Origin: Acidobacteriota bacterium
GTDB taxonomy: Bacteria > Acidobacteriota > UBA890 > WLXD01
DNA length: 64,000 bases
NCBI GenBank assembly: GCA_965248695.1
Contig: CBDFKD010000002.1
Span: 5,632,001-5,696,000 of the forward strand
Direction of reading: 5' to 3'
Shown here piece by piece: positions 1 through 64,000 of the stretch (positions are counted from its first letter, which is position 1; each line of letters opens with the position of its first letter). Position numbers and translations under genes: made by a program. The notes beneath the pieces are model-generated. The model had not been told where the DNA came from and did not search any database. It was given only the letters and a program-made list of their open reading frames with translations.

Positions 1-2227
1 GCTCGTTCTTCACCAGATAGATACGGGCGAGGAAAAGGCGCCCGCTGACCGACTGCGGGTCGATCTCGAGAGTCAGACGCAGGTAGCGCTCCTCCTCGAC
101 GAGATCGCCGCGGCCGCGAAAGATGACGCTGAGGTTGAAGGCGGCCATGCCGTTGCGCGGCGAGATCTCGAGCTCGCGGCGGTAGGCGGCGATCGCCTCA
201 TCGGGCTGTTGCCGGTTCTGGAACAGCAAGGCACGCTGGAAGTGCAGATCGGCGATGCTGTCGTTGAAGCTGCGCGCCAGGTTCAGGTGTTCCTCCGCCA
301 GGCTCAGGCGGTTGGTGGCCAGGTGCACGGCGCCGAGTCCGACGTGCGCGGCGGCCAGGATGTTGTTCGCCGGAGCATCCTCGTTGAGGCGCAACGCCTC
401 GTTGAAATAGGTCGCCGCCTCGGTGTAGGCGCGCTTGGTCTGCTTGATGCGCCCGAGGCTGATGTACAGCCGGGAATCCTGGACCGCCCGGCGCCCCCCC
501 GGCTCCAGGACGCCGGTGAAGTCCAGCAATACCTTCTCGGCCTCGTCCAACCGACCGGCCTTCCTTTGCGTGCTGGTGAGAAAGAGCACCAGGGCCGCAT
601 CCTCGGGCCGCATGGAAAGGGCGGTCTTGAAGGCTTCGATCGCCTCGTCGTGGCGGAGTTGCTCGACAAGCAGGTTGCCGAGCGACTGGTGTGCATCGAC
701 GACTCCGGCATCCGCAGCGATGACTCCCCGCAGGAGCAGCTCGGCCTCGGCCATCTCCCCATTGACGGTCAGGCGGCGGGCCCGCAGCAGGTCGTTGTAG
801 ATCTCGATCTTGTCCCTCGGGTTGGCGCGGTCGACGTCCTGGTCGCCCGCATCGGCGCTGGCGTTGCCGATGTATCCGAGTGCGGCGAGGCGCTGGAGAG
901 TCTCCTGGTCGAGCGTGACTGTGTCCGCCGGGTTGGCGTTCTCCTCGAGCTGCTCCACCAGTTCCTCGGCCTCCCGGCGCAGCGCCTCCGCCGTGGCGGC
1001 GCGCTCTGGTGCGAGATCCTGCTGCTCCTCGGGGTCCTGCAGAAGATCGTAGAGCTCCGGCTCGGGCGAGATGATGAGCTTGTGGGTGGGCTCGAGGATC
1101 GCCTGGAGCTCGCTCCAGCCGAAATGGAGGCGCGGGTAGAAGGTCTCGGCGTATATGCGCCTATCAGGCCAATCCTCGACTTCGGCCGCCTCGGCAAACA
1201 GAGGAACCAGGCTGTCGCCGTGCACGTCCTCGGGGGTCTCCAGCCCGGTCAACTCCAGCACGGTCGGCATGACGTCGATCAGCGAGACGAGCTCGTGGCG
1301 CTGGATTCCCTGCGGCTCGTCAAACGGCGTTGCGATGATCAGCGGTACCCGGATCGCGGATTCGTACAGCAGCAACCCGTGCTCGCTCTCTCCGTGCTCG
1401 CCGAGGCTCTCCCCGTGATCGGCTGTCACCACGACGTAGGTGTCGTCAGACCGGCCGGAATCGTCCAGCCACGACATCAGCCGGCCCACCAAGGAGTCGG
1501 TCCAGGCGATCTCACCAACGTAGGGCCGGTCAGCGTATCGTGACTTGAAGGGCTCAGGCGGCTCGTACGGCGTATGCGGGTCGTACAGGTGCACCCACAT
1601 GAAGAAGGGGGTCGTGTCGTCCTCGCGCACCCACGCCAGAGCGGTGTCGATGACCTCCGATCCGGAACGCTGCACGCGGCTCAGAAAGATCGCTTGCTGC
1701 TTGGGCATCTCGAAGTCGTCGAAGTAGCGGTCGAACCCCTGGGCCAGGCCCCAGCGCGAGTCGAGGACGAAGGCTCCGACGAAGGCGCCGGTGCGGTAAC
1801 CGGCCGCCTGGAAGCTCTCGGCCATGGTCTGCAGCCCTTCCGGTGCGATGTGCACGCCGTTGTCGCGCACCCCGTGGTAGGGAGGGTGGGTACCGGTGAG
1901 CAGCGACGTGTGCGACGGCAGCGTCAGCGGCGTCGAGGCGTAGGCGCGCATGAAGGTGACGCCGCGGCCGGCAAGGGCGTCGATCACCGGTGTTTCGATC
2001 TCGTCGAAGCCGTACACGCCGATACGATCGGCGCGCGTCGTGTCGAGCGTCACCAGCAGGACGTTGAGCTTGCGGTCGCCGCGGAGCTCGTCGAGGTCCG
2101 CCCCCGGGGACGCTCCCGAGCCACAGCCGATCGTCAGCAGGACGATCGCGGACACGGACGCGACAGCGGTGAGCGCTGCGATCGCACCAGGCCGCGGCAT
2201 ACGCCGACCGCGGTCGAAGCTCGGCAT
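1..2227 (-). CDS. Sulfatase-like (alkaline phosphatase superfamily) lipoprotein with C-terminal TPR repeats; 3' end runs off the window
   Basis: Not in the ORF track because no stop lies in the window. Manual translation from ATG 2227 (GGAGG upstream) gives a lipobox-like LLTIGC, then NVLLVTLDTTRADRIG and TPLTLPSHTSLLTG. The distal part is helical and TPR-like. Confidence 0.88.
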   Translation of the reverse strand, partial: MPSFDRGRRMPRPGAIAALTAVASVSAIVLLTIGCGSGASPGADLDELRGDRKLNVLLVTLDTTRADRIGVYGFDEIETPVIDALAGRGVTFMRAYASTPLTLPSHTSLLTGTHPPYHGVRDNGVHIAPEGLQTMAESFQAAGYRTGAFVGAFVLDSRWGLAQGFDRYFDDFEMPKQQAIFLSRVQRSGSEVIDTALAWVREDDTTPFFMWVHLYDPHTPYEPPEPFKSRYADRPYVGEIAWTDSLVGRLMSWLDDSGRSDDTYVVVTADHGESLGEHGESEHGLLLYESAIRVPLIIATPFDEPQGIQRHELVSLIDVMPTVLELTGLETPEDVHGDSLVPLFAEAAEVEDWPDRRIYAETFYPRLHFGWSELQAILEPTHKLIISPEPELYDLLQDPEEQQDLAPERAATAEALRREAEELVEQLEENANPADTVTLDQETLQRLAALGYIGNASADAGDQDVDRANPRDKIEIYNDLLRARRLTVNGEMAEAELLLRGVIAADAGVVDAHQSLGNLLVEQLRHDEAIEAFKTALSMRPEDAALVLFLTSTQRKAGRLDEAEKVLLDFTGVLEPGGRRAVQDSRLYISLGRIKQTKRAYTEAATYFNEALRLNEDAPANNILAAAHVGLGAVHLATNRLSLAEEHLNLARSFNDSIADLHFQRALLFQNRQQPDEAIAAYRRELEISPRNGMAAFNLSVIFRGRGDLVEEERYLRLTLEIDPQSVSGRLFLARIYLVKNE

Positions 2228-2453
2228 CCTACTCGCCTCCATCATCAGGGATCGCAGACCGCAGCCCTTTGGGGATCCTCCCAGATATTAGCGCGGATTC
2301 CCCAGATGGATCATTGATCCCGGTAGGCACCTGATGGAGTTTGCCCAGCAGACTACGGGGCAATCCAGGCATACCGATACTGACCAAGCCACGAACGTGA
2401 CTCGACAAGGCTCATCGACGGTATCCCGCGTGACGCCTCGGTTTTGACGGTAT

Positions 2454-2500
2454 GAGGCCGCGTGGCCGGGCGTGAAACGCCCGGCCACGGCAAAGGCCTC
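2454..2500. terminator. Strong GC hairpin downstream of the TonB-dependent receptor gene (terminator or mRNA-stabilising stem)
   Basis: Perfect 13-bp inverted repeat CGTGGCCGGGCGT (2461-2473) / ACGCCCGGCCACG (2477-2489), plus outer GAGGCC/GGCCTC. No clear U-tract. Confidence 0.55.
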
Positions 2501-2570
2501 GAGGTTCAGGGATCGCGAGTTTGGCGCCGATTTCGAGTTAACTTGACGGTGCCGTTCGCGTCCATTCCGA

Positions 2571-5459
2571 TCAGAAGGAGACTCGTGCCCCGAGCCGAAA
2601 CTGCCGCCCGGGCTGCAATGAGGTTGATGACCGGGGCGACCCGACCGAGGAGCCTCCGTCGACGCGGAACGTTCGGTTGATTCGCTCGCTGACGCCGGTC
2701 GGGGAGAAGTCGTTGAGCAAGTTGAATCCGTCGACCATCAGCTCCAACCGGCCTTGCGCCCCCATATTGAAGGATTTCGACAACCGCAGATCGAGCTGGT
2801 TGAGCGAGTCCCACGTCCTGCTGCCGATCTTCTCGATGTGTGTGCTGCCGTAGGGCATGTTGCGCAAAATGCGAAGTCCCCCCGCTCGGCTGTTGTGATC
2901 TACCTGGAGGTTCCACGGCCGACCCGACGACAGGTTGTAGTACATACCCGCAAGGATGCCTCCGGGCAGCCTGATGTTGCCCAGGACCTTCCAGCTCCAT
3001 TTCCTGCTGAAGCGCAACGGACCATCCATGGCGAACGGGTTGCCGTTGAAGTTCGGGTGGTTTGCCGCGTCGGGGCCCCACCCCCAGAGGCTCTCGCCGT
3101 CGCCATTCTCCAGCGTTCCCCTGTTGTTCTGGTAGGTGAGGGAGGTGCTGATGTTGAGACCGGAACCCGTTCGCCTTCGGTCCAGCGTCAGCGTCACGAT
3201 ATCGTGCGTCCGCTTGTAGTAGTCGAGGTTGCCGAGAATGGGTTCGCGAAGGCCATCTTCTTTGGAGTAGAGCGTCTGCGACGTCCCGGGCACCACGGTT
3301 CCGTCCCACAGCGTCGCGTCGGGGCTGGTGTAGTCGAAGGCTGTGTAGACGTGCGTGAGCTGGTCGATCGCCCTGATAAAGTTGCTGTCGTCTTTGTGGA
3401 TGTAGTCGACCCCCACGACCCAGTCGTCGACGAACTCGTACTCGAATCCGACGTTGAAGATATCCGTGTGCATCCCCTGCACGCCGTCGGCGAGCGGAAT
3501 TGTGGCGGCGTCGAGCGAAATCAGGTTTTCGGGTTGGAAAACAAGCTCTTGCAGCAGGAACAGTTCCGCGTCCGTCGGGTTGTTCGGGTCAGCCAACAAA
3601 CCGTCAGGTATATCGAAGTAGTACGACGCGTAGGGTTGATATGGGTCCTGGTACGCGGTGCCGCTGGCTGTAGAGACGTGTGAGATGACGCTCTTTTCGA
3701 AGTAACGCCCCCAGCTGCCATGCAGAACGGCACGGCCATCGCCGCCCAGGTCCCAGGTCCCACCAAGGCGTGGCGCCAGGTAGTTGAGCTGGTGCGCCAC
3801 GGGGGCGCCGGTCGGCTTGCCGTCGAGTCTCTCGTGCCAGTTGGTCCTCTCAAAGCGCAGCCCGAGGTTGAGGGTGACGTTGTCGGTAACGGTAACGTCA
3901 TCCTGAAGAAAGGCTGAGGAGGTTACGGTTTGGCCCTCGAGGCCAATGTCGTAGATAGACCCGTATGTGTACGAGTAGCCATAGTAGTTGTAGGTAAACA
4001 GACCCCCGAGGCCGGTATAACCAGCAATCCAGCTGGACCAACTGTCCTTGTACTGGAGACCGATCTTGGCGTCATGCGCGACGCCCAGGAAGTTGTCGAC
4101 GTATTGGGTCACCGTTCCCGAGATCTCTTTGCGGGCGTTGTCCTCGTCCTCCAGGAAGCCCCGGGTGATCCTCCTCGAGTTGTTAAACCAGTAATCGGGT
4201 AGATCGCAGCACACGATCGGGAGGCGCAAGAAGTCCGCCCTATTCGATGCGAAGCGGAGATCGGTGAAGGTGTTGTCGCCCAGCTGGGATTGCCAGGACA
4301 ACAACAGGGTCAGGCTGTTGTAATCGGTATCCATGGCGACGTCGAGCGGCGAACCTGTTCGCAGGTCGCGGTTCGTCTCGTGGCCCGGATCGTAGTTGAC
4401 CATGAACCCGAACGTGTTTTTGTCGTTGAGCAGGTAATCCACCCTGCCGTGCCCTGTCCACCGATCGTTACCCTGCTGGGCATCATCGACGGCGATTCCG
4501 CCGTCAAGCCAGATCTGATCGGCGACAACCGAATCGAGCGTCTCATTACGGCCGATGCTGCCGAAGAACAGCAGCTTGTTGCGCACAATCGGGCCACCGA
4601 TAGTGGCGGTCCATTCGCGGTCGTAGGAGTACTTGCCGCGCTCGAGATCGACGATGCCGCGCGAGTTGTCGGATCTCAGAGAGCCGTTCTCCCAGTAGAA
4701 AGAGCCGCTGCCGTGAAACTCGTTGGTGCCCCCCTTGGTCACCAGGTTGATCATCGCGCCAGTGAACTCGCTGTGCTCGGCGCTGGCGCCGACACCGACA
4801 ATCTGGATCTCGGCGATCGTATCGACGTTCGGGTTGACCCAGGTGGTACCCCATTCGTTCTCGGTGATATCAACGCCGTTGAGCCGGTAGCCGTTGGTTG
4901 CCGAACCCACCCGATGCGCGCTGGTACCCTCGGCGTGGTTGCCGCCGGCGCCATAGGCTCCCTTGTCGGCGAAGCCAGGGGCGAAGTTCGTCATGTCGGT
5001 GAACTCACGCACCACCGGAACGTTTTCCAGCATATCCGCGCCGTATGACGTCGTAAGCGATGACGACTCGATGTCGATCAACGGCGTCTCGGAGATCACG
5101 GTTACCGTCTCTGAAACCCCTGCCAGCTCCAGCTGCGCAAGCACGGTCGTGGTTGTGCCGACGTTCACCGGGACGTTGTAGGCCATCGTCTGGAAGCCGG
5201 TGAGTGAGACCGTTACGAGGTACGTTCCCGGCCTGAGATTACGGAACCGGAACTCACCCGCGACGTCGCTCGTCGCCGAGACAGATTCCTGGATGAGGTT
5301 TTGTCCCTCGATGGTGGCAGTGGCGCCGGGCAGCCCCGCGCCATCCGCGTCCACAACCTCTCCGACGACAATGCCGGTCAGCTGCTCCCCCTGCGCCATG
5401 ACCTGGGAGGGGAGTATCAGCAGCATAGCAACCGTCATGATGGCGAGCTTGGAGCGCAT
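2571..5459 (-). CDS. TonB-dependent receptor (Oar-like, N-terminal carboxypeptidase-regulatory-like domain)
   Basis: 962 aa. Signal peptide; GEVVDADGAGLPGATATI...LRPGTYLVTVSLTGF; plug motif INLVTKGGTNEFHG; LNLGLRFE; C-terminal RQFRLGARVSF; GAGGAGG RBS. Confidence 0.95.
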   Translation of the reverse strand: MRSKLAIMTVAMLLILPSQVMAQGEQLTGIVVGEVVDADGAGLPGATATIEGQNLIQESVSATSDVAGEFRFRNLRPGTYLVTVSLTGFQTMAYNVPVNVGTTTTVLAQLELAGVSETVTVISETPLIDIESSSLTTSYGADMLENVPVVREFTDMTNFAPGFADKGAYGAGGNHAEGTSAHRVGSATNGYRLNGVDITENEWGTTWVNPNVDTIAEIQIVGVGASAEHSEFTGAMINLVTKGGTNEFHGSGSFYWENGSLRSDNSRGIVDLERGKYSYDREWTATIGGPIVRNKLLFFGSIGRNETLDSVVADQIWLDGGIAVDDAQQGNDRWTGHGRVDYLLNDKNTFGFMVNYDPGHETNRDLRTGSPLDVAMDTDYNSLTLLLSWQSQLGDNTFTDLRFASNRADFLRLPIVCCDLPDYWFNNSRRITRGFLEDEDNARKEISGTVTQYVDNFLGVAHDAKIGLQYKDSWSSWIAGYTGLGGLFTYNYYGYSYTYGSIYDIGLEGQTVTSSAFLQDDVTVTDNVTLNLGLRFERTNWHERLDGKPTGAPVAHQLNYLAPRLGGTWDLGGDGRAVLHGSWGRYFEKSVISHVSTASGTAYQDPYQPYASYYFDIPDGLLADPNNPTDAELFLLQELVFQPENLISLDAATIPLADGVQGMHTDIFNVGFEYEFVDDWVVGVDYIHKDDSNFIRAIDQLTHVYTAFDYTSPDATLWDGTVVPGTSQTLYSKEDGLREPILGNLDYYKRTHDIVTLTLDRRRTGSGLNISTSLTYQNNRGTLENGDGESLWGWGPDAANHPNFNGNPFAMDGPLRFSRKWSWKVLGNIRLPGGILAGMYYNLSSGRPWNLQVDHNSRAGGLRILRNMPYGSTHIEKIGSRTWDSLNQLDLRLSKSFNMGAQGRLELMVDGFNLLNDFSPTGVSERINRTFRVDGGSSVGSPRSSTSLQPGRQFRLGARVSF

Positions 5460-5734
5460 TGCACCTCCTCTTGGGCAACGCCATCGCCATTGGCGAGCGT
5501 CGCCCGACCGGAAACTAGTTGATCTTGATAGTTCGTACTAGCATCGTACCGACGCCAATGTCAATGGACTCGGACGATCTCTCGTGCGATCACTCACGTC
5601 CTGGCGACCCGGAATTGGATGGGCAAGCGAGACCGCAAGAGACGAGAAGAAGCTGCCTACCGAGCGATTCTTCTGAAGCAGGTATGCTGGAAGCGGCGTC
5701 CGCTTGGAGGCGCAAACGGCGGACAATTGTGGCT

Positions 5735-7012
5735 ATGAAGAGCCTCTTGGCGACGCTCAGTTTGGCGCTGACGTGCATCGTCTTCGTGATCATTGAAGTG
5801 AGCGCCCAGACGATCGAAGCGCAGAGCCCGACGCAGTTAGAAACGGCCGAGCGCGCCGGGCTCGCCGCGTTGGAGAGCGGCGACCTCGAGGCAGCCGTCG
5901 AGGCCATCGGCTCGCTCGAGCAGGCCATCAGCGCGGGCCTCGGTGGCGCGGACACCTTGGTTCTGCTCGGCCGTCTACTCGCGCACTACTCCGACGACCT
6001 GTTCGGCGCCCTTCGTGCCGCTGAAGCGTTCGAGCGTGCCTTCGTCATCCGTCACGACGACGCCGAGCTATGCCGTGATCTGGCGGCCTCCTATCGCCGC
6101 ATCGGTCTCGGCCGCCAGGGCCTCGAGGCGATCGAGGCCTGCGAAGCCCCGGCACGCGGCCCGGGCCTCTGGCTCGAGCGCGGGCGTATTCTCGACAGGA
6201 TGGGCCGCTATCACGAGGCCCGTGAGGCGATGCATCAGGCAGCAGCGGCGGGGGCCGGGGCGTCGGCCGACTACGAGCTCGGCCTCATGGCGATCACCAA
6301 CCGCGACGTCGAGACGGCGATGGCTGCGTTGCAGCGCGCCGTAGCTCGCGAGCCCGGCATGGCGCCGGCCCATCTGCGCCTCGGAAGCCTACTGATCCAG
6401 GCGGGCGAGATCGACACCGCCATCACCAGCCTACGGCGCGCCATCGAGGCGTCGCCCAGGATGGCCGAAGCGCACCATCTGCTCGGTCGCGCCCTCGCGG
6501 ACGCGGGTGAGCCCGAGGCGGCATTGGCGGCTCTGGACGACGCGCTGACGGTCGATGCGGAGCTGCTCCCTGCCGCACAAGGGCGCATCGAGACATTGCA
6601 AGCCCTTGGCAGGGAAGAAGAAGCTCGGGTGGCCATGGATGAGCTCGCAGCGATGCAACAGGTGAGTCGCGAGGCCGAGTCCGGCGACTTTCTCAACATC
6701 GCAGCGGCCACACACAACATCCACGGCCTCTACTACTATCGACGGGGTGATCTGGCAGCCGCCGTCGAGCGCTTCCAGCTGGCATTGGCCATCTTCCCGG
6801 ACAACGCACTGCTGCACGAGAACCTCGCCAGAGCCTATGCAGCAGGCGGCGATCACGAACTCGCTGTCGATGCGCTGAATCGGGCGATCGAGGCGGATCC
6901 GCGTCGGCCAGACGCTTACGTGCTGCTCACCGGCCAGTACCGGGCCCTCGGGCGCCACGACGAAGCGAGCCACGTTGAGGCCCGATACCGGGCGCTTCTC
7001 GAGCAGCGCTGA
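5735..7012 (+). CDS. Secreted tetratricopeptide-repeat protein
   Basis: Start moved to ATG 5735, which gives the signal peptide MKSLLATLSLALTCIVFVIIEVSAQ. Multiple TPR-like helix pairs (AHLRLGSLL, AHHLLGRAL, HENLARAY). Confidence 0.85.
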   Translation: MKSLLATLSLALTCIVFVIIEVSAQTIEAQSPTQLETAERAGLAALESGDLEAAVEAIGSLEQAISAGLGGADTLVLLGRLLAHYSDDLFGALRAAEAFERAFVIRHDDAELCRDLAASYRRIGLGRQGLEAIEACEAPARGPGLWLERGRILDRMGRYHEAREAMHQAAAAGAGASADYELGLMAITNRDVETAMAALQRAVAREPGMAPAHLRLGSLLIQAGEIDTAITSLRRAIEASPRMAEAHHLLGRALADAGEPEAALAALDDALTVDAELLPAAQGRIETLQALGREEEARVAMDELAAMQQVSREAESGDFLNIAAATHNIHGLYYYRRGDLAAAVERFQLALAIFPDNALLHENLARAYAAGGDHELAVDALNRAIEADPRRPDAYVLLTGQYRALGRHDEASHVEARYRALLEQR

Positions 7013-7026
7013 GCAGGGGGCGAGCC

Positions 7027-8736
7027 GTGATGGCGGAGAGTATTCGAGCGGGCGCAATCCTGGGCGTGCTCGTCTTGATCGCCCCCGAAGGCTTGTCGGG
7101 ACAGCTTCGCCCCACGTTCCGTTTCGTCGAGGCCGCCGACGACGTCGGCCTGCTGTTCGACCATCACCACGGCGGTACGGGCGAGCGTTACCTCGTGGAG
7201 ACCATGGGATCGGGAGTGGCGACCGTCGACTACGACGCGGACGGGCGGACGGACGTGTATTTCGTACAATCCGCCGCAACACTGGGCTATGAGCCTTCCG
7301 GTCCGTTGCCCAACCGGCTCTTTCGCAACCGGTCATCCGGATACGAGGGCGGGGCGCGCTTCGTCGACGTCACGACCGCGTCCGGTGCCGGTGACGCGTC
7401 GTACGGTCAGGGCGTCGCCGCCGCCGACTACGACAACGACGGCTTTGTCGACCTGTACGTGACCAACTACGGTCCCAACGTTCTGCTGCGCAACAACGGC
7501 GACGGTACGTTCGAGGAAGTCGGCGTCAACGGCGGGGCCGACGACCAGCGTTGGAGTACATCGGCCGCCTGGGGCGACGTGGACCTGGATGGCGACCTCG
7601 ACCTCTACGTCGCCAACTACCTCGATTTCCGCTGGGACAACCACCGATACTGCGGAAAACCGCACCTGCAACTCCAGGCCTACTGCTCACCAGAGGCCTA
7701 CGCCGGAGTTTCGGACCTCCTCTACCGCAACGACGGTGACGGCTTCAGCGACGTCTCGGAGACGGCTGGCGTGGTCAACCCCGAGGAGGGCAAAGGTCTT
7801 GGTGTGATCTTCGTGGACTACGACGACGACGGGGACGCAGACCTCTATGTGGCCAACGACTCGACTCGCAACTTCCTCTACACCAACGACGGCCATGGTG
7901 GCTTCGTCGACGACGCCCTGCTCGCGGGCGCGGGGTTCAACAGGGACGGGCGGGTCGAGGGCGGGATGGGGGTCGATGCCGGCGACTACGATGGTGACGG
8001 CACGCTGGACCTTTTGGTGACCAACCTCGATCTCGAAACCAATACGCTCTACCGGGGTCTCGGGACAAGCAGCTTCAGGGACGCCAGCTTCGACGCGGGT
8101 CTCGGCGTGTCGAGCTTGATGAGCGTCGGCTTCGGCACCAACTGGATCGACGTCGACAACGACGGCGACCTCGATCTGTTCGTCGCCAACGGCCACGTCA
8201 ACGACCTCACCGCGCAGCTGCGCCAGGGCACGACTTACCGACAGCCCAACCACCTGTACCTGAACATCGGCGGCGGACGTTTCGATTCGGCGCACGCCCG
8301 CCTCGCCTCGGATCCGGTGACTGCCAAGGTCTCGCGAGGATCGGCGATCGCCGATCTCGACGAAGACGGCGATCTCGACATCGTGGTGAGCAACAACAAC
8401 CAGACTGCCGACTACCTGCGCAACGAAGGCGGCAATCGCGCCGGCGCCTTCATTCAGCTGTTGCTCGTGGGCTCGCAGGCAAATCGCTCTGCCAGCGGCG
8501 CCCGGGTGCGGGTGCAACTGGAAGGGCGAGCTCAGGTGATGGAGGTGAGGACCGGGTCTTCCTATGCGTCCACCAGCACGCCCCGGCTGCACGTCGGGCT
8601 GGGTGAGGCTCGTGCGGCCGATGTCACGATTCGCTGGCCGGGCGGCGGCATCGAGCGAATTGACCGGCTCATCGCAGGCCGGCTGTACGTCGTGCGCGAG
8701 GGTCGTGGGGTCGTCGCCTCACGCTTGTTGAACTGA
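7027..8736 (+). CDS. CRTAC1-family protein (FG-GAP/VCBS repeats + ASPIC/UnbV domain)
   Basis: ETMGSG, repeated DYDNDGxxDLYV motifs, SRGSAIADLDEDGDLD, C-terminal NRSASGARV...LHVGLG...IRWP. Confidence 0.93.
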   Translation: MMAESIRAGAILGVLVLIAPEGLSGQLRPTFRFVEAADDVGLLFDHHHGGTGERYLVETMGSGVATVDYDADGRTDVYFVQSAATLGYEPSGPLPNRLFRNRSSGYEGGARFVDVTTASGAGDASYGQGVAAADYDNDGFVDLYVTNYGPNVLLRNNGDGTFEEVGVNGGADDQRWSTSAAWGDVDLDGDLDLYVANYLDFRWDNHRYCGKPHLQLQAYCSPEAYAGVSDLLYRNDGDGFSDVSETAGVVNPEEGKGLGVIFVDYDDDGDADLYVANDSTRNFLYTNDGHGGFVDDALLAGAGFNRDGRVEGGMGVDAGDYDGDGTLDLLVTNLDLETNTLYRGLGTSSFRDASFDAGLGVSSLMSVGFGTNWIDVDNDGDLDLFVANGHVNDLTAQLRQGTTYRQPNHLYLNIGGGRFDSAHARLASDPVTAKVSRGSAIADLDEDGDLDIVVSNNNQTADYLRNEGGNRAGAFIQLLLVGSQANRSASGARVRVQLEGRAQVMEVRTGSSYASTSTPRLHVGLGEARAADVTIRWPGGGIERIDRLIAGRLYVVREGRGVVASRLLN

Positions 8737-8941
8737 CGATCGAGGACTTGCCGCGCACTCTGACACGGACGTCCGGTGTCTTGTTGATCGAGACCTCCTC
8801 GCAGCAGTGGGGCGATCCCTTTCATCGCTCAACGGTTGACCTGCCATCGCCGCTGCTGCCAACGTAGCCGGGCTCGGCAACACGACGCCGACGACAAGAG
8901 CCAACGCTCGGATGAATCGAGCCCGGTCAAGGAGGCGAGAG

Positions 8942-11041
8942 ATGAGGCTCGGTCACCACAAGACACTCCTCGTTTGTTCGGTGGTCGGCTTGGTTTGTCT
9001 CGCGGCTGCGCAGGTGCTGATGGCCCATGGCGGTGAGGCACGCCTGGTCAAGCTCATGCCGTGGCAAGCGGAACGGATTCCGCGGGTCCTGGGAGCGGAG
9101 CGCTCCGAGCTCGGCGTAAGAGGTTCCGATCGCCGCATCGAGATGACGACGATCGGCGACCGATCCTGCGTCGTGGGACCGGTCATCGCCTTCGACATCG
9201 ACGACGACTACGCCTTCGATATCGACGAGCCGGTCAGTCTGACTCTCACCTATGTTCCGGAGCTCACGGGGCCGTTCACCGTTGGCTGGGACCAGAACGG
9301 CGGTGAAGGCGTCGGCGTCTCGGAGCGCATCGAGCCACAGCCGGGGGCGATGTTCCGCAGCCTGACGCTGACCCTCGACCGCGCCCGGCTGGCCGGCCAG
9401 GGTATCCGCCGCACCGACATCGCGGTCGGCGGCCAGGGCGGCATCGTGCTATGCGACGTCGAGATCGCACGCAGCGGCAGTACCGTGCCGGCCAGCGCGT
9501 TCGGGCGCCTGCAGCTGACGGTGACGGATGCGAGCTCGGAACGCCCTATCCCGGCGCGAGTGGGCGTGTACGACTCGACCGGTCGTGCGCCGCTGCCGTC
9601 GGACGATGCACTGCTGGTGCATCGGTTCACCGACGAAGTTCGTCTTCTTTGGATCCATGGCAAAACGCTGTGGCCGTCGGACAACCGCCAGGCCTTTTAC
9701 GTGAACGGGGACTACGAGGCTCGCTTGCCAGTGGGCTCCTACGAGCTCGTCCTCACGCGAGGACCCGAATACCGCGTCGCCCATCGCAGCTTTGAGGTTC
9801 GCGAGAACGTCACCAGCACGGTCGACGTGGCGATGGAACGGTACGCCGACCTGCCGGCGCGCGGCTGGTTCTCCGGCGACTCCCACGTTCACATCCAACG
9901 ACACAGGGTCGACGACGAGGCCGTCTGGGGACAGCTGGCTGCCGAGGACGTTCATGTCGCCAACCTGCTGGAGATGGGCAACATCGCCGGCACTCACTTC
10001 AAGCAACCCGCCTGGGGCGAAGAGGGCCACTTCGGACGCGATACCTACATGCTGGTCTCCGGCCAGGAAGACCCGCGCACCGTGCAGCGTGGCCACACGA
10101 TCCACCACAATCTCTATCGTCCGTTCCATCAGGATCCGGACTCCTACTTCCTCTACCATCGCGTCTTCGAGGAGTCTCACCGGCAGGGCGGCATCTCGGG
10201 GTACGCACACCTCGGTGAACTGTTCAACGGCCGGCGCGGCCTGGCGTTGGACGTGCCCTTCGGGATCGTCGACTTCATCGAGGTGCTCCAGGGCGGGCGT
10301 CTGTTCGGCGATATCTGGTACAGCTTCTTGAACCTCGGCTTCAAGGTGTTGCCGGTCGCCGGTGCCGATTTCCCGTATTTCGGTCCGACCCTGCCCGGGG
10401 TCGAGCGTACCTACGTCAAGCTGGATGGCCCATTCAGCGTCGATGCCTTCTTCGACGCCTTCCTGCGTGGTCGAGTGTTCGTGAGCAACGGCCCGTTCCT
10501 GGAGTTCACCGTGAACGGGCACGAGATCGGCGAGGAGCTACGGGTAGAGCGTGGTGCGCGGCTCGAGATCGTAGCCGAAGCGTCACTCAACCCGGACGTC
10601 GACCAGCTCGACCGATTGGAGCTGCTGGTTCACGGTGAGGTGGTGACGTCGGAGGCGGCCGGCGGACGAGACCGGGTCCGGCTGCGCACGGAGATCACCG
10701 CCGACCGCAGCATGTGGCTCGCCGTTCGCGCCCTTGGGCAGCGCCAGGAGCGCCGCAACTCGATCGTCGCTCACAGCGCCCCGACCGTGGTCATCGTCGA
10801 TGACGAGCCGTTCTGGAAGCCGGAAGCCGTCCCCGAGCTGGTCGCCCGTCATCGCGCCCAACTGCAAGAGCTGATGACGGCGCGGATCGCGCCGGACGAT
10901 GATCTGGAGCCGTGGGAGACCCGCTACCTGCTGCTGCAACAATGGGAGCGACAACGCGAGCTACTGGAGTCCCGGGTGGAAGAGGCCGACGCGCGCTACC
11001 TCGATTTGTTGGAGCGCGTCCAGGCATCATCGCGGCGCTAG
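8942..11041 (+). CDS. Secreted CehA/McbA-family (PHP-like) metallohydrolase
   Basis: AAGGAGG RBS before ATG 8942; signal peptide; RGPEY; GWFSGDSHVH; GYAH; VAGADFP; FVSNGP; AHSAP. Confidence 0.85.
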   Translation: MRLGHHKTLLVCSVVGLVCLAAAQVLMAHGGEARLVKLMPWQAERIPRVLGAERSELGVRGSDRRIEMTTIGDRSCVVGPVIAFDIDDDYAFDIDEPVSLTLTYVPELTGPFTVGWDQNGGEGVGVSERIEPQPGAMFRSLTLTLDRARLAGQGIRRTDIAVGGQGGIVLCDVEIARSGSTVPASAFGRLQLTVTDASSERPIPARVGVYDSTGRAPLPSDDALLVHRFTDEVRLLWIHGKTLWPSDNRQAFYVNGDYEARLPVGSYELVLTRGPEYRVAHRSFEVRENVTSTVDVAMERYADLPARGWFSGDSHVHIQRHRVDDEAVWGQLAAEDVHVANLLEMGNIAGTHFKQPAWGEEGHFGRDTYMLVSGQEDPRTVQRGHTIHHNLYRPFHQDPDSYFLYHRVFEESHRQGGISGYAHLGELFNGRRGLALDVPFGIVDFIEVLQGGRLFGDIWYSFLNLGFKVLPVAGADFPYFGPTLPGVERTYVKLDGPFSVDAFFDAFLRGRVFVSNGPFLEFTVNGHEIGEELRVERGARLEIVAEASLNPDVDQLDRLELLVHGEVVTSEAAGGRDRVRLRTEITADRSMWLAVRALGQRQERRNSIVAHSAPTVVIVDDEPFWKPEAVPELVARHRAQLQELMTARIAPDDDLEPWETRYLLLQQWERQRELLESRVEEADARYLDLLERVQASSRR

Positions 11042-11077
11042 CAAAGCACGCGGAGCACCATTGAAGGAGGATCACTC

Positions 11078-12808
11078 ATGAAGAGGATCTCCAAGCATCG
11101 GATCTTGGAGCTTACTTTCCGCCACATCGTCATCCTGGGAGCCGCCGTCGCGCTGACCGTCGCGGGCGAGGCTCCCGCGCGCGCGCGCGCTTCTCAAGCA
11201 GCCGAGCCCTTCGACGTCCTGATCCAAGGCGGACGTGTCTTTGATGGCAGCGGCAACCCCTGGTTCCGCGCCGACGTCGGCGTGCGGGATGGCAAGATCG
11301 CCGCCATCAGCGACCTCTCCGACGCCGCTGCGGCGCATGTCATCGATGCCACCGGCATGGCCGTCGCCCCCGGCTTCATCGACATCCACAGCCATTCGGA
11401 CGGCACTCTGCCCGTCGATGGCACGGCACAGAGCAAGATCCGCCAGGGGGTAACGTTGGATGTCGGCGGCGAGCGGTCGTCGGTAGCGCCACTGGCCGGC
11501 GAAGTGCTGGAGGAGCGCCGGGCCAGCGCTCGAAGCCAGGGTTACGAGCTCGACTGGACCGATCTCGACGGCTACTTCGAGCACCTGATGCGCAAAGGCA
11601 TCTCGCTCAACGTCGCCATCAAGATCGCACCTCAACAGGTCAAGCGCGTCGTCGTCGGTGGGAGCGTAGAGCAGGCTGCTACGCCGGAGCAGCTGGAGCG
11701 CATGAAGCAGCTGATCGTCGAGGCGATGCACGACGGCGCCATCGGTATCGCCAGCTGGTTCCGCGGCGGCGGCTATCGCTTCGCCGAGGAGATGATCCCG
11801 ATGGCGCAAGCGGCAGTCGATCACGGCGCCGTGGTCTATGAGACGCATGTCGGCAGCGAGGGCTACCAGCTGCAGGAAGAGCTGCAGAAAGCGATCGACA
11901 TCGTCGAGCAGACGGGCCTGCCGGTGAGCGTTGCCCACTTCAAGATTCGCGGCCGCGCCATCTGGGATCAGCTGGAGCCCGCCATCCGCATGATCGAGGA
12001 CGCTCGCGAGCGCGGCCTGGACATCACCGCCAACCAGTACCCCTACACGGCGATGACGCAGGGGTGGTCCAACTTCTTCCCGACCTGGGCGCGTGAGACG
12101 GAGGACCTGGAGGATCTCCTCGGGAGCATCGCCACCCGCGATCGGATCCGCAACGATCCTGAGTGGATCCAGTACTTCGAGGAGCACGGCGGTATCGAGG
12201 GCGTCGTCCTGTGCTGCCTCCGAAACGACAGTCCGGTCAAGCAGTACGACGGCATGAGCGTGGCGGAGATCGCCGCGGAGCGTGGTGATCCGGACCCGAT
12301 CAATGCTCTCTTCGAAGTGGTGATGGAGAACGGTCGTTTCCCGGGCGGCATCCACCACAACCAATCGGAGGAGAACGTGCGCCGCATCATGGCGCTGCCG
12401 TGGGTGGCGATCGCTTCGGACGGATGGGCCGTGCGTCCGGACGGCATTCTGGGTGAAGGGGTCGTGCACCCGCGACTCTACGGCACCTTTCCCCGCGTGC
12501 TGGGACGCTACGTGCGCGACCAGCCGCTGCTGACCTTGGCGGACGCGATCCGCAAGATGACCTCCCTGCCGGCCCAGGTGCTTCGGCTCGAGGACAGGGG
12601 TAGCCTACGCCAGGGCTACTGGGCCGATATCGTCGTCTTCGACCCGGAGACGGTTATCGACGTCGCCACCTACGACGAGCCGCACCGGTACCCGATCGGC
12701 GTCGACTATGTGTTGGTCAACGGCGTCGTCGTCATCGACGACGGCGAGCACACCGGTGCGCGGCCCGGACAACCCGTCTATGGGCCCGGAAGACGAGCCA
12801 CGCATTGA
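11078..12808 (+). CDS. Secreted N-acyl-D-amino-acid deacylase (D-aminoacylase family amidohydrolase)
   Basis: DGSGNPWFRADVGV, APGFIDIHSHSD, QYPY, IASDG, HPRLYGTFPRVLG, ADIVVFDP. N-terminal signal peptide. Confidence 0.92.
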   Translation: MKRISKHRILELTFRHIVILGAAVALTVAGEAPARARASQAAEPFDVLIQGGRVFDGSGNPWFRADVGVRDGKIAAISDLSDAAAAHVIDATGMAVAPGFIDIHSHSDGTLPVDGTAQSKIRQGVTLDVGGERSSVAPLAGEVLEERRASARSQGYELDWTDLDGYFEHLMRKGISLNVAIKIAPQQVKRVVVGGSVEQAATPEQLERMKQLIVEAMHDGAIGIASWFRGGGYRFAEEMIPMAQAAVDHGAVVYETHVGSEGYQLQEELQKAIDIVEQTGLPVSVAHFKIRGRAIWDQLEPAIRMIEDARERGLDITANQYPYTAMTQGWSNFFPTWARETEDLEDLLGSIATRDRIRNDPEWIQYFEEHGGIEGVVLCCLRNDSPVKQYDGMSVAEIAAERGDPDPINALFEVVMENGRFPGGIHHNQSEENVRRIMALPWVAIASDGWAVRPDGILGEGVVHPRLYGTFPRVLGRYVRDQPLLTLADAIRKMTSLPAQVLRLEDRGSLRQGYWADIVVFDPETVIDVATYDEPHRYPIGVDYVLVNGVVVIDDGEHTGARPGQPVYGPGRRATH

Positions 12809-12898
12809 ACACTCGACAGGGGCCGGCGTCGACAAGCGTCGTTGCCGCGGTCGTCAGTTGCACCGCACGACCTCACTGCATCTCGGAGACGCCAGACA

Positions 12899-12912
12899 GA
12901 GAGAATTCTCTC
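12899..12912. promoter_or_regulatory. Perfect 14-bp palindrome upstream of the Rieske oxygenase gene (candidate operator)
   Basis: GAGAGAATTCTCTC is self-complementary, relatively AT-rich for this genome, and lies about 80 bp upstream of ATG 12994. Confidence 0.35.
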
Positions 12913-12993
12913 AAGCTCGACGATGCCGTGGTGAAAGCGGTGCGCGTGTGCTTCCATTCAGGGATCTGAGTGTCGGGGCCGCGGGAGGATGGC

Positions 12994-14544
12994 ATGAGCA
13001 AAAGAGACAGCGAGAACGGGAAAGAGACCAAGGGAAAGAAGGTCAGTCGCCGCGACTTCGCCAAGTCATCGGTCGCAGCGGGGGCCGCTGCAGTAGCGCT
13101 TCCCAAGGCGTTGCGTGGCGAACCGTTGGTGGAGAAGGCAGCGTCGACGGCGGCAAAGGCATCGACCTCCGCGAGTCGGGGCCCGATTACGATGCCGCCC
13201 GAAGTGTCGTACGGCGGTGTGGATTTCGACGGACGCGACGTGCTCCTGGATGAGATTCTGTCGCCCCCCGGCAAAGCGCCGACCTATCCAGGCGGATGGC
13301 AGGAGGGAACGACGATTCCTGCCGAGTACTACCTCGACGAGAAGCACTGGCTCAACGAAGAGCGCTTCCTCCGTGATCAATTCTGGTTCATGGCCGACCA
13401 CGAGAGCCGCATCGCCAATCCCGGCGACTACTTCCTCTTCGAGTTCGGGCGTGGCGACAGTGTGATCATCGCGCGCGCCGAAGACGGTTCCGTGAAGGCC
13501 CACCACAACGTCTGTCGACACCGCGGATCGCGCATCTGCCTGCACGACCAGAACCTGCCCGGGTCGGCGACGGCCAACGGCAAGCCGGAGGACCCGCGGC
13601 TGTCGGTAGTGCAGCAGGGGCCGAGCGGCAATACGGCGGTCTTCCGTTGCCCCTATCACGCCTGGACGTACGATCTCGACGGCAAGCTGATCTCGTTCCC
13701 CACCGGCATGCCGGAGGGGTTCGACGAAACCCAGCACGGCCTGCACCCGGCCCATGTGCGGATGGTCGAAGGATTCATCTTCGTCAGCCTGGCCGACGAG
13801 GAGCCATCGGGGTTCGACGAGTTCGTTGCCAACTGGCGACGGGTGTCCCAGTTCTATGGGACCGCGGGCATGAAAGTAGCGGCGCGCACGCAACACCCGA
13901 CGAGGGCCAACTGGAAGCTGGCGGTGGAGAACTTCGAAGAGTGCTATCACTGTGAGCCAGCGCACAAGTCGCTGGTAGAGGTGCAGTGGTGGCAGCGCCA
14001 ACACGTGCTGAGCGACGAGCAAGTCGCCGACATCGAGCAGGCGGTGGCGCGTCACCAACACCCGGACGAGAAACTTCGGAAGGGGGCGGACGGGGTACGG
14101 GAGGACACCTATTCAATGAGCGTCCACCTGGCTCCCGGCTACGTGACGGGCAGCCTCGATGGCAAGCCGGTAGCGCCGCTCTTGCTCGACGAGTGGACGC
14201 ACAAGCGCCGCGGCGCCACGACCGGGTTCTCGACGTCGTTCTTCGCCGCCTACGACGATCATCTCGCGGTCGCCCGATTCACCCCACGAGACATCTTGAT
14301 GACCGATGTCGAGATCTTCTGGCTGGTAAGAGGCGACGCGAAGGAAGACGAGGTAGACGTAGAGCGAATGATGGAGCTCTGGGACGTCACCTATCGTGAG
14401 GATCTATGGATCGTCGAGAACAACCAGCACGGCATCCGCAACAGCCGCTACAACCATCGCGGCGGACAGCCATACGCGCAACGTGAGGGCGGACCCGCTG
14501 GGTTCATCAAGTGGTACATGACCGAAATCGCACCCCACGCATGA
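12994..14544 (+). CDS. Rieske non-heme iron oxygenase alpha subunit (GbcA/choline-monooxygenase-like) with Tat signal
   Basis: GGAGGA RBS; SRRDFAK Tat motif; Rieske ligands CRH...CPYH; mononuclear Fe motif ANWKLAVENFEECYHCEPAH; late EDLWIVENNQHG. Confidence 0.92.
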   Translation: MSKRDSENGKETKGKKVSRRDFAKSSVAAGAAAVALPKALRGEPLVEKAASTAAKASTSASRGPITMPPEVSYGGVDFDGRDVLLDEILSPPGKAPTYPGGWQEGTTIPAEYYLDEKHWLNEERFLRDQFWFMADHESRIANPGDYFLFEFGRGDSVIIARAEDGSVKAHHNVCRHRGSRICLHDQNLPGSATANGKPEDPRLSVVQQGPSGNTAVFRCPYHAWTYDLDGKLISFPTGMPEGFDETQHGLHPAHVRMVEGFIFVSLADEEPSGFDEFVANWRRVSQFYGTAGMKVAARTQHPTRANWKLAVENFEECYHCEPAHKSLVEVQWWQRQHVLSDEQVADIEQAVARHQHPDEKLRKGADGVREDTYSMSVHLAPGYVTGSLDGKPVAPLLLDEWTHKRRGATTGFSTSFFAAYDDHLAVARFTPRDILMTDVEIFWLVRGDAKEDEVDVERMMELWDVTYREDLWIVENNQHGIRNSRYNHRGGQPYAQREGGPAGFIKWYMTEIAPHA

Positions 14545-14552
14545 GGTAAGCC

Positions 14553-16517
14553 ATGACAAATCGCGATCTCGGCATGCGCCGCGACATCACCCGTCGTGAC
14601 TTCGTCAACGGAGTCAGCGTCGCCGTCGGCGGGGCGCTGGCGCTGCCGGCCCGACTGCGCGCCGCCGGAATGCCACAGGCCTACGCGCCCGAGCAGACGG
14701 CGGACTACTACCCGCCTACCCGTACCGGCATGCGGGGCTCCCATCCGGGCTCCTTCGAGGCGGCGCACGCCGCCCGCGACGGGATGAATTTCGATGCCGC
14801 CGAGGATACCGGCGAGACCTACGATCTTATCGTCGTCGGTGCCGGCCTCAGCGGTCTGGCAGCAGCGTATTTCTATCGCAAGGCAACCGGCCCCGACGCC
14901 CGCATCCTGATCCTCGAGAACCACGACGACTTCGGCGGCCACGCCAAGCGCAACGAGTTCGAGCACGACGGCGAGGTGCTGCTTGCAACGGGCGGCACGG
15001 TGTACATGGTGCACGCGGACCAATACCCGGCGCCGGCGCGGGAGATGCTCGAGGACATCGGCGTCGAGCTCGATCATCCGACCAACAACATGCATCGAGG
15101 CATGTTCAGGGAGATGGGACTGGAGCCCGCCGTCTTCTTCCACGAGGAAGGCTACGGCGAGGACGCGCTTGTCGCCGGCAGCGTCCGACGACCCACCGAG
15201 GAGTTCCTCGCCAAGACGCCGCTGCCTGACCAGGTGCGGGCAGATCTACTGCGCCTCTGGAACGACCGGCGCGACTACATGCCTGGGCTGTCCCAGGCGG
15301 AGAAAATCCAGGAACTCCAACGGATCAGCTACCGCGACTATCTGCTCGACGTCGCCAAGGTCCATCCGGACGTGCTGCCGCTGGTGGGTGGCGTTTGGTG
15401 TCTTGGCGCCGATACATCGAGCGCCTGGTTCGCCCTGTATCGTGCGCTGCCGGGTTTCCAGGGACTCGGGATCGCGATTCCGGCGGAGTCGCCGTCGCTC
15501 CCCGGCCACGGCAAGACCGACGTCTACTTCCCCGCCGGCAACTCCGACATCGCCCGGATGATCGTCCGATCGTTGATCCCGGCAGCCCTGCCGGCCGGGT
15601 CGATGGCCGACCTCGAGCTGCAGCGCACCGACTACTCGACGCTCGACGAACCGCGCTCGCCCGTCCACCTGCGGCTCAACAGCGCGGCCGTGCACGTACG
15701 CCATGTCGGCGATGCGCCCGATCTCTTGAGCTCCGACTCGCGCCAGACCGAGGTCACCTACGTGCGTGGCGGCCGAGCCTATAAGGTGCGAGGAAAGGGC
15801 TGTGTGCTGGCCTGCTACCACACCATGATCCCGCATCTGTGCCCCGAGCTTCCGAACAAGCAGAAGGACGCCCTGAGCCTCGCCTCACGCGCCGTACAGA
15901 TGTACACCAACGTCCTGGTGCGCGACTGGAGGCCTTTCGAAGAACTGGGCGTGTCGACGATTTCGTGTCCGGGTTCGTTCTACAGCGCCATCCGTCCGCG
16001 AACACCGCATGCGTTCGGGGCCCACGATCCACCGCGTTCGCCCGGCGACCCGATCATTGTCTCGCTGGGAGACGGCGGCGGGGTGCTCTCCTGGGAGCCG
16101 ATGGTTCGAGGTCTACGCCGCGGAGAATCGATTCCACCCGGCACACCGGTTCGGGAGCAAATGCGATTGGTGCGACAGGGGCTGCTGGAGACATCCTTCG
16201 AGGATTTCGAACGGCGAATTCGTGAACAGATGACGCGGGTGCTGGGGCCGGCAGGCTTCGACGCGGCGCGCGACATCGAGGCCATCATGGTCAACCGCTG
16301 GCCACACGGCTATGCGCTGGCGACCAACACGCTCTTCGACCCGGAGTGGGCGCCCGGCGAGGAACCTTGGAAAGTCGCCAGTCGGCAGTTCGGGCGGATC
16401 ACGATCGCCAACACCGATGCCTCGGGGATCGATCTCACTCAGACCGCTTTCGACGAGGCTCACCGCGCGGTGGACGAACTCCTGCAGATGCGCCACGGCT
16501 GGTTCCCGAAGGTCTGA
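14553..16517 (+). CDS. Spermidine dehydrogenase (SpdH)-like FAD flavoprotein with Tat signal
   Basis: ITRRDFVNG Tat motif; YYPPTRTGMRGSHPGSFEAAH; VVGAGLSG FAD motif; ENHDDFGGHAKRNEF; VNRWPHGYA; FGRITIAN. All resemble the SpdH family. Confidence 0.88.
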   Translation: MTNRDLGMRRDITRRDFVNGVSVAVGGALALPARLRAAGMPQAYAPEQTADYYPPTRTGMRGSHPGSFEAAHAARDGMNFDAAEDTGETYDLIVVGAGLSGLAAAYFYRKATGPDARILILENHDDFGGHAKRNEFEHDGEVLLATGGTVYMVHADQYPAPAREMLEDIGVELDHPTNNMHRGMFREMGLEPAVFFHEEGYGEDALVAGSVRRPTEEFLAKTPLPDQVRADLLRLWNDRRDYMPGLSQAEKIQELQRISYRDYLLDVAKVHPDVLPLVGGVWCLGADTSSAWFALYRALPGFQGLGIAIPAESPSLPGHGKTDVYFPAGNSDIARMIVRSLIPAALPAGSMADLELQRTDYSTLDEPRSPVHLRLNSAAVHVRHVGDAPDLLSSDSRQTEVTYVRGGRAYKVRGKGCVLACYHTMIPHLCPELPNKQKDALSLASRAVQMYTNVLVRDWRPFEELGVSTISCPGSFYSAIRPRTPHAFGAHDPPRSPGDPIIVSLGDGGGVLSWEPMVRGLRRGESIPPGTPVREQMRLVRQGLLETSFEDFERRIREQMTRVLGPAGFDAARDIEAIMVNRWPHGYALATNTLFDPEWAPGEEPWKVASRQFGRITIANTDASGIDLTQTAFDEAHRAVDELLQMRHGWFPKV

Positions 16518-16528
16518 GTCCGGTACCT

Positions 16529-16999
16529 CTACTGCTTGTCGAAGTGGAGCTCCTGGAGGATCGAGCCGTCCGCCCGGTACCACATCACCTGCATCGTCTT
16601 GCCGTCCTCCGAGACCTGTCGCAAGAACATGCCGGAGAAGGTCCCATCGGCGCGCTTGCCGAGCCGCAGCTCGCTGCGTTCCGACATGCGGATCATCCTC
16701 ACGAACCCCCGCGATTCCTCGCCGGTGTCGAGGCTCTTGCCCCGGTACCACTGGCCGTCGTCGAAGGTTGCCGTATACGTGCTCCGTGATCGCCGGCCGT
16801 TGTCGGTGATGTCGTTGATACCGGTCTCGGCGTTGTTCTCATGCTTGAGCGTGATGATCTCCACTTCCGGAAGCGGCGAGCCGTTGGTAATCGACTTCGA
16901 TTGATCGAGCTTCCAGACCCCGTTGAAGGGATCGTCCTGGGCATGGGCAGTCCCGACCAGCAAGAGAGACAGTGCGAGCGCTGCGATCGACGTCTTCAT
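16529..16999 (-). CDS. Small secreted beta-barrel (lipocalin-like) hypothetical protein
   Basis: ATG 16999 after GGGAG; signal peptide MKTSIAALALSLLLVGTAHA; DPFNGVWKLDQSKS; VSEDGKTM; C-terminal FDKQ. Confidence 0.8.
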   Translation of the reverse strand: MKTSIAALALSLLLVGTAHAQDDPFNGVWKLDQSKSITNGSPLPEVEIITLKHENNAETGINDITDNGRRSRSTYTATFDDGQWYRGKSLDTGEESRGFVRMIRMSERSELRLGKRADGTFSGMFLRQVSEDGKTMQVMWYRADGSILQELHFDKQ

Positions 17000-17079
17000 G
17001 GTTTTCTCCCTGTTTGTGAGTAGTGCAAGCCCGAATCGGTTGCTCGCCGTGCCGCTCTCGTCGACGCTGGCTCCGGTGC

Positions 17080-17805
17080 TCAACGCCTGTTCCAGATGTC
17101 GATGACCTCGGTATGCCCCACCAGCGTGGCGTTGTCACCGATGTACAACATTGCATCCTCGGCGCGCGCGGGATCCGTCGGCACGATGGCGTCTTTGATC
17201 GCCACCGTACGATAGCCGAGGCCGCGGGCAGTCTGCATCGTCGGCACGACACCAACCTCGGCGCCGACCCCGACGATGACGATGGTCGTGAGTCGATTCC
17301 ACCGCAGCAACTCGTCGAGGGCGGTGCCGATGAACGCGTCCGGTCGGTACTTCCTGAGCACCCAGTCATTGGCCACGGGCTCGATTTCCCCAGGATTCTC
17401 CCATCCCCAGGTGCCCTCGTTAGTTGAGATCGTGGACGGCGGCCCGGGGTCAATGGGCCTTTCCCCGGGTCTGCCATAGGTCGACCCGTCCGGGTAGGAG
17501 GTCCAGCGAACATACGCAACCCGCACGTTGTTTGCCCTCGCGGCAGCCAGCAGATCGACCATCGGGTCCATGATGCCGGTAACGTCGATGCGTCGCCCGC
17601 TTTCGTCGAACGATCCGCCCTCTGAGACGAAGGCGTTCAGCACTTCGTGAACGAGAAGAACGGTGTGCTCAGGATCGAGGAGCTGTCCGAGCTCATCGCC
17701 GGATTGCGCTTCGACGCCCCCTGGCATTCCCGCGGCCAGCGTGAGCCCGGCGACAACGATCACCGAAGCGGGGCTCGCCAGACGCGATTCAGGCCTGATT
17801 CTCAT
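17080..17805 (-). CDS. Secreted isochorismatase/cysteine-hydrolase-fold protein (catalytic Cys absent), paralogue 1
   Basis: TVLLVHEVLNAF, EGTWGWE, KYRPDAFIGTALDELLR, IVIVGVGAEVGVVPT; signal peptide ending VEA; GAGGA RBS. Confidence 0.85.
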   Translation of the reverse strand: MRIRPESRLASPASVIVVAGLTLAAGMPGGVEAQSGDELGQLLDPEHTVLLVHEVLNAFVSEGGSFDESGRRIDVTGIMDPMVDLLAAARANNVRVAYVRWTSYPDGSTYGRPGERPIDPGPPSTISTNEGTWGWENPGEIEPVANDWVLRKYRPDAFIGTALDELLRWNRLTTIVIVGVGAEVGVVPTMQTARGLGYRTVAIKDAIVPTDPARAEDAMLYIGDNATLVGHTEVIDIWNRR

Positions 17806-18163
17806 CGTTCCTCTTCCTCCGTCCTAAGGTATCGAAAGCCATCGCCGCATCGTCGCGACGGGACCGACCGGCTGACCGGCGTGTGTCGCCGGAGCGACCC
17901 AACGCCCCCACAACTCCTGACGCGGAGCGCCCGCGAGAGGAACATCCTGTTTTCTTTCGGCTTTTACAAGGGGCGATCAGGATCGGCCCTGATGTCACTG
18001 TCCGGTCATCTCGGATTCAGCCAGTACTCGTGATCCCTGAAGCCCTGGTTGACACGATCGTCACGACTCGTGATCGTTCGTCCGGCAAAGGCAAGCCTCG
18101 AACGAACAATCCAGCCACACGAAGACGACACGACCACATCGTGCTGCGTCGTGGGAGGGATCC

Positions 18164-19711
18164 ATGTGGACATCAGCGATCCGACTCAAATTAGCTGCGC
18201 AGGGCGCGCTCGCGAGGACGGCGATCCTCATGGTCTTCGCAGTATCAGCTGCGGCGTGTGCGGGACCGCCCGACTCTCCGACAGACGCGCGGGCGACGGC
18301 GGCGGACGACCTGAACGAATCGTTGCTGCGATGGCCGCTGCCGCCTGGCGCTGAGGCGTACGCCGACATCGACGGCCGGCGCCTGCATCAGTACGTCGTG
18401 CAGCAGGCGGAGATATCGTGGCGGTACAGGGACGGGGGGCATCCGCAATTCTGGGGACGGATTACCGGTACGTCTGCCGATGCGGAGAGCGCCGAGTGGC
18501 TAGCCGCCGAGTTCCGGGACCTCGGCCTCGCGGACGTGCGTATCCAGCGGCTCGATCTGGAGCCGCAGTGGATGGCGCAGTCGTGGGATGTGTCGGTTAC
18601 GGCCGGTGGCAAGACCTTGCCGCTCGAATCCGCCCAGCCGGCCTACCGTACGTCGGCGACGCCTCCAGCCGGCCTTCAACTCGACGCCGCCTATGTGGGG
18701 CTCGGCAGTGAGGCTGACTTCGTCGGGCGCGATGTCGACGGCAAGGCGACGTTCGCCTTCGGCATGCTGGGGATCCGGTCGGAAGGCGCGCTGGCACGAG
18801 CCGATGCCAACGGCGCCGCAGCCATCTTCGATGTGCGGATGTTGCCCGGGAACATGCGCTACCAGGCCTATCCGGCGCGGACCAACGTCCCTACCTTTAC
18901 CCTCGGAAGCGAGGATGGCTACGCGGTCCGCAACCTGATCGCCGCCGGCGAAGCGCCGCGCCTGAGCGTCACGCTCGATGTAGAGATGGTGCCGGATATG
19001 GAGACGGCGCTCGTCTGGGGAACGCTGCCGGGCACCTCCGACGAGACGATCTACGTCATGGCGCACCGCGATGGCTGGTTCGATGCGGCCGGTGACAACG
19101 CCTCCGGTGTCGCCTCGATGATCGGGCTGGCGGGGTACTACGCACAGGTCCCTCAGTCGGAGCGACGTCGCACAATGGTCTTTATCGGCTTGGATGGGCA
19201 CCACAATCTGGGCGGCGGGGGGACCGGAGCCGCCGGGGGATTCTGGTTGATGGACCACCGCGAGGAGCTCTTTGCCAAGACCGCCCTGGTGATCAACTGC
19301 GAGCATCCGTCGACGGTGCAGACCACGGTGAGGCCACGGTACCTGGGCCGGGACGAGATCGTCTGGTCGAATGCCTACATGCCCCAGCAGTGGTACGTCG
19401 GCGGCCCGTCGAGACCGGAGCTCGGAGCAATCGCCATCAAAGCCTTCCGAGAGTTCGGGGTCAGCACGTATCTCGAGCCGAACGCCGAGCCGCCAGCCGG
19501 TGATCTCGGTTGGCGAGGCGGACCGGAGTTATGGCGCTTCGTGCCGGGCATCGCGACGAGCGAATTCTACCACTACTTCCACACCGACCAGGAGACGCCG
19601 GAAACCGTTTTGTGGACTGGTCTCGAGGCGTCGACGCGTGCCTACGCACGCATCATTGATGAGGTGAACCGGCTTGCGCTGAGCGACCTGCGGCGACCGG
19701 AAGAGCCATAG
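18164..19711 (+). CDS. M28-family metallopeptidase-like lipoprotein (PA-domain-containing)
   Basis: Lipobox-like SAAAC; GRITGTSAD; YVMAHRDGWFDAAGDNASG; NCEH; YFHTDQET. Confidence 0.85.
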   Translation: MWTSAIRLKLAAQGALARTAILMVFAVSAAACAGPPDSPTDARATAADDLNESLLRWPLPPGAEAYADIDGRRLHQYVVQQAEISWRYRDGGHPQFWGRITGTSADAESAEWLAAEFRDLGLADVRIQRLDLEPQWMAQSWDVSVTAGGKTLPLESAQPAYRTSATPPAGLQLDAAYVGLGSEADFVGRDVDGKATFAFGMLGIRSEGALARADANGAAAIFDVRMLPGNMRYQAYPARTNVPTFTLGSEDGYAVRNLIAAGEAPRLSVTLDVEMVPDMETALVWGTLPGTSDETIYVMAHRDGWFDAAGDNASGVASMIGLAGYYAQVPQSERRRTMVFIGLDGHHNLGGGGTGAAGGFWLMDHREELFAKTALVINCEHPSTVQTTVRPRYLGRDEIVWSNAYMPQQWYVGGPSRPELGAIAIKAFREFGVSTYLEPNAEPPAGDLGWRGGPELWRFVPGIATSEFYHYFHTDQETPETVLWTGLEASTRAYARIIDEVNRLALSDLRRPEEP

Positions 19712-19715
19712 GTGG

Positions 19716-19741
19716 GGTTGACTCTCGCTACGAAGTCAACC
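19716..19741. terminator. Hairpin or dyad immediately after the M28 gene stop
   Basis: GGTTGACT (19716-19723) / AGTCAACC (19734-19741) inverted repeat. Confidence 0.35.
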
Positions 19742-19839
19742 TTAACTGCGCTCCTCTACTTTGGGGCCCGCGCCTGGTGTCTTCAGCTCCTCCGGCAGGA
19801 CCCCGTACCGACACCAGCGCACGCAGTGGAGTACGCGCC

Positions 19840-20562
19840 GTGGAACGTAATCAGGCATTCCGGTTGCTCATGACAGGATCGGTCGGCGTCATGCTCGTCG
19901 GTCTCCTCTGGACACCGGGCGGAACGCTTTCGGCACAGGACCGGCCGCCAGCGCTGTCGGAGGTTGTCGCCCCGGAGCACACCGTCCTCCTCGTGCACGA
20001 GGTGCTCAACGCGTTCGTTTCCGACGGGGGGATGTTCGCCGAGCAGGGCCAACAGATCGACATCACCGGCATCATGGATCCGATGGTGAAGCTGATCGCC
20101 GCCGCCAGGGACAACGGTGTTCGAGTCGCCTACGTTCGGTGGAACACCTATCCGGACTACTCCAATTATCGGCGGCCCTCGGAACGTCCCGACCCTGATG
20201 CGCCGGTGGCAACGAACGAGATGCACGAGGGGACCTGGGGATGGGAGAACCCGCCGGAGATTGCCCCCGGCCCCTTCGATTGGATCCTGCGGAAATACCG
20301 CTCGGACGCTTTCGTCGCTACCGCACTCGACGAGCTGCTGCGATGGAACGGGATCACCACGATCGTGATCGTCGGGGTCGGCGCCGAGGTCGGGGTCGTG
20401 CCGACCCTGTCGACGGCCGAGGTCCTCGGGTACGCCACCGTAGCCGTCGAGGATGCCATCCGACCTACAGAAGAGCATCGGCTTGCGGATGCGATGCTCT
20501 ATATCAACGACCATGCCCGGGTGGTAAACCACACCGACCTCATCGAAGCCTGGAACCGGTGA
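19840..20562 (+). CDS. Secreted isochorismatase/cysteine-hydrolase-fold protein (catalytic Cys absent), paralogue 2
   Basis: Core closely similar to 17080-17805 (PEHTVLLVHEVLNAFVS, GVGAEVGVVPT). Start uncertain (GTG 19840 after GGAG, or ATG 19870); signal-like segment ending LSA. Confidence 0.85.
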   Translation: MERNQAFRLLMTGSVGVMLVGLLWTPGGTLSAQDRPPALSEVVAPEHTVLLVHEVLNAFVSDGGMFAEQGQQIDITGIMDPMVKLIAAARDNGVRVAYVRWNTYPDYSNYRRPSERPDPDAPVATNEMHEGTWGWENPPEIAPGPFDWILRKYRSDAFVATALDELLRWNGITTIVIVGVGAEVGVVPTLSTAEVLGYATVAVEDAIRPTEEHRLADAMLYINDHARVVNHTDLIEAWNR

Positions 20563-22808
20563 GCCGGGCCGGTCGACGCTCGGTGCGGTCTCGTCGGGTG
20601 CTGTGGACGCTGGCGGTTCCGCTCCTCTGGGCGACGACCGCGCTCCAAGAACCCGATCTTGACAGCGGGCTCGTCGCCGCGGCGGCGGCGGGCAACCTGG
20701 CAGGCGTGCAAGCCCTGATGGAACAGGGTGCGGACGTCAACGCCGACAACGGCTTCGGAGTCACCGCGCTGTACAGCGCCGCGGACTGGGGCCGGGTCGA
20801 GCTGGTGCGCTTGCTGCTCGAGAACGGTGCCGATCCCGACTCGAACCCGATATCGCGTGGCCGGTCGCCGTGGGGGAAGACCCCGCTGCAGCTGGCGGCG
20901 AACTCCAACACCGACGTGGCTGCGCCCGAGGCGCGAGCAGAGATCATCCGGCTGCTCATCGAGCACGGCGGCGGGACCGAGGGCGAGGCTCTCCGCGAGC
21001 TCATCCGGATGGGCTACTTCGACGCGGCACGGACGATCGTCGGGCGGGGTGAGACGAAGCCTTCGTATCTCAATGCGGCGCTCGGCGCGGCCAGAAGTGG
21101 TGACCACACGGAGCTGATCGCCCTTCTGGTGCAGGCAGGTGCCCAGGAGCCGGGCGAGACAGATCGGTTCAACGCTCCGGAGCGGTTGGAGCAAGTCGCC
21201 GGGACCTATCGAGCGGCAGGAGGAGAAACTGCAACGCTCCGGACGGGGCTGGAGGATGGCGAGCTCATCCTCGAGCGATCCGATCGCGATGCTCTGACGC
21301 TCGTACCGGCGAACCTGACCATCCTGCGCTCGCTCGACCGAACGACGGCCGCCGAGCTACGCGGACGCGCCCTACCGCCATCCGAGCTGGTGGTTTTCGA
21401 GGGAAATCTGTCTCACGCGTATGCCTGGACCGGCCCGGTGGCCGCCCGACCGCCGCGAGCTCCCGTCCGCAGCGACACCACCGCTGTGTCCTCCGAGCCC
21501 ACATCGACGACCCACACTGGCAACTGGCCCTCATTTCGCGGCACCGCGGGCTCAGGGGTGGCAGACGGGGCCGACCCGCCAGTGCAGTGGGATGCGGAGA
21601 AGGGCGTCAACGTCGTCTGGAAAACGCCGATTCCGGGGCTCGGCCATTCCAGCCCCATCGTCTGGGGCAATCGGGTATTCGTCACGACGGCCGTCCCGGA
21701 ATCGGGCGCGGCCGCGACCTTCAAGGACTTCTCGGAGGCGGCGCGCTCAGGCGTGCTGGCGTACGTCAAGGAGGACGTGCCGTTTTCCTGGCGCGTCGTA
21801 GCGCTCGACAAGGCCAGCGGGGAGGTTGTCTGGGAGCGGGTGGCGCGCCAAGGATTGCCACGCACGGCGCGCCACGTCATGGCGTCGCACGCCAACCAGA
21901 CGCCGGTCACGGATGGCCGGCACGTGGTGGCGTGGTTCGGTTCCGAAGGAGTCTACTGCTACGGCGTCGCCGGCAAGCTGCTGTGGTCAAAGGACCTCGG
22001 TCCGGTCCCGTCGGGTCGCTACTTCGATCCGGGATACGAGTGGAACACCGCCAGCTCACCCATCATCTACAGGAATCTGGTGATCCTTCAGGTGGACGGG
22101 ATCAATGAGGCGTACCTGTTGGCGCTCGACATCACGACCGGCGAGGAGGTCTGGCGTGTGGAACGCGATGAGCACCCGTCGTGGCCGACTCCGCTGATCT
22201 ACGAAGACGCGACGGGCACGCAGCTGGTTACCGCTGCCATCCGCTACGCGCGCGGTTACGACCCCGAGACCGGCGAGGAGCTGTGGCGGCTCGGTCTCCA
22301 CGGCGACTTCCCGACACCCACACCGATTGCCGGCCGCGGGCTGATCTTCATCACCAGCGCATACGGGACGGTGGAGCCGATCTACGCCATCCGTCCCGGC
22401 GCCCGCGGCGACATTACGTTGGCTGACCACGAAGCCTCCAACGAATCGGTCGCCTGGAGCAAGCGGCGCGGGGGCTCCGGCATCCCGACGCCGATCGTGT
22501 ATGGCGACCTGCTGTACATCCCCCGCGGCGGTGGGATCCTTGCCGCCTACCAGGCCCAGACCGGAGAGCGAATCTATCAATCGCGGATCACTCGCGGCGG
22601 CAACTACTCCGCGTCCCCGGTCGCGGCCGACGGCAAGATCTACTTCTCCAGCGAGGACGGCGAGGTGATCGTCGTCAAGGCCGGCCCGGAATTCGAACGG
22701 CTGGCGGTCAATCCGATGGGCGAGCCGCTCATGGCAACCCCGGCGATCTCCCACGGGATGATGATCTTCCGCACGCAGGAGCACGTCGTCGCGATCGCTA
22801 CGCCTTGA
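20559..22808 (+). CDS. Ankyrin-repeat + PQQ-binding-like (BamB-like) beta-propeller protein
   Basis: GTGA overlap with the upstream stop; ankyrin motifs GADVNADNGFGVTAL and GKTPLQLAA; C-terminal NWPSFRG, WKTPIPGLGHSSPIVWG, SASPVAADGKIY, MATPAIS. Confidence 0.88.
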   Translation: MSRAGRRSVRSRRVLWTLAVPLLWATTALQEPDLDSGLVAAAAAGNLAGVQALMEQGADVNADNGFGVTALYSAADWGRVELVRLLLENGADPDSNPISRGRSPWGKTPLQLAANSNTDVAAPEARAEIIRLLIEHGGGTEGEALRELIRMGYFDAARTIVGRGETKPSYLNAALGAARSGDHTELIALLVQAGAQEPGETDRFNAPERLEQVAGTYRAAGGETATLRTGLEDGELILERSDRDALTLVPANLTILRSLDRTTAAELRGRALPPSELVVFEGNLSHAYAWTGPVAARPPRAPVRSDTTAVSSEPTSTTHTGNWPSFRGTAGSGVADGADPPVQWDAEKGVNVVWKTPIPGLGHSSPIVWGNRVFVTTAVPESGAAATFKDFSEAARSGVLAYVKEDVPFSWRVVALDKASGEVVWERVARQGLPRTARHVMASHANQTPVTDGRHVVAWFGSEGVYCYGVAGKLLWSKDLGPVPSGRYFDPGYEWNTASSPIIYRNLVILQVDGINEAYLLALDITTGEEVWRVERDEHPSWPTPLIYEDATGTQLVTAAIRYARGYDPETGEELWRLGLHGDFPTPTPIAGRGLIFITSAYGTVEPIYAIRPGARGDITLADHEASNESVAWSKRRGGSGIPTPIVYGDLLYIPRGGGILAAYQAQTGERIYQSRITRGGNYSASPVAADGKIYFSSEDGEVIVVKAGPEFERLAVNPMGEPLMATPAISHGMMIFRTQEHVVAIATP

Positions 22809-22900
22809 TCGACTCCAAGACAGTGCCGCTAATGGGACGCCGAGCTCGGCAACCGCCGCGATGGTGTTGTGGCCACGGTGACCCGGGTCGCAACCTGCGC

Positions 22901-25795
22901 CTACTCGATCACCCGCATCACACCCTGCATCGTCTGCCAGTGATTCGGGAACGTGCAGAGGTAGTCGTAGTCGCCAGTGGCGGCCGGGGCGGTGAAGTCG
23001 ATCACCTGGTACTCGCGATGGTTCAGCAGCTCTGACGCCACGAGGATCTTCTCGTCGTCGGGGCGAAACCCGACAGCGAAACCGACAGCGCCGAGCGCCT
23101 CGGCGGCCAGGGCGATGTCCTCGGCCGAGCCCGGCTCCCCGATGATCAGGTTGTGCGGCATGTAGTCGGGGTTCTCGAACCAGATCTTGACGTTCTGCCC
23201 CGGCTTGACGGTGAACTCGGTGGTGTCGAAGCGCATCTCGTCCACCAGGGTTCGGATGACGATGGCGGCGGGATCCGGGGTCACGTCGTCGATGTCCGGG
23301 TCGTCGGCCAGCCTGGAGGTGAAATCGATCGGTTCGGAGGCGTTGTGATCCCAGAACTGCTGCACCGTCTGGGCGGCGATGCGAGCGTGCGGCTCGGGCG
23401 AGTTGAGTACCAGCGCGAGCAGGTCGCGATTGACAACGTTGTGCTGCTGGTGGACCCAGAGCGCTTCGAGAAGATGGTGCGCATCGCGTGCGTCGCGCGC
23501 ATCGAACTGCTGTAGCCACTCCTCGGTGGCTGCAACCACCTCGGCGCTGTCACGCTCCGAGAGCTCGACGCGCGCCCGCCGGCGGATGCCGTTGATCGGG
23601 TGTTGGAGCGCTTCGAGCAGCTCGGCGTTCGGCCGGCCGTCGATCGCGACATGTGGTGACAGCGGTCGCCCCGGCACCGTGATCCGGTGGATGCGTCCGT
23701 GGGCGTGGTCGCGCGCCGGATCGCGGATGTTGTGCTGCATGTGGCCAACGATGGCGTTGGCCCAGTCGGCGACGTACACAGCGCCGTCGCCGGCGATGTC
23801 GAAGTCGGTGGGCCGGAAGTTGGGGTCGGCAGAGACCAGGAAGTCGTCGGTTTCGGTGCCCCAGGCGTCGCCGTTGTCGGTGTCGAAGTCCAGCGCGTAC
23901 TGCTTGATGCCCAGGAACGCGATGGCGTTGAGGATCAGGAAGTTGCCCTGGCTCGAATCGGGGAAATGCGCACTGGAGAGAATGCCGCTGCTGGGAACCG
24001 GTCGTACCGTGTGTTGCAGTAGCTTGCGCATGCTGAACGAGCCGTCGCCGTTCGGCTTCACCTGATACGCCGAGCCGCCGGTGGCGTCGGTGGCGTAGTG
24101 ATGACCCCAGTAGTCGAAGCTGATGCCGTGGGCGTTGGGGACGTTCTCGGCGTGGAAGCTGAACTCGTAGGTGCGCGGGTTGAACCGGTACATGCCGGAG
24201 AAGTTCGACTCTTGGTTCGTCCGCCAGGGCGTTTCGACGTTGGACACATTGAAAATGCCGCGCTGATAGTAGATGAAGCCGTCGGGCCCGTAGACAAAGT
24301 TGTTGGCCGAGTGGTGCGTGTCCGCCGATCCGAGCGCGCCGAGCACACGGACGCGGACGTCGGCCACGTCGTCTCCATCGGTGTCTTTGAGAAACAGGAT
24401 GTCCGGCACCGAGGCCACGATCACGCCGCCGTCCCAGAACTCGAACCCGGTGGGGTTGTGCACATAGGCGAACGTGATTGCCTCGTCGGCAACCCCGTCA
24501 CGATCCTCATCGGGGAGGATCAGCAACCGGTCGGCCATGTCCTTGGTGGGTTCCCACTTCGGATAGGTGGCCCACGTCGCCGCCCACAGCCGCCCTCGAG
24601 TGTCGACGCCAAGCTGCACCGGGTTGACGAGCTCGGGAAACATCTCCTCGGAGGCGAACAGGTTGGCGTGCATGCCCTCCTGCAGCGTCATCCGGTCGAT
24701 GCTTTCCTCGGCGGTGAGGAAATCGAGAGTACCGGTAATGCTGACCCCATCCTGGTATTGGGGCTCCGCCAGGTTGGTCTTCACCTCGAAGGGCTCGGGT
24801 ACGTTGGAGTCGTCCGGCGTCCGCAGCTCGCCGTTGGCCGCGGCCCAGATCACCGCGTCGCGGTTGGCGGTCATCACATCGAGCTGCGAGAGCTCGTGTT
24901 GCAGCACGTCGAAGTTCGTCTGGCCGTCGGTAAAGGCAAGCGAGGAGCGCGTTCCCCAGACGTCGTTGCCGTCGGTGGTGCGGTAGCGGTTGAACCAGTG
25001 CCAGTTCTTTTCTAGGACCGCGGTGCGTACCGCCTCGAGCCTCGGGGCGGCGACAGCCGGCGGCGCACCCAGCAACGACTCGACAATTACCGCGGCGATC
25101 TCACGGTTGCCGTCATCGTTGAGGTGGATTCCGTTGATCGTCAACGGCGCGGCGGCGGCGCGATAGAGCTCCTGCGAGGGGCCGAACAGGTCGACGTATC
25201 GGACGCCCTTGGTTCGCGCCACCTCCCGCATGGCCTCCGTGTAGGCGGCTAGCCGGGCGTTGTTGTCGCGGCCATCAGGCAGATTCGGGTCGTACAGATC
25301 CTCGTGTGCGATGGGCGACAACAGCACGATGCGAGGGGGCCCGCGGCCGGAATAGTTCTGCGCTCGCGTGTGATCGATCCACTCGGTCAAGGCGGCAGCG
25401 AACTGCGCCGGCCGTCCATCGAACGATTCGTTGTAGCCGAACATTGCCACGATGACGTCGGCTTGCGAGAACGCCAGGTACTCGTCGGCGCTCGGAAACC
25501 CCGGCCCGGTGGGGGCCCGGGGCGGCAACGATCCCTTGACGCGCGGGCGATGATCGATGCGGTCGCCGGCGAAGCCATGATTGCGAATGACGAGCTGCAG
25601 CGCTGGGAGCTCCGATTGCAGATAGGCCTCGAGCCACCCGTCGTGCTGCATCCGATCTGCGAGCGCGTTGCCGACGAGCACGACGTGATCGCCCTGCCGA
25701 AACGGGATCTCGGCAGTGCCGCACGCGATCGCCGTCAGCAGCAAGCCGCCGAGCACCGCCGCGACAACCACAGCGCCGTTGGAGCGGTCGGACAT
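22901..25795 (-). CDS. PVC-type multidomain lipoprotein: SGNH/GDSL-like + membrane-bound-dehydrogenase-type propeller + HEAT-like + cupredoxin (azurin/auracyanin-like)
   Basis: Lipobox-like AIAC; VLVGNALAD...INGIHLN; NLFASEEMFPELVNPVQ; NFRPTD...DWANAIVGHMQH; type-1 Cu ligands MPHNLI and CTFPNHWQTM. Confidence 0.85.
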   Translation of the reverse strand: MSDRSNGAVVVAAVLGGLLLTAIACGTAEIPFRQGDHVVLVGNALADRMQHDGWLEAYLQSELPALQLVIRNHGFAGDRIDHRPRVKGSLPPRAPTGPGFPSADEYLAFSQADVIVAMFGYNESFDGRPAQFAAALTEWIDHTRAQNYSGRGPPRIVLLSPIAHEDLYDPNLPDGRDNNARLAAYTEAMREVARTKGVRYVDLFGPSQELYRAAAAPLTINGIHLNDDGNREIAAVIVESLLGAPPAVAAPRLEAVRTAVLEKNWHWFNRYRTTDGNDVWGTRSSLAFTDGQTNFDVLQHELSQLDVMTANRDAVIWAAANGELRTPDDSNVPEPFEVKTNLAEPQYQDGVSITGTLDFLTAEESIDRMTLQEGMHANLFASEEMFPELVNPVQLGVDTRGRLWAATWATYPKWEPTKDMADRLLILPDEDRDGVADEAITFAYVHNPTGFEFWDGGVIVASVPDILFLKDTDGDDVADVRVRVLGALGSADTHHSANNFVYGPDGFIYYQRGIFNVSNVETPWRTNQESNFSGMYRFNPRTYEFSFHAENVPNAHGISFDYWGHHYATDATGGSAYQVKPNGDGSFSMRKLLQHTVRPVPSSGILSSAHFPDSSQGNFLILNAIAFLGIKQYALDFDTDNGDAWGTETDDFLVSADPNFRPTDFDIAGDGAVYVADWANAIVGHMQHNIRDPARDHAHGRIHRITVPGRPLSPHVAIDGRPNAELLEALQHPINGIRRRARVELSERDSAEVVAATEEWLQQFDARDARDAHHLLEALWVHQQHNVVNRDLLALVLNSPEPHARIAAQTVQQFWDHNASEPIDFTSRLADDPDIDDVTPDPAAIVIRTLVDEMRFDTTEFTVKPGQNVKIWFENPDYMPHNLIIGEPGSAEDIALAAEALGAVGFAVGFRPDDEKILVASELLNHREYQVIDFTAPAATGDYDYLCTFPNHWQTMQGVMRVIE

Positions 25796-25799
25796 CGGC

Positions 25800-26879
25800 T
25801 CAGTCCTGCGTCGACTTGTCCGTTGACATGATCGGCGTGTCCCAACCGGCAAGATCGGCTGGGCGCACACCGCGACGATAGCCATCGAAGGCGAAGGCGA
25901 CGGGATTGTAGGGCCCCACCAGCGCGATGTCGCTGTCCGGCTGGATCGATCCTTCCAGGCCGACGGCCCACAGCGCCGCGTTGATCATCAGGCGGCGGAA
26001 TCCCTCGTTGAGAAAGTCCTCCGAGGCGCCGTGGGTGGTGGTGAAGACACGGGCTTGGCGGCCGTCTCCGGCCTCGTAGGTGCGCGTCCAGGCGACCGGC
26101 AACACCGCCTTGTCAGGTGCCGGGGGCGAGTCGGCACTCATTCCATCGAGGACTTGACCGGTGGCGAGAACGACGGAATCGGGCATCGGGTCGGCATAGT
26201 AGCCACCGGAGACAGCGTGCACGTCGCGTACGCCGCGAAGAACCGGGTGTGTCTCCTGGTTCTGTCCCTCTCGGTCCGCCAGCAGCAGCCTCGAGCTCTG
26301 TTCGTGGTTCTCGCCGTGATGCGTTACCCAGGTCTCGCCGAGAACCTGGCGGCCGAAGCCGCCGCTGTACTCCGCCCCAGCGTAGTCCCAGGTGTACTTG
26401 CCGAACGGTCCGCCCTCGATCTCGAAGGCATGCGTCGCGGTGCGAATGCCGACAATCGGACCGCCGCGGTCGAGGTAGTCGACGATGTGCTGCATCTCGG
26501 CATTCGGAAAGTCCTGGAATCGCAGGCCGACGATCAGCAGATCGGCGCTCGTCAGCGCTTCGAGGCCGGCGATATCGGAGCTGCCGGGCTCGATGAAACC
26601 GTCGCCGTCGAGGGTGAAGAACACGCTGCATTTGAAGCCGAATCTGCTGGCCAGAATGCGCCCCATCGCCGGCAGTATCTCCTCGGATCGATACTCGTGG
26701 TCCCCGGCGATCAGGACGATGTGCCGACCGGCGCCGGGTCCATCCGCGCGCGGGCCCGCACTACCGTCGTAAACGACGCGATAGGGGTTGTCTGGCAAGA
26801 CCGTATCGTCCTGCGGCACCGAGGCGACGCAGCTCGCCAGGACGGCCGGGAGCAGCATGGACGAAGATGCGATTCTCAT
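25800..26879 (-). CDS. ThuA-like domain lipoprotein
   Basis: Lipobox-like VLASC; HIVLIAGDHEYRSEE; GIRTATHAF; PVAWTR; RVFTTTHG. Confidence 0.82.
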   Translation of the reverse strand: MRIASSSMLLPAVLASCVASVPQDDTVLPDNPYRVVYDGSAGPRADGPGAGRHIVLIAGDHEYRSEEILPAMGRILASRFGFKCSVFFTLDGDGFIEPGSSDIAGLEALTSADLLIVGLRFQDFPNAEMQHIVDYLDRGGPIVGIRTATHAFEIEGGPFGKYTWDYAGAEYSGGFGRQVLGETWVTHHGENHEQSSRLLLADREGQNQETHPVLRGVRDVHAVSGGYYADPMPDSVVLATGQVLDGMSADSPPAPDKAVLPVAWTRTYEAGDGRQARVFTTTHGASEDFLNEGFRRLMINAALWAVGLEGSIQPDSDIALVGPYNPVAFAFDGYRRGVRPADLAGWDTPIMSTDKSTQD

Positions 26880-26935
26880 CGGCGACCTCCAACCTCGAAC
26901 AACACCGGGGATCGTTCCAGAGTACGGTGTCTGTA

Positions 26936-28240
26936 TCACGTCGGCGCCGACGTGGGGGCCGAAACGCCCTCGCCGACAACAATTCGGCCGCGCTTGATCA
27001 CCCACCGCGGGCCCAGCTGTCCGAACCGGTACGGCAGCATTCGATAATCGTCGGTCGCGTAGATCTGCAGATCGGCCCGCATGCCCGGCTCCAGTCGGCC
27101 GACGACGGCGCCCTGGCCGATCGCATGCGCCGCGTTGGTGGTCGCTGCCACCAGCGCCGCCTCGGGGCTCATCCCCAGCAGCGTGCAGGCGAGCGAGACG
27201 ATCAAGCCCATCGACTCGACGGCGCTCGTCCCGGGGTTGAAGTCGGTGGCAAGCGCAATCGGAACCCCCGCTGCCTGCAGACGGCGCGCCGGTGCCTGCC
27301 GGCGCGACATCACGTACAGCGGCACCGACGGCAGCAGCACCGCCACGACTCCCGCACCCGCAAGCGCCGCGATCCCAGCGGTTGAGATGTAGTCGAGATG
27401 GTCCGCCGAGGCAGCCCCGACCTCCGCGGCGAGCTCTGCACCGCCACTTTCCCCGAGCTGATCAGCGTGGACCTTGACGCCGCACCCGGCGCGGCCGGCC
27501 GCGGCAAAGACGCGGCGACACTCCGGTACCGAAAACGCGCCGTCCTCGCAGAACGCATCGACGTAGTCGACGCGATCCGCGAGCGTCGCGATGATCTCCT
27601 CGACTAGATCCAGATATCCCTCGCGGTCCTCGCGGAACTCACGCGGCACCGCATGCGCCGCCAGCAGCGTCACCACCACGTCCGTGGCTTCGGTCGCTCC
27701 CAAGCGTCGTGCCGCGCGCACGAGCTTTGCCTCGTCGGAGGCGCTGAGCCCGTAGCCGCTCTTGGCCTCGACGGTAGTCGTGCCGCTGTTCATCATGCGG
27801 CGTAGCCGGCGCGTCCCGATCTCGACGAGCTCCTCCTCACCACAGGCGCGGGTAGCGGCAACCGTGCTCAGAATGCCGCCACCAGCCTTCAGGATGTCGC
27901 CGTAGCTGTCGCCAGCGATGCGCTGGGCAAACTCGCCCGGCCGCCAGCCGCCGAACAACACGTGAGTATGTGGGTCGACGAATCCGGGCAGCAGCACACC
28001 GCCGGCGGCGTCCAGGCTCACGGCATCGGGCGCCACCCGTACGCTCGACAGGATGCCGCTGGCCGGGCCGGCATAGACGATCTGTTCGCCGGCCACCGCG
28101 ATGGCGGCGTCCTCGACCAGACCGACGTTGTTCTGATCGGCGCCACAGCTCGGGCCGCTGGCCGGCCCGGTCATTGTCAGGCACTGCCGCAGGCCGCGCA
28201 CCACCAGCGTGGCGACCGTCTTGCCACCGGCGTCTGTCAT
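26936..28240 (-). CDS. hutI: Imidazolonepropionase
   Basis: PGFVDPHTH, GGGILSTVAATR, GTTTVEAKSGYGL, DAFCE, HADQL, SADHL, ALATDFNPG; adjacent to hutU. Confidence 0.96.
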   Translation of the reverse strand: MTDAGGKTVATLVVRGLRQCLTMTGPASGPSCGADQNNVGLVEDAAIAVAGEQIVYAGPASGILSSVRVAPDAVSLDAAGGVLLPGFVDPHTHVLFGGWRPGEFAQRIAGDSYGDILKAGGGILSTVAATRACGEEELVEIGTRRLRRMMNSGTTTVEAKSGYGLSASDEAKLVRAARRLGATEATDVVVTLLAAHAVPREFREDREGYLDLVEEIIATLADRVDYVDAFCEDGAFSVPECRRVFAAAGRAGCGVKVHADQLGESGGAELAAEVGAASADHLDYISTAGIAALAGAGVVAVLLPSVPLYVMSRRQAPARRLQAAGVPIALATDFNPGTSAVESMGLIVSLACTLLGMSPEAALVAATTNAAHAIGQGAVVGRLEPGMRADLQIYATDDYRMLPYRFGQLGPRWVIKRGRIVVGEGVSAPTSAPT

Positions 28241-28282
28241 CGGTCACCAACGATCAGCGTCGCCACCTGCGTAGCGGCAAGC

Positions 28283-29995
28283 TCAGTCATCGAGCGTAGG
28301 CATGTTCACGTTGCGGGCGCGGGCCGTCTCGGCGGCGAGCTCGTAGCCGGCGTCGGCGTGACGCACGACTCCCAGCCCAGGATCAACGGTGAGCACTCGC
28401 TCGAGTCGCTCCGCCTTGCGCTCCGTGCCGTCGGCGACGATCACCATCCCGGCGTGCAGAGCGCGTCCCATTCCGACCCCGCCGCCATGATGAAACGATA
28501 TCCACGAGGCGCCACTGACCGCGTTCATGGCGAAGTTCAAGAGCGGCCAGTCGGCGACCGCGTCGGACCCGTCGATCATCGCCTCGGTCTCCCGGTTCGG
28601 CGACGCAACCGAGCCACAGTCGAGATGATCGCGACCAATCGCGACCGGCGCCGACACTTCGCCGGAGGCCACCAGGCGGTTTATCTCCAGTCCGAATCGC
28701 GCCCGCTCGCCGTAGCCCAGCCAGCAGATCCTCGACGGTAGCCCGAGCTGTGGGACGCGCTCCCGCGCCAGGCTGACCCACCGGTGCAGCACCGGATCGT
28801 CCGGGAACACACGGATGAGGGCATCGTCCAGCACGTCGAGGTCTGCCTCGTCGCCTGATAGACAGGCCCATCTGAAGGGGCCTTTCCCTTCGCAGAACAG
28901 CGGCCGAACGTAGGCCGGAACGAAGCCCGGATACAGATAGTGGCCGTCCTCGCCGCGCACCCGCAGGCCACCGCGCTCCGCCTGGCCGCGCAGGTTGTTG
29001 CCGTAGTCGAAGCACACTGCCCCGGCGCGCTGCAGATCGAGGATGCCCTGTGTGTGGGCCACGATCGACTCGAGAGATCGACGGCGGTACTCCTCCGGAT
29101 CGTCGGCGCGCAGCCGATCCACTTCGTCCAGATCGCCCAGCGGCACGTAGTCGAGCAGGTTATGCGCCGACGTCTGATCGGTGACCACGTCCGGAATCGC
29201 GCCGCGCACGGCGAGCTGCGGGTAAACCTCCGCCGCGTTGCCCACGAGCCCGACCGAGAGGCCACGGCCCTCGCTGCGCGCCGCCTCGATCCAGTCGAGC
29301 GCCTGATCCAGATCGTCCGCTTGGCGATCACAGTAGCCTTCCTCGACCTTGCGGGCAACCCGATGCGGGCGCACCTCCACGATCAGGACGGCCGCGTCGT
29401 TCATCGTCGCTGCCAGGGGCTGCGCACCGCTCATACCACCGAGCCCGGCGGTGAGCACGAACTTGCCGCGCAAGCTATCGGCGCCGAACTCCTGCCGCGC
29501 GCAGGCGGCGAAGGTCTCGTAGGTGCCCTGCAGGATTCCCTGCGTACCGATATAGATCCAGGACCCAGCAGTCATCTGCCCGTACATCATGAGCCCGGCC
29601 TGATCGAGCTCTTCGAAATGCTCCTCGGTGGCCCAGTCCGGTACCAGATTCGAATTGGCGATCACGACGCGCGGCGCGTCCGGCCAGGTGCGTGCGATGT
29701 ACACGGGCTTGCCCGACTGCACACAGAGGGTCTCGTCGGCGGCCAGCCCCTGCAGGGCGGTGACGATCTTGCCGTACGCACGCCAGTTGCGCGCCGCCCT
29801 GCCGCTACCGCCGTATACCACCAGGTTCTCCCAGTCGACGGCAACCTCGGGATCGAGGTTGTTCATCAGCATTCGCAGCGCGCCCTCCGTGTCCCACGTG
29901 GAGCAGCTGCGCTCGGTGCCGCGCGGCGCGCGGATCGGCCCCGCTGGACGATCCTCGGTGTACATCGGCCGGCTTGTGCCGTCGGAATCGGTCAT
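28283..29995 (-). CDS. hutU: Urocanate hydratase
   Basis: [74 protein letters not shown]. Confidence 0.98.
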
Positions 29996-30020
29996 CTCGC
30001 TTCCCGTTCGTCGCTCACGG

Positions 30021-31169
30021 TCACCTTCCGGAGCTTGTCTCGCGCAAGCGCCAGACAGAGATATCCGCCACGAACGCTTCGCCTAGCTGGGTGGTTCGCA
30101 GTGGTTCGAAATAGGCCTCGAATGCGCGATCCCAGCGGTTCAGAACCCGGTCGCCGGCGCCGCCTGGCCCGCGGTCCTCGTAGAGGATGCCGGCATGGTC
30201 ATCGATGGTGAGGATATCGCCAGGGCGCACAATGTCGAAGTCCACCGCCCGCAACGGATCGTTGGTCCAGTAGTAGGTGCCGTCGACGGCCAGGAACATG
30301 TCGTCCACCACCAGGTCGGCGATCTCCTGCAGACGATCCCACGGCAAGATGGGGCCCTCGTAGACGCCGGCGCGGCGTTGCGCCGCCTGCCAGAAGGCGA
30401 GCACGGTGCCACCCAGGAAACGGCTGGTCGGATGGTCGTCTGTCGAACCGACGATCGGAATGTACGGCAACCCGGCAAAGCCGTGTAGTACCCCGAACGC
30501 GTCGTCACCAGCGCGCACGGTCACGCGATGGGGGTGTTCAGCCTCCGACCGGGAGTGGACCGCGTCGGCCCCGGGCGACGCCGACCTCTGGAGGATACGG
30601 TCGCGCGGATCGCGAATCACCGCTCGGGCCATGAAGCGCATCGTGCCGGCACCGAGGTCCGGGTAGGCGTCACCGCCAGGATCGATGTCGGCCGCGTGGC
30701 TCCAGCCGAATCCCCAGCTCACTTGATAGTTGTCGGCGAACCCGATCTGGGTCACGTCGAAGGCCGGGTCGAAGGTCTCGTTGGCAAATGGGAACGTGGG
30801 CTCGACTTTGAACCAGAGAAACTCGGGCGCGTACCACCAACTGTTCCACGCCTCGACCGCGACGGGCTCGGCGTCTGGGGCGAGACGCACGCTCGGCGTC
30901 GTTCCGTACAGCACGGGCTCGCCACCGCCGAAGCGCGGAACGGCCTCCAGGATGGCGAACAAGGTCACGGGTGTGCCGGAGATCGTCTCCTTGGGCGCCA
31001 CGCTGGCCACGGTATCGCCGAGCGCCGCGGACGCGACCCATACCTGTCGAATCTCCGGCGTCAGCCAGGCACGGGCCCGCGGCACACCGAGAACAACAGA
31101 CAGCAGCGCCGCGACGACGGTCGAGGTAATCAACGCCAACCTCAGTCGTTCTGGAGACGGTGGGCGCAC
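30021..31169 (-). CDS. Secreted hypothetical protein, possibly NlpC/P60-like at the C-terminus
   Basis: Start reassigned to GTG 31169 (AGGAAGG upstream) to avoid overlapping the protease gene; signal peptide; C-terminal [17 protein letters not shown]. Confidence 0.7.
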
Positions 31170-31251
31170 GTGCAGCCTTCCTACTGCCCCGCTACTCGTT
31201 GCCTGCAGCAGGGGCTCATGGCAGATCGCGGTGAACGGACGGCCGCGGCCA

Positions 31252-32094
31252 TCAGGACGTTGCGATCGCGGCGGGGTCCTCGTCCGGGGCCAACAAGCCG
31301 GCGCGACCGATGAGGCGCGACGCCACCCGTCGCACAGTGTTGATCGGAATCGCAAAACCGACCCCGGCATAGGCTCCGCGCCCCGATCTCGAAGCAGCCT
31401 CGGAGACCGCGATGGCGGTGTTGATGCCGATGACCTCGCCGCGCAGATTCGCCAGCGGGCCGCCCGAGTTGCCTGGATTGATCGCAGCGTCGGTCTGGAT
31501 GAAGGCGCTGCGCAGCGACAGCGACCGTACGCGGCGATCGAGGGCGCTGACGATACCCGTCGACACAGTTCCGGTGAGCCGGAACGGAGCACCCATGGCC
31601 ACCACCCACTCGCCCACCTGCAGCACCTCGGAATCACCCAACGCGGCGGCGCGCAGCGGCTCCACGACGTCGACTTTCAGCACCGCAAGGTCGGTGCCGC
31701 TGTCGCGGCCGACGACGGTTGCCGGCAAGGGCGGCTTGCCCTGCAGCTGGACCTCGATGTACCCGGCACCCTCCACCACGTGCCAGTTAGTGACCAGGTA
31801 GCCATCTGCTCGCACCACCAGCGCCGAGCCACTCGAACGCTGCGCAGATCCCTCGGCACGCGCTCCTTCGTAGATCGCCACCACGGCTACCGAAGGTTCG
31901 AGCACGCGGGCAACTTCGGTCCACGAGGTGGCGAGAGGCTCGGTGCGAAACTCCGGTACTGGGCCGCCGAGGTCGACCTCGGGCCACATGGCGCCGTCCG
32001 GGGCAACGTAGTAGCTGCCTAGCAGGGCTGCCGCCAGCAGACCGAGGACCGCCAGCAGGGTGTACTGCGTCAGCTGTTTGAATTCATCGCGCAC
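31252..32094 (-). CDS. Trypsin-like (HtrA/DegP-type) serine protease without PDZ domain
   Basis: N-terminal TM segment; triad motifs TNWHVV, DLAVLK, QTDAAINPGNSGGPL; ends shortly after GFAIPIN. Confidence 0.92.
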   Translation of the reverse strand: MRDEFKQLTQYTLLAVLGLLAAALLGSYYVAPDGAMWPEVDLGGPVPEFRTEPLATSWTEVARVLEPSVAVVAIYEGARAEGSAQRSSGSALVVRADGYLVTNWHVVEGAGYIEVQLQGKPPLPATVVGRDSGTDLAVLKVDVVEPLRAAALGDSEVLQVGEWVVAMGAPFRLTGTVSTGIVSALDRRVRSLSLRSAFIQTDAAINPGNSGGPLANLRGEVIGINTAIAVSEAASRSGRGAYAGVGFAIPINTVRRVASRLIGRAGLLAPDEDPAAIATS

Positions 32095-32334
32095 GGCGGC
32101 AGTCTAGCATGGTGATCCAACGGTCTCGGAGCCGAATAAACCGTGCTGCAGAAGCACATCACCTATGAACGGCGGATTGGCCGCCGCCGCTCAACGGCAA
32201 CCACCGACCGTCTATCAGGGCACCGTACCGGCGACCAAAAGTTGCTTGCCGGCCAACGGACTCATGACTACTCTCTTCCATGGAGACACCATCTCCGCTC
32301 CCCCCCACAGTGTCTGCGTGACAGCGGCGAGATC

Positions 32335-33633
32335 ATGCTGAAGAAGATACTCATCGGGGTCGTCGGGGCGCTCGTCGTCACTGCCGGCGTCTACGCCAAT
32401 CGCGGTCGAGCGCCGAAGGCGATCGAGGTGCAGACCGAGAACGTCAAGCGGCGCGACCTGACCGCGACAGTCTCCGGTTCCGGCAAGATCCGCCCGTTCA
32501 AGGAAGTCGACATCTCTTCCAACGTAAGCGGTCGGGTGGTGCAGCTTTCGGTGCTCGAGGGACAGGATGTATCTGCCGGGCAGTTCCTGCTTCGAATCGA
32601 CCCGGTGCGCTACCGGAGCGCTGTCGAGCAGGTGGAGGCGTCGATCCAGTCTGCCGAGACCAACACTGAGTTGGCACGCCAGAACCTCGCCTACGCCAAC
32701 GACGTCCTCGACCGGCGCGAGGGGCTCTACAAACAGGACCTGCTCGCCGAGGAGGCCTACCTCGAAGCGCTTCAGTCGGTCCGCCGCGAGGAGCAGAACC
32801 TGCAGATGCGCGAAACCGACGTCGAGCGTCTGCGTGCCCAGCTCAGGCAGTCCGAGCACGATCTGTCGCAGGTAGCGTTCCAATCACCGATCGACGGCGT
32901 CATCACCAAGCTCAGCATCGAAGAGGGTGAGACCGCGATCACCGGAACGATGAACAATCCGGGGACGGTGTTGCTGACCATCGCCGACCTGTCGTTCGTC
33001 GAGGCCGAGATCGAGATCGACGAGACCGACATCGTCGACGTCGAGCTCGGGCAGAATGCTGAGGTGCGCATCGACGCCTTCCCGGATGACGTGTTCGCGG
33101 CGCAAGTGATCGAGGTCGGCCGCAGTCCGATCAACGGGACGCAGGCAACGTCGAGCACGCAGGCGATCAACTTCAAGGTCGTAGTGCGCGTGCTCGAAGC
33201 CGTCCCCGGGGCGCGCCCGGGGCTTTCGTGCACCGCGGACGTGGTTACCGCTACGCGCAGCGAGGCGCTGGCGGTGCCCATCCAGTCGCTGATACTGCGT
33301 GAGGTAGAGCTCGACGAGGACGGCAAGGTCGTCCAGCGAGATCCGATCGCCGAGCTGCTCGCCGAAGTCGACGGCGCCGCTGCAAGCGACGAAGCTGACG
33401 AAGAGGAGCTGCAGGAGCTCGAAGGGGCGTTCCTCGTGCGCGACGGCAAAGCGGAGTTCGTCCCGGTATCGATCGGTGTGGCCGGAGAGCGCTATTTCGA
33501 GGTTCTCGATGGCATCGACGTCGGCGACGAGGTGGTGATCGGTCCGTTCGACGTCATCCGCACGCTGCAAACCGGCGAAGACGTCGACACCGGCGCGGAG
33601 AAGCCAGATCGGTCTCCCGAAGAGACTGAGTGA
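32335..33633 (+). CDS. Efflux periplasmic adaptor (MacA-like membrane fusion protein)
   Basis: N-terminal anchor; VSGSGKI; SPIDGVI; IDETDI; PGLSC; first gene of an ABC/TolC operon. Confidence 0.92.
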
Positions 33634-33637
33634 TCCC

Positions 33638-34390
33638 ATGAGCGACGCGAACAACAGTGACGAAGGCGTCCCGCCGATCATAGAGATTCGCGGCATGACC
33701 AAGATCTACGACATGGGGAAGATCCAGGTCGAGGCGCTTCGTGGCGTTGATTTGGACGTACGCCAGAATGAGTTCATCGCCGTCATGGGACCCTCGGGCT
33801 CGGGCAAATCGACCCTGATGAACCTGATCGGCTGCCTCGATTCACCGACCGCCGGCACCTATCGTCTCAACGAGCAAGAGGTCAGCAGCCTGGACGACAA
33901 CGAGCTCGCGGCAGTACGCAATCGGGAGATCGGCTTCGTCTTTCAGACCTTCAACCTGCTGCCCCGCGCGACGGCGTTGCACAACGTCGAGTTGCCGCTC
34001 ATCTACGGGGGAGTCTCGGGTCGCGAGCGCAAGAAGCGGGCCCTGCGGGCGCTCGAGATGACCGGGCTGGCGGACCGTTCGGACCATCGTCCGAACGAGC
34101 TTTCCGGCGGTCAGCGACAGCGCGTGGCCATCGCTCGGGCGCTGGTCAACGAACCGGCGATCCTGCTCGCCGACGAGCCCACCGGCAACCTCGACTCGAA
34201 GACCTCCCTGGAGGTCATGGATCTGTTTATCGAGCTGCACCATCAGGGGCAGACGGTCATCGTGGTGACGCACGAACCGGATATTGCCAAATACGCCCAG
34301 CGGGCAGTGCACTTCCTCGACGGCGAAATCGTTCGCGACGAGCGGCAGACGCCACGCCGAGCACACCCCGAGCCCGTATCCGTCGGATGA
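33638..34390 (+). CDS. ABC transporter ATP-binding protein (MacB/LolD-like)
   Basis: Walker [41 protein letters not shown]. Confidence 0.96.
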
Positions 34391-35634
34391 GCAGCGCACG
34401 TCGTGCCGTTGGGCTGTCGGAAGGCGTGCTCATCGCCCTCGACTCCATCTGGGCGAACAAGCTGCGGTCGTTCCTGACCGTGCTCGGCAACATCATCGCG
34501 GTGTCGTCGATCATCCTGGTGGTCACGATCATCCAGGGTGTGAACGCCGAAGTCACCGGCCTGCTAACCGGCGAGGGTGCCGACGTCTACTCGATCCAGC
34601 GAGCCGGAATCGCCTTCTCACACGAGGAGGCGATGGCGATGCGCAACCGGCCGCGGCTGACGCGCGCCGATGGCCGTTTCGTGCGCGAGGAGGCAACCAC
34701 CATCGCCGCGCTCTCGGTCGGACAAGAGCGCAACGCCCGCGTCGAGTACGGCGCCCGGTCAATCGATCGCGTGAGCATCGAAGGACGATCCTACGACTGG
34801 GCGCTCCTCGACCCGACAGGGCTTCGTGCCGGTCGCTACTTCTCGGCCCTCGAGGTGGATCGCAACCGTTCCGTCACGCTGCTCGGGCCGGACATCGTGG
34901 AGGAGCTGTTCCCCGGCCTATCGTCCGAAGCGGCAATCGGCCGCCGGGTGCGCATCCGCAACCTGCACTTCGTCGTCGTCGGGGTGCTCGAGACGCGCGG
35001 CTCAGCGTTCGGGTTCAGTCAAGACGAAGTCGCCGTCATCCCGATCGGGATGTGGCAACGCCTCTTCGGCTATCGAGCTTCGCTGGAGTTCCGCGTCAAG
35101 CCGCGCGACCCCAGCCTCGTCGAGGCCTCGATGGAAGAGACGCGAACGCTGATGCGGATTCGACATCGGTTACGACCGCGCGATGAAGACGACTTCGCCG
35201 TGACCAGCTCGGACACCTTCCTGAACCTCTATCATCAGTTCACCGCAGGCATCTACGGAGCCCTTGTCGGCATCGTCGCTATGGCCCTCGTGGTCGGCGG
35301 AATCGTGATCATGAACATCATGCTGATGGTGGTCACGGAACGCACTCGCGAGGTGGGAATCCGCAAGGCGGTGGGGGCCACCTACCAACAGATCCTGTGG
35401 CAATTCCTCGTCGAGGCGGTAACCGTTTCCCTCGTCGGTGGGATCGCCGGAATCACCCTGGGCTATCTGGCCGCCGCGGGGATCTCGAGCTTCACTCCGC
35501 TGCCGTTCGTGCTCGTGCCCTGGTCCGTTGCAGCGGCGTTGGCCACCGTGATGATCGTTGGCGTTGTCTTCGGGATCTACCCCGCCAGCCGGGCTGCGAA
35601 GCTCGATCCGATCGCCGCGTTGCGGCACGAGTAA
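34387..35634 (+). CDS. ABC transporter permease (MacB/FtsX family)
   Basis: [11 protein letters not shown]; [11 protein letters not shown]; [15 protein letters not shown]; [17 protein letters not shown]; ATGA overlap. Confidence 0.95.
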
Positions 35635-36893
35635 TGCGCGCCATCGTCATCAGCGAAGTTCTCGTCATGGCTTGGGAGAGCCTACGGGCGCACAAGATGC
35701 GCTCGTTCCTCACCATCCTGGGTATCGTCATCGGCATCACCATGGTGGTCGGCATGACGAGCCTCATCCGTGGCTTCGATCAGTCGATGACCGGCCAGAT
35801 CGAGTCGCTCGGGTCGGACACCGTCTATCTCATCAAGTGGGGAGGCCGTCTGATCACCTCCGGCGAGCAGTTCCGCAAGCTCAACGCTCGACCGGACATC
35901 ACGGATCGCGATGCCGACGCCATCGCCCGACTCGCCGAAACGGTCGAGCGCGTTTCGATCATGTATGGGGCCGGGTTCCCGCCGACCCAGGCGACGGTAA
36001 GGTTTTCCGGTCGTCGCACGAACCAGACCCAGGTGATGGGCATCGCGCCGCGTTTCCTGGACGCTGGCGACATGGAGCTCGACCTGGGGCGTTTCATCAG
36101 CTCGATCGACGTGCGACAACGATCCGACGTGGTGGTGCTCGGACATGGACCTACCTCGGTCCTGTTTCCGGACCGCGACCCGATCGGCCGGCGCGTACGC
36201 GTCAACGGCCGCGAGTATCGGGTCATCGGCACCATCAAGTCGCGCGAGGCATCGAGCCTGGCGGGCGGGGACCAGGCCGACAATTTCGTCCTGGTGTCGT
36301 CGACCAACTACAGCAAGCTGTTCGGCCCGCGGCCAAAGGGGGCGATGGTGGTCATGCGAGCCAAGGCCGAGTACGGCGTGGAACGCATGCAGACCGAGGT
36401 CGAGGGCATCATGCGGGCACGGCATGGGTTGCGTGTCGACGAAGAGCGTGACTTCGACCTCACGACGCAGGAAAGCCTGCTCGAGCTGTGGAACAACCTC
36501 ACGCAGTACTTCTTCCTGACCCTGGTAGCGCTGTCTTCGGTGGCGCTGATGGTCGGTGGGATCGGCGTGATGGCGATCATGCTGGTGTCGGTCACCGAGC
36601 GCACGCGAGAGATCGGTGTACGCAAGGCTCTCGGCGCCAGACGCTCCGACGTCCTGCTGCAGTTCCTCACCGAGGCGATCGTGCTGGCCGCCGCCGGCGG
36701 CCTTCTGGGGGCGCTCGTAGGCGCCGGGGTCGGCTACGCGGCGCACAAGGCCACCGGCTTCCCGATATCGTTACCCTGGTGGTCATTCGCTATCGCCGTG
36801 GGGACGTCGTCCTTGATCGGCGTCGCCTCCGGTATTCATCCTGCTAACCGTGCGGCGCGGCTCGATCCGGTCGAAGCGCTGCGGTACGAGTAA
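35634..36893 (+). CDS. ABC transporter permease (MacB/FtsX family), second subunit
   Basis: TAATG coupling at 35632-35636; HKMRSFLTILG; VTERTREIGVRKALGA; LDPVEALRYE. Confidence 0.95.
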   Translation: MRAIVISEVLVMAWESLRAHKMRSFLTILGIVIGITMVVGMTSLIRGFDQSMTGQIESLGSDTVYLIKWGGRLITSGEQFRKLNARPDITDRDADAIARLAETVERVSIMYGAGFPPTQATVRFSGRRTNQTQVMGIAPRFLDAGDMELDLGRFISSIDVRQRSDVVVLGHGPTSVLFPDRDPIGRRVRVNGREYRVIGTIKSREASSLAGGDQADNFVLVSSTNYSKLFGPRPKGAMVVMRAKAEYGVERMQTEVEGIMRARHGLRVDEERDFDLTTQESLLELWNNLTQYFFLTLVALSSVALMVGGIGVMAIMLVSVTERTREIGVRKALGARRSDVLLQFLTEAIVLAAAGGLLGALVGAGVGYAAHKATGFPISLPWWSFAIAVGTSSLIGVASGIHPANRAARLDPVEALRYE

Positions 36894-37043
36894 TGGGATC
36901 GTTTTCTGAAACAACGAGCGGTGGGCGACCGTCTCCTCAATGAACAGGCAGGCGTCGTGCGCCCTTCCCGAAGCCCCACAGGTCGGCATTCCCCTCGCCG
37001 ACTGAACTCCTCGAGCCCCATCGCCAACGTGTCGAGACCTTTC

Positions 37044-38672
37044 ATGTTCCGACTTCGAACGCTCCAGCTCCTGCACCTGGTGGCAGCGGCGGCAATCGTC
37101 GGCGGCGCACAGCCCGCATCGGCGCAAGACCAGGTGCCGGCCGGCGCCCTGCAGGAGGACACCGGTGCGACGCTCGAGCTGACGCTGCGCAACGCGGTCG
37201 AGATGGCCCTGCGGCACAACCTGCAGGTACGCATCAACAAATTCGCGCCGGAAGTACAGGCCGAGAACATCACCTCGGCCCGGGGGCGCTTCGACCCCAA
37301 CCTGACGTTCGACCTGCCGAGCGCGTACGGACAGAACACCAGTCAGGGCACCACCACGCTGGCAGGCGGCGATGTAGTTACCGACGAGACGTTCTCCGCC
37401 GGATTCGGATTCAGCCACCTGCTGGAGTACGGCACCAACTACTCGGTGAACTGGACAGCGCAACGACGTTTCAGCACCAACTCGTTCTCGACCTTCAACC
37501 CGAACTTCAGCTCGACGTTGCGGGTCCAGCTCACCCAGCCGCTGCTGCGGGACCGCGGACGGGAATCCAACCGCGCCCAAATCATCATCGCGCAGGACAA
37601 TCTCGAAGTCACAATGGAGACCTTCCGCGATCAGGTACAGCAGACGATGCTGAGCGTTTACCAGGCGTACTGGCAGCTCGTTTTCACCGAGGATGATCTG
37701 GCGGTCAAGGAGCTATCACTCGACCTGGCGCAGCAACAGTTCGAGCGCAACAAGGTGCAGGTCGAAATAGGCACTCTGGCACCCATCGAGACGATCCAGG
37801 CCGAGCAACAGGTGGCCACCAACGAGCTGCAGCTCACCCAGGCGCAGCAGGCGCTTGCCGACGCACGCGACGACCTCAAGCGGCTGATCAACGTCGAGGC
37901 CTCGGCGCAAGCCGGATGGGACGTCGGATTGGTTGCCGCCGACGATCCGCAAGTGACCGGCGAGGCCATCGACGTAGCGGACGCCGTCGGCCAGGCGCTC
38001 GAGCGCGATCCGCAGCTGCAGCGTTTGCGAATTCAGGCACGCACACGGGCACTGAACGTACGGACGGCGCGCAACTCGCTTCTTCCGCAGGTGAACTTCA
38101 CCGGCTCGATTGTGCTCTCGGGGCAGGGCGGTGACACCCTCATCCGGGGCGGCGGCTTCCTCTCCACCGATATCCTCGAGGTGCAGGAGGGCGGATTTTC
38201 TGACGCGCTCCGTAACCTGTTCTCGGGTGATTTTCGTAACTGGCAGGTCGGCCTGCAGGTTCAGTTCCCGATCAACAACTGGGCCGCCCGAGCACAGCAC
38301 GCGCAGGCGCTCATCAACGAGCGCCAGCTGAGCGCGCAGATCGCTGATCGCGAGCAGCAACTGCGGGTCGACATTACCAAGGCTGTCCGTCAGGTAACCA
38401 GCGGTGCCCAGCAAGTGGCGCAGGCCACCGTGGCCCGTGAGCTGGCCGAGCGACAGCTCGATGCGGAAGAGCGCAAATTCGCTGTCGGTACGACGACGAA
38501 CTTCGAAGTGCTACGGTTCCAGCGCGACCTGGCCAACGCCAGAACTTCGGAGCTACAAGCGATTACTACCTACATGAACTCGGTCGCCCGGCTCGAGCAG
38601 ACCAAGGGCACGTTGCTCGAGAGCCTCGGCATGAGCATCGCGATGGCCGGGATACCCGACTCGCCGCGATAG
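37044..38672 (+). CDS. TolC-family outer membrane protein
   Basis: Signal peptide; LTLRNAVEMALRHN; LLPQVNF; AEERKFAVGTTTNFEVL; located after the MacAB-like genes. Confidence 0.92.
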   Translation: MFRLRTLQLLHLVAAAAIVGGAQPASAQDQVPAGALQEDTGATLELTLRNAVEMALRHNLQVRINKFAPEVQAENITSARGRFDPNLTFDLPSAYGQNTSQGTTTLAGGDVVTDETFSAGFGFSHLLEYGTNYSVNWTAQRRFSTNSFSTFNPNFSSTLRVQLTQPLLRDRGRESNRAQIIIAQDNLEVTMETFRDQVQQTMLSVYQAYWQLVFTEDDLAVKELSLDLAQQQFERNKVQVEIGTLAPIETIQAEQQVATNELQLTQAQQALADARDDLKRLINVEASAQAGWDVGLVAADDPQVTGEAIDVADAVGQALERDPQLQRLRIQARTRALNVRTARNSLLPQVNFTGSIVLSGQGGDTLIRGGGFLSTDILEVQEGGFSDALRNLFSGDFRNWQVGLQVQFPINNWAARAQHAQALINERQLSAQIADREQQLRVDITKAVRQVTSGAQQVAQATVARELAERQLDAEERKFAVGTTTNFEVLRFQRDLANARTSELQAITTYMNSVARLEQTKGTLLESLGMSIAMAGIPDSPR

Positions 38673-38676
38673 CCCA

Positions 38677-41600
38677 CTGAGCCGCCGCCGCCGGCTCGCC
38701 GCCGGGATCGCCGTCGCCGCCACCGCGATCCTTGGCTGTCGCAACGCCACCGGGCCGGGGTCCCCGCTCGACGGGGCAGCGCCGATCTCGATCACCTTTC
38801 TCAGCGACGCCGCCGAACCGACGCTGCCCGACGAGGAAGGTGCAGCACTGCGATGGTTGCGATCCCAGCCCGAGTTCACTACACGGTTCGTGCAGTTGTC
38901 CGATCTCGACATCGAGCGTCCCGACCCGGACTCGGTACTCTGGTGGCACCATGCCTCCTCCGTAGCGCTCCCCGCCAGCGCGATGCGACAGGACGCGCTC
39001 GATGCGGTACGCGCCCACCTCCGCGGCGGGGGTCCGCTGATGCTGTCGCTCCTGGCCGCTACGTGGGTGGCTCCTCTGGAGCTGGAGGCTCGACCTCCGA
39101 ACGATGTCGGGCTGCGCGTCGGTAGCGACTGGGCACGCTGGACAGCGGACGACAATCGCCTGCTGAGCGGCTTGCAGAGCTACCGTGGGCACCCGCTGCT
39201 GCGCCGCTTCTGGGGCGGTGTCTTCACCGCCACGCTGCAACACGAGAGGCACTACGCCTCCGCTCGGTGGACCGACGACGCCTGGCCTGTCGACGGCCAG
39301 GTGGTGGCGGTAGGGAAACGCTACATCGGTATCGACGTGGATCATCGCGTCGTTGTCGAGTACCCGCCCGGCGATGGGCGAGCGGGTGGCGTTCTGGTTG
39401 TCGGTGAGGGTCTCTACTTCGCAGATACCGACAACGGCAACCGCACACAGCTCGAGCTCTTCACCCGCGACGCGCTGGCGTACCTCGCCGGTGAACAGCC
39501 GCCGGCACCGCCGGGAGCATCGGTGTCTTCCACGGGCGCGGTCGCAGTACCGGTGGTTCGCACCATGACCGCCGGCGACGCGGACGCTCCTCCTCCTCCC
39601 CCTGGCGGGACCGACCCACCACCGGCTACAGCAGATCCCGCCGCCGAGGAGCTGCCTGGAGTGCTCGTGGACACAACGCATTGGTCGCCTCGCGAGCCAG
39701 GTCCGCGCTGGTTCGATCAGCCGGCCTCCGAACAGGTTGCCACCGAGCTCCGCGCCGATGTGGTTGAGGCGATCTCCGCAGCGCGATCAGGTCTGGCGCT
39801 CGAACTAGAGGTCACCGACAACGCCCCGTTCGATCTCTACAGCCCCCGGGCTCTGATCGTCGGTAGCCGGAACGGACGGATCGATGAGTTGTGGGGCTAC
39901 CCGATCCGGGTGCTGCGTGATCTGCGCTTCGGTTTCAGTCGCGACGACGGCGCACGGGATACGCCGCGGATCCGCTGGCTGGATACGGCAGCCGACTCCA
40001 TCACTTACACGGTTCGACCCGAGGGCGCATCGTTCCGGTATGCATTCGACGACGTCAGCATCGTCGCCCACCTGGCGGTGCCAAGGGATCGGCCGGGCCT
40101 GGTCGCACTTTTCGACATCGAGAGCAGCACGCGGATAACCATGCACGCGCGTTGGCGCGGTGATCACGCTTTCATGTGGCCGCGCGAGCCACGGCACCTG
40201 GGCCCTATCGAGATGGGATGGGATGCGGGCGCGGCTGCGGTTGTTTGGCGTGATCCGGCCGCAGAGTTCATCGCCTACGCCGGCTTCAGTGCCCCCGCAT
40301 CGAGTGCCGAGATCGGCGGGCGACAGATCGACCTCACAGCCGAGGTAGCCACCGAGCCGAGCGTGACGCCGCAATCCGAGGACGGGACGATCGACCTGCT
40401 CGAGAATGTCCGTGTGTCACTCGAGGTCTCCCACGATCCGAGTCTCGGGCCTGCCGTCGCGTTCGTGGTCGCCAGCGCGTTCGAGGACGGCGCCGGGGCA
40501 CGCGACGCCTACCTCGAGCTCCTCGCGGACCCGGCCGCCACGTGGACCGAGAGCGCCAACCACTATCAGCGATTCCTTGCCGAGTCGCTGTCGATCGCCT
40601 CTCCCGATCCGACGTTCAACGAGGCGTTCCGCTGGGCCAAGGTCGGCCTGGACGCGTTCCGCGTCACGACCCCGGGAATGGGTACCGGGCTGGTCGCCGG
40701 CTACGCCGCCAGCGCCGATCCGGCCGCTGCCGTATGGCACCGCGAGAACGACTTCCTACGGCGGCCCGGCTACGCCTGGTACTTCGGCCGCGATGCCGTG
40801 TGGACGGCCTTCGCGGCCGACGCCTACGGCGGCACCGATCTGACCAGCGAAGCGCTTCGCTTTCTGGCGCGTTACCAGGACGTGGACGGCAAGATCGCGC
40901 ACGAGATCTCTCCGGGCTGGTCGATCCACTACGACGCCGCCGATTCCACACCCTTGTTTCTTCTCGGGCTCGACCATCACATTCGAGCCACCGGCAACCG
41001 GGAGCTACTGCGGCAGCTGTGGCCGGTGGTCCGGCGCGCCATGCGCTTCCTCGATAGCACCGACACCGACGCTGACGGGTTGATCGAGAACACCGCTGTC
41101 GGACACGGGTGGATCGAGGGCGGAGAGCTCTACGGTGCGCATACGACCTTCTACCTCGCCGGGCTCTGGGTGGCCACACTCGAGGCCGTCGAGCGCATGG
41201 CTGTGTGGATGGTCGATGAGGAGCTCGCAACGCTGGCACGCGAGCGCCATGCGGTCGCCGCGACGACGCTCGAGGACGGATTCTGGGACCCACAGGAGCG
41301 GACGTACTCCTACGGTCGCCGTACCGACGGCAGCTACAAGTCGGCGCCGACAATCCTGCCTGCGGTGCCGATGTACTTCGGGTTGCTCGATGCGGCCAAG
41401 GTGCGGCCGCTACTGGATCGCTTCGCCAGCTCCGAGATCACCAGCGACTGGGGTGCGCGATTGATTGAGCGCTCGAGTCCGACGTACGACCCGGATGGCT
41501 ACCATCAAGGAATGGTCTGGCCACTGTACTCCGGCTGGACTTCGCTGGCGGCCTACGGGCACGGGCGCCCGCTGGCGGGGTACCTGAACCTGAACCAGAA

Positions 41601-42396
41601 CCTGCGCCTCGTCCGCCATGGAAATCTGGGACACATTCCCGAGGCGTTGCACGGCGAGACCTATGAGTGGGCCGGCGAGACGACGCACCAGGCGTGGTCA
41701 CACGCCATGGCAATCCTCCCGGCGGTCGAGGGAATGCTGGGGATTCGCCCCGATGCCCCGAACGGACGCCTGAAGATCTATCCGCACTTGCCGGGTGGGT
41801 GGACCGAGACCACCGTGCAGCCGGTGCGCGTGGGGGCCGAGTCCTTTCGGTTCGGGATCTTCCGCGGCTGGGAGTCGAGCGGCTTCACGATCGCCCGACT
41901 GGCCGGAAGTGATCCGGTGCAATTGGAGTTGGCACTGCCGTTCCCGCGCGACGTACTGGTCAACCTCGACCCGGACAACACCACCGGTGTAGCGATCGCC
42001 GGCGGCCTGTCGGTAATCGACCACCCACGGGAAAAGGAAGCTCGTGTGATGGTCACCATGACGGAGCCGCAGGCTGTGGTGACCTTCCGTCACAGTCCCT
42101 ATCCCGAAGTCGTGCAGCCCTTGCCGTCGCCGGAGCCTGGCGATACGAGCACGGCGCTACGAGTCATCGAGTCCGTGGTCATCGACGGCGCGTTGCAGCT
42201 GCGACTCGAGGGAATCCCGGGCCGTAGCTACCGCCTGGAGATTGCAACGCCGTGGGCGGTGCGCTCGGTGGACGGTGCCGCCACCACCGACGTGGTCGCC
42301 GCGGGACCTGGGCGAGCAGTACTGGAGCTCACCCTTCCCGGAACGATCGAGAGCTTTCAGCGCGCTGACATCACGGTGAGCTTTCAGCGATCCTGA
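38677..42396 (+). CDS. Large lipoprotein glycoside hydrolase (amylo-alpha-1,6-glucosidase/GDE-like (alpha/alpha)6 barrel); probable CTG start
   Basis: RPGYAWYFGRDAVW, GKIAHE, YDAADSTPLF, DTDADGLIEN, YHQGMVWP, PEALHG, QAWS. The frame is open upstream of TTG 38857 and encodes a lipoprotein signal starting at CTG 38677. Confidence 0.85.
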   Translation: MSRRRRLAAGIAVAATAILGCRNATGPGSPLDGAAPISITFLSDAAEPTLPDEEGAALRWLRSQPEFTTRFVQLSDLDIERPDPDSVLWWHHASSVALPASAMRQDALDAVRAHLRGGGPLMLSLLAATWVAPLELEARPPNDVGLRVGSDWARWTADDNRLLSGLQSYRGHPLLRRFWGGVFTATLQHERHYASARWTDDAWPVDGQVVAVGKRYIGIDVDHRVVVEYPPGDGRAGGVLVVGEGLYFADTDNGNRTQLELFTRDALAYLAGEQPPAPPGASVSSTGAVAVPVVRTMTAGDADAPPPPPGGTDPPPATADPAAEELPGVLVDTTHWSPREPGPRWFDQPASEQVATELRADVVEAISAARSGLALELEVTDNAPFDLYSPRALIVGSRNGRIDELWGYPIRVLRDLRFGFSRDDGARDTPRIRWLDTAADSITYTVRPEGASFRYAFDDVSIVAHLAVPRDRPGLVALFDIESSTRITMHARWRGDHAFMWPREPRHLGPIEMGWDAGAAAVVWRDPAAEFIAYAGFSAPASSAEIGGRQIDLTAEVATEPSVTPQSEDGTIDLLENVRVSLEVSHDPSLGPAVAFVVASAFEDGAGARDAYLELLADPAATWTESANHYQRFLAESLSIASPDPTFNEAFRWAKVGLDAFRVTTPGMGTGLVAGYAASADPAAAVWHRENDFLRRPGYAWYFGRDAVWTAFAADAYGGTDLTSEALRFLARYQDVDGKIAHEISPGWSIHYDAADSTPLFLLGLDHHIRATGNRELLRQLWPVVRRAMRFLDSTDTDADGLIENTAVGHGWIEGGELYGAHTTFYLAGLWVATLEAVERMAVWMVDEELATLARERHAVAATTLEDGFWDPQERTYSYGRRTDGSYKSAPTILPAVPMYFGLLDAAKVRPLLDRFASSEITSDWGARLIERSSPTYDPDGYHQGMVWPLYSGWTSLAAYGHGRPLAGYLNLNQNLRLVRHGNLGHIPEALHGETYEWAGETTHQAWSHAMAILPAVEGMLGIRPDAPNGRLKIYPHLPGGWTETTVQPVRVGAESFRFGIFRGWESSGFTIARLAGSDPVQLELALPFPRDVLVNLDPDNTTGVAIAGGLSVIDHPREKEARVMVTMTEPQAVVTFRHSPYPEVVQPLPSPEPGDTSTALRVIESVVIDGALQLRLEGIPGRSYRLEIATPWAVRSVDGAATTDVVAAGPGRAVLELTLPGTIESFQRADITVSFQRS

Positions 42397-43588
42397 TGCT
42401 ACCGCTGCCGGTATCGATCACCACCTTCGTCGTCGGCTCGTCGCCCACTCGGCCGATGACCAGGTCGCGCTCATCGCGCTCCACTACCAGCGCCGGCAGG
42501 TCTACGTCGATGCCGCCGCTACCCGTGCTCAGCCTGAGGCTCATCGCCGGATAGGCGCGCAGCTGCAGCTCGACACGACCGCTCGAGGTGTCGATCTCTA
42601 TGTTCCGGGCGCGCGACACGTCGCCTGCGAGCCGTACGCTGCCGCTGCCGGTGTCCACCAGGACGCGCTCACCGGAGACGATATCCGTGGCTCGAACGGA
42701 GCCCGATCCCGTATCGATCGAGATCGAGCCGCTCACGTGATCGAGGGTTACGCCGCCCGAGCCGGTATCCACATCGACGAATTCCGCTGTGACACCTGTC
42801 AGGCGGACGGCTCCAGAGCCAGTGTCGGCCACGACATCCCCCTGCACTTCGTTGATCTCGACGCGACCCGATCCGGTATCCGCCCCAACCTCGCCGCTAT
42901 GCCCGTCGACGGTAATGCTGCCGCTACCGGTATCCAGCATCACCTTCCCTTCGCCGTCGAGCCACGTGATGGCGCCCACATGCACCTCGAGGCGGACGTC
43001 GCCAACGACCGATACGGACTCCATCGCGCCGACGGCGTTGAGTACCTGCAGGCGAGTTCCGCGCGGCACCCGTATGTGAAAGTCAGCCCACACGGATGCC
43101 GACTGTCCACCGCGCCGGGTGGAGACGCGTACCCGGCGCCCCATGTACTCGAGTCGCGTGCTGCTGCTATCGAACATTCCGAGGAACGATCGCGACTCAC
43201 CGTCGCGGGGATAGTAGAACTCGGTGTACTCCTCTACCGGGTACGTGGCACGCAGGATCCGCGTATCACCGTCCTCTTCGAGGACAAGATCGACGCTCTC
43301 GGCGAGCGCGCTGGCCTCGTCCTGATCATGCCCACCCGCGTGCACCACCGCCTCGATCTCCACACTCGATGCGTCAGTGCCCTCTATCGAGAACCCTCCG
43401 GCCAGGTTCTCGATGCGCAACATGGTTCCGGGGGCGACCTCGACGCTGCGCTCGATCCGCCGCTCGGATTCGAAGGGAAGCGGCGGGGCCGACTCCGTGT
43501 TCACGACACAGGCGGACAGCGCCAGCACCGTAACCAAGGTCAGGACCAGTCGGCTCGAAGAGAGATCCTTGTGGAACGTGCCAGTCAT
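42371..43588 (-). CDS. DUF4097-like beta-strand-repeat lipoprotein (putative adhesin)
   Basis: Lipobox LSAC; about 8-9 repeats of the DTGSGxV type. Confidence 0.85.
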   Translation of the reverse strand: MTGTFHKDLSSSRLVLTLVTVLALSACVVNTESAPPLPFESERRIERSVEVAPGTMLRIENLAGGFSIEGTDASSVEIEAVVHAGGHDQDEASALAESVDLVLEEDGDTRILRATYPVEEYTEFYYPRDGESRSFLGMFDSSSTRLEYMGRRVRVSTRRGGQSASVWADFHIRVPRGTRLQVLNAVGAMESVSVVGDVRLEVHVGAITWLDGEGKVMLDTGSGSITVDGHSGEVGADTGSGRVEINEVQGDVVADTGSGAVRLTGVTAEFVDVDTGSGGVTLDHVSGSISIDTGSGSVRATDIVSGERVLVDTGSGSVRLAGDVSRARNIEIDTSSGRVELQLRAYPAMSLRLSTGSGGIDVDLPALVVERDERDLVIGRVGDEPTTKVVIDTGSGSIRIAESSP

Positions 43589-43733
43589 ACAACGCCTCCA
43601 GACGTACCGTTACGCGAATCAAACTCGCGGGTCCACTCCGCAGTCTCTGTGTAGAGATACGCAACCAACCAGCCGCGGTTTCGCGGCCGCCTGCCGGGAG
43701 CATGCGCAACGAAAGGCCGCGCGACAGGCATCG

Positions 43734-44675
43734 TCATCCATCGCCCAGCGCTGTGATCGCCTCCGGCAACGACACCATGGCCCCCGTACCCGACATCAGG
43801 CAAGCCGCGGACGCGGCTCTCACGGCCGCGCGGGCAGCCGAAACGGTGTCGGCGCCCGCCAGGCGCGCGATGACGAACGCCGCGCCGAAGGTATCCCCGG
43901 CCCCGGTCGGATCCACCGTTCGCACCTTCGGCGCCGCCACCGGCGTGGGCCGTTTGCCGCGGTCGAAAAGCACGGCCCCGGCGACCCCTCGAGTAACAAC
44001 AACCGTGCTCGGTCCCGACGACCGGGCCAAGGTCGCACGCGCAAATCGTTTCACGACCTTCCCAAGTGACTCGCTCGCCGGCGGTGACCCGGCAAGCACC
44101 GCCGCCTCCTGCTCGTTGCACTGCAGCGTGTCGGCCACGTCGATCCACCGGTGCCAGTCGGCAGGACGCTCGGGATAGCGCGTACCGTCGGCAGCACGAC
44201 CGAGCACCAGGCTGTGTACGTCGAGATGGACGGGGACTCCTGAGGCGGCGACCTTCGCCAGCGCGTCAGAGGTGAGAACAGCCCCGGTCACGCAGTTGAG
44301 CAGGATCGCATCCGTGCCCAGCGCTGCACCGATCTCCGATGCTCCCAGAGGAGGCGTCGGGCACAGCAGACGTTCCTCACGATCGCCACCGATGCGTCCG
44401 CCGTCTCGGTATTCGAGAATGACCTGGCTCGGCGGTCCACGCCACGGGACAAGCCCCGAAGTACGGATATTGCCGAACGACGACCATTCCTCGCGCAGGC
44501 GGGGCTGCAGCGCGGTCGCCACGCGGCACACAGGCACGACCTCCATGTCGGGCCCGGCAAGCGCAGCCGCCGTGTTGATGGCGTACGTTAGCCCACCGAG
44601 ACTACGTACCACCGTGCCCCCTGCCGGCACGATCCGATCGTCCACCACGACGCCGACAACGGCGATCCTCTTCAT
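43734..44675 (-). CDS. PfkB/ribokinase-family carbohydrate kinase
   Basis: SLGG; CNEQEA; VVTRGVAGA; DPTGAGDTFGAAF. Confidence 0.9.
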   Translation of the reverse strand: MKRIAVVGVVVDDRIVPAGGTVVRSLGGLTYAINTAAALAGPDMEVVPVCRVATALQPRLREEWSSFGNIRTSGLVPWRGPPSQVILEYRDGGRIGGDREERLLCPTPPLGASEIGAALGTDAILLNCVTGAVLTSDALAKVAASGVPVHLDVHSLVLGRAADGTRYPERPADWHRWIDVADTLQCNEQEAAVLAGSPPASESLGKVVKRFARATLARSSGPSTVVVTRGVAGAVLFDRGKRPTPVAAPKVRTVDPTGAGDTFGAAFVIARLAGADTVSAARAAVRAASAACLMSGTGAMVSLPEAITALGDG

Positions 44676-44681
44676 TGAAGA

Positions 44682-46118
44682 TCAGGCGTCGGCGGGTGGC
44701 GATATCAGTGCCATCGAGGCGCCCGCGATCAATGTCACCGACGCCCCCAGCGGCGTCAGCCAGGTCCATGCCAAAGCGGTCTGCTGCTGGGCTAGAAAGG
44801 CAACACCGACCCCCGCCAGCAGAGCGATCGCCACGTGTGGGTCGCGCAGGCGCAACGTTGTTCCGGCGAGCAAGAATACGCCCAGAACCGCCCCGAACGT
44901 AATCGATGTGATCGTCAGACCAGCCTCCAGAACCGACCCCCAGGCGCGCGCCAACCCGGCGACAGCCGCCAGCGCCACCGCCGCCGCGGCTGTCGCCCAA
45001 CGCGAGGCGCGTAGCGCGCTGTACTCGGCGCGCTGGCGCGTGCCGAGCAATCCGAAATCGAGCGTCACGGCCGACGCCACCGAGCTCATCGAGGACGAGA
45101 GCGTCGACATCGCAGCGGCGAAGACCGCGGCGATCACCAGCCCGCCAATCCCCGGCGGCATCTGTTCCGCGATGAATCGCGGAAATACCTGGTCGCCGGA
45201 AACGAACGCTGGCGACGGCGGCTGCAGCTCGTAGAAGACGAACAGCAACGATCCGAGCACCAGGAAGAACGCCAGCTGCGCGAGCACCAGCACGCCGGAT
45301 GCCACCACTGCGCGCCGCGCCTGCCGCGCGTTGCCGCAAGCAAGCAGTCGCTGCACGAACATCTGGTCGGTGCCGTGGGTCGCCATCGTCAGGGCCGCAC
45401 CACCGATCAACCCGGCCCAGAACACGTAGGGAGTTGACCAGCTCCAGGCGAAGTCGAACACCTGTAGCTTGGCGAGCGGATCGAGCGCCGCGCGCGCGCC
45501 TCCCCAGCCACCGGGGATGCGCCAGAGCAGAAGAACGAATGCCAACGCTGCGCCGCTCAGGTACACGGTCAGCTGAACGGCATCGTTCCAGATCACTGCC
45601 CGCAACCCGCCGCGCAGCGTGTATACCAGCGTCACCACGGTGACGCCGGCAACGGCGAGCCACAGAGGCATCGGCAGCAGCGCCTGCAGCACCAGGGCAG
45701 TGGCGAACAGCCTGACACCATCCGCCAGACAGCGCGACACCAGAAACACGACGGAGGCGGCGCGCTGTGCGACGGTGCCGAAACGCTCTCCGAGGAGCTC
45801 GTAGGCGGTCTCGATGCGGCCAGCGAAGTAGCCCGGAACCAGTAGCCACGCGACCAGCACGCGCCCGACCACGTATCCCATCGCGACCTGCAGGAAGGTC
45901 AGGTCACCACCATAGGCGATCGCCGGAACGCCGACGAACGTCAGCGTCGAGGTTTCCGTGCCGACGATGGACAGGCAGGCGCTCCACCAGGGCATGGCGC
46001 GGCCGGCGAGAAAATAGTCCTCTACCGTCTCCTGACCGCGACCAACGCGCTCGCCGAGCCAGAGGGTGAGCGCGAAATAGGCGATGACAACAAGCCAGTT
46101 GATGGCCAGCGGCGTCAT
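44682..46118 (-). CDS. Sodium:solute symporter family transporter
   Basis: DYFLAGRAMPWW, SIVGTETSTLTFVGVP, GGLRAVIWND, HGTDQMFVQRLL, FAAAMSTLSSS; many TM helices. Confidence 0.93.
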   Translation of the reverse strand: MTPLAINWLVVIAYFALTLWLGERVGRGQETVEDYFLAGRAMPWWSACLSIVGTETSTLTFVGVPAIAYGGDLTFLQVAMGYVVGRVLVAWLLVPGYFAGRIETAYELLGERFGTVAQRAASVVFLVSRCLADGVRLFATALVLQALLPMPLWLAVAGVTVVTLVYTLRGGLRAVIWNDAVQLTVYLSGAALAFVLLLWRIPGGWGGARAALDPLAKLQVFDFAWSWSTPYVFWAGLIGGAALTMATHGTDQMFVQRLLACGNARQARRAVVASGVLVLAQLAFFLVLGSLLFVFYELQPPSPAFVSGDQVFPRFIAEQMPPGIGGLVIAAVFAAAMSTLSSSMSSVASAVTLDFGLLGTRQRAEYSALRASRWATAAAAVALAAVAGLARAWGSVLEAGLTITSITFGAVLGVFLLAGTTLRLRDPHVAIALLAGVGVAFLAQQQTALAWTWLTPLGASVTLIAGASMALISPPADA

Positions 46119-49100
46119 GGAAGGCGGTCAATCGCCCTTACGACCTCACGGTGAAACTCGACCCGGGCGTCGATATGCCGCTGGTTCTCACGCGTCGGGT
46201 GGACCCGGTTGGTCAGCAGGACCACGAACAACGCGCGCGTCGGGTCAATCCACACGGAAGTACCGGTGAAGCCAGTGTGGCCGTAGGCCGTCGCGTCGAA
46301 CATGGACCAGCGTTGGCTGCCCCGCGCGGTGTCCCATCCGAGGCCGCGACTGCTCCCGGCAACGATGTCCTGAGGACGCCGCCAACGATCGATCGTCGAA
46401 CGGCGGAGCACGCGTTGGTGGTCGTAGCTGCCGAGATTCAGCATCGCCTGGGCATATACGGCCAGGTCGCTAGCGGTGGAGAAGAGCCCGGCGTGAGCCG
46501 ATACGCCCCCCATCGCGTACGCGTTCTCATCATGAACAGTGCCGTGCACCATGGTTCCGCGCCAGGCGTCGTACTCTGTCGGAGGAATCCTCTCGAGCTC
46601 GGAGGCGGGCGGATTCCACATCGTGTCGTGCATCCCGAGCGGCTCGTAGATCTCACGCGTAGCAAACTCGTCGAAGGGCTCACCAAGCGCCCGACTGAGC
46701 GCTTCCCCGAGAAGAACGATCCCGAGATCGGAATACGCGTACCGACTGCCCGGCGGCGCCTCGAGCTCGGCCGTGAAGATCCTCTCGAGTACGGCAGCCC
46801 GAACCTCAGTGCCGGCGTCCTCGGGAGCGTGCTCGCGGAAAAACTCTACGTACGCTGGCAACCCGGACGTGTGGGTCAACAGATGCCGGATGGTGACGCT
46901 GGATTTACCCGTCCCCTGGAACTCGGGCACCAGGGCCTCCACGGGATAGTCGAGACGCAGGTTGCCGCGCTCGACGGCACGCATCGCCACCGGTGTCGTC
47001 GCCAGGACCTTGGTAAGCGAGGCGAGGTCGAACAGCGCGTCGACGGGCATCGGCAAGGCGTCTTCGTCATAGCTCATCTTGCCGACTGCGCCCAATCCGA
47101 CAAGGCGCCGCCGATGCCCGACCGCAAACACAGCACCCGGGAACGCGCCGGCTTCTACCGACCGCTGCAAGGCCGCGGCAGCGGCGGTCAAGTCCATGTC
47201 GCTGCCGTCCACAGATTCGGCGGCGGGCGCCCCGTAGGTCACATCGGCCGGAGGGGCGAGCCTGGCAACAAGGGCGACCCGCTGCTCCCCGTGTCCCACC
47301 GGGTAGAGCCCGGGCACTGAAACCGGCAACCGCCCAGTGATCGCGATCTCACCGGTGACGGCGCGGGCCACGGCCCGCTGCAGGGTGTCGCTCCAACCGT
47401 AAGAGGTCAGAATCGTCGACGCCTGCGGAAACGCCGCGGCGGCGTACGGGCTTCCGAGCGCCGCCACGATCGTCGGCACGTCGAGGTCGGCCAGCATGGC
47501 AGCATATTGGGCTTGGCGGCGCGGCAACGCGATACGCCCAGTGCTCGACCGAATGCGCACGCGAACCGCGAGGATCAGCACCTTCGCCTTAGAGGCAGCG
47601 GTAACGATCGCGGCAGCTTCATCGCCACGTGTCCGACCGTCGATCGACCGCGATGTAACGCTCGCCAGCGGTCCACGCAAGGCACTCACGAGCGCTGCTG
47701 TGGGCGCCGGTTGGTCGTTGTCCGATACTCCGACCACGACAACGCTGTTCCAATCTCGGGCATCCAGCGGCAGCAGGCCGTTGCGGTCGCGCAGCAAAGT
47801 AACGGCGTGGTCCGAGGCGTCCTGCGAGCGCGCCAGATCCGAGGCCGGAGCGAAGTTCTGCACCAGCGCCGCGAACGGTGACGCGACCTCGCCACGGCGA
47901 AGTCCCAGTCGCGCCTTCGCACGCAGTACGGCACGGACCGCGCCGTCGAGACGCTCGGCGCTGAGGTCGCCACGCTCGACTGCGCGAACGATCGCGGCGT
48001 GAACCGCCCGCGGGTTTGGCGACAGGATCACGACGTCGGCGCCGGCGACGAGCGACTCCACGGCCGCTTGACCGCTCCACCAGCGCCGCGAGATACCGCC
48101 CATCTCCATCGCGTCGGTAACCACCAGGCCGCGGAAGTCGAGCTGCATACGGAGCAGGTCCGTGAGCACCGCGTACGACAGCGTCGCCGGCAGCCGACTA
48201 TCGGCCGTCAACGCCGGCACCGCGATGTGGGCGGTCATGATGCTCGCTACCCCGGCGTCGATCGCAGCGCGGAACGGCGCCAGCTCTACCGCCTGCAACC
48301 GGCGGTTGTCATGGTCCAGCACCGGCAACGCGATGTGCGAGTCAACGGCAGTATCGCCATGCCCCGGGAAGTGCTTCGCTGTCGCCAGGACACCGCCCTG
48401 CTGGGCCCCGCGGACGAACGCCGCCACCATCTGGCCGACGTGATCCGGATCCTCGCCGAAGGCGCGTACGTTGATCACCGGATTCCGCGGGTTGACGTTG
48501 ACGTCGGCGACCGGCGCAAAGATCCAATGCACCCCGAGAGCGCGCGCGTCGCGGGCGCTGGCACGGCCCATCCACTCGGCCGCCGCCGGGTCGTACGTAG
48601 CCCCGACCGCCATCGCCGTCGGGAATGGCACCGCGCCGTCGATACGGAAATCCGCGCCCCACTCGAAGTCGGCCGCCATCACGAGCGGCAGATGGCCCGC
48701 GTCAGCGGCCGCGGTCTGTAGATCGTTGAGCAGCGCCGCTGCCTCGTAGACCTGCGACCGGAATAGGATCACGCCGCCCAGCCCGAGCTTCTGCACGAGC
48801 GACACCAACTCGCGTCTGGCGTCGGCGTCGGCCGGGTAGTACTCGCCGAAAGCCCGCACCATGAGCACCTGACCGGCGCGCTGCTCGACGCTCATACCCG
48901 CCAGGGTGGATTCGATCTCGGCCTCGACCTCGACCGGCAGGGGCTCTCGAGGATCGATTGGACGGGGCTCTGACGGCTGCTGGAGCGGCGCAGTCTCGGC
49001 CACTAGCGGGCCGGCGGGGGCCGTCCCGCCGGCGCTTCCGAGGAAGATCAGCAGAAAGGCAAGGCTGCCTGCTAGGCCGTGCACGAGTGAGCTAAGATGC

Positions 49101-49120
49101 GCATCCTGGAGCCGAATCAT
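46115..49120 (-). CDS. Fusion of GH3 beta-N-acetylglucosaminidase (NagZ-like) and beta-lactamase-fold serine hydrolase (AmiE-like)
   Basis: GH3 motifs ADFEWG, KHFPGHGDTAVDSH, TDAMEM; C-terminal FDLASLTK (SxxK), YSD, GHTGFTGT, LTNRVHP. Start uncertain (ATG 49120). Confidence 0.92.
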   Translation of the reverse strand: MIRLQDAHLSSLVHGLAGSLAFLLIFLGSAGGTAPAGPLVAETAPLQQPSEPRPIDPREPLPVEVEAEIESTLAGMSVEQRAGQVLMVRAFGEYYPADADARRELVSLVQKLGLGGVILFRSQVYEAAALLNDLQTAAADAGHLPLVMAADFEWGADFRIDGAVPFPTAMAVGATYDPAAAEWMGRASARDARALGVHWIFAPVADVNVNPRNPVINVRAFGEDPDHVGQMVAAFVRGAQQGGVLATAKHFPGHGDTAVDSHIALPVLDHDNRRLQAVELAPFRAAIDAGVASIMTAHIAVPALTADSRLPATLSYAVLTDLLRMQLDFRGLVVTDAMEMGGISRRWWSGQAAVESLVAGADVVILSPNPRAVHAAIVRAVERGDLSAERLDGAVRAVLRAKARLGLRRGEVASPFAALVQNFAPASDLARSQDASDHAVTLLRDRNGLLPLDARDWNSVVVVGVSDNDQPAPTAALVSALRGPLASVTSRSIDGRTRGDEAAAIVTAASKAKVLILAVRVRIRSSTGRIALPRRQAQYAAMLADLDVPTIVAALGSPYAAAAFPQASTILTSYGWSDTLQRAVARAVTGEIAITGRLPVSVPGLYPVGHGEQRVALVARLAPPADVTYGAPAAESVDGSDMDLTAAAAALQRSVEAGAFPGAVFAVGHRRRLVGLGAVGKMSYDEDALPMPVDALFDLASLTKVLATTPVAMRAVERGNLRLDYPVEALVPEFQGTGKSSVTIRHLLTHTSGLPAYVEFFREHAPEDAGTEVRAAVLERIFTAELEAPPGSRYAYSDLGIVLLGEALSRALGEPFDEFATREIYEPLGMHDTMWNPPASELERIPPTEYDAWRGTMVHGTVHDENAYAMGGVSAHAGLFSTASDLAVYAQAMLNLGSYDHQRVLRRSTIDRWRRPQDIVAGSSRGLGWDTARGSQRWSMFDATAYGHTGFTGTSVWIDPTRALFVVLLTNRVHPTRENQRHIDARVEFHREVVRAIDRLP

Positions 49121-49151
49121 GGATTCCTGCGATATGGCGGGCAACGGTGAC

Positions 49152-50420
49152 ATGAGTGTATGGCCCCCCAACGGCCGCGACAATGCCCGCCTTGACCCGA
49201 CGAGCCCGGTGTTGCTCTTCCTGGCGCTGGTGGCTCTGGTTTCGAGCGGCCCGACTTCCTGGGCTCGCGTCCCGGAGCCGCTACCCGCCGCGCCGGTACG
49301 GCCCGGAGTCGATGTCTGGCGGAACATGGGCTTCCGGCCGCTGGCCGGAAAGCGGGTCGGACTGGTTACCAACGATACCGGCCGCACCAGCGCGGGGATG
49401 CTCACCGCCGCAGTGCTGGCCGACTCCCCGGCGGTCGAGCTGGCCGCGATATTCAGTCCGGAGCACGGGTTTGCAGCCAGACTCGAAGGGGACGTCGGCG
49501 ACTCCGTGGAGCCGACCACCGGACTGCCCGTCCACAGTCTCTACGGCGATACACGCCGTCCGACGACCGCGATGCTGGACGGGCTGGAGGGATTGGTCTT
49601 CGATATCCAGGATATCGGCACGCGCTTCTACACCTATGCGACGACGCTCGCATTCTGCATGGAGGAAGCCGCGCGCCACGGCCTACCGATCGTCGTTCTG
49701 GATCGACCCAACCCCATCGGCGGCAAGGTCGTCAGCGGACCGGTGCTGGACGAGGCGCTGCTGGCGTTCGTCGGCTACGCTCCGGTACCCACCCGGCACG
49801 GGATGACGATCGGCGAGCTGGCACGCTATTTCAACAACGAACGAGGCATCGACGCTGACCTGACAGTGATCCCTGCAGAGGGCTGGCAGCGGGACATGTG
49901 GTACGACGAAACAGGATTGCTGTGGCGCAATCCATCACCGAACATTCGCAACCTCACCCAGGCATTGCTGTATCCGGCTCTGGGGCCGCTCGAATGGACG
50001 AACATCTCGGTCGGTCGTGGCACCGACACGCCGTTCCAGTGGTTCGGCGCCCCGTGGATTGACGCCCTCGGCCTCGCCGCGGCGCTCAACGCCGCTGCCC
50101 TTCCCGGGCTGCGATTCGTACCCCGCCATCTGACGCCGGCGACATCGATATACGCTGGCGAGGAGTGCGCTGGCGTCGATCTGATCGTTGTCGATCGCGA
50201 GCTCATCGACGCCGGTCTGATCGCAACCACGCTCGCCATTACCCTCGAGCAGCTCTACGCCGGCCGCTGGGAACGCCAGCGCCTACCCTCCTTGTGGGGC
50301 GATCCCGAGATAAGCGAACAACTGCGTTCCGGGATGGGTGCGGGCGCGATTGTCGACTCGTGGTCGTCTGCGATGCAGGAGTTCCGCCGAATCCGGGGCC
50401 GGTACCTGCTCTACGACTGA
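49152..50420 (+). CDS. namZ: Exo-beta-N-acetylmuramidase NamZ (DUF1343/YbbC family)
   Basis: KRVGLVTN, FSPEHG, SLYG, FDIQDIGTRFYTY, LDRPNP, RHGMTIGELA, PSPNI, SVGRGT, C-terminal YLLY. Start at 49152 or 49209. Confidence 0.92.
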   Translation: MSVWPPNGRDNARLDPTSPVLLFLALVALVSSGPTSWARVPEPLPAAPVRPGVDVWRNMGFRPLAGKRVGLVTNDTGRTSAGMLTAAVLADSPAVELAAIFSPEHGFAARLEGDVGDSVEPTTGLPVHSLYGDTRRPTTAMLDGLEGLVFDIQDIGTRFYTYATTLAFCMEEAARHGLPIVVLDRPNPIGGKVVSGPVLDEALLAFVGYAPVPTRHGMTIGELARYFNNERGIDADLTVIPAEGWQRDMWYDETGLLWRNPSPNIRNLTQALLYPALGPLEWTNISVGRGTDTPFQWFGAPWIDALGLAAALNAAALPGLRFVPRHLTPATSIYAGEECAGVDLIVVDRELIDAGLIATTLAITLEQLYAGRWERQRLPSLWGDPEISEQLRSGMGAGAIVDSWSSAMQEFRRIRGRYLLYD

Positions 50421-50854
50421 GCCTCGGGGCTCGATACCGCGGCGACGCCGTCGGGATGCGACGCCCAGATCGTCCAAACGCCGTGAGCCACGGCCACCAC
50501 CCGATCCCGAGCGTCGACCACCTGGCCCTCGGCGAACGCTACCCGGCGTCCACGTCTCGCCACTCGCCCGCGAGCGTTAAACGGCCCGTGGCGGGCGGGG
50601 TCGCGAAACTGCACCGATAGCTCGAGCGTGCCGCACCACTCAGACTCACTGAGCGTCGAGACCACCGCCGCACCCAACGCGGTGTCGAGCAAGCCGCACA
50701 TGACACCGCCGTGTGCCACGCCGCGCCGATTGCAGTGAGCTGGCACCAGCTCCAGCAGTACCTCCGACTCGCCTTCACTGGCACTTCTCACGTCGAGGCC
50801 GAGAAGAGAATCGAAGGGCGTCGGCTTGCGCACCATTGGTTCGTCCGTAGTCAT
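50411..50854 (-). CDS. PaaI-family hotdog-fold thioesterase
   Basis: HCNRRGVAHGGVMCGLLDTALG; TLELSVQF; RRGRRVAF. Confidence 0.9.
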   Translation of the reverse strand: MTTDEPMVRKPTPFDSLLGLDVRSASEGESEVLLELVPAHCNRRGVAHGGVMCGLLDTALGAAVVSTLSESEWCGTLELSVQFRDPARHGPFNARGRVARRGRRVAFAEGQVVDARDRVVAVAHGVWTIWASHPDGVAAVSSPEAQS

Positions 50855-50929
50855 CAGTTTTCCGGCTCCGTGGAAGCGTTGGGCGGCGAAAAAGCCCTCG
50901 GGAGACCCTACCCCGCCATGCTAGGATGA

Positions 50930-51871
50930 GTGTTCCTGCGCGCACCGTCCGTCGCGCCGACGGCCATCGCAAACGCCATCTGGAGCCGTTCCGTGCCCTG
51001 GCCTCCTCCACTGTCCGCGCGCTGGACCGCGATGGCGCTCTTCCTGTTCGCGCTCGCCCTCCACCTGTTCCTGGCGATGGGCGGCACTCTCGCCGGCATC
51101 GATTTCAAGCTCCTGATCGTAATCGACGAGATCGGCGCCATCCTGGCCGCGCCCGTGCTGTTTGCGCTGCTGCTCGGTATCAAGTTCCGGGACGCGTTTC
51201 TGCTCAAATCGACCCACTGGATTCACTACGTGGTGGCCGGAGCTACGGCGATTCCGTTGCAGATGTTCGGCGGTGCGATGCAAGAGATCGTGCTGGACGC
51301 GATCCCCGGTGGCGATGACTGGCGTGAGCTGCTCGAGCGCGCTCTGGAGCCACTGTTGCACACCGAGTCGATGGGCGACCTGGCGCTTCTGCTGTTCGGC
51401 GGCGTGGTGCTGGCCGGAGTGTGCGAGGAGTTTCTCTTCCGCGGCCTGATGTTGCAGCTGCTGGCCCGCGGCCGCGGGTGGGGTGTACCGATCTTCATCA
51501 CCGGGCTGCTGTTCGCGCTCTTCCACCTGGATTTCATCGGACTGCTGCCGCGCACCCTGTTGGGCGTGTACTTCGGCATCCTGGTATGGCGCTCGGGGTC
51601 GATATTCCCCGCCATCGTGGCGCACGCGGCCAATAACTTGCTGGCGTTCGCCGCCATTCCGCTACTGGAGAACGTCGACAGCCCGCCGCCGGATTTCGGC
51701 GAGGCGGGCCTGTTGGCGTTGCTGTCCGGGGCGGCGTTCCTGACGATATTGATCGCCTACGTGCGCCTGACGCCCGGCCAGACGCCCGCCACCTCGGCCG
51801 CGGCGGCGGTCGCGGCCCCCGAGGTGATCTCTGTGAGCCCGCCGTCCGACACTCCGCCGGAAGCATCTTGA
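50930..51871 (+). CDS. CPBP (CAAX/Abi) family intramembrane metalloprotease
   Basis: EEFLFRG, FALFH and HAANN motifs; multiple TM segments. Start uncertain. Confidence 0.9.
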   Translation: MFLRAPSVAPTAIANAIWSRSVPWPPPLSARWTAMALFLFALALHLFLAMGGTLAGIDFKLLIVIDEIGAILAAPVLFALLLGIKFRDAFLLKSTHWIHYVVAGATAIPLQMFGGAMQEIVLDAIPGGDDWRELLERALEPLLHTESMGDLALLLFGGVVLAGVCEEFLFRGLMLQLLARGRGWGVPIFITGLLFALFHLDFIGLLPRTLLGVYFGILVWRSGSIFPAIVAHAANNLLAFAAIPLLENVDSPPPDFGEAGLLALLSGAAFLTILIAYVRLTPGQTPATSAAAAVAAPEVISVSPPSDTPPEAS

Positions 51872-51875
51872 GCCG

Positions 51876-52877
51876 CTAGCGCAGCAGCCGCGACCACGGA
51901 CAGCGATCCATGCCCGGGCAGTACTCACCGCACGGATCGGCGTGGATGGTCACGTCGGTACGTGGGATCGCCAGCTCGAGCTCTTGTTCCACGTGATCGA
52001 CGATGTGGTGCGAGGTCTCGAAGCTGATCGCCTTGCACAACACCAGGTGCAGGCTGACGATCTTCTGGCTGCCGGCGCGCCGCGTTCGCAGGCCGTGGAA
52101 CGCCAGCACCTCACCACGATGCTCGTCAAGGACGCGCACAATCTCCTGCTGCACGTCCTCGGGCAATTCGCGATCCAGCAGGTCCTGCGCCGTGTCGATG
52201 GTGAGCGCCCGCACTTGCCAGAGAACGAAGACGGCGATCAGGATCGATACAAAGGGGTCGAAGTACACGACGCCGGTCGAGGCCTGCAAGACGAGGGCGA
52301 GGATCACCCCCGCGTGGCTGGTGAAGTCCATCGAGTAGTGCAGTTGCTCCGTGGCGATGATCGGCGACTCGCTGTCGGCGCCCCGGATGCGGATCATGCG
52401 CGACAGCCCGAGAGCAACCGCTGCCGAAACCAGCATGACGCCCACGCCCCACGCCGTATCCACGACTGGCTCCGGGGAGCGCAGGCGTGCGACGGCCTGA
52501 ACGGCGACGAACACCGCTACAGCGGCCAGCACCAACGCCTGGATCCCGCCGACCAGGCTCTCGACCTTCCCGTGCCCGTACGGGTGCTCCGTATCCGGTG
52601 GCTTCTCTGCTTCCCGGGCGGAGAACCAGTTGAGCGCCGACAGCGCCGCGTCGAGCATCGAATCGAGCCCGGAAGCGAGAATCGCCAGGCTGTTGGTCCA
52701 CCACGCCGCACCGAGCTTGAGCAGCACGAGAAAGATCGCCGCCGTCACCGACAGCCGGAAGATCGAGGTCTTGACGGCAAGCTCGCGGGCGCGGTGTGTC
52801 TCCATCACCCGGAGCGCTCGATCGTGCTCTGGAGCCCGGAACCGATCGCGGCTGTCAGAATCCGGCATAGGCTCCAT
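51876..52877 (-). CDS. Cation diffusion facilitator (FieF/YiiP-like)
   Basis: SGLDSMLD, PPDTEHPYGHGKVE, HYSMD, LRTRRAG, TIHADP. Start uncertain (52868, 52877 or 52907). Confidence 0.92.
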   Translation of the reverse strand: MEPMPDSDSRDRFRAPEHDRALRVMETHRARELAVKTSIFRLSVTAAIFLVLLKLGAAWWTNSLAILASGLDSMLDAALSALNWFSAREAEKPPDTEHPYGHGKVESLVGGIQALVLAAVAVFVAVQAVARLRSPEPVVDTAWGVGVMLVSAAVALGLSRMIRIRGADSESPIIATEQLHYSMDFTSHAGVILALVLQASTGVVYFDPFVSILIAVFVLWQVRALTIDTAQDLLDRELPEDVQQEIVRVLDEHRGEVLAFHGLRTRRAGSQKIVSLHLVLCKAISFETSHHIVDHVEQELELAIPRTDVTIHADPCGEYCPGMDRCPWSRLLR

Positions 52878-52909
52878 CCCGGCCGCCGCGACGACCTTCC
52901 AGATCACAC

Positions 52910-52959
52910 ACTAGCGGCCTCGTGGTCTTCGGAACGTTCATCTGTTACAGGCCACTAGT
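52910..52959. repeat. Short CTAG-bounded inverted repeat between the CDF and PagL-like genes
   Basis: ACTAGCGGCCT (52910-52920) / AGGCCACTAGT (52949-52959), 10 of 11 positions complementary. Confidence 0.4.
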
Positions 52960-53079
52960 CAAGCATCTTGACCGGCAGCGCTCGGGACGCGCTCGTTCGC
53001 CCAGCATGCGAGACTATTGCGTGCGTCGGCAACAGGTTCCCCGGCGTCAGGACCGGGATGAGGAACCCGCGAGTCGACG

Positions 53080-53772
53080 ATGCTGCAACGCTGCTTGCCT
53101 CTGCTGGCCCTGCTGATTCTTGCTCCGGCGGCGGCGGCCCAGGAACGCGGACCGGGCTCTTCCATTCCCCCTCCCGCTGCGGTTGCCCAGGAGCATGACC
53201 AGGGCTCGTCTGCGAAGCAGCCCGCGGCCGCGGCCGCGCCCGAGGGCACTCAGGTCCGGCGGAGGGGGCGAGCGCGCTGGGCCGTGGCCGGCAGCTATGG
53301 ACTCGGCTCGGAGATCAACAGCTCGAAAGAGATCGACATCGGCTCGATGTGGGTGCGTTGGACCCAGGTGTTGGGAGGCCCGGAGTCTGTCGCCGGCACC
53401 AAGAGATTCCTGGGCGGCCAGCCGGCGGTCGGCATCGAGGTGTCGCCGTACAGCACATTCGATCAGGTGCCCCGCGCCTGGGGAGGCGGGTGGCACCTGG
53501 TGTACGAGCACCGGCTGCGGCCGCAGCACAAGGTTCGCCCTGTGCTCCGAGCCGGGTCCGGGATGCTGTTCACCTCACGCAACGTCCCACCCGGCGAAAC
53601 ACGTTTCAACTACACACTGTTTGTAGGCGCCGGGGTGGAGATCGCGGTCTCCGACAGGGGCGCGATCCAGATCGACTAGCGACTGTACCACATCTCGAAC
53701 GCCAACACCGGCCGGCGGAACCCGGGGATCAACGCCCATACGGTAGTCATGGGGCTCGCCTGGGGCTTCTAG
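53080..53772 (+). pseudogene. PagL-like acyloxyacyl hydrolase (lipid A 3-O-deacylase) interrupted by an in-frame TAG at 53677-53679
   Basis: Signal peptide and beta-barrel strands. After the TAG the frame continues RLYHISNANTGRRNPGINAHTVVMGLAWGF*, containing the HxSNA catalytic motif and a terminal Phe. Confidence 0.85.
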
Positions 53773-53943
53773 CAGGCCGTGGTGAAAGTGTGGTGGGTCT
53801 GGTTACGGCGAGTTGGGGTTGCGCGCGGATGCTGCGTCGTTTGTCGTCAACGATGGGGTAACCATCGCCTCCTCCTCTCTCCTGGCCTGCGCCTCGCAAA
53901 ACCCTGTCGCCAGACCCACCACACTTTCACCACGGCCTGCTAG
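53769..53943. mobile_element. MITE-like element: 167 bp, 30-bp perfect terminal inverted repeats, flanked by CTAG
   Basis: CAGGCCGTGGTGAAAGTGTGGTGGGTCTGG (53773-53802) is the exact reverse complement of 53910-53939. CTAG at 53769-53772 and 53940-53943. No transposase inside. Confidence 0.8.
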
Positions 53944-53981
53944 CCCGGCGGAGTCGCGCTGCTACCAGGTCCGCCCGGCGC

Positions 53982-54908
53982 CTACCCGCTGAGCACCTGC
54001 GCACGCGCCGCCGCCAGGGCCTCGCGGCCGGTATGCCGCGGCCGCGTCCCGAAATGGGTCTTGAGCCGTGTGTTGTCGAGTATCGGCATCCCGGATGACC
54101 AGCGTAGCTGTCGGCGTGGCGACGGCGCCCGTCGCAGCAGCCACGAAGCACACGCCAGTCCCCAGGCGACGCCGGCAGGGAGCGACACGCTGGGCCTCGA
54201 TAGTGCTCGGCAGACCTCCGACAGGCGCATGAGCCCGTCAGCGGCAACATTGTAGGTACCTCCCTCCCCTTCCTGAACCGCCCGCCAGAGAACCTCGGCG
54301 GCATCTTCCTCGTGAAGGAACTGCATCACTGGATCGCCTTGCAGCCTCGATACCAGCGGCATGCGGAGCATGTCTTCGATCGCACCCGAGTTTCGAGGTC
54401 CGATGGTCGGAGCGACGCGAAACACATAGACCTCGGTGTGACTGTGCACGCTTGCGAACTCGCGCGCAGCTCGGTCCGCGGCGGACTGGTCGGCAACGTC
54501 CGCCGGCCCGTCGAACGTGTCCGTCTCCGACCATGGCCGACCATCCGACGAGGACCGCGGGTAGGCCGCGGCACTGCCCCAGTGGATCATGAGCGGCACC
54601 CCGACGCTCGCCGCCGCCCGCATCGCCGCGTTGGCCAACGCCAGCCTCCCCGAGCGCGCAATCGGGTCAACGCAGAAGTGAATCAAGCACTCGGGTTGCA
54701 GATCACGGACCGCGGCCGCCACGCTGGCGCGATCGCGGCGCACCTGGAAACCGGCAGCGGCCGGCCACCCATCAGGTGCCTCGGCTGCGACTGCGATGGC
54801 ATCGCCGCCGGCGGCCAGGATCCGTTCCGCGACCAGACCGGCGACCGCGTCGAGCCATCCGAACATCACGACCCGCCCCGCTCCCCCGTCCGTTCGTCTC
54901 GAACCCAT
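53982..54908 (-). CDS. Divergent NAD-dependent epimerase/dehydratase-family (extended SDR) protein
   Basis: ATG 54908 coupled (TAATG) to the upstream remnant; [36 protein letters not shown]. GxxGxxG and YxxxK are not recognisable. Confidence 0.72.
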
Positions 54909-55090
54909 TACCCGCCACTCAGCGAAGCGCCGCCGTCCACCGGCAGGATGGCGCCGGGTGCCGCTCCGTTCACCTGGACGTGCGGCGCCAGCACCTGCGC
55001 GGTGCAGCGCGTCAGCGTGTCCAGTCCACTCCTGGCAATGCAATACGCGGCGAAGTCGCGCCGCTCCAAGATCGCGGCATTGTTGACCAT
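54908..55090 (-). pseudogene. Internally deleted short-chain dehydrogenase (pteridine-reductase/FolM-like) remnant
   Basis: About 60 aa joining SDR motifs: VNNAAI, YCIAR(S)[28 protein letters not shown]. Confidence 0.7.
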
Positions 55091-55312
55091 GGCGACTCTT
55101 TGCCGGCCGTTTGGGATCAAGGTCTCTCTCGCCGAAGAACTGCGTGGTCGGGCGACCTTCCTCAGGGGGCCGCCGTAGCCGCGGGTGAGTGTAGTGGCTT
55201 GCAGGACAGCCGGCACACGGCGCGGCGTTGCTTCGACACATCGATCGCGTCGGCAGGCGTTAGGATGATCTCACTCGATCGTCTCTGCCGGCCCTTCCAT
55301 TCGCGTGCTCCG

Positions 55313-56587
55313 ATGCCTCAGATCGTCGTTTACACCAAGTCGTTCTGCTCCTACTGCAGCTGGGCGAAGAACTTGCTGGCGGCGAAGGAAGTGGAGTGGG
55401 AGGAGATCAACGTCTCGACCGAGCGGAGCCGCTTCGCCGAGATGATCGAGCGCGCCAACGGCCGCATGACGGCGCCACAGATCTTCATCGACGACCTGCA
55501 CGTTGGCGGTTTCGAGGAGCTGGCGGCGCTTGATACGCGTGGCGAGCTCGACGCGCTGCTGAACCCTGACGACGGCAACAACGGCGACGAGATCACCGAC
55601 TCCGACCAACCGAACGGCATCAAGGAGGACGACGTGGCCGACAACCATCGTGAGCTGATCATCGTTGGCTCCGGCTGCGCTGGCCTGACAGCGGCCATCT
55701 ACAGCGGGCGCGCCAACCTGGCGCCGCTGGTCATCACGGGTCGTGAGCTGGGCGGACAGCTCTACACGACCACGGACGTGGAGAACTTTCCGGGGTTTCC
55801 CGAGGGCATCCAGGGACCCGATCTGATCGATCGCATGCGGGCACAAGCGGAGCGCTTCGGCGCCGAGCTCCTGTTCGGGCACGTCGCCCGGCTGGAGCTC
55901 GCCGCGCAACCGTTCCGGGTCGTGCTCGAGGATGGCGCCGAGCATACGTGCGACGCCTTGATCGTTGCGACCGGCGCCTCGCCCAAGGGTCTCGGTGTGC
56001 CGGGCGAGCTCGACCTGCGCGGCTATGGAGTCTCCACCTGCGCGACGTGCGACGCGGCCTTCTTTCGCGATCGTCCGGTGGCCATCGTCGGCGGTGGCGA
56101 CTCGGCCATGGAGGAAGCCCTGTTCCTCACCAAGTTCGCTTCCTCCGTAGCTCTTCTGCACCGGCGTGATGAGTTCCGGGCCAGCCCCATCATGGCGAGT
56201 CGGGTGCTGGAGCACGCGAAGATCGACGTGCGGTGGCACACCGAGGTCGAGGGGTTCGTTGGCACCTCCGAAACGGGGCTAACCGGCGTGAGGATGGTCA
56301 ACAATCAGACCGACGAGCGTACCGAGCTGAAGGTCGACGGCTGCTTCATCGCCATCGGTCACGATCCCAACACCGATGTGCTGGCCGACTGGCCCATCCG
56401 GCTCGACGACCTGGGCTACGTCACCGAGGACGAGCGGCCGCTACCCTACACCGGGATCGAAGGGGTATTCGTAGCGGGCGACGTTCACGACCATCACTAC
56501 AGACAGGCGGTCACGGCCGCAGGTTACGGCTGTCGAGCAGCTCTCGACGCCGAGAAATGGCTCACCAATCGGCTGATGGGAGCTTGA
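55313..56587 (+). CDS. trxB: Glutaredoxin 3 (GrxC-like) / thioredoxin reductase in-frame fusion
   Basis: N-terminal YTKSFCSYC...[14 protein letters not shown]; acidic linker; TrxB motifs [45 protein letters not shown]. Confidence 0.93.
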
Positions 56588-56610
56588 CGCGGAGCCACAC
56601 CGCGACGCCT

Positions 56611-57252
56611 TCAGCCCCTGAACTGTCCGGTGAGAAACGGATTGGTACGACGCTCGCGAGCCAGCGTGGTTTCCGGACCGTGTCCCGGAAGCACCGTGAC
56701 ATCATCGCCCAACGGCAGCAGCACGTCGCGAATCGACCGCATCAAGGTCTCGTGATCGCCGCCCGGCAGATCGGTGCGCCCTATCGATCCGGCGAACAGG
56801 CAGTCGCCGGCGATCACGACGCTCAGGTCGGCGAACCAGAAGGCCACGTGGCCGGGGGCATGGCCCGGAACGTGTAGGACTCGGGCCTGAAGACGTCCCA
56901 GGGTCATGAGGTCGTCGGCGGCGAGCCAGCGATCCGGTAGGGGCAAAGCCGGAACGTGGAGCCCGAACATCGCCCCCTGCTGCTCGACCGCCTCGTACAG
57001 GGGTCGATCCAGTGGGTGAAGCGCCAGCGGCGCGCCAGTAGCTGCTGTCGCCTCGGCAACCCCTGCGACGTGATCGATGTGCGCGTGCGTCAGCCAGATC
57101 TGCTCGATGCTGAGCCCCTCCCGCCCGGCGATCTCCAGGAGCTTCTCGACATGACCGCCCGGGTCGACGAGCGCACCCACTCCGGTCTCCGGACAGCCTA
57201 TCAGCCATGAGTTCTCGCTGAACGGCGCCACCACCTCAACGTGTCGGAACAT
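56611..57252 (-). CDS. MBL-fold metallo-hydrolase (glyoxalase II/YcbL-like)
   Basis: THAHIDH, PGHAPGH, GDCLFAGSIGRTDLPGG, PGHGPETT. Confidence 0.93.
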   Translation of the reverse strand: MFRHVEVVAPFSENSWLIGCPETGVGALVDPGGHVEKLLEIAGREGLSIEQIWLTHAHIDHVAGVAEATAATGAPLALHPLDRPLYEAVEQQGAMFGLHVPALPLPDRWLAADDLMTLGRLQARVLHVPGHAPGHVAFWFADLSVVIAGDCLFAGSIGRTDLPGGDHETLMRSIRDVLLPLGDDVTVLPGHGPETTLARERRTNPFLTGQFRG

Positions 57253-57343
57253 CCGCACCCCTGCGCGCGACCGTTTGCGTTCCGCTAATTGCTCCCACTC
57301 CGTGGCGCGGCCGCAATGCGCTACGAACCTCGGAAACGAAACA

Positions 57344-59578
57344 CTACCGTACCGGTGTGATGGGCAATGTCGGCGCGCGGCCGTCAAACGCCTCGCGGAT
57401 GCGTTCGGCCAGCGTCGTGTTGCGGGCCGAGGGCGATGCGTTGCCGACGGCGCGGTCGAGCGTCTCACGACTGCTGATCAGAACCGCGACTTGCTGTGCC
57501 CGGGTGAGCGCTGTGTACAACAAGTTGCGTTGCAACATGATGTGGTGCTCGGGCATGAGGACGACTACGACAGCCGGGTACTCGCTGCCCTGGCTCTTGT
57601 GAACGGATATCGCGTACGCCAGCGTCAGGTCACCCGTGGCGCCGGCATCGTAGCCGACGAGGCGACCGCCGAAATCGACGCTCAACCCCGCCTCGGCATC
57701 GGCGATGGCGACGTGCCCGATGTCGCCGTTGAACACCTCGCGGTCGTAGTCGTTGCGCAGCTGCATGACGCGGTCGCCGACACGCAGCATCGGCGCCGCC
57801 GACGGATCGGCGGTCGGATCCGGGTTGAGGGCCGCCTGCAGCTCGGCGTTGAGCCGGCTTACGCCGCAACGGCCACGATGCATCGGCGCCAGCACCTGCA
57901 CGTCGCGCATGGGGTCCAAATCGAAGCGCTTCGGGATCCGGTTCGTGACCAGGCGCTGAACGAGCTCGCGGGCGCGATCCGGATGGCGCTCGTCGATCAT
58001 GTAGAAGTCGGCATCCGGCTGGTCGGCCGGATGCGGCGCTTCGGGGAGCTCGCCTGCGTTCACCCGATGCGCGTTGCGAACGATGAGGCTTGCACGAGCC
58101 TGACGGAAGATGCGCTGCAACCGCACGGTAGGTACCCGCTCCGACGCGATCAGGTCGCGGAGCACCGCTCCGGGGCCGACTGGCGGCAGCTGGTCAGCAT
58201 CACCGACCATCAACAGGCGGGCATCGGGTCGGAGCGCCGAAACGAACGCATCCATGAGCACCAGATCCACCATCGAGAACTCGTCGATCACCGCCAGGTC
58301 GGCTTCGACGGGATTATCGGGCCCACGGCTGAAGCCCTGCCCGTACCCGAACTCCAGCAGTCGATGAATGGTCTTGGCCTCACGCCCCGTCGCCTGCTCC
58401 ATGCGCTTGGCGGCACGGCCGGTCGGTGCCGCCAACGCGACCCGTAGATCGAGCATGGTGGCGCAGCGGGCAATCGCATCGACGAGCGTCGTCTTCCCGG
58501 TGCCGGGACCACCGGTCACAACCACGAGCCGGCGAAGGAGCGCGCTCTCCAACGCCGTCCGTTGCTCGTCCGCCAGGCCTACCTCGAGACTCGAGGTCAC
58601 CTGACGCACGGCACCGAGCACACGGTCCTCCTCGATAGGCTCAATCGCACCGGCGGAAGCACCGAGAGCGGCGAGACGGCGAGCCACACGAAGCTCGGCA
58701 GCATACAACCCGGCCGTATAAACGCGCGGATCTGTCTCGCCATCCGGTTCCACCACCACATCTCGACGCAGCGCCAAGGCGTCGATCGCCGCGCCCAGCT
58801 CGTGCGACTCATCGAGATCGAGCAGCCTGGCGGCAACTGCCTGGAGCTCCGAGCTCATCAGAAAGCAATTGCCGCGGCCCGCCGCGGCGAGCAACGCTTC
58901 CGCCAAGCCCGCGGCCAGTCGGTCCGGCGCGTCCGGGGCTACGCCCATTCGCATTGCCAGCCCGTCAGCGGTGCGAAACCCGATGCCACGCACCTCGCGT
59001 GCCAGCGAGTACGGATCCCTCTTGACGCGCCCGACAGTCTCCTCTCCCCAGGCGCGGACGACGGCCTCGGCGAGCGCCGGGCCGAGCCCGTGTCCCTGCA
59101 GGAAGATCCGTGCCTGGCGGTGCGCCGTTTTCTCGAGCCAGCCGGCCTTGATCTGCTCGAGTCTCTTGGGGCCGATACCGCGCACGGCGAGCAGACGCTC
59201 GGGATCTTCATCCAGTACCTGCAACGTGTCGGTGCCGAAGCGATCCACCAGCCTTCGTGCGAGCTCCGGGCCGATGCCGGGTACGACCCCGGAAGCGAGG
59301 TAGCGCCGCGCGCCGCTCTCACTCTGCGGTTCGGCGGGCATGCACAGCTTCGCCCTGAACTGCCGCCCGTAGCGTCGGTCGGTCTCCCACTCCCCCTGGA
59401 TCTCGATGCACTCGCCGGGGAACAACGGCGCCATGGCGCCGACGACCGTGATCAAACCGCCGTCGTCGGGTTCGAAGTGCACCACGGCCCAGCCCGATTC
59501 GCGATTCTCGAAGACCACCCGGGCCACCGTGCCTCGAAGCCGCCCGTCGAACAGCGACGGCTCCTGCGCTCGCGCCAT
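57344..59578 (-). CDS. recD2: ATP-dependent RecD-like DNA helicase
   Basis: N-terminal HhH (GIGP, GIGFRTAD); TGGPGTGKTT; APTGRAAKR; DEFSM; GDADQLPPVGPG; YAISVHKSQGSE; LYTALTRA. Confidence 0.96.
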   Translation of the reverse strand: MARAQEPSLFDGRLRGTVARVVFENRESGWAVVHFEPDDGGLITVVGAMAPLFPGECIEIQGEWETDRRYGRQFRAKLCMPAEPQSESGARRYLASGVVPGIGPELARRLVDRFGTDTLQVLDEDPERLLAVRGIGPKRLEQIKAGWLEKTAHRQARIFLQGHGLGPALAEAVVRAWGEETVGRVKRDPYSLAREVRGIGFRTADGLAMRMGVAPDAPDRLAAGLAEALLAAAGRGNCFLMSSELQAVAARLLDLDESHELGAAIDALALRRDVVVEPDGETDPRVYTAGLYAAELRVARRLAALGASAGAIEPIEEDRVLGAVRQVTSSLEVGLADEQRTALESALLRRLVVVTGGPGTGKTTLVDAIARCATMLDLRVALAAPTGRAAKRMEQATGREAKTIHRLLEFGYGQGFSRGPDNPVEADLAVIDEFSMVDLVLMDAFVSALRPDARLLMVGDADQLPPVGPGAVLRDLIASERVPTVRLQRIFRQARASLIVRNAHRVNAGELPEAPHPADQPDADFYMIDERHPDRARELVQRLVTNRIPKRFDLDPMRDVQVLAPMHRGRCGVSRLNAELQAALNPDPTADPSAAPMLRVGDRVMQLRNDYDREVFNGDIGHVAIADAEAGLSVDFGGRLVGYDAGATGDLTLAYAISVHKSQGSEYPAVVVVLMPEHHIMLQRNLLYTALTRAQQVAVLISSRETLDRAVGNASPSARNTTLAERIREAFDGRAPTLPITPVR

Positions 59579-59587
59579 CTCAGCTAC

Positions 59588-60988
59588 TCAGATGTGGAGC
59601 GGGCGACCGTCAACCGCCAGGGCGGCTTCCTTGAAGGCCTCCGACAACGTGGGGTGCGCGTGCACGGTAAGGGCGAGGTCCTCGGCATAACCGCCGTAGC
59701 CCATCGCCACAACCGCCTCATGGATCAGGTGCCCGGCCTCCGGTCCAACGCAGTGGACACCGAGAATCACGTCGGTGTCGGCATCGGCGATCACCTTCAC
59801 CCAGCCATCCATGTCATCGCGTGCGCGCGCCCGGCCGTTGCCGCGGAACGGGAAACGGCCAATCTCGAGGCGATGCCCGCGGAGCTCCGCTTCGTCCTCT
59901 CGGAGCCCCACCGAGGCGAGCTCCGGATGGGTGAACACGACCGCCGGGATGGCATCGTATTCCATCGCTGCAGCGCGACCGGCGATGCACTCTGCCGCCA
60001 CAACGCCCTCGTCCATGGCGACGTGAGCCAGCATCGGCGTGGCGATCACGTCTCCGACGGCGTAGACGCCGGGGATACCGGTGCGCATACCGTGGTCGAC
60101 GGTGATAAAGCCTCGATCGTCCGTCTCCAGGCCGATCGCGTCGAGGCCGAGGCCGTCGGTCGCCGGTCGCCGACCGATCGAAACGAGTACCCGGTCCGCC
60201 TCGACCGTCGTGTCTTCGCCTCCCATGCTGTAGCGCACAAGCGCCGATCCGCCTTCGACTTCGACAGCGCTCACCCTCGATCCCAGACGAATGTCGAGAC
60301 CCTGCTGTCCGAGGAGCGTGTGGGCCATCGCCGCCACCTCGGCATCCATCTCCGGCAGCACACGGTCCATCATCTCCAAGACGACGACTTCGGTGCCCAG
60401 ACGCGCGTAGACGCTGCCGAGCTCAAGCCCGATATAGCCGGCGCCCACCACCACCATTCGATCGGGCACCGTCTCCAGACCCAGGGCACCGCGCGACGAG
60501 ATCACCACATCCTCGTCGCAGCCAATGCCGGGTAGCTCCGCCTCCACCGATCCGGTGGCGACGATGACGTTGTCCGCCCGCACCCTCCTGACCGACCCGT
60601 CGTCGGCGGTTACCTCGAGCGTTCCGGGCGCATCAAAGCGTGCCGCTCCGGCAAGCTGCTCCACCCCATGGCGCTTGAGCAGACCGCGCACGCCGGTCGT
60701 CAGCGCCTTCACGACCTTGGCCTTGTGCCGCTGCATGGCCACAAAATCGACGCTGGCTCCCTCGACCCGTATTCCGAATGTCGAGGCGCGTTTGATCTGG
60801 CTGAACAGATGCGACGCGTCGAGCAGCGCCTTGGACGGTATACATCCGACGTTCAGACAAGTACCGCCGACGAACTCCTTCTCGATAACCGCGGTCCGGA
60901 GCCCGAGTTGCGCCGCACGAATCGCCGCCACGTAGCCTCCGGGCCCGGCGCCGATCACGGCCACTTCCACCTGCGTCTCTGAGCTCAT
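59588..60988 (-). CDS. lpdA: Dihydrolipoamide dehydrogenase (E3)
   Basis: GAGPGGY, GGTCLNVGCIPSK, GAGYIGLE, HAHPTLSE. Confidence 0.97.
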   Translation of the reverse strand: MSSETQVEVAVIGAGPGGYVAAIRAAQLGLRTAVIEKEFVGGTCLNVGCIPSKALLDASHLFSQIKRASTFGIRVEGASVDFVAMQRHKAKVVKALTTGVRGLLKRHGVEQLAGAARFDAPGTLEVTADDGSVRRVRADNVIVATGSVEAELPGIGCDEDVVISSRGALGLETVPDRMVVVGAGYIGLELGSVYARLGTEVVVLEMMDRVLPEMDAEVAAMAHTLLGQQGLDIRLGSRVSAVEVEGGSALVRYSMGGEDTTVEADRVLVSIGRRPATDGLGLDAIGLETDDRGFITVDHGMRTGIPGVYAVGDVIATPMLAHVAMDEGVVAAECIAGRAAAMEYDAIPAVVFTHPELASVGLREDEAELRGHRLEIGRFPFRGNGRARARDDMDGWVKVIADADTDVILGVHCVGPEAGHLIHEAVVAMGYGGYAEDLALTVHAHPTLSEAFKEAALAVDGRPLHI

Positions 60989-60995
60989 CGTCGGC

Positions 60996-62417
60996 TCACG
61001 GCGCCAGGAGCTGGAGCTTCGGGTCCTCGAGCAGCGCCACCAGGTCACGCGTGAACAGCGCCGCCGGCGCGCCGTCGACGACGCGATGATCGAGCGAGAG
61101 CGACAGATTCACCATGTCGCGAATCACGATCTCGTCATCGCGCACCACCGGGCGCTTGCGAATCGCCGGAATCCCGAGGATGGCGACCTCGGGGTGGTTG
61201 ATGATCGGCGTGGCAACGAGGCCGCCGATGTTTCCAGTGCTCGTGATCGTGATGGTGCCACCCTGCAGATCATCCGCGGCACTTCGCCCGGCGCGCGCGT
61301 CGGCGGAGAGCCGTTCGATCTCCTGTGCGAGATCGAAGATACTCAGCCGGTCCGCGTTCTTCACCACCGGCACCATCAGGCCACGATCGGTATCGGTGGC
61401 AATGCCGACGTTGTAGTAGCGCTTCAAGACGATCTCGCCGCTCTCCTCGTCGAGCGACGAGTTCACGATCGGATGACGACGGCAAGCCTCGGTCAGCGCT
61501 TTGATGAAGAACGGCAGGTAGGTGACCCGCAGCCCCTCGGCTGCCGCCATCTCCTTCGCCTCACGACGCAGTGCGACAATCTCGGTCATGTCGCACTCCT
61601 CTACGTAGGTGAAGTGCGGGATAACGCGCTTCGCCTCCGCCAGCCGCTCGGCGATGCGCCGACGGAGTCCGCGCAGGGGAACACGCTCCTCCAGCGGGCC
61701 GTCAACAGCAGGCGTCAGCAAAAGAGGGCGAGCGCCCGGCGGCGATTCGTCGTGGCTCGCCCGTACCGCCGCCGGTTCGGTCCCATGGCCGGTGGCAGGC
61801 AGCGGTGGAGAATCCGGTGGCCCCGCGTCGACCCGGTCTCCGTGACCGGTGAGGTCGGCCTTGGTGATCCGGCCGCCCTTTCCGGTTCCATGCACGTCTT
61901 GCAGATCGATCCCGAGCTCGCGTGCCAGGCGGCGAGTCGCCGGGGTCGTCAGCGGACCACCGGCAGCCGGCGGCGGAGCCTCCCACGCCGGAAGCTCGTC
62001 TGCGTTGTCATCGAGCTCGGCACGCGCCATCGCCCGTGCTGCCGCCACCGCGTCTTCGTCCCCCGCCTCCACTTCAACAACGACCGGCTCATCGTCCTCG
62101 ACTGGCGCGCCCGGCTCGACCGGCTGGTCAGGAGCCTCGAGCTCCGACGTCGCGCCCACTTCGCTGCCGCCGGCATCGTCGCCAGCGCCGATCAGCAAGA
62201 TCACCGCGCCGACGTCAACGATATCGCCCTCCTTGGCGCGCAACTCGAGCACGGTCCCTGGAACCGGCGAGGGAATCTCCACCGTGGCCTTGTCGGTCAT
62301 CACCTCGACGAGCGGCGTGTCCTCTTCCACCACGGCGCCCTCGGCGACGAGCCACTTGATGATCTCGCCCTCGGCCGTTCCTTCACCGATCTCGGGTAAC
62401 TTGATCTCGGTCGTCAT
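60996..62417 (-). CDS. Dihydrolipoamide acyltransferase (E2) of a 2-oxoacid dehydrogenase complex
   Basis: Lipoyl domain EVMTDKAT; E3-binding TPATRRLARE...GTGKGGRI; catalytic DHRVVDG. Confidence 0.95.
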   Translation of the reverse strand: MTTEIKLPEIGEGTAEGEIIKWLVAEGAVVEEDTPLVEVMTDKATVEIPSPVPGTVLELRAKEGDIVDVGAVILLIGAGDDAGGSEVGATSELEAPDQPVEPGAPVEDDEPVVVEVEAGDEDAVAAARAMARAELDDNADELPAWEAPPPAAGGPLTTPATRRLARELGIDLQDVHGTGKGGRITKADLTGHGDRVDAGPPDSPPLPATGHGTEPAAVRASHDESPPGARPLLLTPAVDGPLEERVPLRGLRRRIAERLAEAKRVIPHFTYVEECDMTEIVALRREAKEMAAAEGLRVTYLPFFIKALTEACRRHPIVNSSLDEESGEIVLKRYYNVGIATDTDRGLMVPVVKNADRLSIFDLAQEIERLSADARAGRSAADDLQGGTITITSTGNIGGLVATPIINHPEVAILGIPAIRKRPVVRDDEIVIRDMVNLSLSLDHRVVDGAPAALFTRDLVALLEDPKLQLLAP

Positions 62418-62422
62418 GGGCC

Positions 62423-63391
62423 TCAGAAGTTTGCGACTCGCTCGATCGCATCGACGACGCGTCGACAGCACGGCAAGTAGTCGTCCTCGTGTACGTGCGG
62501 AACCGGCAAGTCATAGCCGGCGACTCGCTCGATGGGGGCCTCAAGGTGCAGGAACGCGCGCTCCGAGAGCGTAGCGGAGAGCTCGGCACCGTAACCGCAG
62601 AACGTCGGCGATTCGGCGGCGATGACCGCCCGTCCGGTCTTGGCTATGGAGCGCAGTACGGCAGCAATATCGAGCGGCAACAGCGTACGTAGATCGACAA
62701 CGTCAACCTGAATGCCCGACTCGGCAGCAACCTCTGCTGCCTCCATCGCCAACGGCACGGTGGAGCCGTACGCAAACACCGAAACGTCGGTGCCCCGTCG
62801 CCGGGTGCATGCCTCGCCGAGGGGAACAATGTGCTCGTCGTCAACAGCGCAGGTTTCCCGGTAGAGGCCCTTGGGCTCCAGAAAGACGACCGGATCGGCC
62901 CCGCGCAGCGCGGCGCGCAACATGCCTGCTGCATCAACGGCATCGGACGGTGCAGCCACGACGATCCCGGGGGTGTGGCAAAAATAACCTTCAGGGCTCT
63001 GCGACTGGTACATGCCACCACCGACGCCGCCACCGTACGGCAGGCGCAGGACGAGCGGGCAGGAGTACTGACCGCCGGAGCGATAGCGGATCCGGGCGAT
63101 CTCCGACACGACGTGCTCGAAACCGGGCCAGACGAAGTCCGCGAACTGAATTTCGATTACCGGACGCAGGCCGTATAGGGCCATGCCGACGGCGGTGCCG
63201 ATCACGCCCCCCTCGCCCGTCGGCGTGTCGACCACGCGCCGATCGCCGAAGTCGTCTCGCAGCCCCTCGGTGGCACCGAAGAGGCCGCCCAACGCACCGA
63301 CGTCCTCGCCCAGGAGCACGATCGCCTCGTCGCGGCGCATCTCGGCGCCCAGCGTCCGGTTGATCGCTTGCGCCATGCTCAGATCGGACAT
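62423..63391 (-). CDS. 2-oxoacid dehydrogenase E1 beta subunit (BCKDH/PDH type)
   Basis: LLGEDVG, DTPTGE, EIQFADF, RYRSGG, DPVVFLEPK, VDLRTLLPLD. Confidence 0.93.
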   Translation of the reverse strand: MSDLSMAQAINRTLGAEMRRDEAIVLLGEDVGALGGLFGATEGLRDDFGDRRVVDTPTGEGGVIGTAVGMALYGLRPVIEIQFADFVWPGFEHVVSEIARIRYRSGGQYSCPLVLRLPYGGGVGGGMYQSQSPEGYFCHTPGIVVAAPSDAVDAAGMLRAALRGADPVVFLEPKGLYRETCAVDDEHIVPLGEACTRRRGTDVSVFAYGSTVPLAMEAAEVAAESGIQVDVVDLRTLLPLDIAAVLRSIAKTGRAVIAAESPTFCGYGAELSATLSERAFLHLEAPIERVAGYDLPVPHVHEDDYLPCCRRVVDAIERVANF

Positions 63392-63410
63392 CTTGGTCAA
63401 CCCTGTCCCG

Positions 63411-64000
63411 CTAGGGCTCGTCGCGCAGGCGACGCAGCTTGCGCGACTGCTCCTGCAACATCCAAGGCCGCTCGGCCCAGACATCGTCGAACATCGCGTC
63501 CGCCGGGGGCGGCCCGGCATTCTCCGCCGCCGCGACGGCAGCGGCGACGCGCTCATCGCAGTTCCGACCGAACTCCTCCTCGCGGCCAGCGTCCCAGACG
63601 CCGCGGTACTCGAGGTAGGGGCGGAGTCTGCCCGCCGGCTCTTCCGCCGTCGTCCCATCTGGTACGACCGCTTCGATCAACGTTGGCCCCTCGCCGCCAA
63701 CCGCGGCGCGCCGCGCGGTGCGTGCAGCGGTATACACCGCCAGCATATCGGTGCCGTCAACGCTGACCGCCATGATGCCGTAGGCCACCGCAATGGGCGC
63801 CAGCGACGCGCTTGCGCAACGACACACGAAGACCGCCGGGGCCGTATGTCGGGCGGCCGTCGAGAGGGCGACCTGGAAGGCAGCCTGATCGGTGGCTGCA
63901 ACCCCGAACAGGGCGAGAACCGCGTGCGGATCGTGCTGCAGCTTCATCGCCATCGCCGTGCCCGCAGCGTGCTGAATCTGTGTTGCCAGCGGCCCAGAAA
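63411..64000 (-). CDS. Degenerate 2-oxoacid dehydrogenase E1 alpha subunit (5' end outside the window)
   Basis: SGPLATQIQHAAGTAMA, AYG...VDGTDMLAVY, GEGPTLIEA, MFDDV; operon position. The ThDP motif is altered. Confidence 0.85.
   Translation of the reverse strand, partial: SGPLATQIQHAAGTAMAMKLQHDPHAVLALFGVAATDQAAFQVALSTAARHTAPAVFVCRCASASLAPIAVAYGIMAVSVDGTDMLAVYTAARTARRAAVGGEGPTLIEAVVPDGTTAEEPAGRLRPYLEYRGVWDAGREEEFGRNCDERVAAAVAAAENAGPPPADAMFDDVWAERPWMLQEQSRKLRRLRDEP

Follow-up and report, generated by a model that had tools for sequence, protein, structure and literature searches.

Organization of the locus

The window, a 64,000-nucleotide stretch of DNA from an Acidobacteriota bacterium, contains two consecutive same-strand genes encoding a Rieske oxygenase (P0001) and an SpdH-like flavoprotein (P0002), each with a predicted twin-arginine (Tat) signal region (Table 1). 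The TGA stop codon of the oxygenase gene (14542–14544) is separated by 8 nt from the ATG of the SpdH-like gene at 14553, which carries GAGG 6 nt ahead of it. The preliminary description had placed here a Tat-signal Rieske oxygenase with all its ligands, followed 8 bp past its stop by an SpdH-like FAD protein with a Tat motif. The Pfam matches, motif and ligand conservation bear out the former, and the coordinates and the 7d9f match bear out the latter. The start of P0001 at 12994 agrees with the N-termini of its nearest homologues and with the directly read Shine-Dalgarno-like sequence; a longer alternative beginning with GTG at 12970 is less likely.

Table 1. Features of the oxygenase/SpdH-like locus and of other genes in the window
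Feature	Position	Strand	Basis or remark
Outer-membrane beta-barrel protein with CarboxypepD_reg domain	2574..5459	-	divergent; context
TPR protein, FG-GAP/ASPIC protein, CehA/McbA metallohydrolase, amidohydrolase	5519..12808	+	Pfam/NCBIfam; upstream context
Shine-Dalgarno-like GGGAGGA	12983..12989	+	5 nt upstream of the oxygenase ATG, read directly
Rieske non-haem-iron oxygenase alpha subunit, P0001, 516 aa	12994..14544	+	Tat-signal clade
Predicted Tat signal peptide region of P0001, residues 1–37	12994..13104	+	n-region, SRRDFAK at 13045–13065, h-region
Clade-specific insertion between CxH and CxxH motifs, about residues 184–210	13543..13623	+	motif spacing
Catalytic mononuclear iron domain of P0001, residues 293–510	13870..14523	+	Ring_hydroxyl_A; E316, H319, H324, D470
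SpdH-family FAD/haem b amine dehydrogenase, P0002, 654 aa	14553..16517	+	full-length match to 7d9f
Predicted Tat signal region of P0002	14553..14666	+	TRRDFVN at 14589–14609, 14-residue h-region
His72 codon of P0002	14766..14768	+	counterpart of PaSpDH haem b ligand His54
His585 codon of P0002	16305..16307	+	counterpart of PaSpDH haem b ligand His562
Pyr_redox_2 protein, glutaredoxin-fused	54776–56584		
Pyr_redox_2 protein	59591–61048		beside 2-oxoacid dehydrogenase E2 and E1 genes

A gap of 185 nt separates the upstream same-strand genes from the oxygenase gene. The scan for promoters and terminators between 10900 and 17300 returned no sigma-70-like site, and its terminator-like matches all lie inside genes. 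The preliminary description had recognized no ferredoxin or reductase gene in the window; this holds for the vicinity of the pair, but the window does contain two Pyr_redox_2 proteins, both at least 38 kb away and neither resembling an oxygenase reductase. No cytochrome c gene adjoins the pair in the window. A duplicated Rieske/SpdH pair at C2:3828368 also adjoins a protein with the domains of the divergent beta-barrel protein.

A Tat-signal clade of Rieske oxygenases

P0001 matches the Pfam families Rieske (46 bits, cut-off 20.3) and Ring_hydroxyl_A (PF00848; 88.7 bits, cut-off 24.9). Its cluster-binding motifs, CRHRG and CPYH, are of the oxygenase type, and the cluster ligands C174, H176, C219, and H222, the mononuclear iron ligands H319, H324, and D470, and the bridging residue E316 are invariant in all 113 aligned homologues. 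At the level of sequence, these cluster and iron ligands identify P0001 as a Rieske non-haem-iron oxygenase alpha subunit, and O2-dependent oxygenation supplied with two external electrons is predicted. The AlphaFold2 model has a mean pLDDT of 83.2, with values below 50 over residues 1–61, as expected for a signal and linker. Among solved structures, 3n0q, Stc2, and CntA are closest. The group of Stc2 (3vca, 4qup), CntA (6y8j), and GbcA provides both the best sequence matches (E 1e-43 to 1e-28) and the best structural matches (Foldseek E 1e-30 to 1e-22, target TM 0.73–0.79), and P0001 has in common with these proteins the alpha-only Rieske and mononuclear-iron fold, the cluster and iron ligands, and the Glu ahead of the first iron His. 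Assignment as glycine betaine monooxygenase GbcA itself was rejected (NCBIfam equivalog NF058607, 215 bits against a cut-off of 670); by this score, P0001 is related to GbcA without being a member.

Two features set P0001 apart from this group. One is the N-terminus, where a Tat signal, a linker and an N-terminal extension together add approximately 100 residues. Behind the Tat motif, S18-R19-R20-D21-F22-A23-K24, lie a 13-residue h-region, whose Kyte-Doolittle values average 1.49, and, in all homologues, a disordered Ala/Ser/Thr-rich linker of variable length. R19, R20, and F22 are invariant in the 113 aligned homologues (45–91% identity). The motif pattern occurs within the first 80 residues of 113 of 121 sequences (P0001 and its 120 best matches); three of the other eight carry NRREF, a twin arginine beyond the pattern, and five have truncated or odd starts. 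The signal attributed to P0001 in the preliminary description is therefore conserved across the collected homologues, which do not, as a rule, start downstream of it. The host genome encodes two copies of TatC, and P0001 is predicted to be a Tat-exported protein.

The other feature is an insertion of 17–30 residues between the cluster-binding motifs; every Tat-type sequence has it, and it is absent from all 73 cytoplasmic loci taken from genomes. The CxH-to-CxxH spacing is 42 in P0001, compared with about 17 usually; it ranges from 34 to 47 in all 113 clade members, and likewise in all Tat-type loci, against 16–19 in the cytoplasmic relatives, including metagenome rows with a readable motif. 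The HMMER match of P0001 divides at this point, and the insertion is modelled by AlphaFold2 at a pLDDT of 90–92. In the tree, a branch of length 0.78 and 100% support sets all 33 Tat rows apart, and their nearest neighbours are proteobacterial cytoplasmic relatives, demethylases of the betaine/stachydrine type. The clade probably has a single origin among cytoplasmic demethylases that act on quaternary amines, like GbcA, Stc2, and CntA, and would have acquired the Tat signal, the flexible linker and the insertion beside the Rieske cluster.

The small subunit of arsenite oxidase is a Rieske protein carried folded across the membrane by Tat. P0001, a Rieske [2Fe-2S] protein with predicted Tat carriage in folded form, also resembles the Rieske subunit of the bc1 complex. 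Both of these proteins, however, are subunits that serve electron transfer; their clusters have high potentials and they lack a catalytic iron domain, whereas P0001 retains a complete oxygenase catalytic domain.

The SpdH-like protein and its linkage to the oxygenase

P0002 matches the solved Pseudomonas aeruginosa SpdH (PA3713; 7d9f) with an E value of 5e-115 across residues 12–643, and the NAD_binding_8 (Pfam) match covers residues 94–159. Its signal pairs residue by residue with that of PA3713 (ITRRDF and ISRRDF, respectively), which is an entry marked 'This work' in a table of P. aeruginosa Tat substrates. The haem b ligands of PaSpDH are His54 and His562 (PMC12564564). Their counterparts in P0002 are well conserved: His72 is present in 26/26 own-genome paralogues and 96/117 homologues, and His585 in 26/26 and 117/117. 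By its full-length homology, FAD-binding fold and both haem ligands, P0002 is a true member of the SpdH family. Unlike PA3713, which is presumably not paired with an oxygenase gene, it is one of 26 paralogues in its genome and is paired with one; since these 26 have diverged, many different substrates are likely for the SpdH-like proteins. PaSpDH passes electrons on from FAD to a haem b exposed at its surface and reduces cytochrome c and electrodes; the acceptors named for it are cytochrome c and artificial dyes (PMC12564564).

The genome contains 18 Tat-type oxygenase loci and the 26 SpdH-like genes. Seven oxygenase/SpdH-like pairs are directly adjacent, compared with approximately 0.2 expected by chance on our own estimate (2 x 18 x 26 / 4273), and the linked pairs are spread over at least four sub-clades in both the oxygenase and SpdH trees. 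Ten of the 18 oxygenase genes share an unbroken gene string with an SpdH-like gene. In other genomes, an SpdH-like neighbour was found at 3/5 Tat-type loci and at 0/75 cytoplasmic-type loci. The pair is also kept in all nine copies that are 79–89% identical to P0001 across four genomes of the genus (eight in G069, G118, and G130, and a second own copy, L087), although neither related genomes nor duplicated pairs count as independent, so that a tally of adjacencies overstates the number of separate events.

The linkage is not universal. Eight of the 18 own oxygenase loci have no SpdH-like neighbour in the same gene string, and approximately 19 of the 26 own SpdH-like genes have no oxygenase neighbour. 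No SpdH-like gene is present in the examined DNA of four further loci (L003, L133, L138, and L139). The genome G038 (completeness 100) contains the oxygenase and no SpdH-like match at E <= 1e-40 with the query used; conversely, G021 and G153 each contain an SpdH-like gene and no Tat-type oxygenase at E <= 1e-60. The pairing is thus facultative, about half of the Tat-type oxygenase loci lacking an SpdH-like neighbour. The synteny suggested by the preliminary description accordingly stands as a recurrence above chance in several sub-lineages and other genomes, but not as a fixed arrangement. Prediction of a complex between SpdH-like residues 56–643 and oxygenase residues 105–516, with alignments, scored 0.00 twice, the oxygenase being entered as a monomer without cofactors (its relatives are trimers); this score speaks neither for nor against an interaction.

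Electron supply and possible roles of the pair

To our knowledge, every characterized Rieske oxygenase receives its electrons inside the cell from NAD(P)H via a reductase, with or without a ferredoxin. The glycine betaine, carnitine, and stachydrine oxygenase systems have a partner NAD(P)H reductase, FNR-like with a 2Fe-2S domain, but no GbcB- or CntB-type reductase gene lies near P0001, and no NAD(P)H reductase was found among the 96 neighbour proteins scanned at the 18 own oxygenase loci. The 5.9-Mb genome contains a single FNR-type NAD_binding_1 match and, elsewhere, 14 Fer2 matches. The missing reductase pointed out by the preliminary description is therefore a general property of the neighbourhoods examined. 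The oxygenase neighbours in other genomes are SpdH-like genes, small c-type cytochromes or molybdenum dehydrogenases; no NAD(P)H reductase is among them. In L001, L085, L135, and L139, the gene directly beside the oxygenase gene encodes a small class I cytochrome c, with the order SpdH-like, oxygenase, cytochrome c in L135, and in L138 a gene for a Tat-signal molybdenum hydroxylase adjoins the oxygenase gene. In G038, the oxygenase gene adjoins a cytochrome c gene; a 1469-aa frame there, considered as a fusion protein, proved to be over-extended, with a start near the twin-arginine motif followed by the separate cytochrome c gene. Given the facultative pairing and the arrangement in G038, small c-type cytochromes emerge as a second candidate donor or shuttle, one that the preliminary description had left unconsidered. 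The own genome has 35 Cytochrome_CBB3-type matches, and one SpdH-like paralogue (C2:5252121-5254121) lies directly beside a small cytochrome c match (C2:5251607-5251828). Proteins of about 425 aa with a single CxxCH, whose genes precede some of the oxygenase clusters, were considered as cytochrome partners, but Pfam recognized no cytochrome in them and the only matches were weak and squalene-hopene-cyclase-like.

Our preferred reading, to which we assign an even chance, is that P0001 works in the periplasm as a Rieske monooxygenase independent of NAD(P)H and receives its electrons from haem proteins of that compartment, at this locus probably from its SpdH-like partner. For the two proteins we infer export, co-transcription, the electron route and an amine-type substrate. 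P0001 would be a Tat-exported monooxygenase of the alpha-only type, and P0002 a Tat-exported flavocytochrome that would dehydrogenate a C-N bond on FAD and deliver single electrons to a surface-exposed haem b; both would be made from one transcript and serve one nitrogen-compound route in the periplasm. Since the periplasm holds no NAD(P)H and no reductase gene is nearby, reduction of the oxygenase by periplasmic haem proteins is suggested. The SpdH-like enzyme would be the donor here, acting either directly from haem b or via a small soluble c-type cytochrome, and the cost of oxygenation would be covered by oxidizing one amine bond. The preliminary description had likewise envisaged a periplasmic oxygenase supplied by amine oxidation or by the membrane chain. 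The conservation of both Tat signals, the linkage above chance and the lack of a neighbouring reductase favour this idea, but the facultative pairing weakens it.

Energetics bear on any such route. Oxygenase-type Rieske clusters have potentials near -150 mV, and typical c-type cytochromes have potentials above that of PaSpDH. The catalytic current of PaSpDH begins at -0.14 V versus Ag/AgCl (PMC12564564), roughly +0.06 V versus the hydrogen electrode. On these values, reduction of the cluster could be uphill.

That P0001 is a cytoplasmic enzyme with an unused or wrongly included twin-arginine region, supplied from NAD(P)H by a reductase encoded elsewhere and beside the SpdH-like gene by chance, appears very improbable. 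Its characterized relatives GbcA, Stc2, and CntA are all known as cytoplasmic enzymes, and the FNR-type and Fer2 matches elsewhere in the genome are in line with such a supply. However, the invariant motif stands at the extreme N-terminus of independently called homologues, the ribosome-binding site backs the assigned start, and neither the excess of adjacent pairs nor the absence of SpdH-like neighbours at cytoplasmic-type loci is expected of chance neighbours. It is somewhat less improbable, though still unlikely, that an uncleaved signal tethers the oxygenase through its linker to the outer face of the inner membrane, where a quinol-linked membrane component would supply the electrons. The variable linker present in all homologues would suit this arrangement, and uncleaved Tat signal anchors are known from bc1 Rieske proteins (PMC6085387). 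The h-region of P0001, in turn, is short for a membrane helix, and the neighbourhoods scanned show no recurrent redox partner in the membrane.

A stronger competitor, which we consider a real possibility though well short of even, is that P0001 and P0002 are both periplasmic and catalyze consecutive catabolic steps without exchanging electrons. The SpdH-like enzyme would then deliver to cytochrome c and the respiratory chain, and the oxygenase would be reduced by a different periplasmic carrier, for instance a cupredoxin, a small c-type cytochrome or some unrecognized protein. The cytochrome c genes directly beside the oxygenase gene in four loci of other genomes, the oxygenase of G038 without an SpdH-like match, the separation of most own SpdH-like paralogues from oxygenase genes, the paralogue beside a cytochrome c match and the many Cytochrome_CBB3-type matches are all consistent with it. 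On the other hand, no cytochrome c gene was found beside the pair in the window, the gap of 8 nt and the way in which several sub-clades have kept the pair point to a closer tie than membership of one pathway, and ordinary c-type cytochromes have potentials still less favourable for a low-potential Rieske cluster.

The reading of P0001 as an NAD(P)H-independent oxygenase can be extended, more tentatively, to a model in which the Rieske cluster, reshaped by the clade insertion, is reduced directly by the SpdH haem b or, in other lineages, by a small cytochrome c or a molybdenum dehydrogenase. Two electrons taken from one substrate bond by dehydrogenation would then power the O2-dependent oxygenation of another outside the cytoplasm, and the 18 oxygenases and 26 dehydrogenases would form a combinatorial toolkit against nitrogen-rich organic matter before uptake; this extension is possible rather than probable. 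A partial parallel is p-cresol methylhydroxylase, a periplasmic flavin and haem enzyme whose oxidation of an organic substrate supplies single electrons to soluble carriers in the periplasm. Enzymes of this type take their oxygen from water, not from O2, and are not coupled to a Rieske oxygenase.

A literature search found no description of an exported, NAD(P)H-independent Rieske oxygenase system. The occurrence of a conserved, expanded clade beside periplasmic haem and molybdenum dehydrogenases, with no reductase nearby, suggests a new way of powering oxygen activation, and a Tat-exported clade of this kind would, if confirmed, break the NAD(P)H-reductase rule of Rieske oxygenases. We know of no established physiological electron acceptor of SpdH-type flavocytochromes, and these enzymes would then gain one. 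Running an oxygenase on an inexpensive sacrificial amine in place of NAD(P)H would be attractive for biocatalysis; in ecological terms, the system suggests how these bacteria attack nitrogen-rich organic matter ahead of uptake.

A search of 1.84 billion cluster representatives with the first 104 residues of P0001 returned 25 matches at E <= 0.001, of which 9 reached E <= 1e-10; most were short fragments, and the count is no gauge of clade size because the query is short and of low complexity. A protein cluster look-up provided names for 2/9, namely P0036 as a generic ring-hydroxylating dioxygenase and P0153 as 'NAD(P)-binding protein [Acidobacteriota bacterium]'.

The gene pair and its products

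The preliminary description had placed a Rieske oxygenase gene directly ahead of an SpdH-like gene on this stretch, and both open reading frames were confirmed (table). The ATG of the first, which encodes a Rieske non-haem-iron oxygenase alpha subunit (P0001), is preceded by GGGAGGA, and this start agrees with the N-termini of the closest homologues. The second, which encodes an SpdH-like FAD/haem b dehydrogenase (P0002), begins 8 nt after the stop codon of the first, with GAGG located 6 nt ahead of its ATG. In P0001, the Pfam Rieske and Ring_hydroxyl_A domains both score above cut-off. The AlphaFold2 model, built on the alignment of P0001 homologues (A1), averages a pLDDT of 83.2; residues 1–61 are disordered, as a signal and linker would be, and the remainder is confident. 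The solved structures that it most resembles are 3n0q, stachydrine demethylase, and the carnitine monooxygenase CntA, and the sequence matches concur. Identity with GbcA itself was rejected, as the score of 215 bits compares with an equivalog cut-off of 670. Judged from its sequence, P0001 is a relative of GbcA/Stc2/CntA-kind enzymes and not a member of GbcA.

Features at and downstream of the oxygenase/SpdH pair (window coordinates)
Feature	Position	Strand	Remark
P0001, 516 residues	12994-14544	+	open reading frame
P0002, 654 residues	14553-16517	+	open reading frame
184-aa exported protein, no known family	16532-17083	-	directly after the pair
Isochorismatase-like hydrolase, signal-like N-terminus	17083-17805	-	downstream of the pair
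M28 peptidase	18164-19708	+	between two isochorismatase-like hydrolases
Isochorismatase-like hydrolase, signal-like N-terminus	19777-20559	+	downstream of the pair
994-aa GDSL lipase + DUF7133 + C-terminal cupredoxin (plastocyanin/azurin-like)	22904-25885	-	~6 kb from the pair

Over nearly its full length, P0002 is homologous (E 5e-115) to the P. aeruginosa spermidine dehydrogenase SpdH (PaSpDH, PA3713), whose structure is solved (7d9f), and the two N-termini align residue by residue. The signal peptide of PA3713 appears in a table of P. aeruginosa Tat substrates, where the entry is marked 'This work' (PMC6085387, table entry). According to a study of PaSpDH, the enzyme contains FAD and, with His54 and His562 as ligands, a surface-exposed haem b, which receives electrons from FAD and delivers them to cytochrome c, ferricyanide, or electrodes; the protein lacking its first 33 residues is more active (PMC12564564). 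The two haem ligands align with His72 and His585 of P0002. Both histidines are kept in 26/26 SpdH-like paralogues of the same genome; in the alignment of P0002 homologues (A2), made after dropping three truncated rows, His585 is kept in 117/117 and His72 in 96/117. At least 90% of the 117 A2 homologues share the residues D3, L6, G7, M8, R10, and I12 preceding the twin arginine (window 14553-14588). Such conservation of an n-region is unusual for a signal, and some SpdH-like proteins might really begin with the Met of residue 8.

The Tat-type oxygenase clade

P0001 shares 45–91% identity with its 120 best database relatives, most of which cover 97–100%. A twin-arginine pattern lies within the first 80 residues of 113 of these 121 sequences, the query included; three of the other eight read NRREF, and five have truncated or odd starts. 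A1 leaves out eight rows that were truncated or covered P0001 only in part (P0009, P0039, P0056, P0059, P0071, P0099, P0115, and P0121), and in it R19, R20, and F22 are invariant (113/113). The same holds for all four residues that bind the cluster, for H319, H324, and D470 at the iron, and for the bridging E316. Thus, the Tat signal that had been noted in the oxygenase proved to be a family trait. Past the signal (P0001 residues ~55–75), a second basic motif immediately precedes a conserved MPPEV.YGG in most A1 homologues; its consensus is four consecutive Arg, in place of which P0001 has a single one.

A scan of one genome per species, from which 80 loci were kept, found the N-terminal extension in five (L001–L005), all from Acidobacteriota MAGs. 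The spacing between the CxH and CxxH cluster motifs is 34–42 residues in these five, in contrast to 17–19 in the 73 cytoplasmic-type loci with a readable motif. It is 34–47 in all 113 A1 sequences, 34, 42, or 44 in the paralogues of the source genome, and 16–19 in the cytoplasmic-type metagenome rows with a readable motif. The insertion responsible is conserved in sequence and modelled with a pLDDT of 90–92; speculatively, such an element beside the cluster could alter its potential or form a docking site. A tree of 69 rows, restricted to columns occupied in at least half of them, comprised 33 Tat-type rows, with signal and insertion (the query, 11 database matches of P0001, 16 paralogues from its genome, and the five loci), and 36 cytoplasmic-type rows (every second such locus, without L016). 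All Tat-type rows fall on one side of a branch of length 0.78 with 100% SH-aLRT support, and their nearest neighbors are proteobacterial cytoplasmic relatives. A single origin of the clade is therefore compatible with the sequences and well supported, although the tree is not an independent test of it because the groups are defined by the trait itself.

Linkage of oxygenase and SpdH-like genes

The source genome (5.89 Mb, two contigs, 96% complete) contains, by six-frame search, 18 Tat-type oxygenase loci and 26 full-length SpdH-like genes, together with one SpdH-like gene split in two and fragments. The twin-arginine motif is kept in 17 of the 18 oxygenase loci, the other being N-terminally cut beside transposase genes, and one locus is interrupted by a TGA. 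Counted on a rough set of 4273 genes, seven oxygenase/SpdH pairs are directly adjacent, as compared with approximately 0.2 expected by chance (2 x 18 x 26 / 4273). Ten of the 18 oxygenase genes share an unbroken gene string with an SpdH-like gene; the arrangements include R-S, R-R-R-S, and S-R-R (R, oxygenase; S, SpdH-like), one convergent pair, and one divergent pair. In the trees, pairs 5644/5646 and 3828/3829, and likewise 5612/5613 and 5622/5623, were duplicated as units. The other pairs belong to different sub-clades of both families, and therefore at least four pairings are separate in the trees.

Several of these loci have features of their own. The window pair is the last of three clusters spread over ~40 kb, in which exported amidohydrolases abound and a PQQ-cytochrome c dehydrogenase is also encoded. 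The other two (G000:C2:5609594-5625725; L119, L120), arranged R-S and R-R-R-S, add four Tat-type oxygenase and two SpdH-like genes and end ~6 kb before the window start. A second copy of the window pair, 80% and 81% identical to it, lies at G000:C2:3828368-3834286 (L116) with IS3-type transposase genes after it, and the related genome G118 carries three pair copies with identical scores (L086, L090, L094). The window pair seems recently duplicated, perhaps with mobile DNA. The oxygenase paralogue at G000:C2:3037331-3038830 (L096, L115) has a single in-frame TGA, and it may be a pseudogene or subject to read-through. At G000:C2:5174507-5176320 (L118), ahead of two Rieske paralogues, the SpdH-like gene is broken into two open frames that abut, and a frameshift is likely.

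In other genomes, the oxygenase genes of L004 and L005 are each directly followed by an SpdH-like gene, and that of L002 has one 2.7 kb downstream; no such neighbor was found beside any of 75 cytoplasmic-type loci in the one-genome-per-species scan. Within a 201-genome phylum sample, Tat-type oxygenase matches at E <= 1e-60 occur only in four genomes of the source genus and in G038. Nine copies 79–89% identical to P0001 are present in the four genus genomes (eight in G069, G118, and G130, plus L087 of the source genome), and all nine keep an SpdH-like gene directly downstream. An SpdH-like gene is found inside the 1.5-kb flanks at 16 of 28 loci. Of the metagenome loci, L132 retains both genes. 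In L135, the protein encoded directly upstream of the oxygenase is a distant SpdH-like one (28% identity) with a Tat signal, and L136 has SpdH-like fragments only. The available flanking DNA of L133, L138, and L139 contains no SpdH-like gene, and L134 ends without downstream DNA. A 28%-identical SpdH-like gene also lies 2 kb upstream of a cytoplasmic-type metagenome oxygenase (L142). G038 (completeness 100) has the oxygenase with an adjacent cytochrome c and no SpdH-like match at E <= 1e-40 with P0002 as query, whereas G021 and G153, from the same family as the source genome, each have one SpdH-like gene and no Tat-type oxygenase at E <= 1e-60. Each protein family can therefore exist without the other, which rules out the SpdH-like enzyme as a reductase on which the whole Tat-type clade depends.

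Proposed electron supply and substrate

At loci without an SpdH-like gene, other periplasmic redox proteins are frequent neighbors of the oxygenase. In L001, L085 (G038), L135, and L139, the adjoining gene encodes a small class I cytochrome c (Pfam Cytochrome_CBB3 or Cytochrom_C); the genes of L135 run SpdH-like, oxygenase, cytochrome c, and L139 additionally has a cytochrome c'. L138 encodes a 2Fe-2S subunit and a molybdenum-cofactor subunit with a Tat signal, and a molybdopterin oxidoreductase lies two genes from the oxygenase in L001 and L133. The 96 proteins neighboring the oxygenase loci of the source genome include amidohydrolases, M24 and M28 peptidases, arginase, PQQ dehydrogenases, an aminomethyltransferase, a DAO-type flavoprotein, a TonB-dependent receptor, and a related outer-membrane barrel; none is a ferredoxin reductase. 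In the genome as a whole, NAD_binding_1 is matched once, Fer2 14 times, and Cytochrome_CBB3-type 35 times, and there are two TatC genes.

The anatomy and gene context fit a periplasmic oxygenase that would be reduced by periplasmic haem proteins, and not by NAD(P)H. At the window locus, electrons would most likely come from the SpdH-like flavocytochrome, because it would release two electrons singly from a surface haem, as a Rieske oxygenase needs, and because only the short intergenic gap separates the two genes. Electrons may pass from its haem to the oxygenase directly or through a cytochrome c. The main objection to a haem-fed oxygenase is thermodynamic. Oxygenase-type cluster motifs like those of P0001 are of the low-potential type. 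Typical c-type cytochromes have potentials above those of such clusters. So does the SpdH haem, going by the onset potential reported for PaSpDH (PMC12564564). The preliminary proposal of a periplasmic oxygenase drawing electrons from an SpdH-like partner or the membrane chain is partly supported, by the conserved Tat signals, the recurrent linkage, and the neighborhoods free of reductase genes. As putative substrates, nitrogen-rich compounds are suggested by the descent from quaternary-amine demethylases, by the amine dehydrogenase partner, and by the abundance of amidohydrolases and peptidases among the neighbors. Full-text literature searches, largely outside subscription journals, turned up no account of Rieske oxygenases exported by the Tat pathway, and an earlier description is possible; among the matches were a review of the bc1 and b6f complexes, papers on the bc1 Rieske subunit, and papers in which the Tat peptides belong to an amidase or to laccases. 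The P0001 system would give a known kind of enzyme an unusual and testable electron supply.

Further candidate redox components were observed. An SpdH-like paralogue without an oxygenase neighbor is immediately adjacent to a small cytochrome c match, a 213-aa open frame (G000:C2:5251607-5254121), an arrangement that fits cytochrome c as a natural acceptor of SpdH-like dehydrogenases. The cupredoxin domain encoded downstream of the window pair could be a further periplasmic electron carrier. In two unrelated records, one from the source genome (L119:4594-7286) and one from a metagenome (L136:72-2682), Rieske clusters are preceded by tandem genes for ~425-aa proteins of no assigned family, with an N-terminal hydrophobic segment, one CxxCH, and a weakly squalene-hopene-cyclase-like C-terminus.
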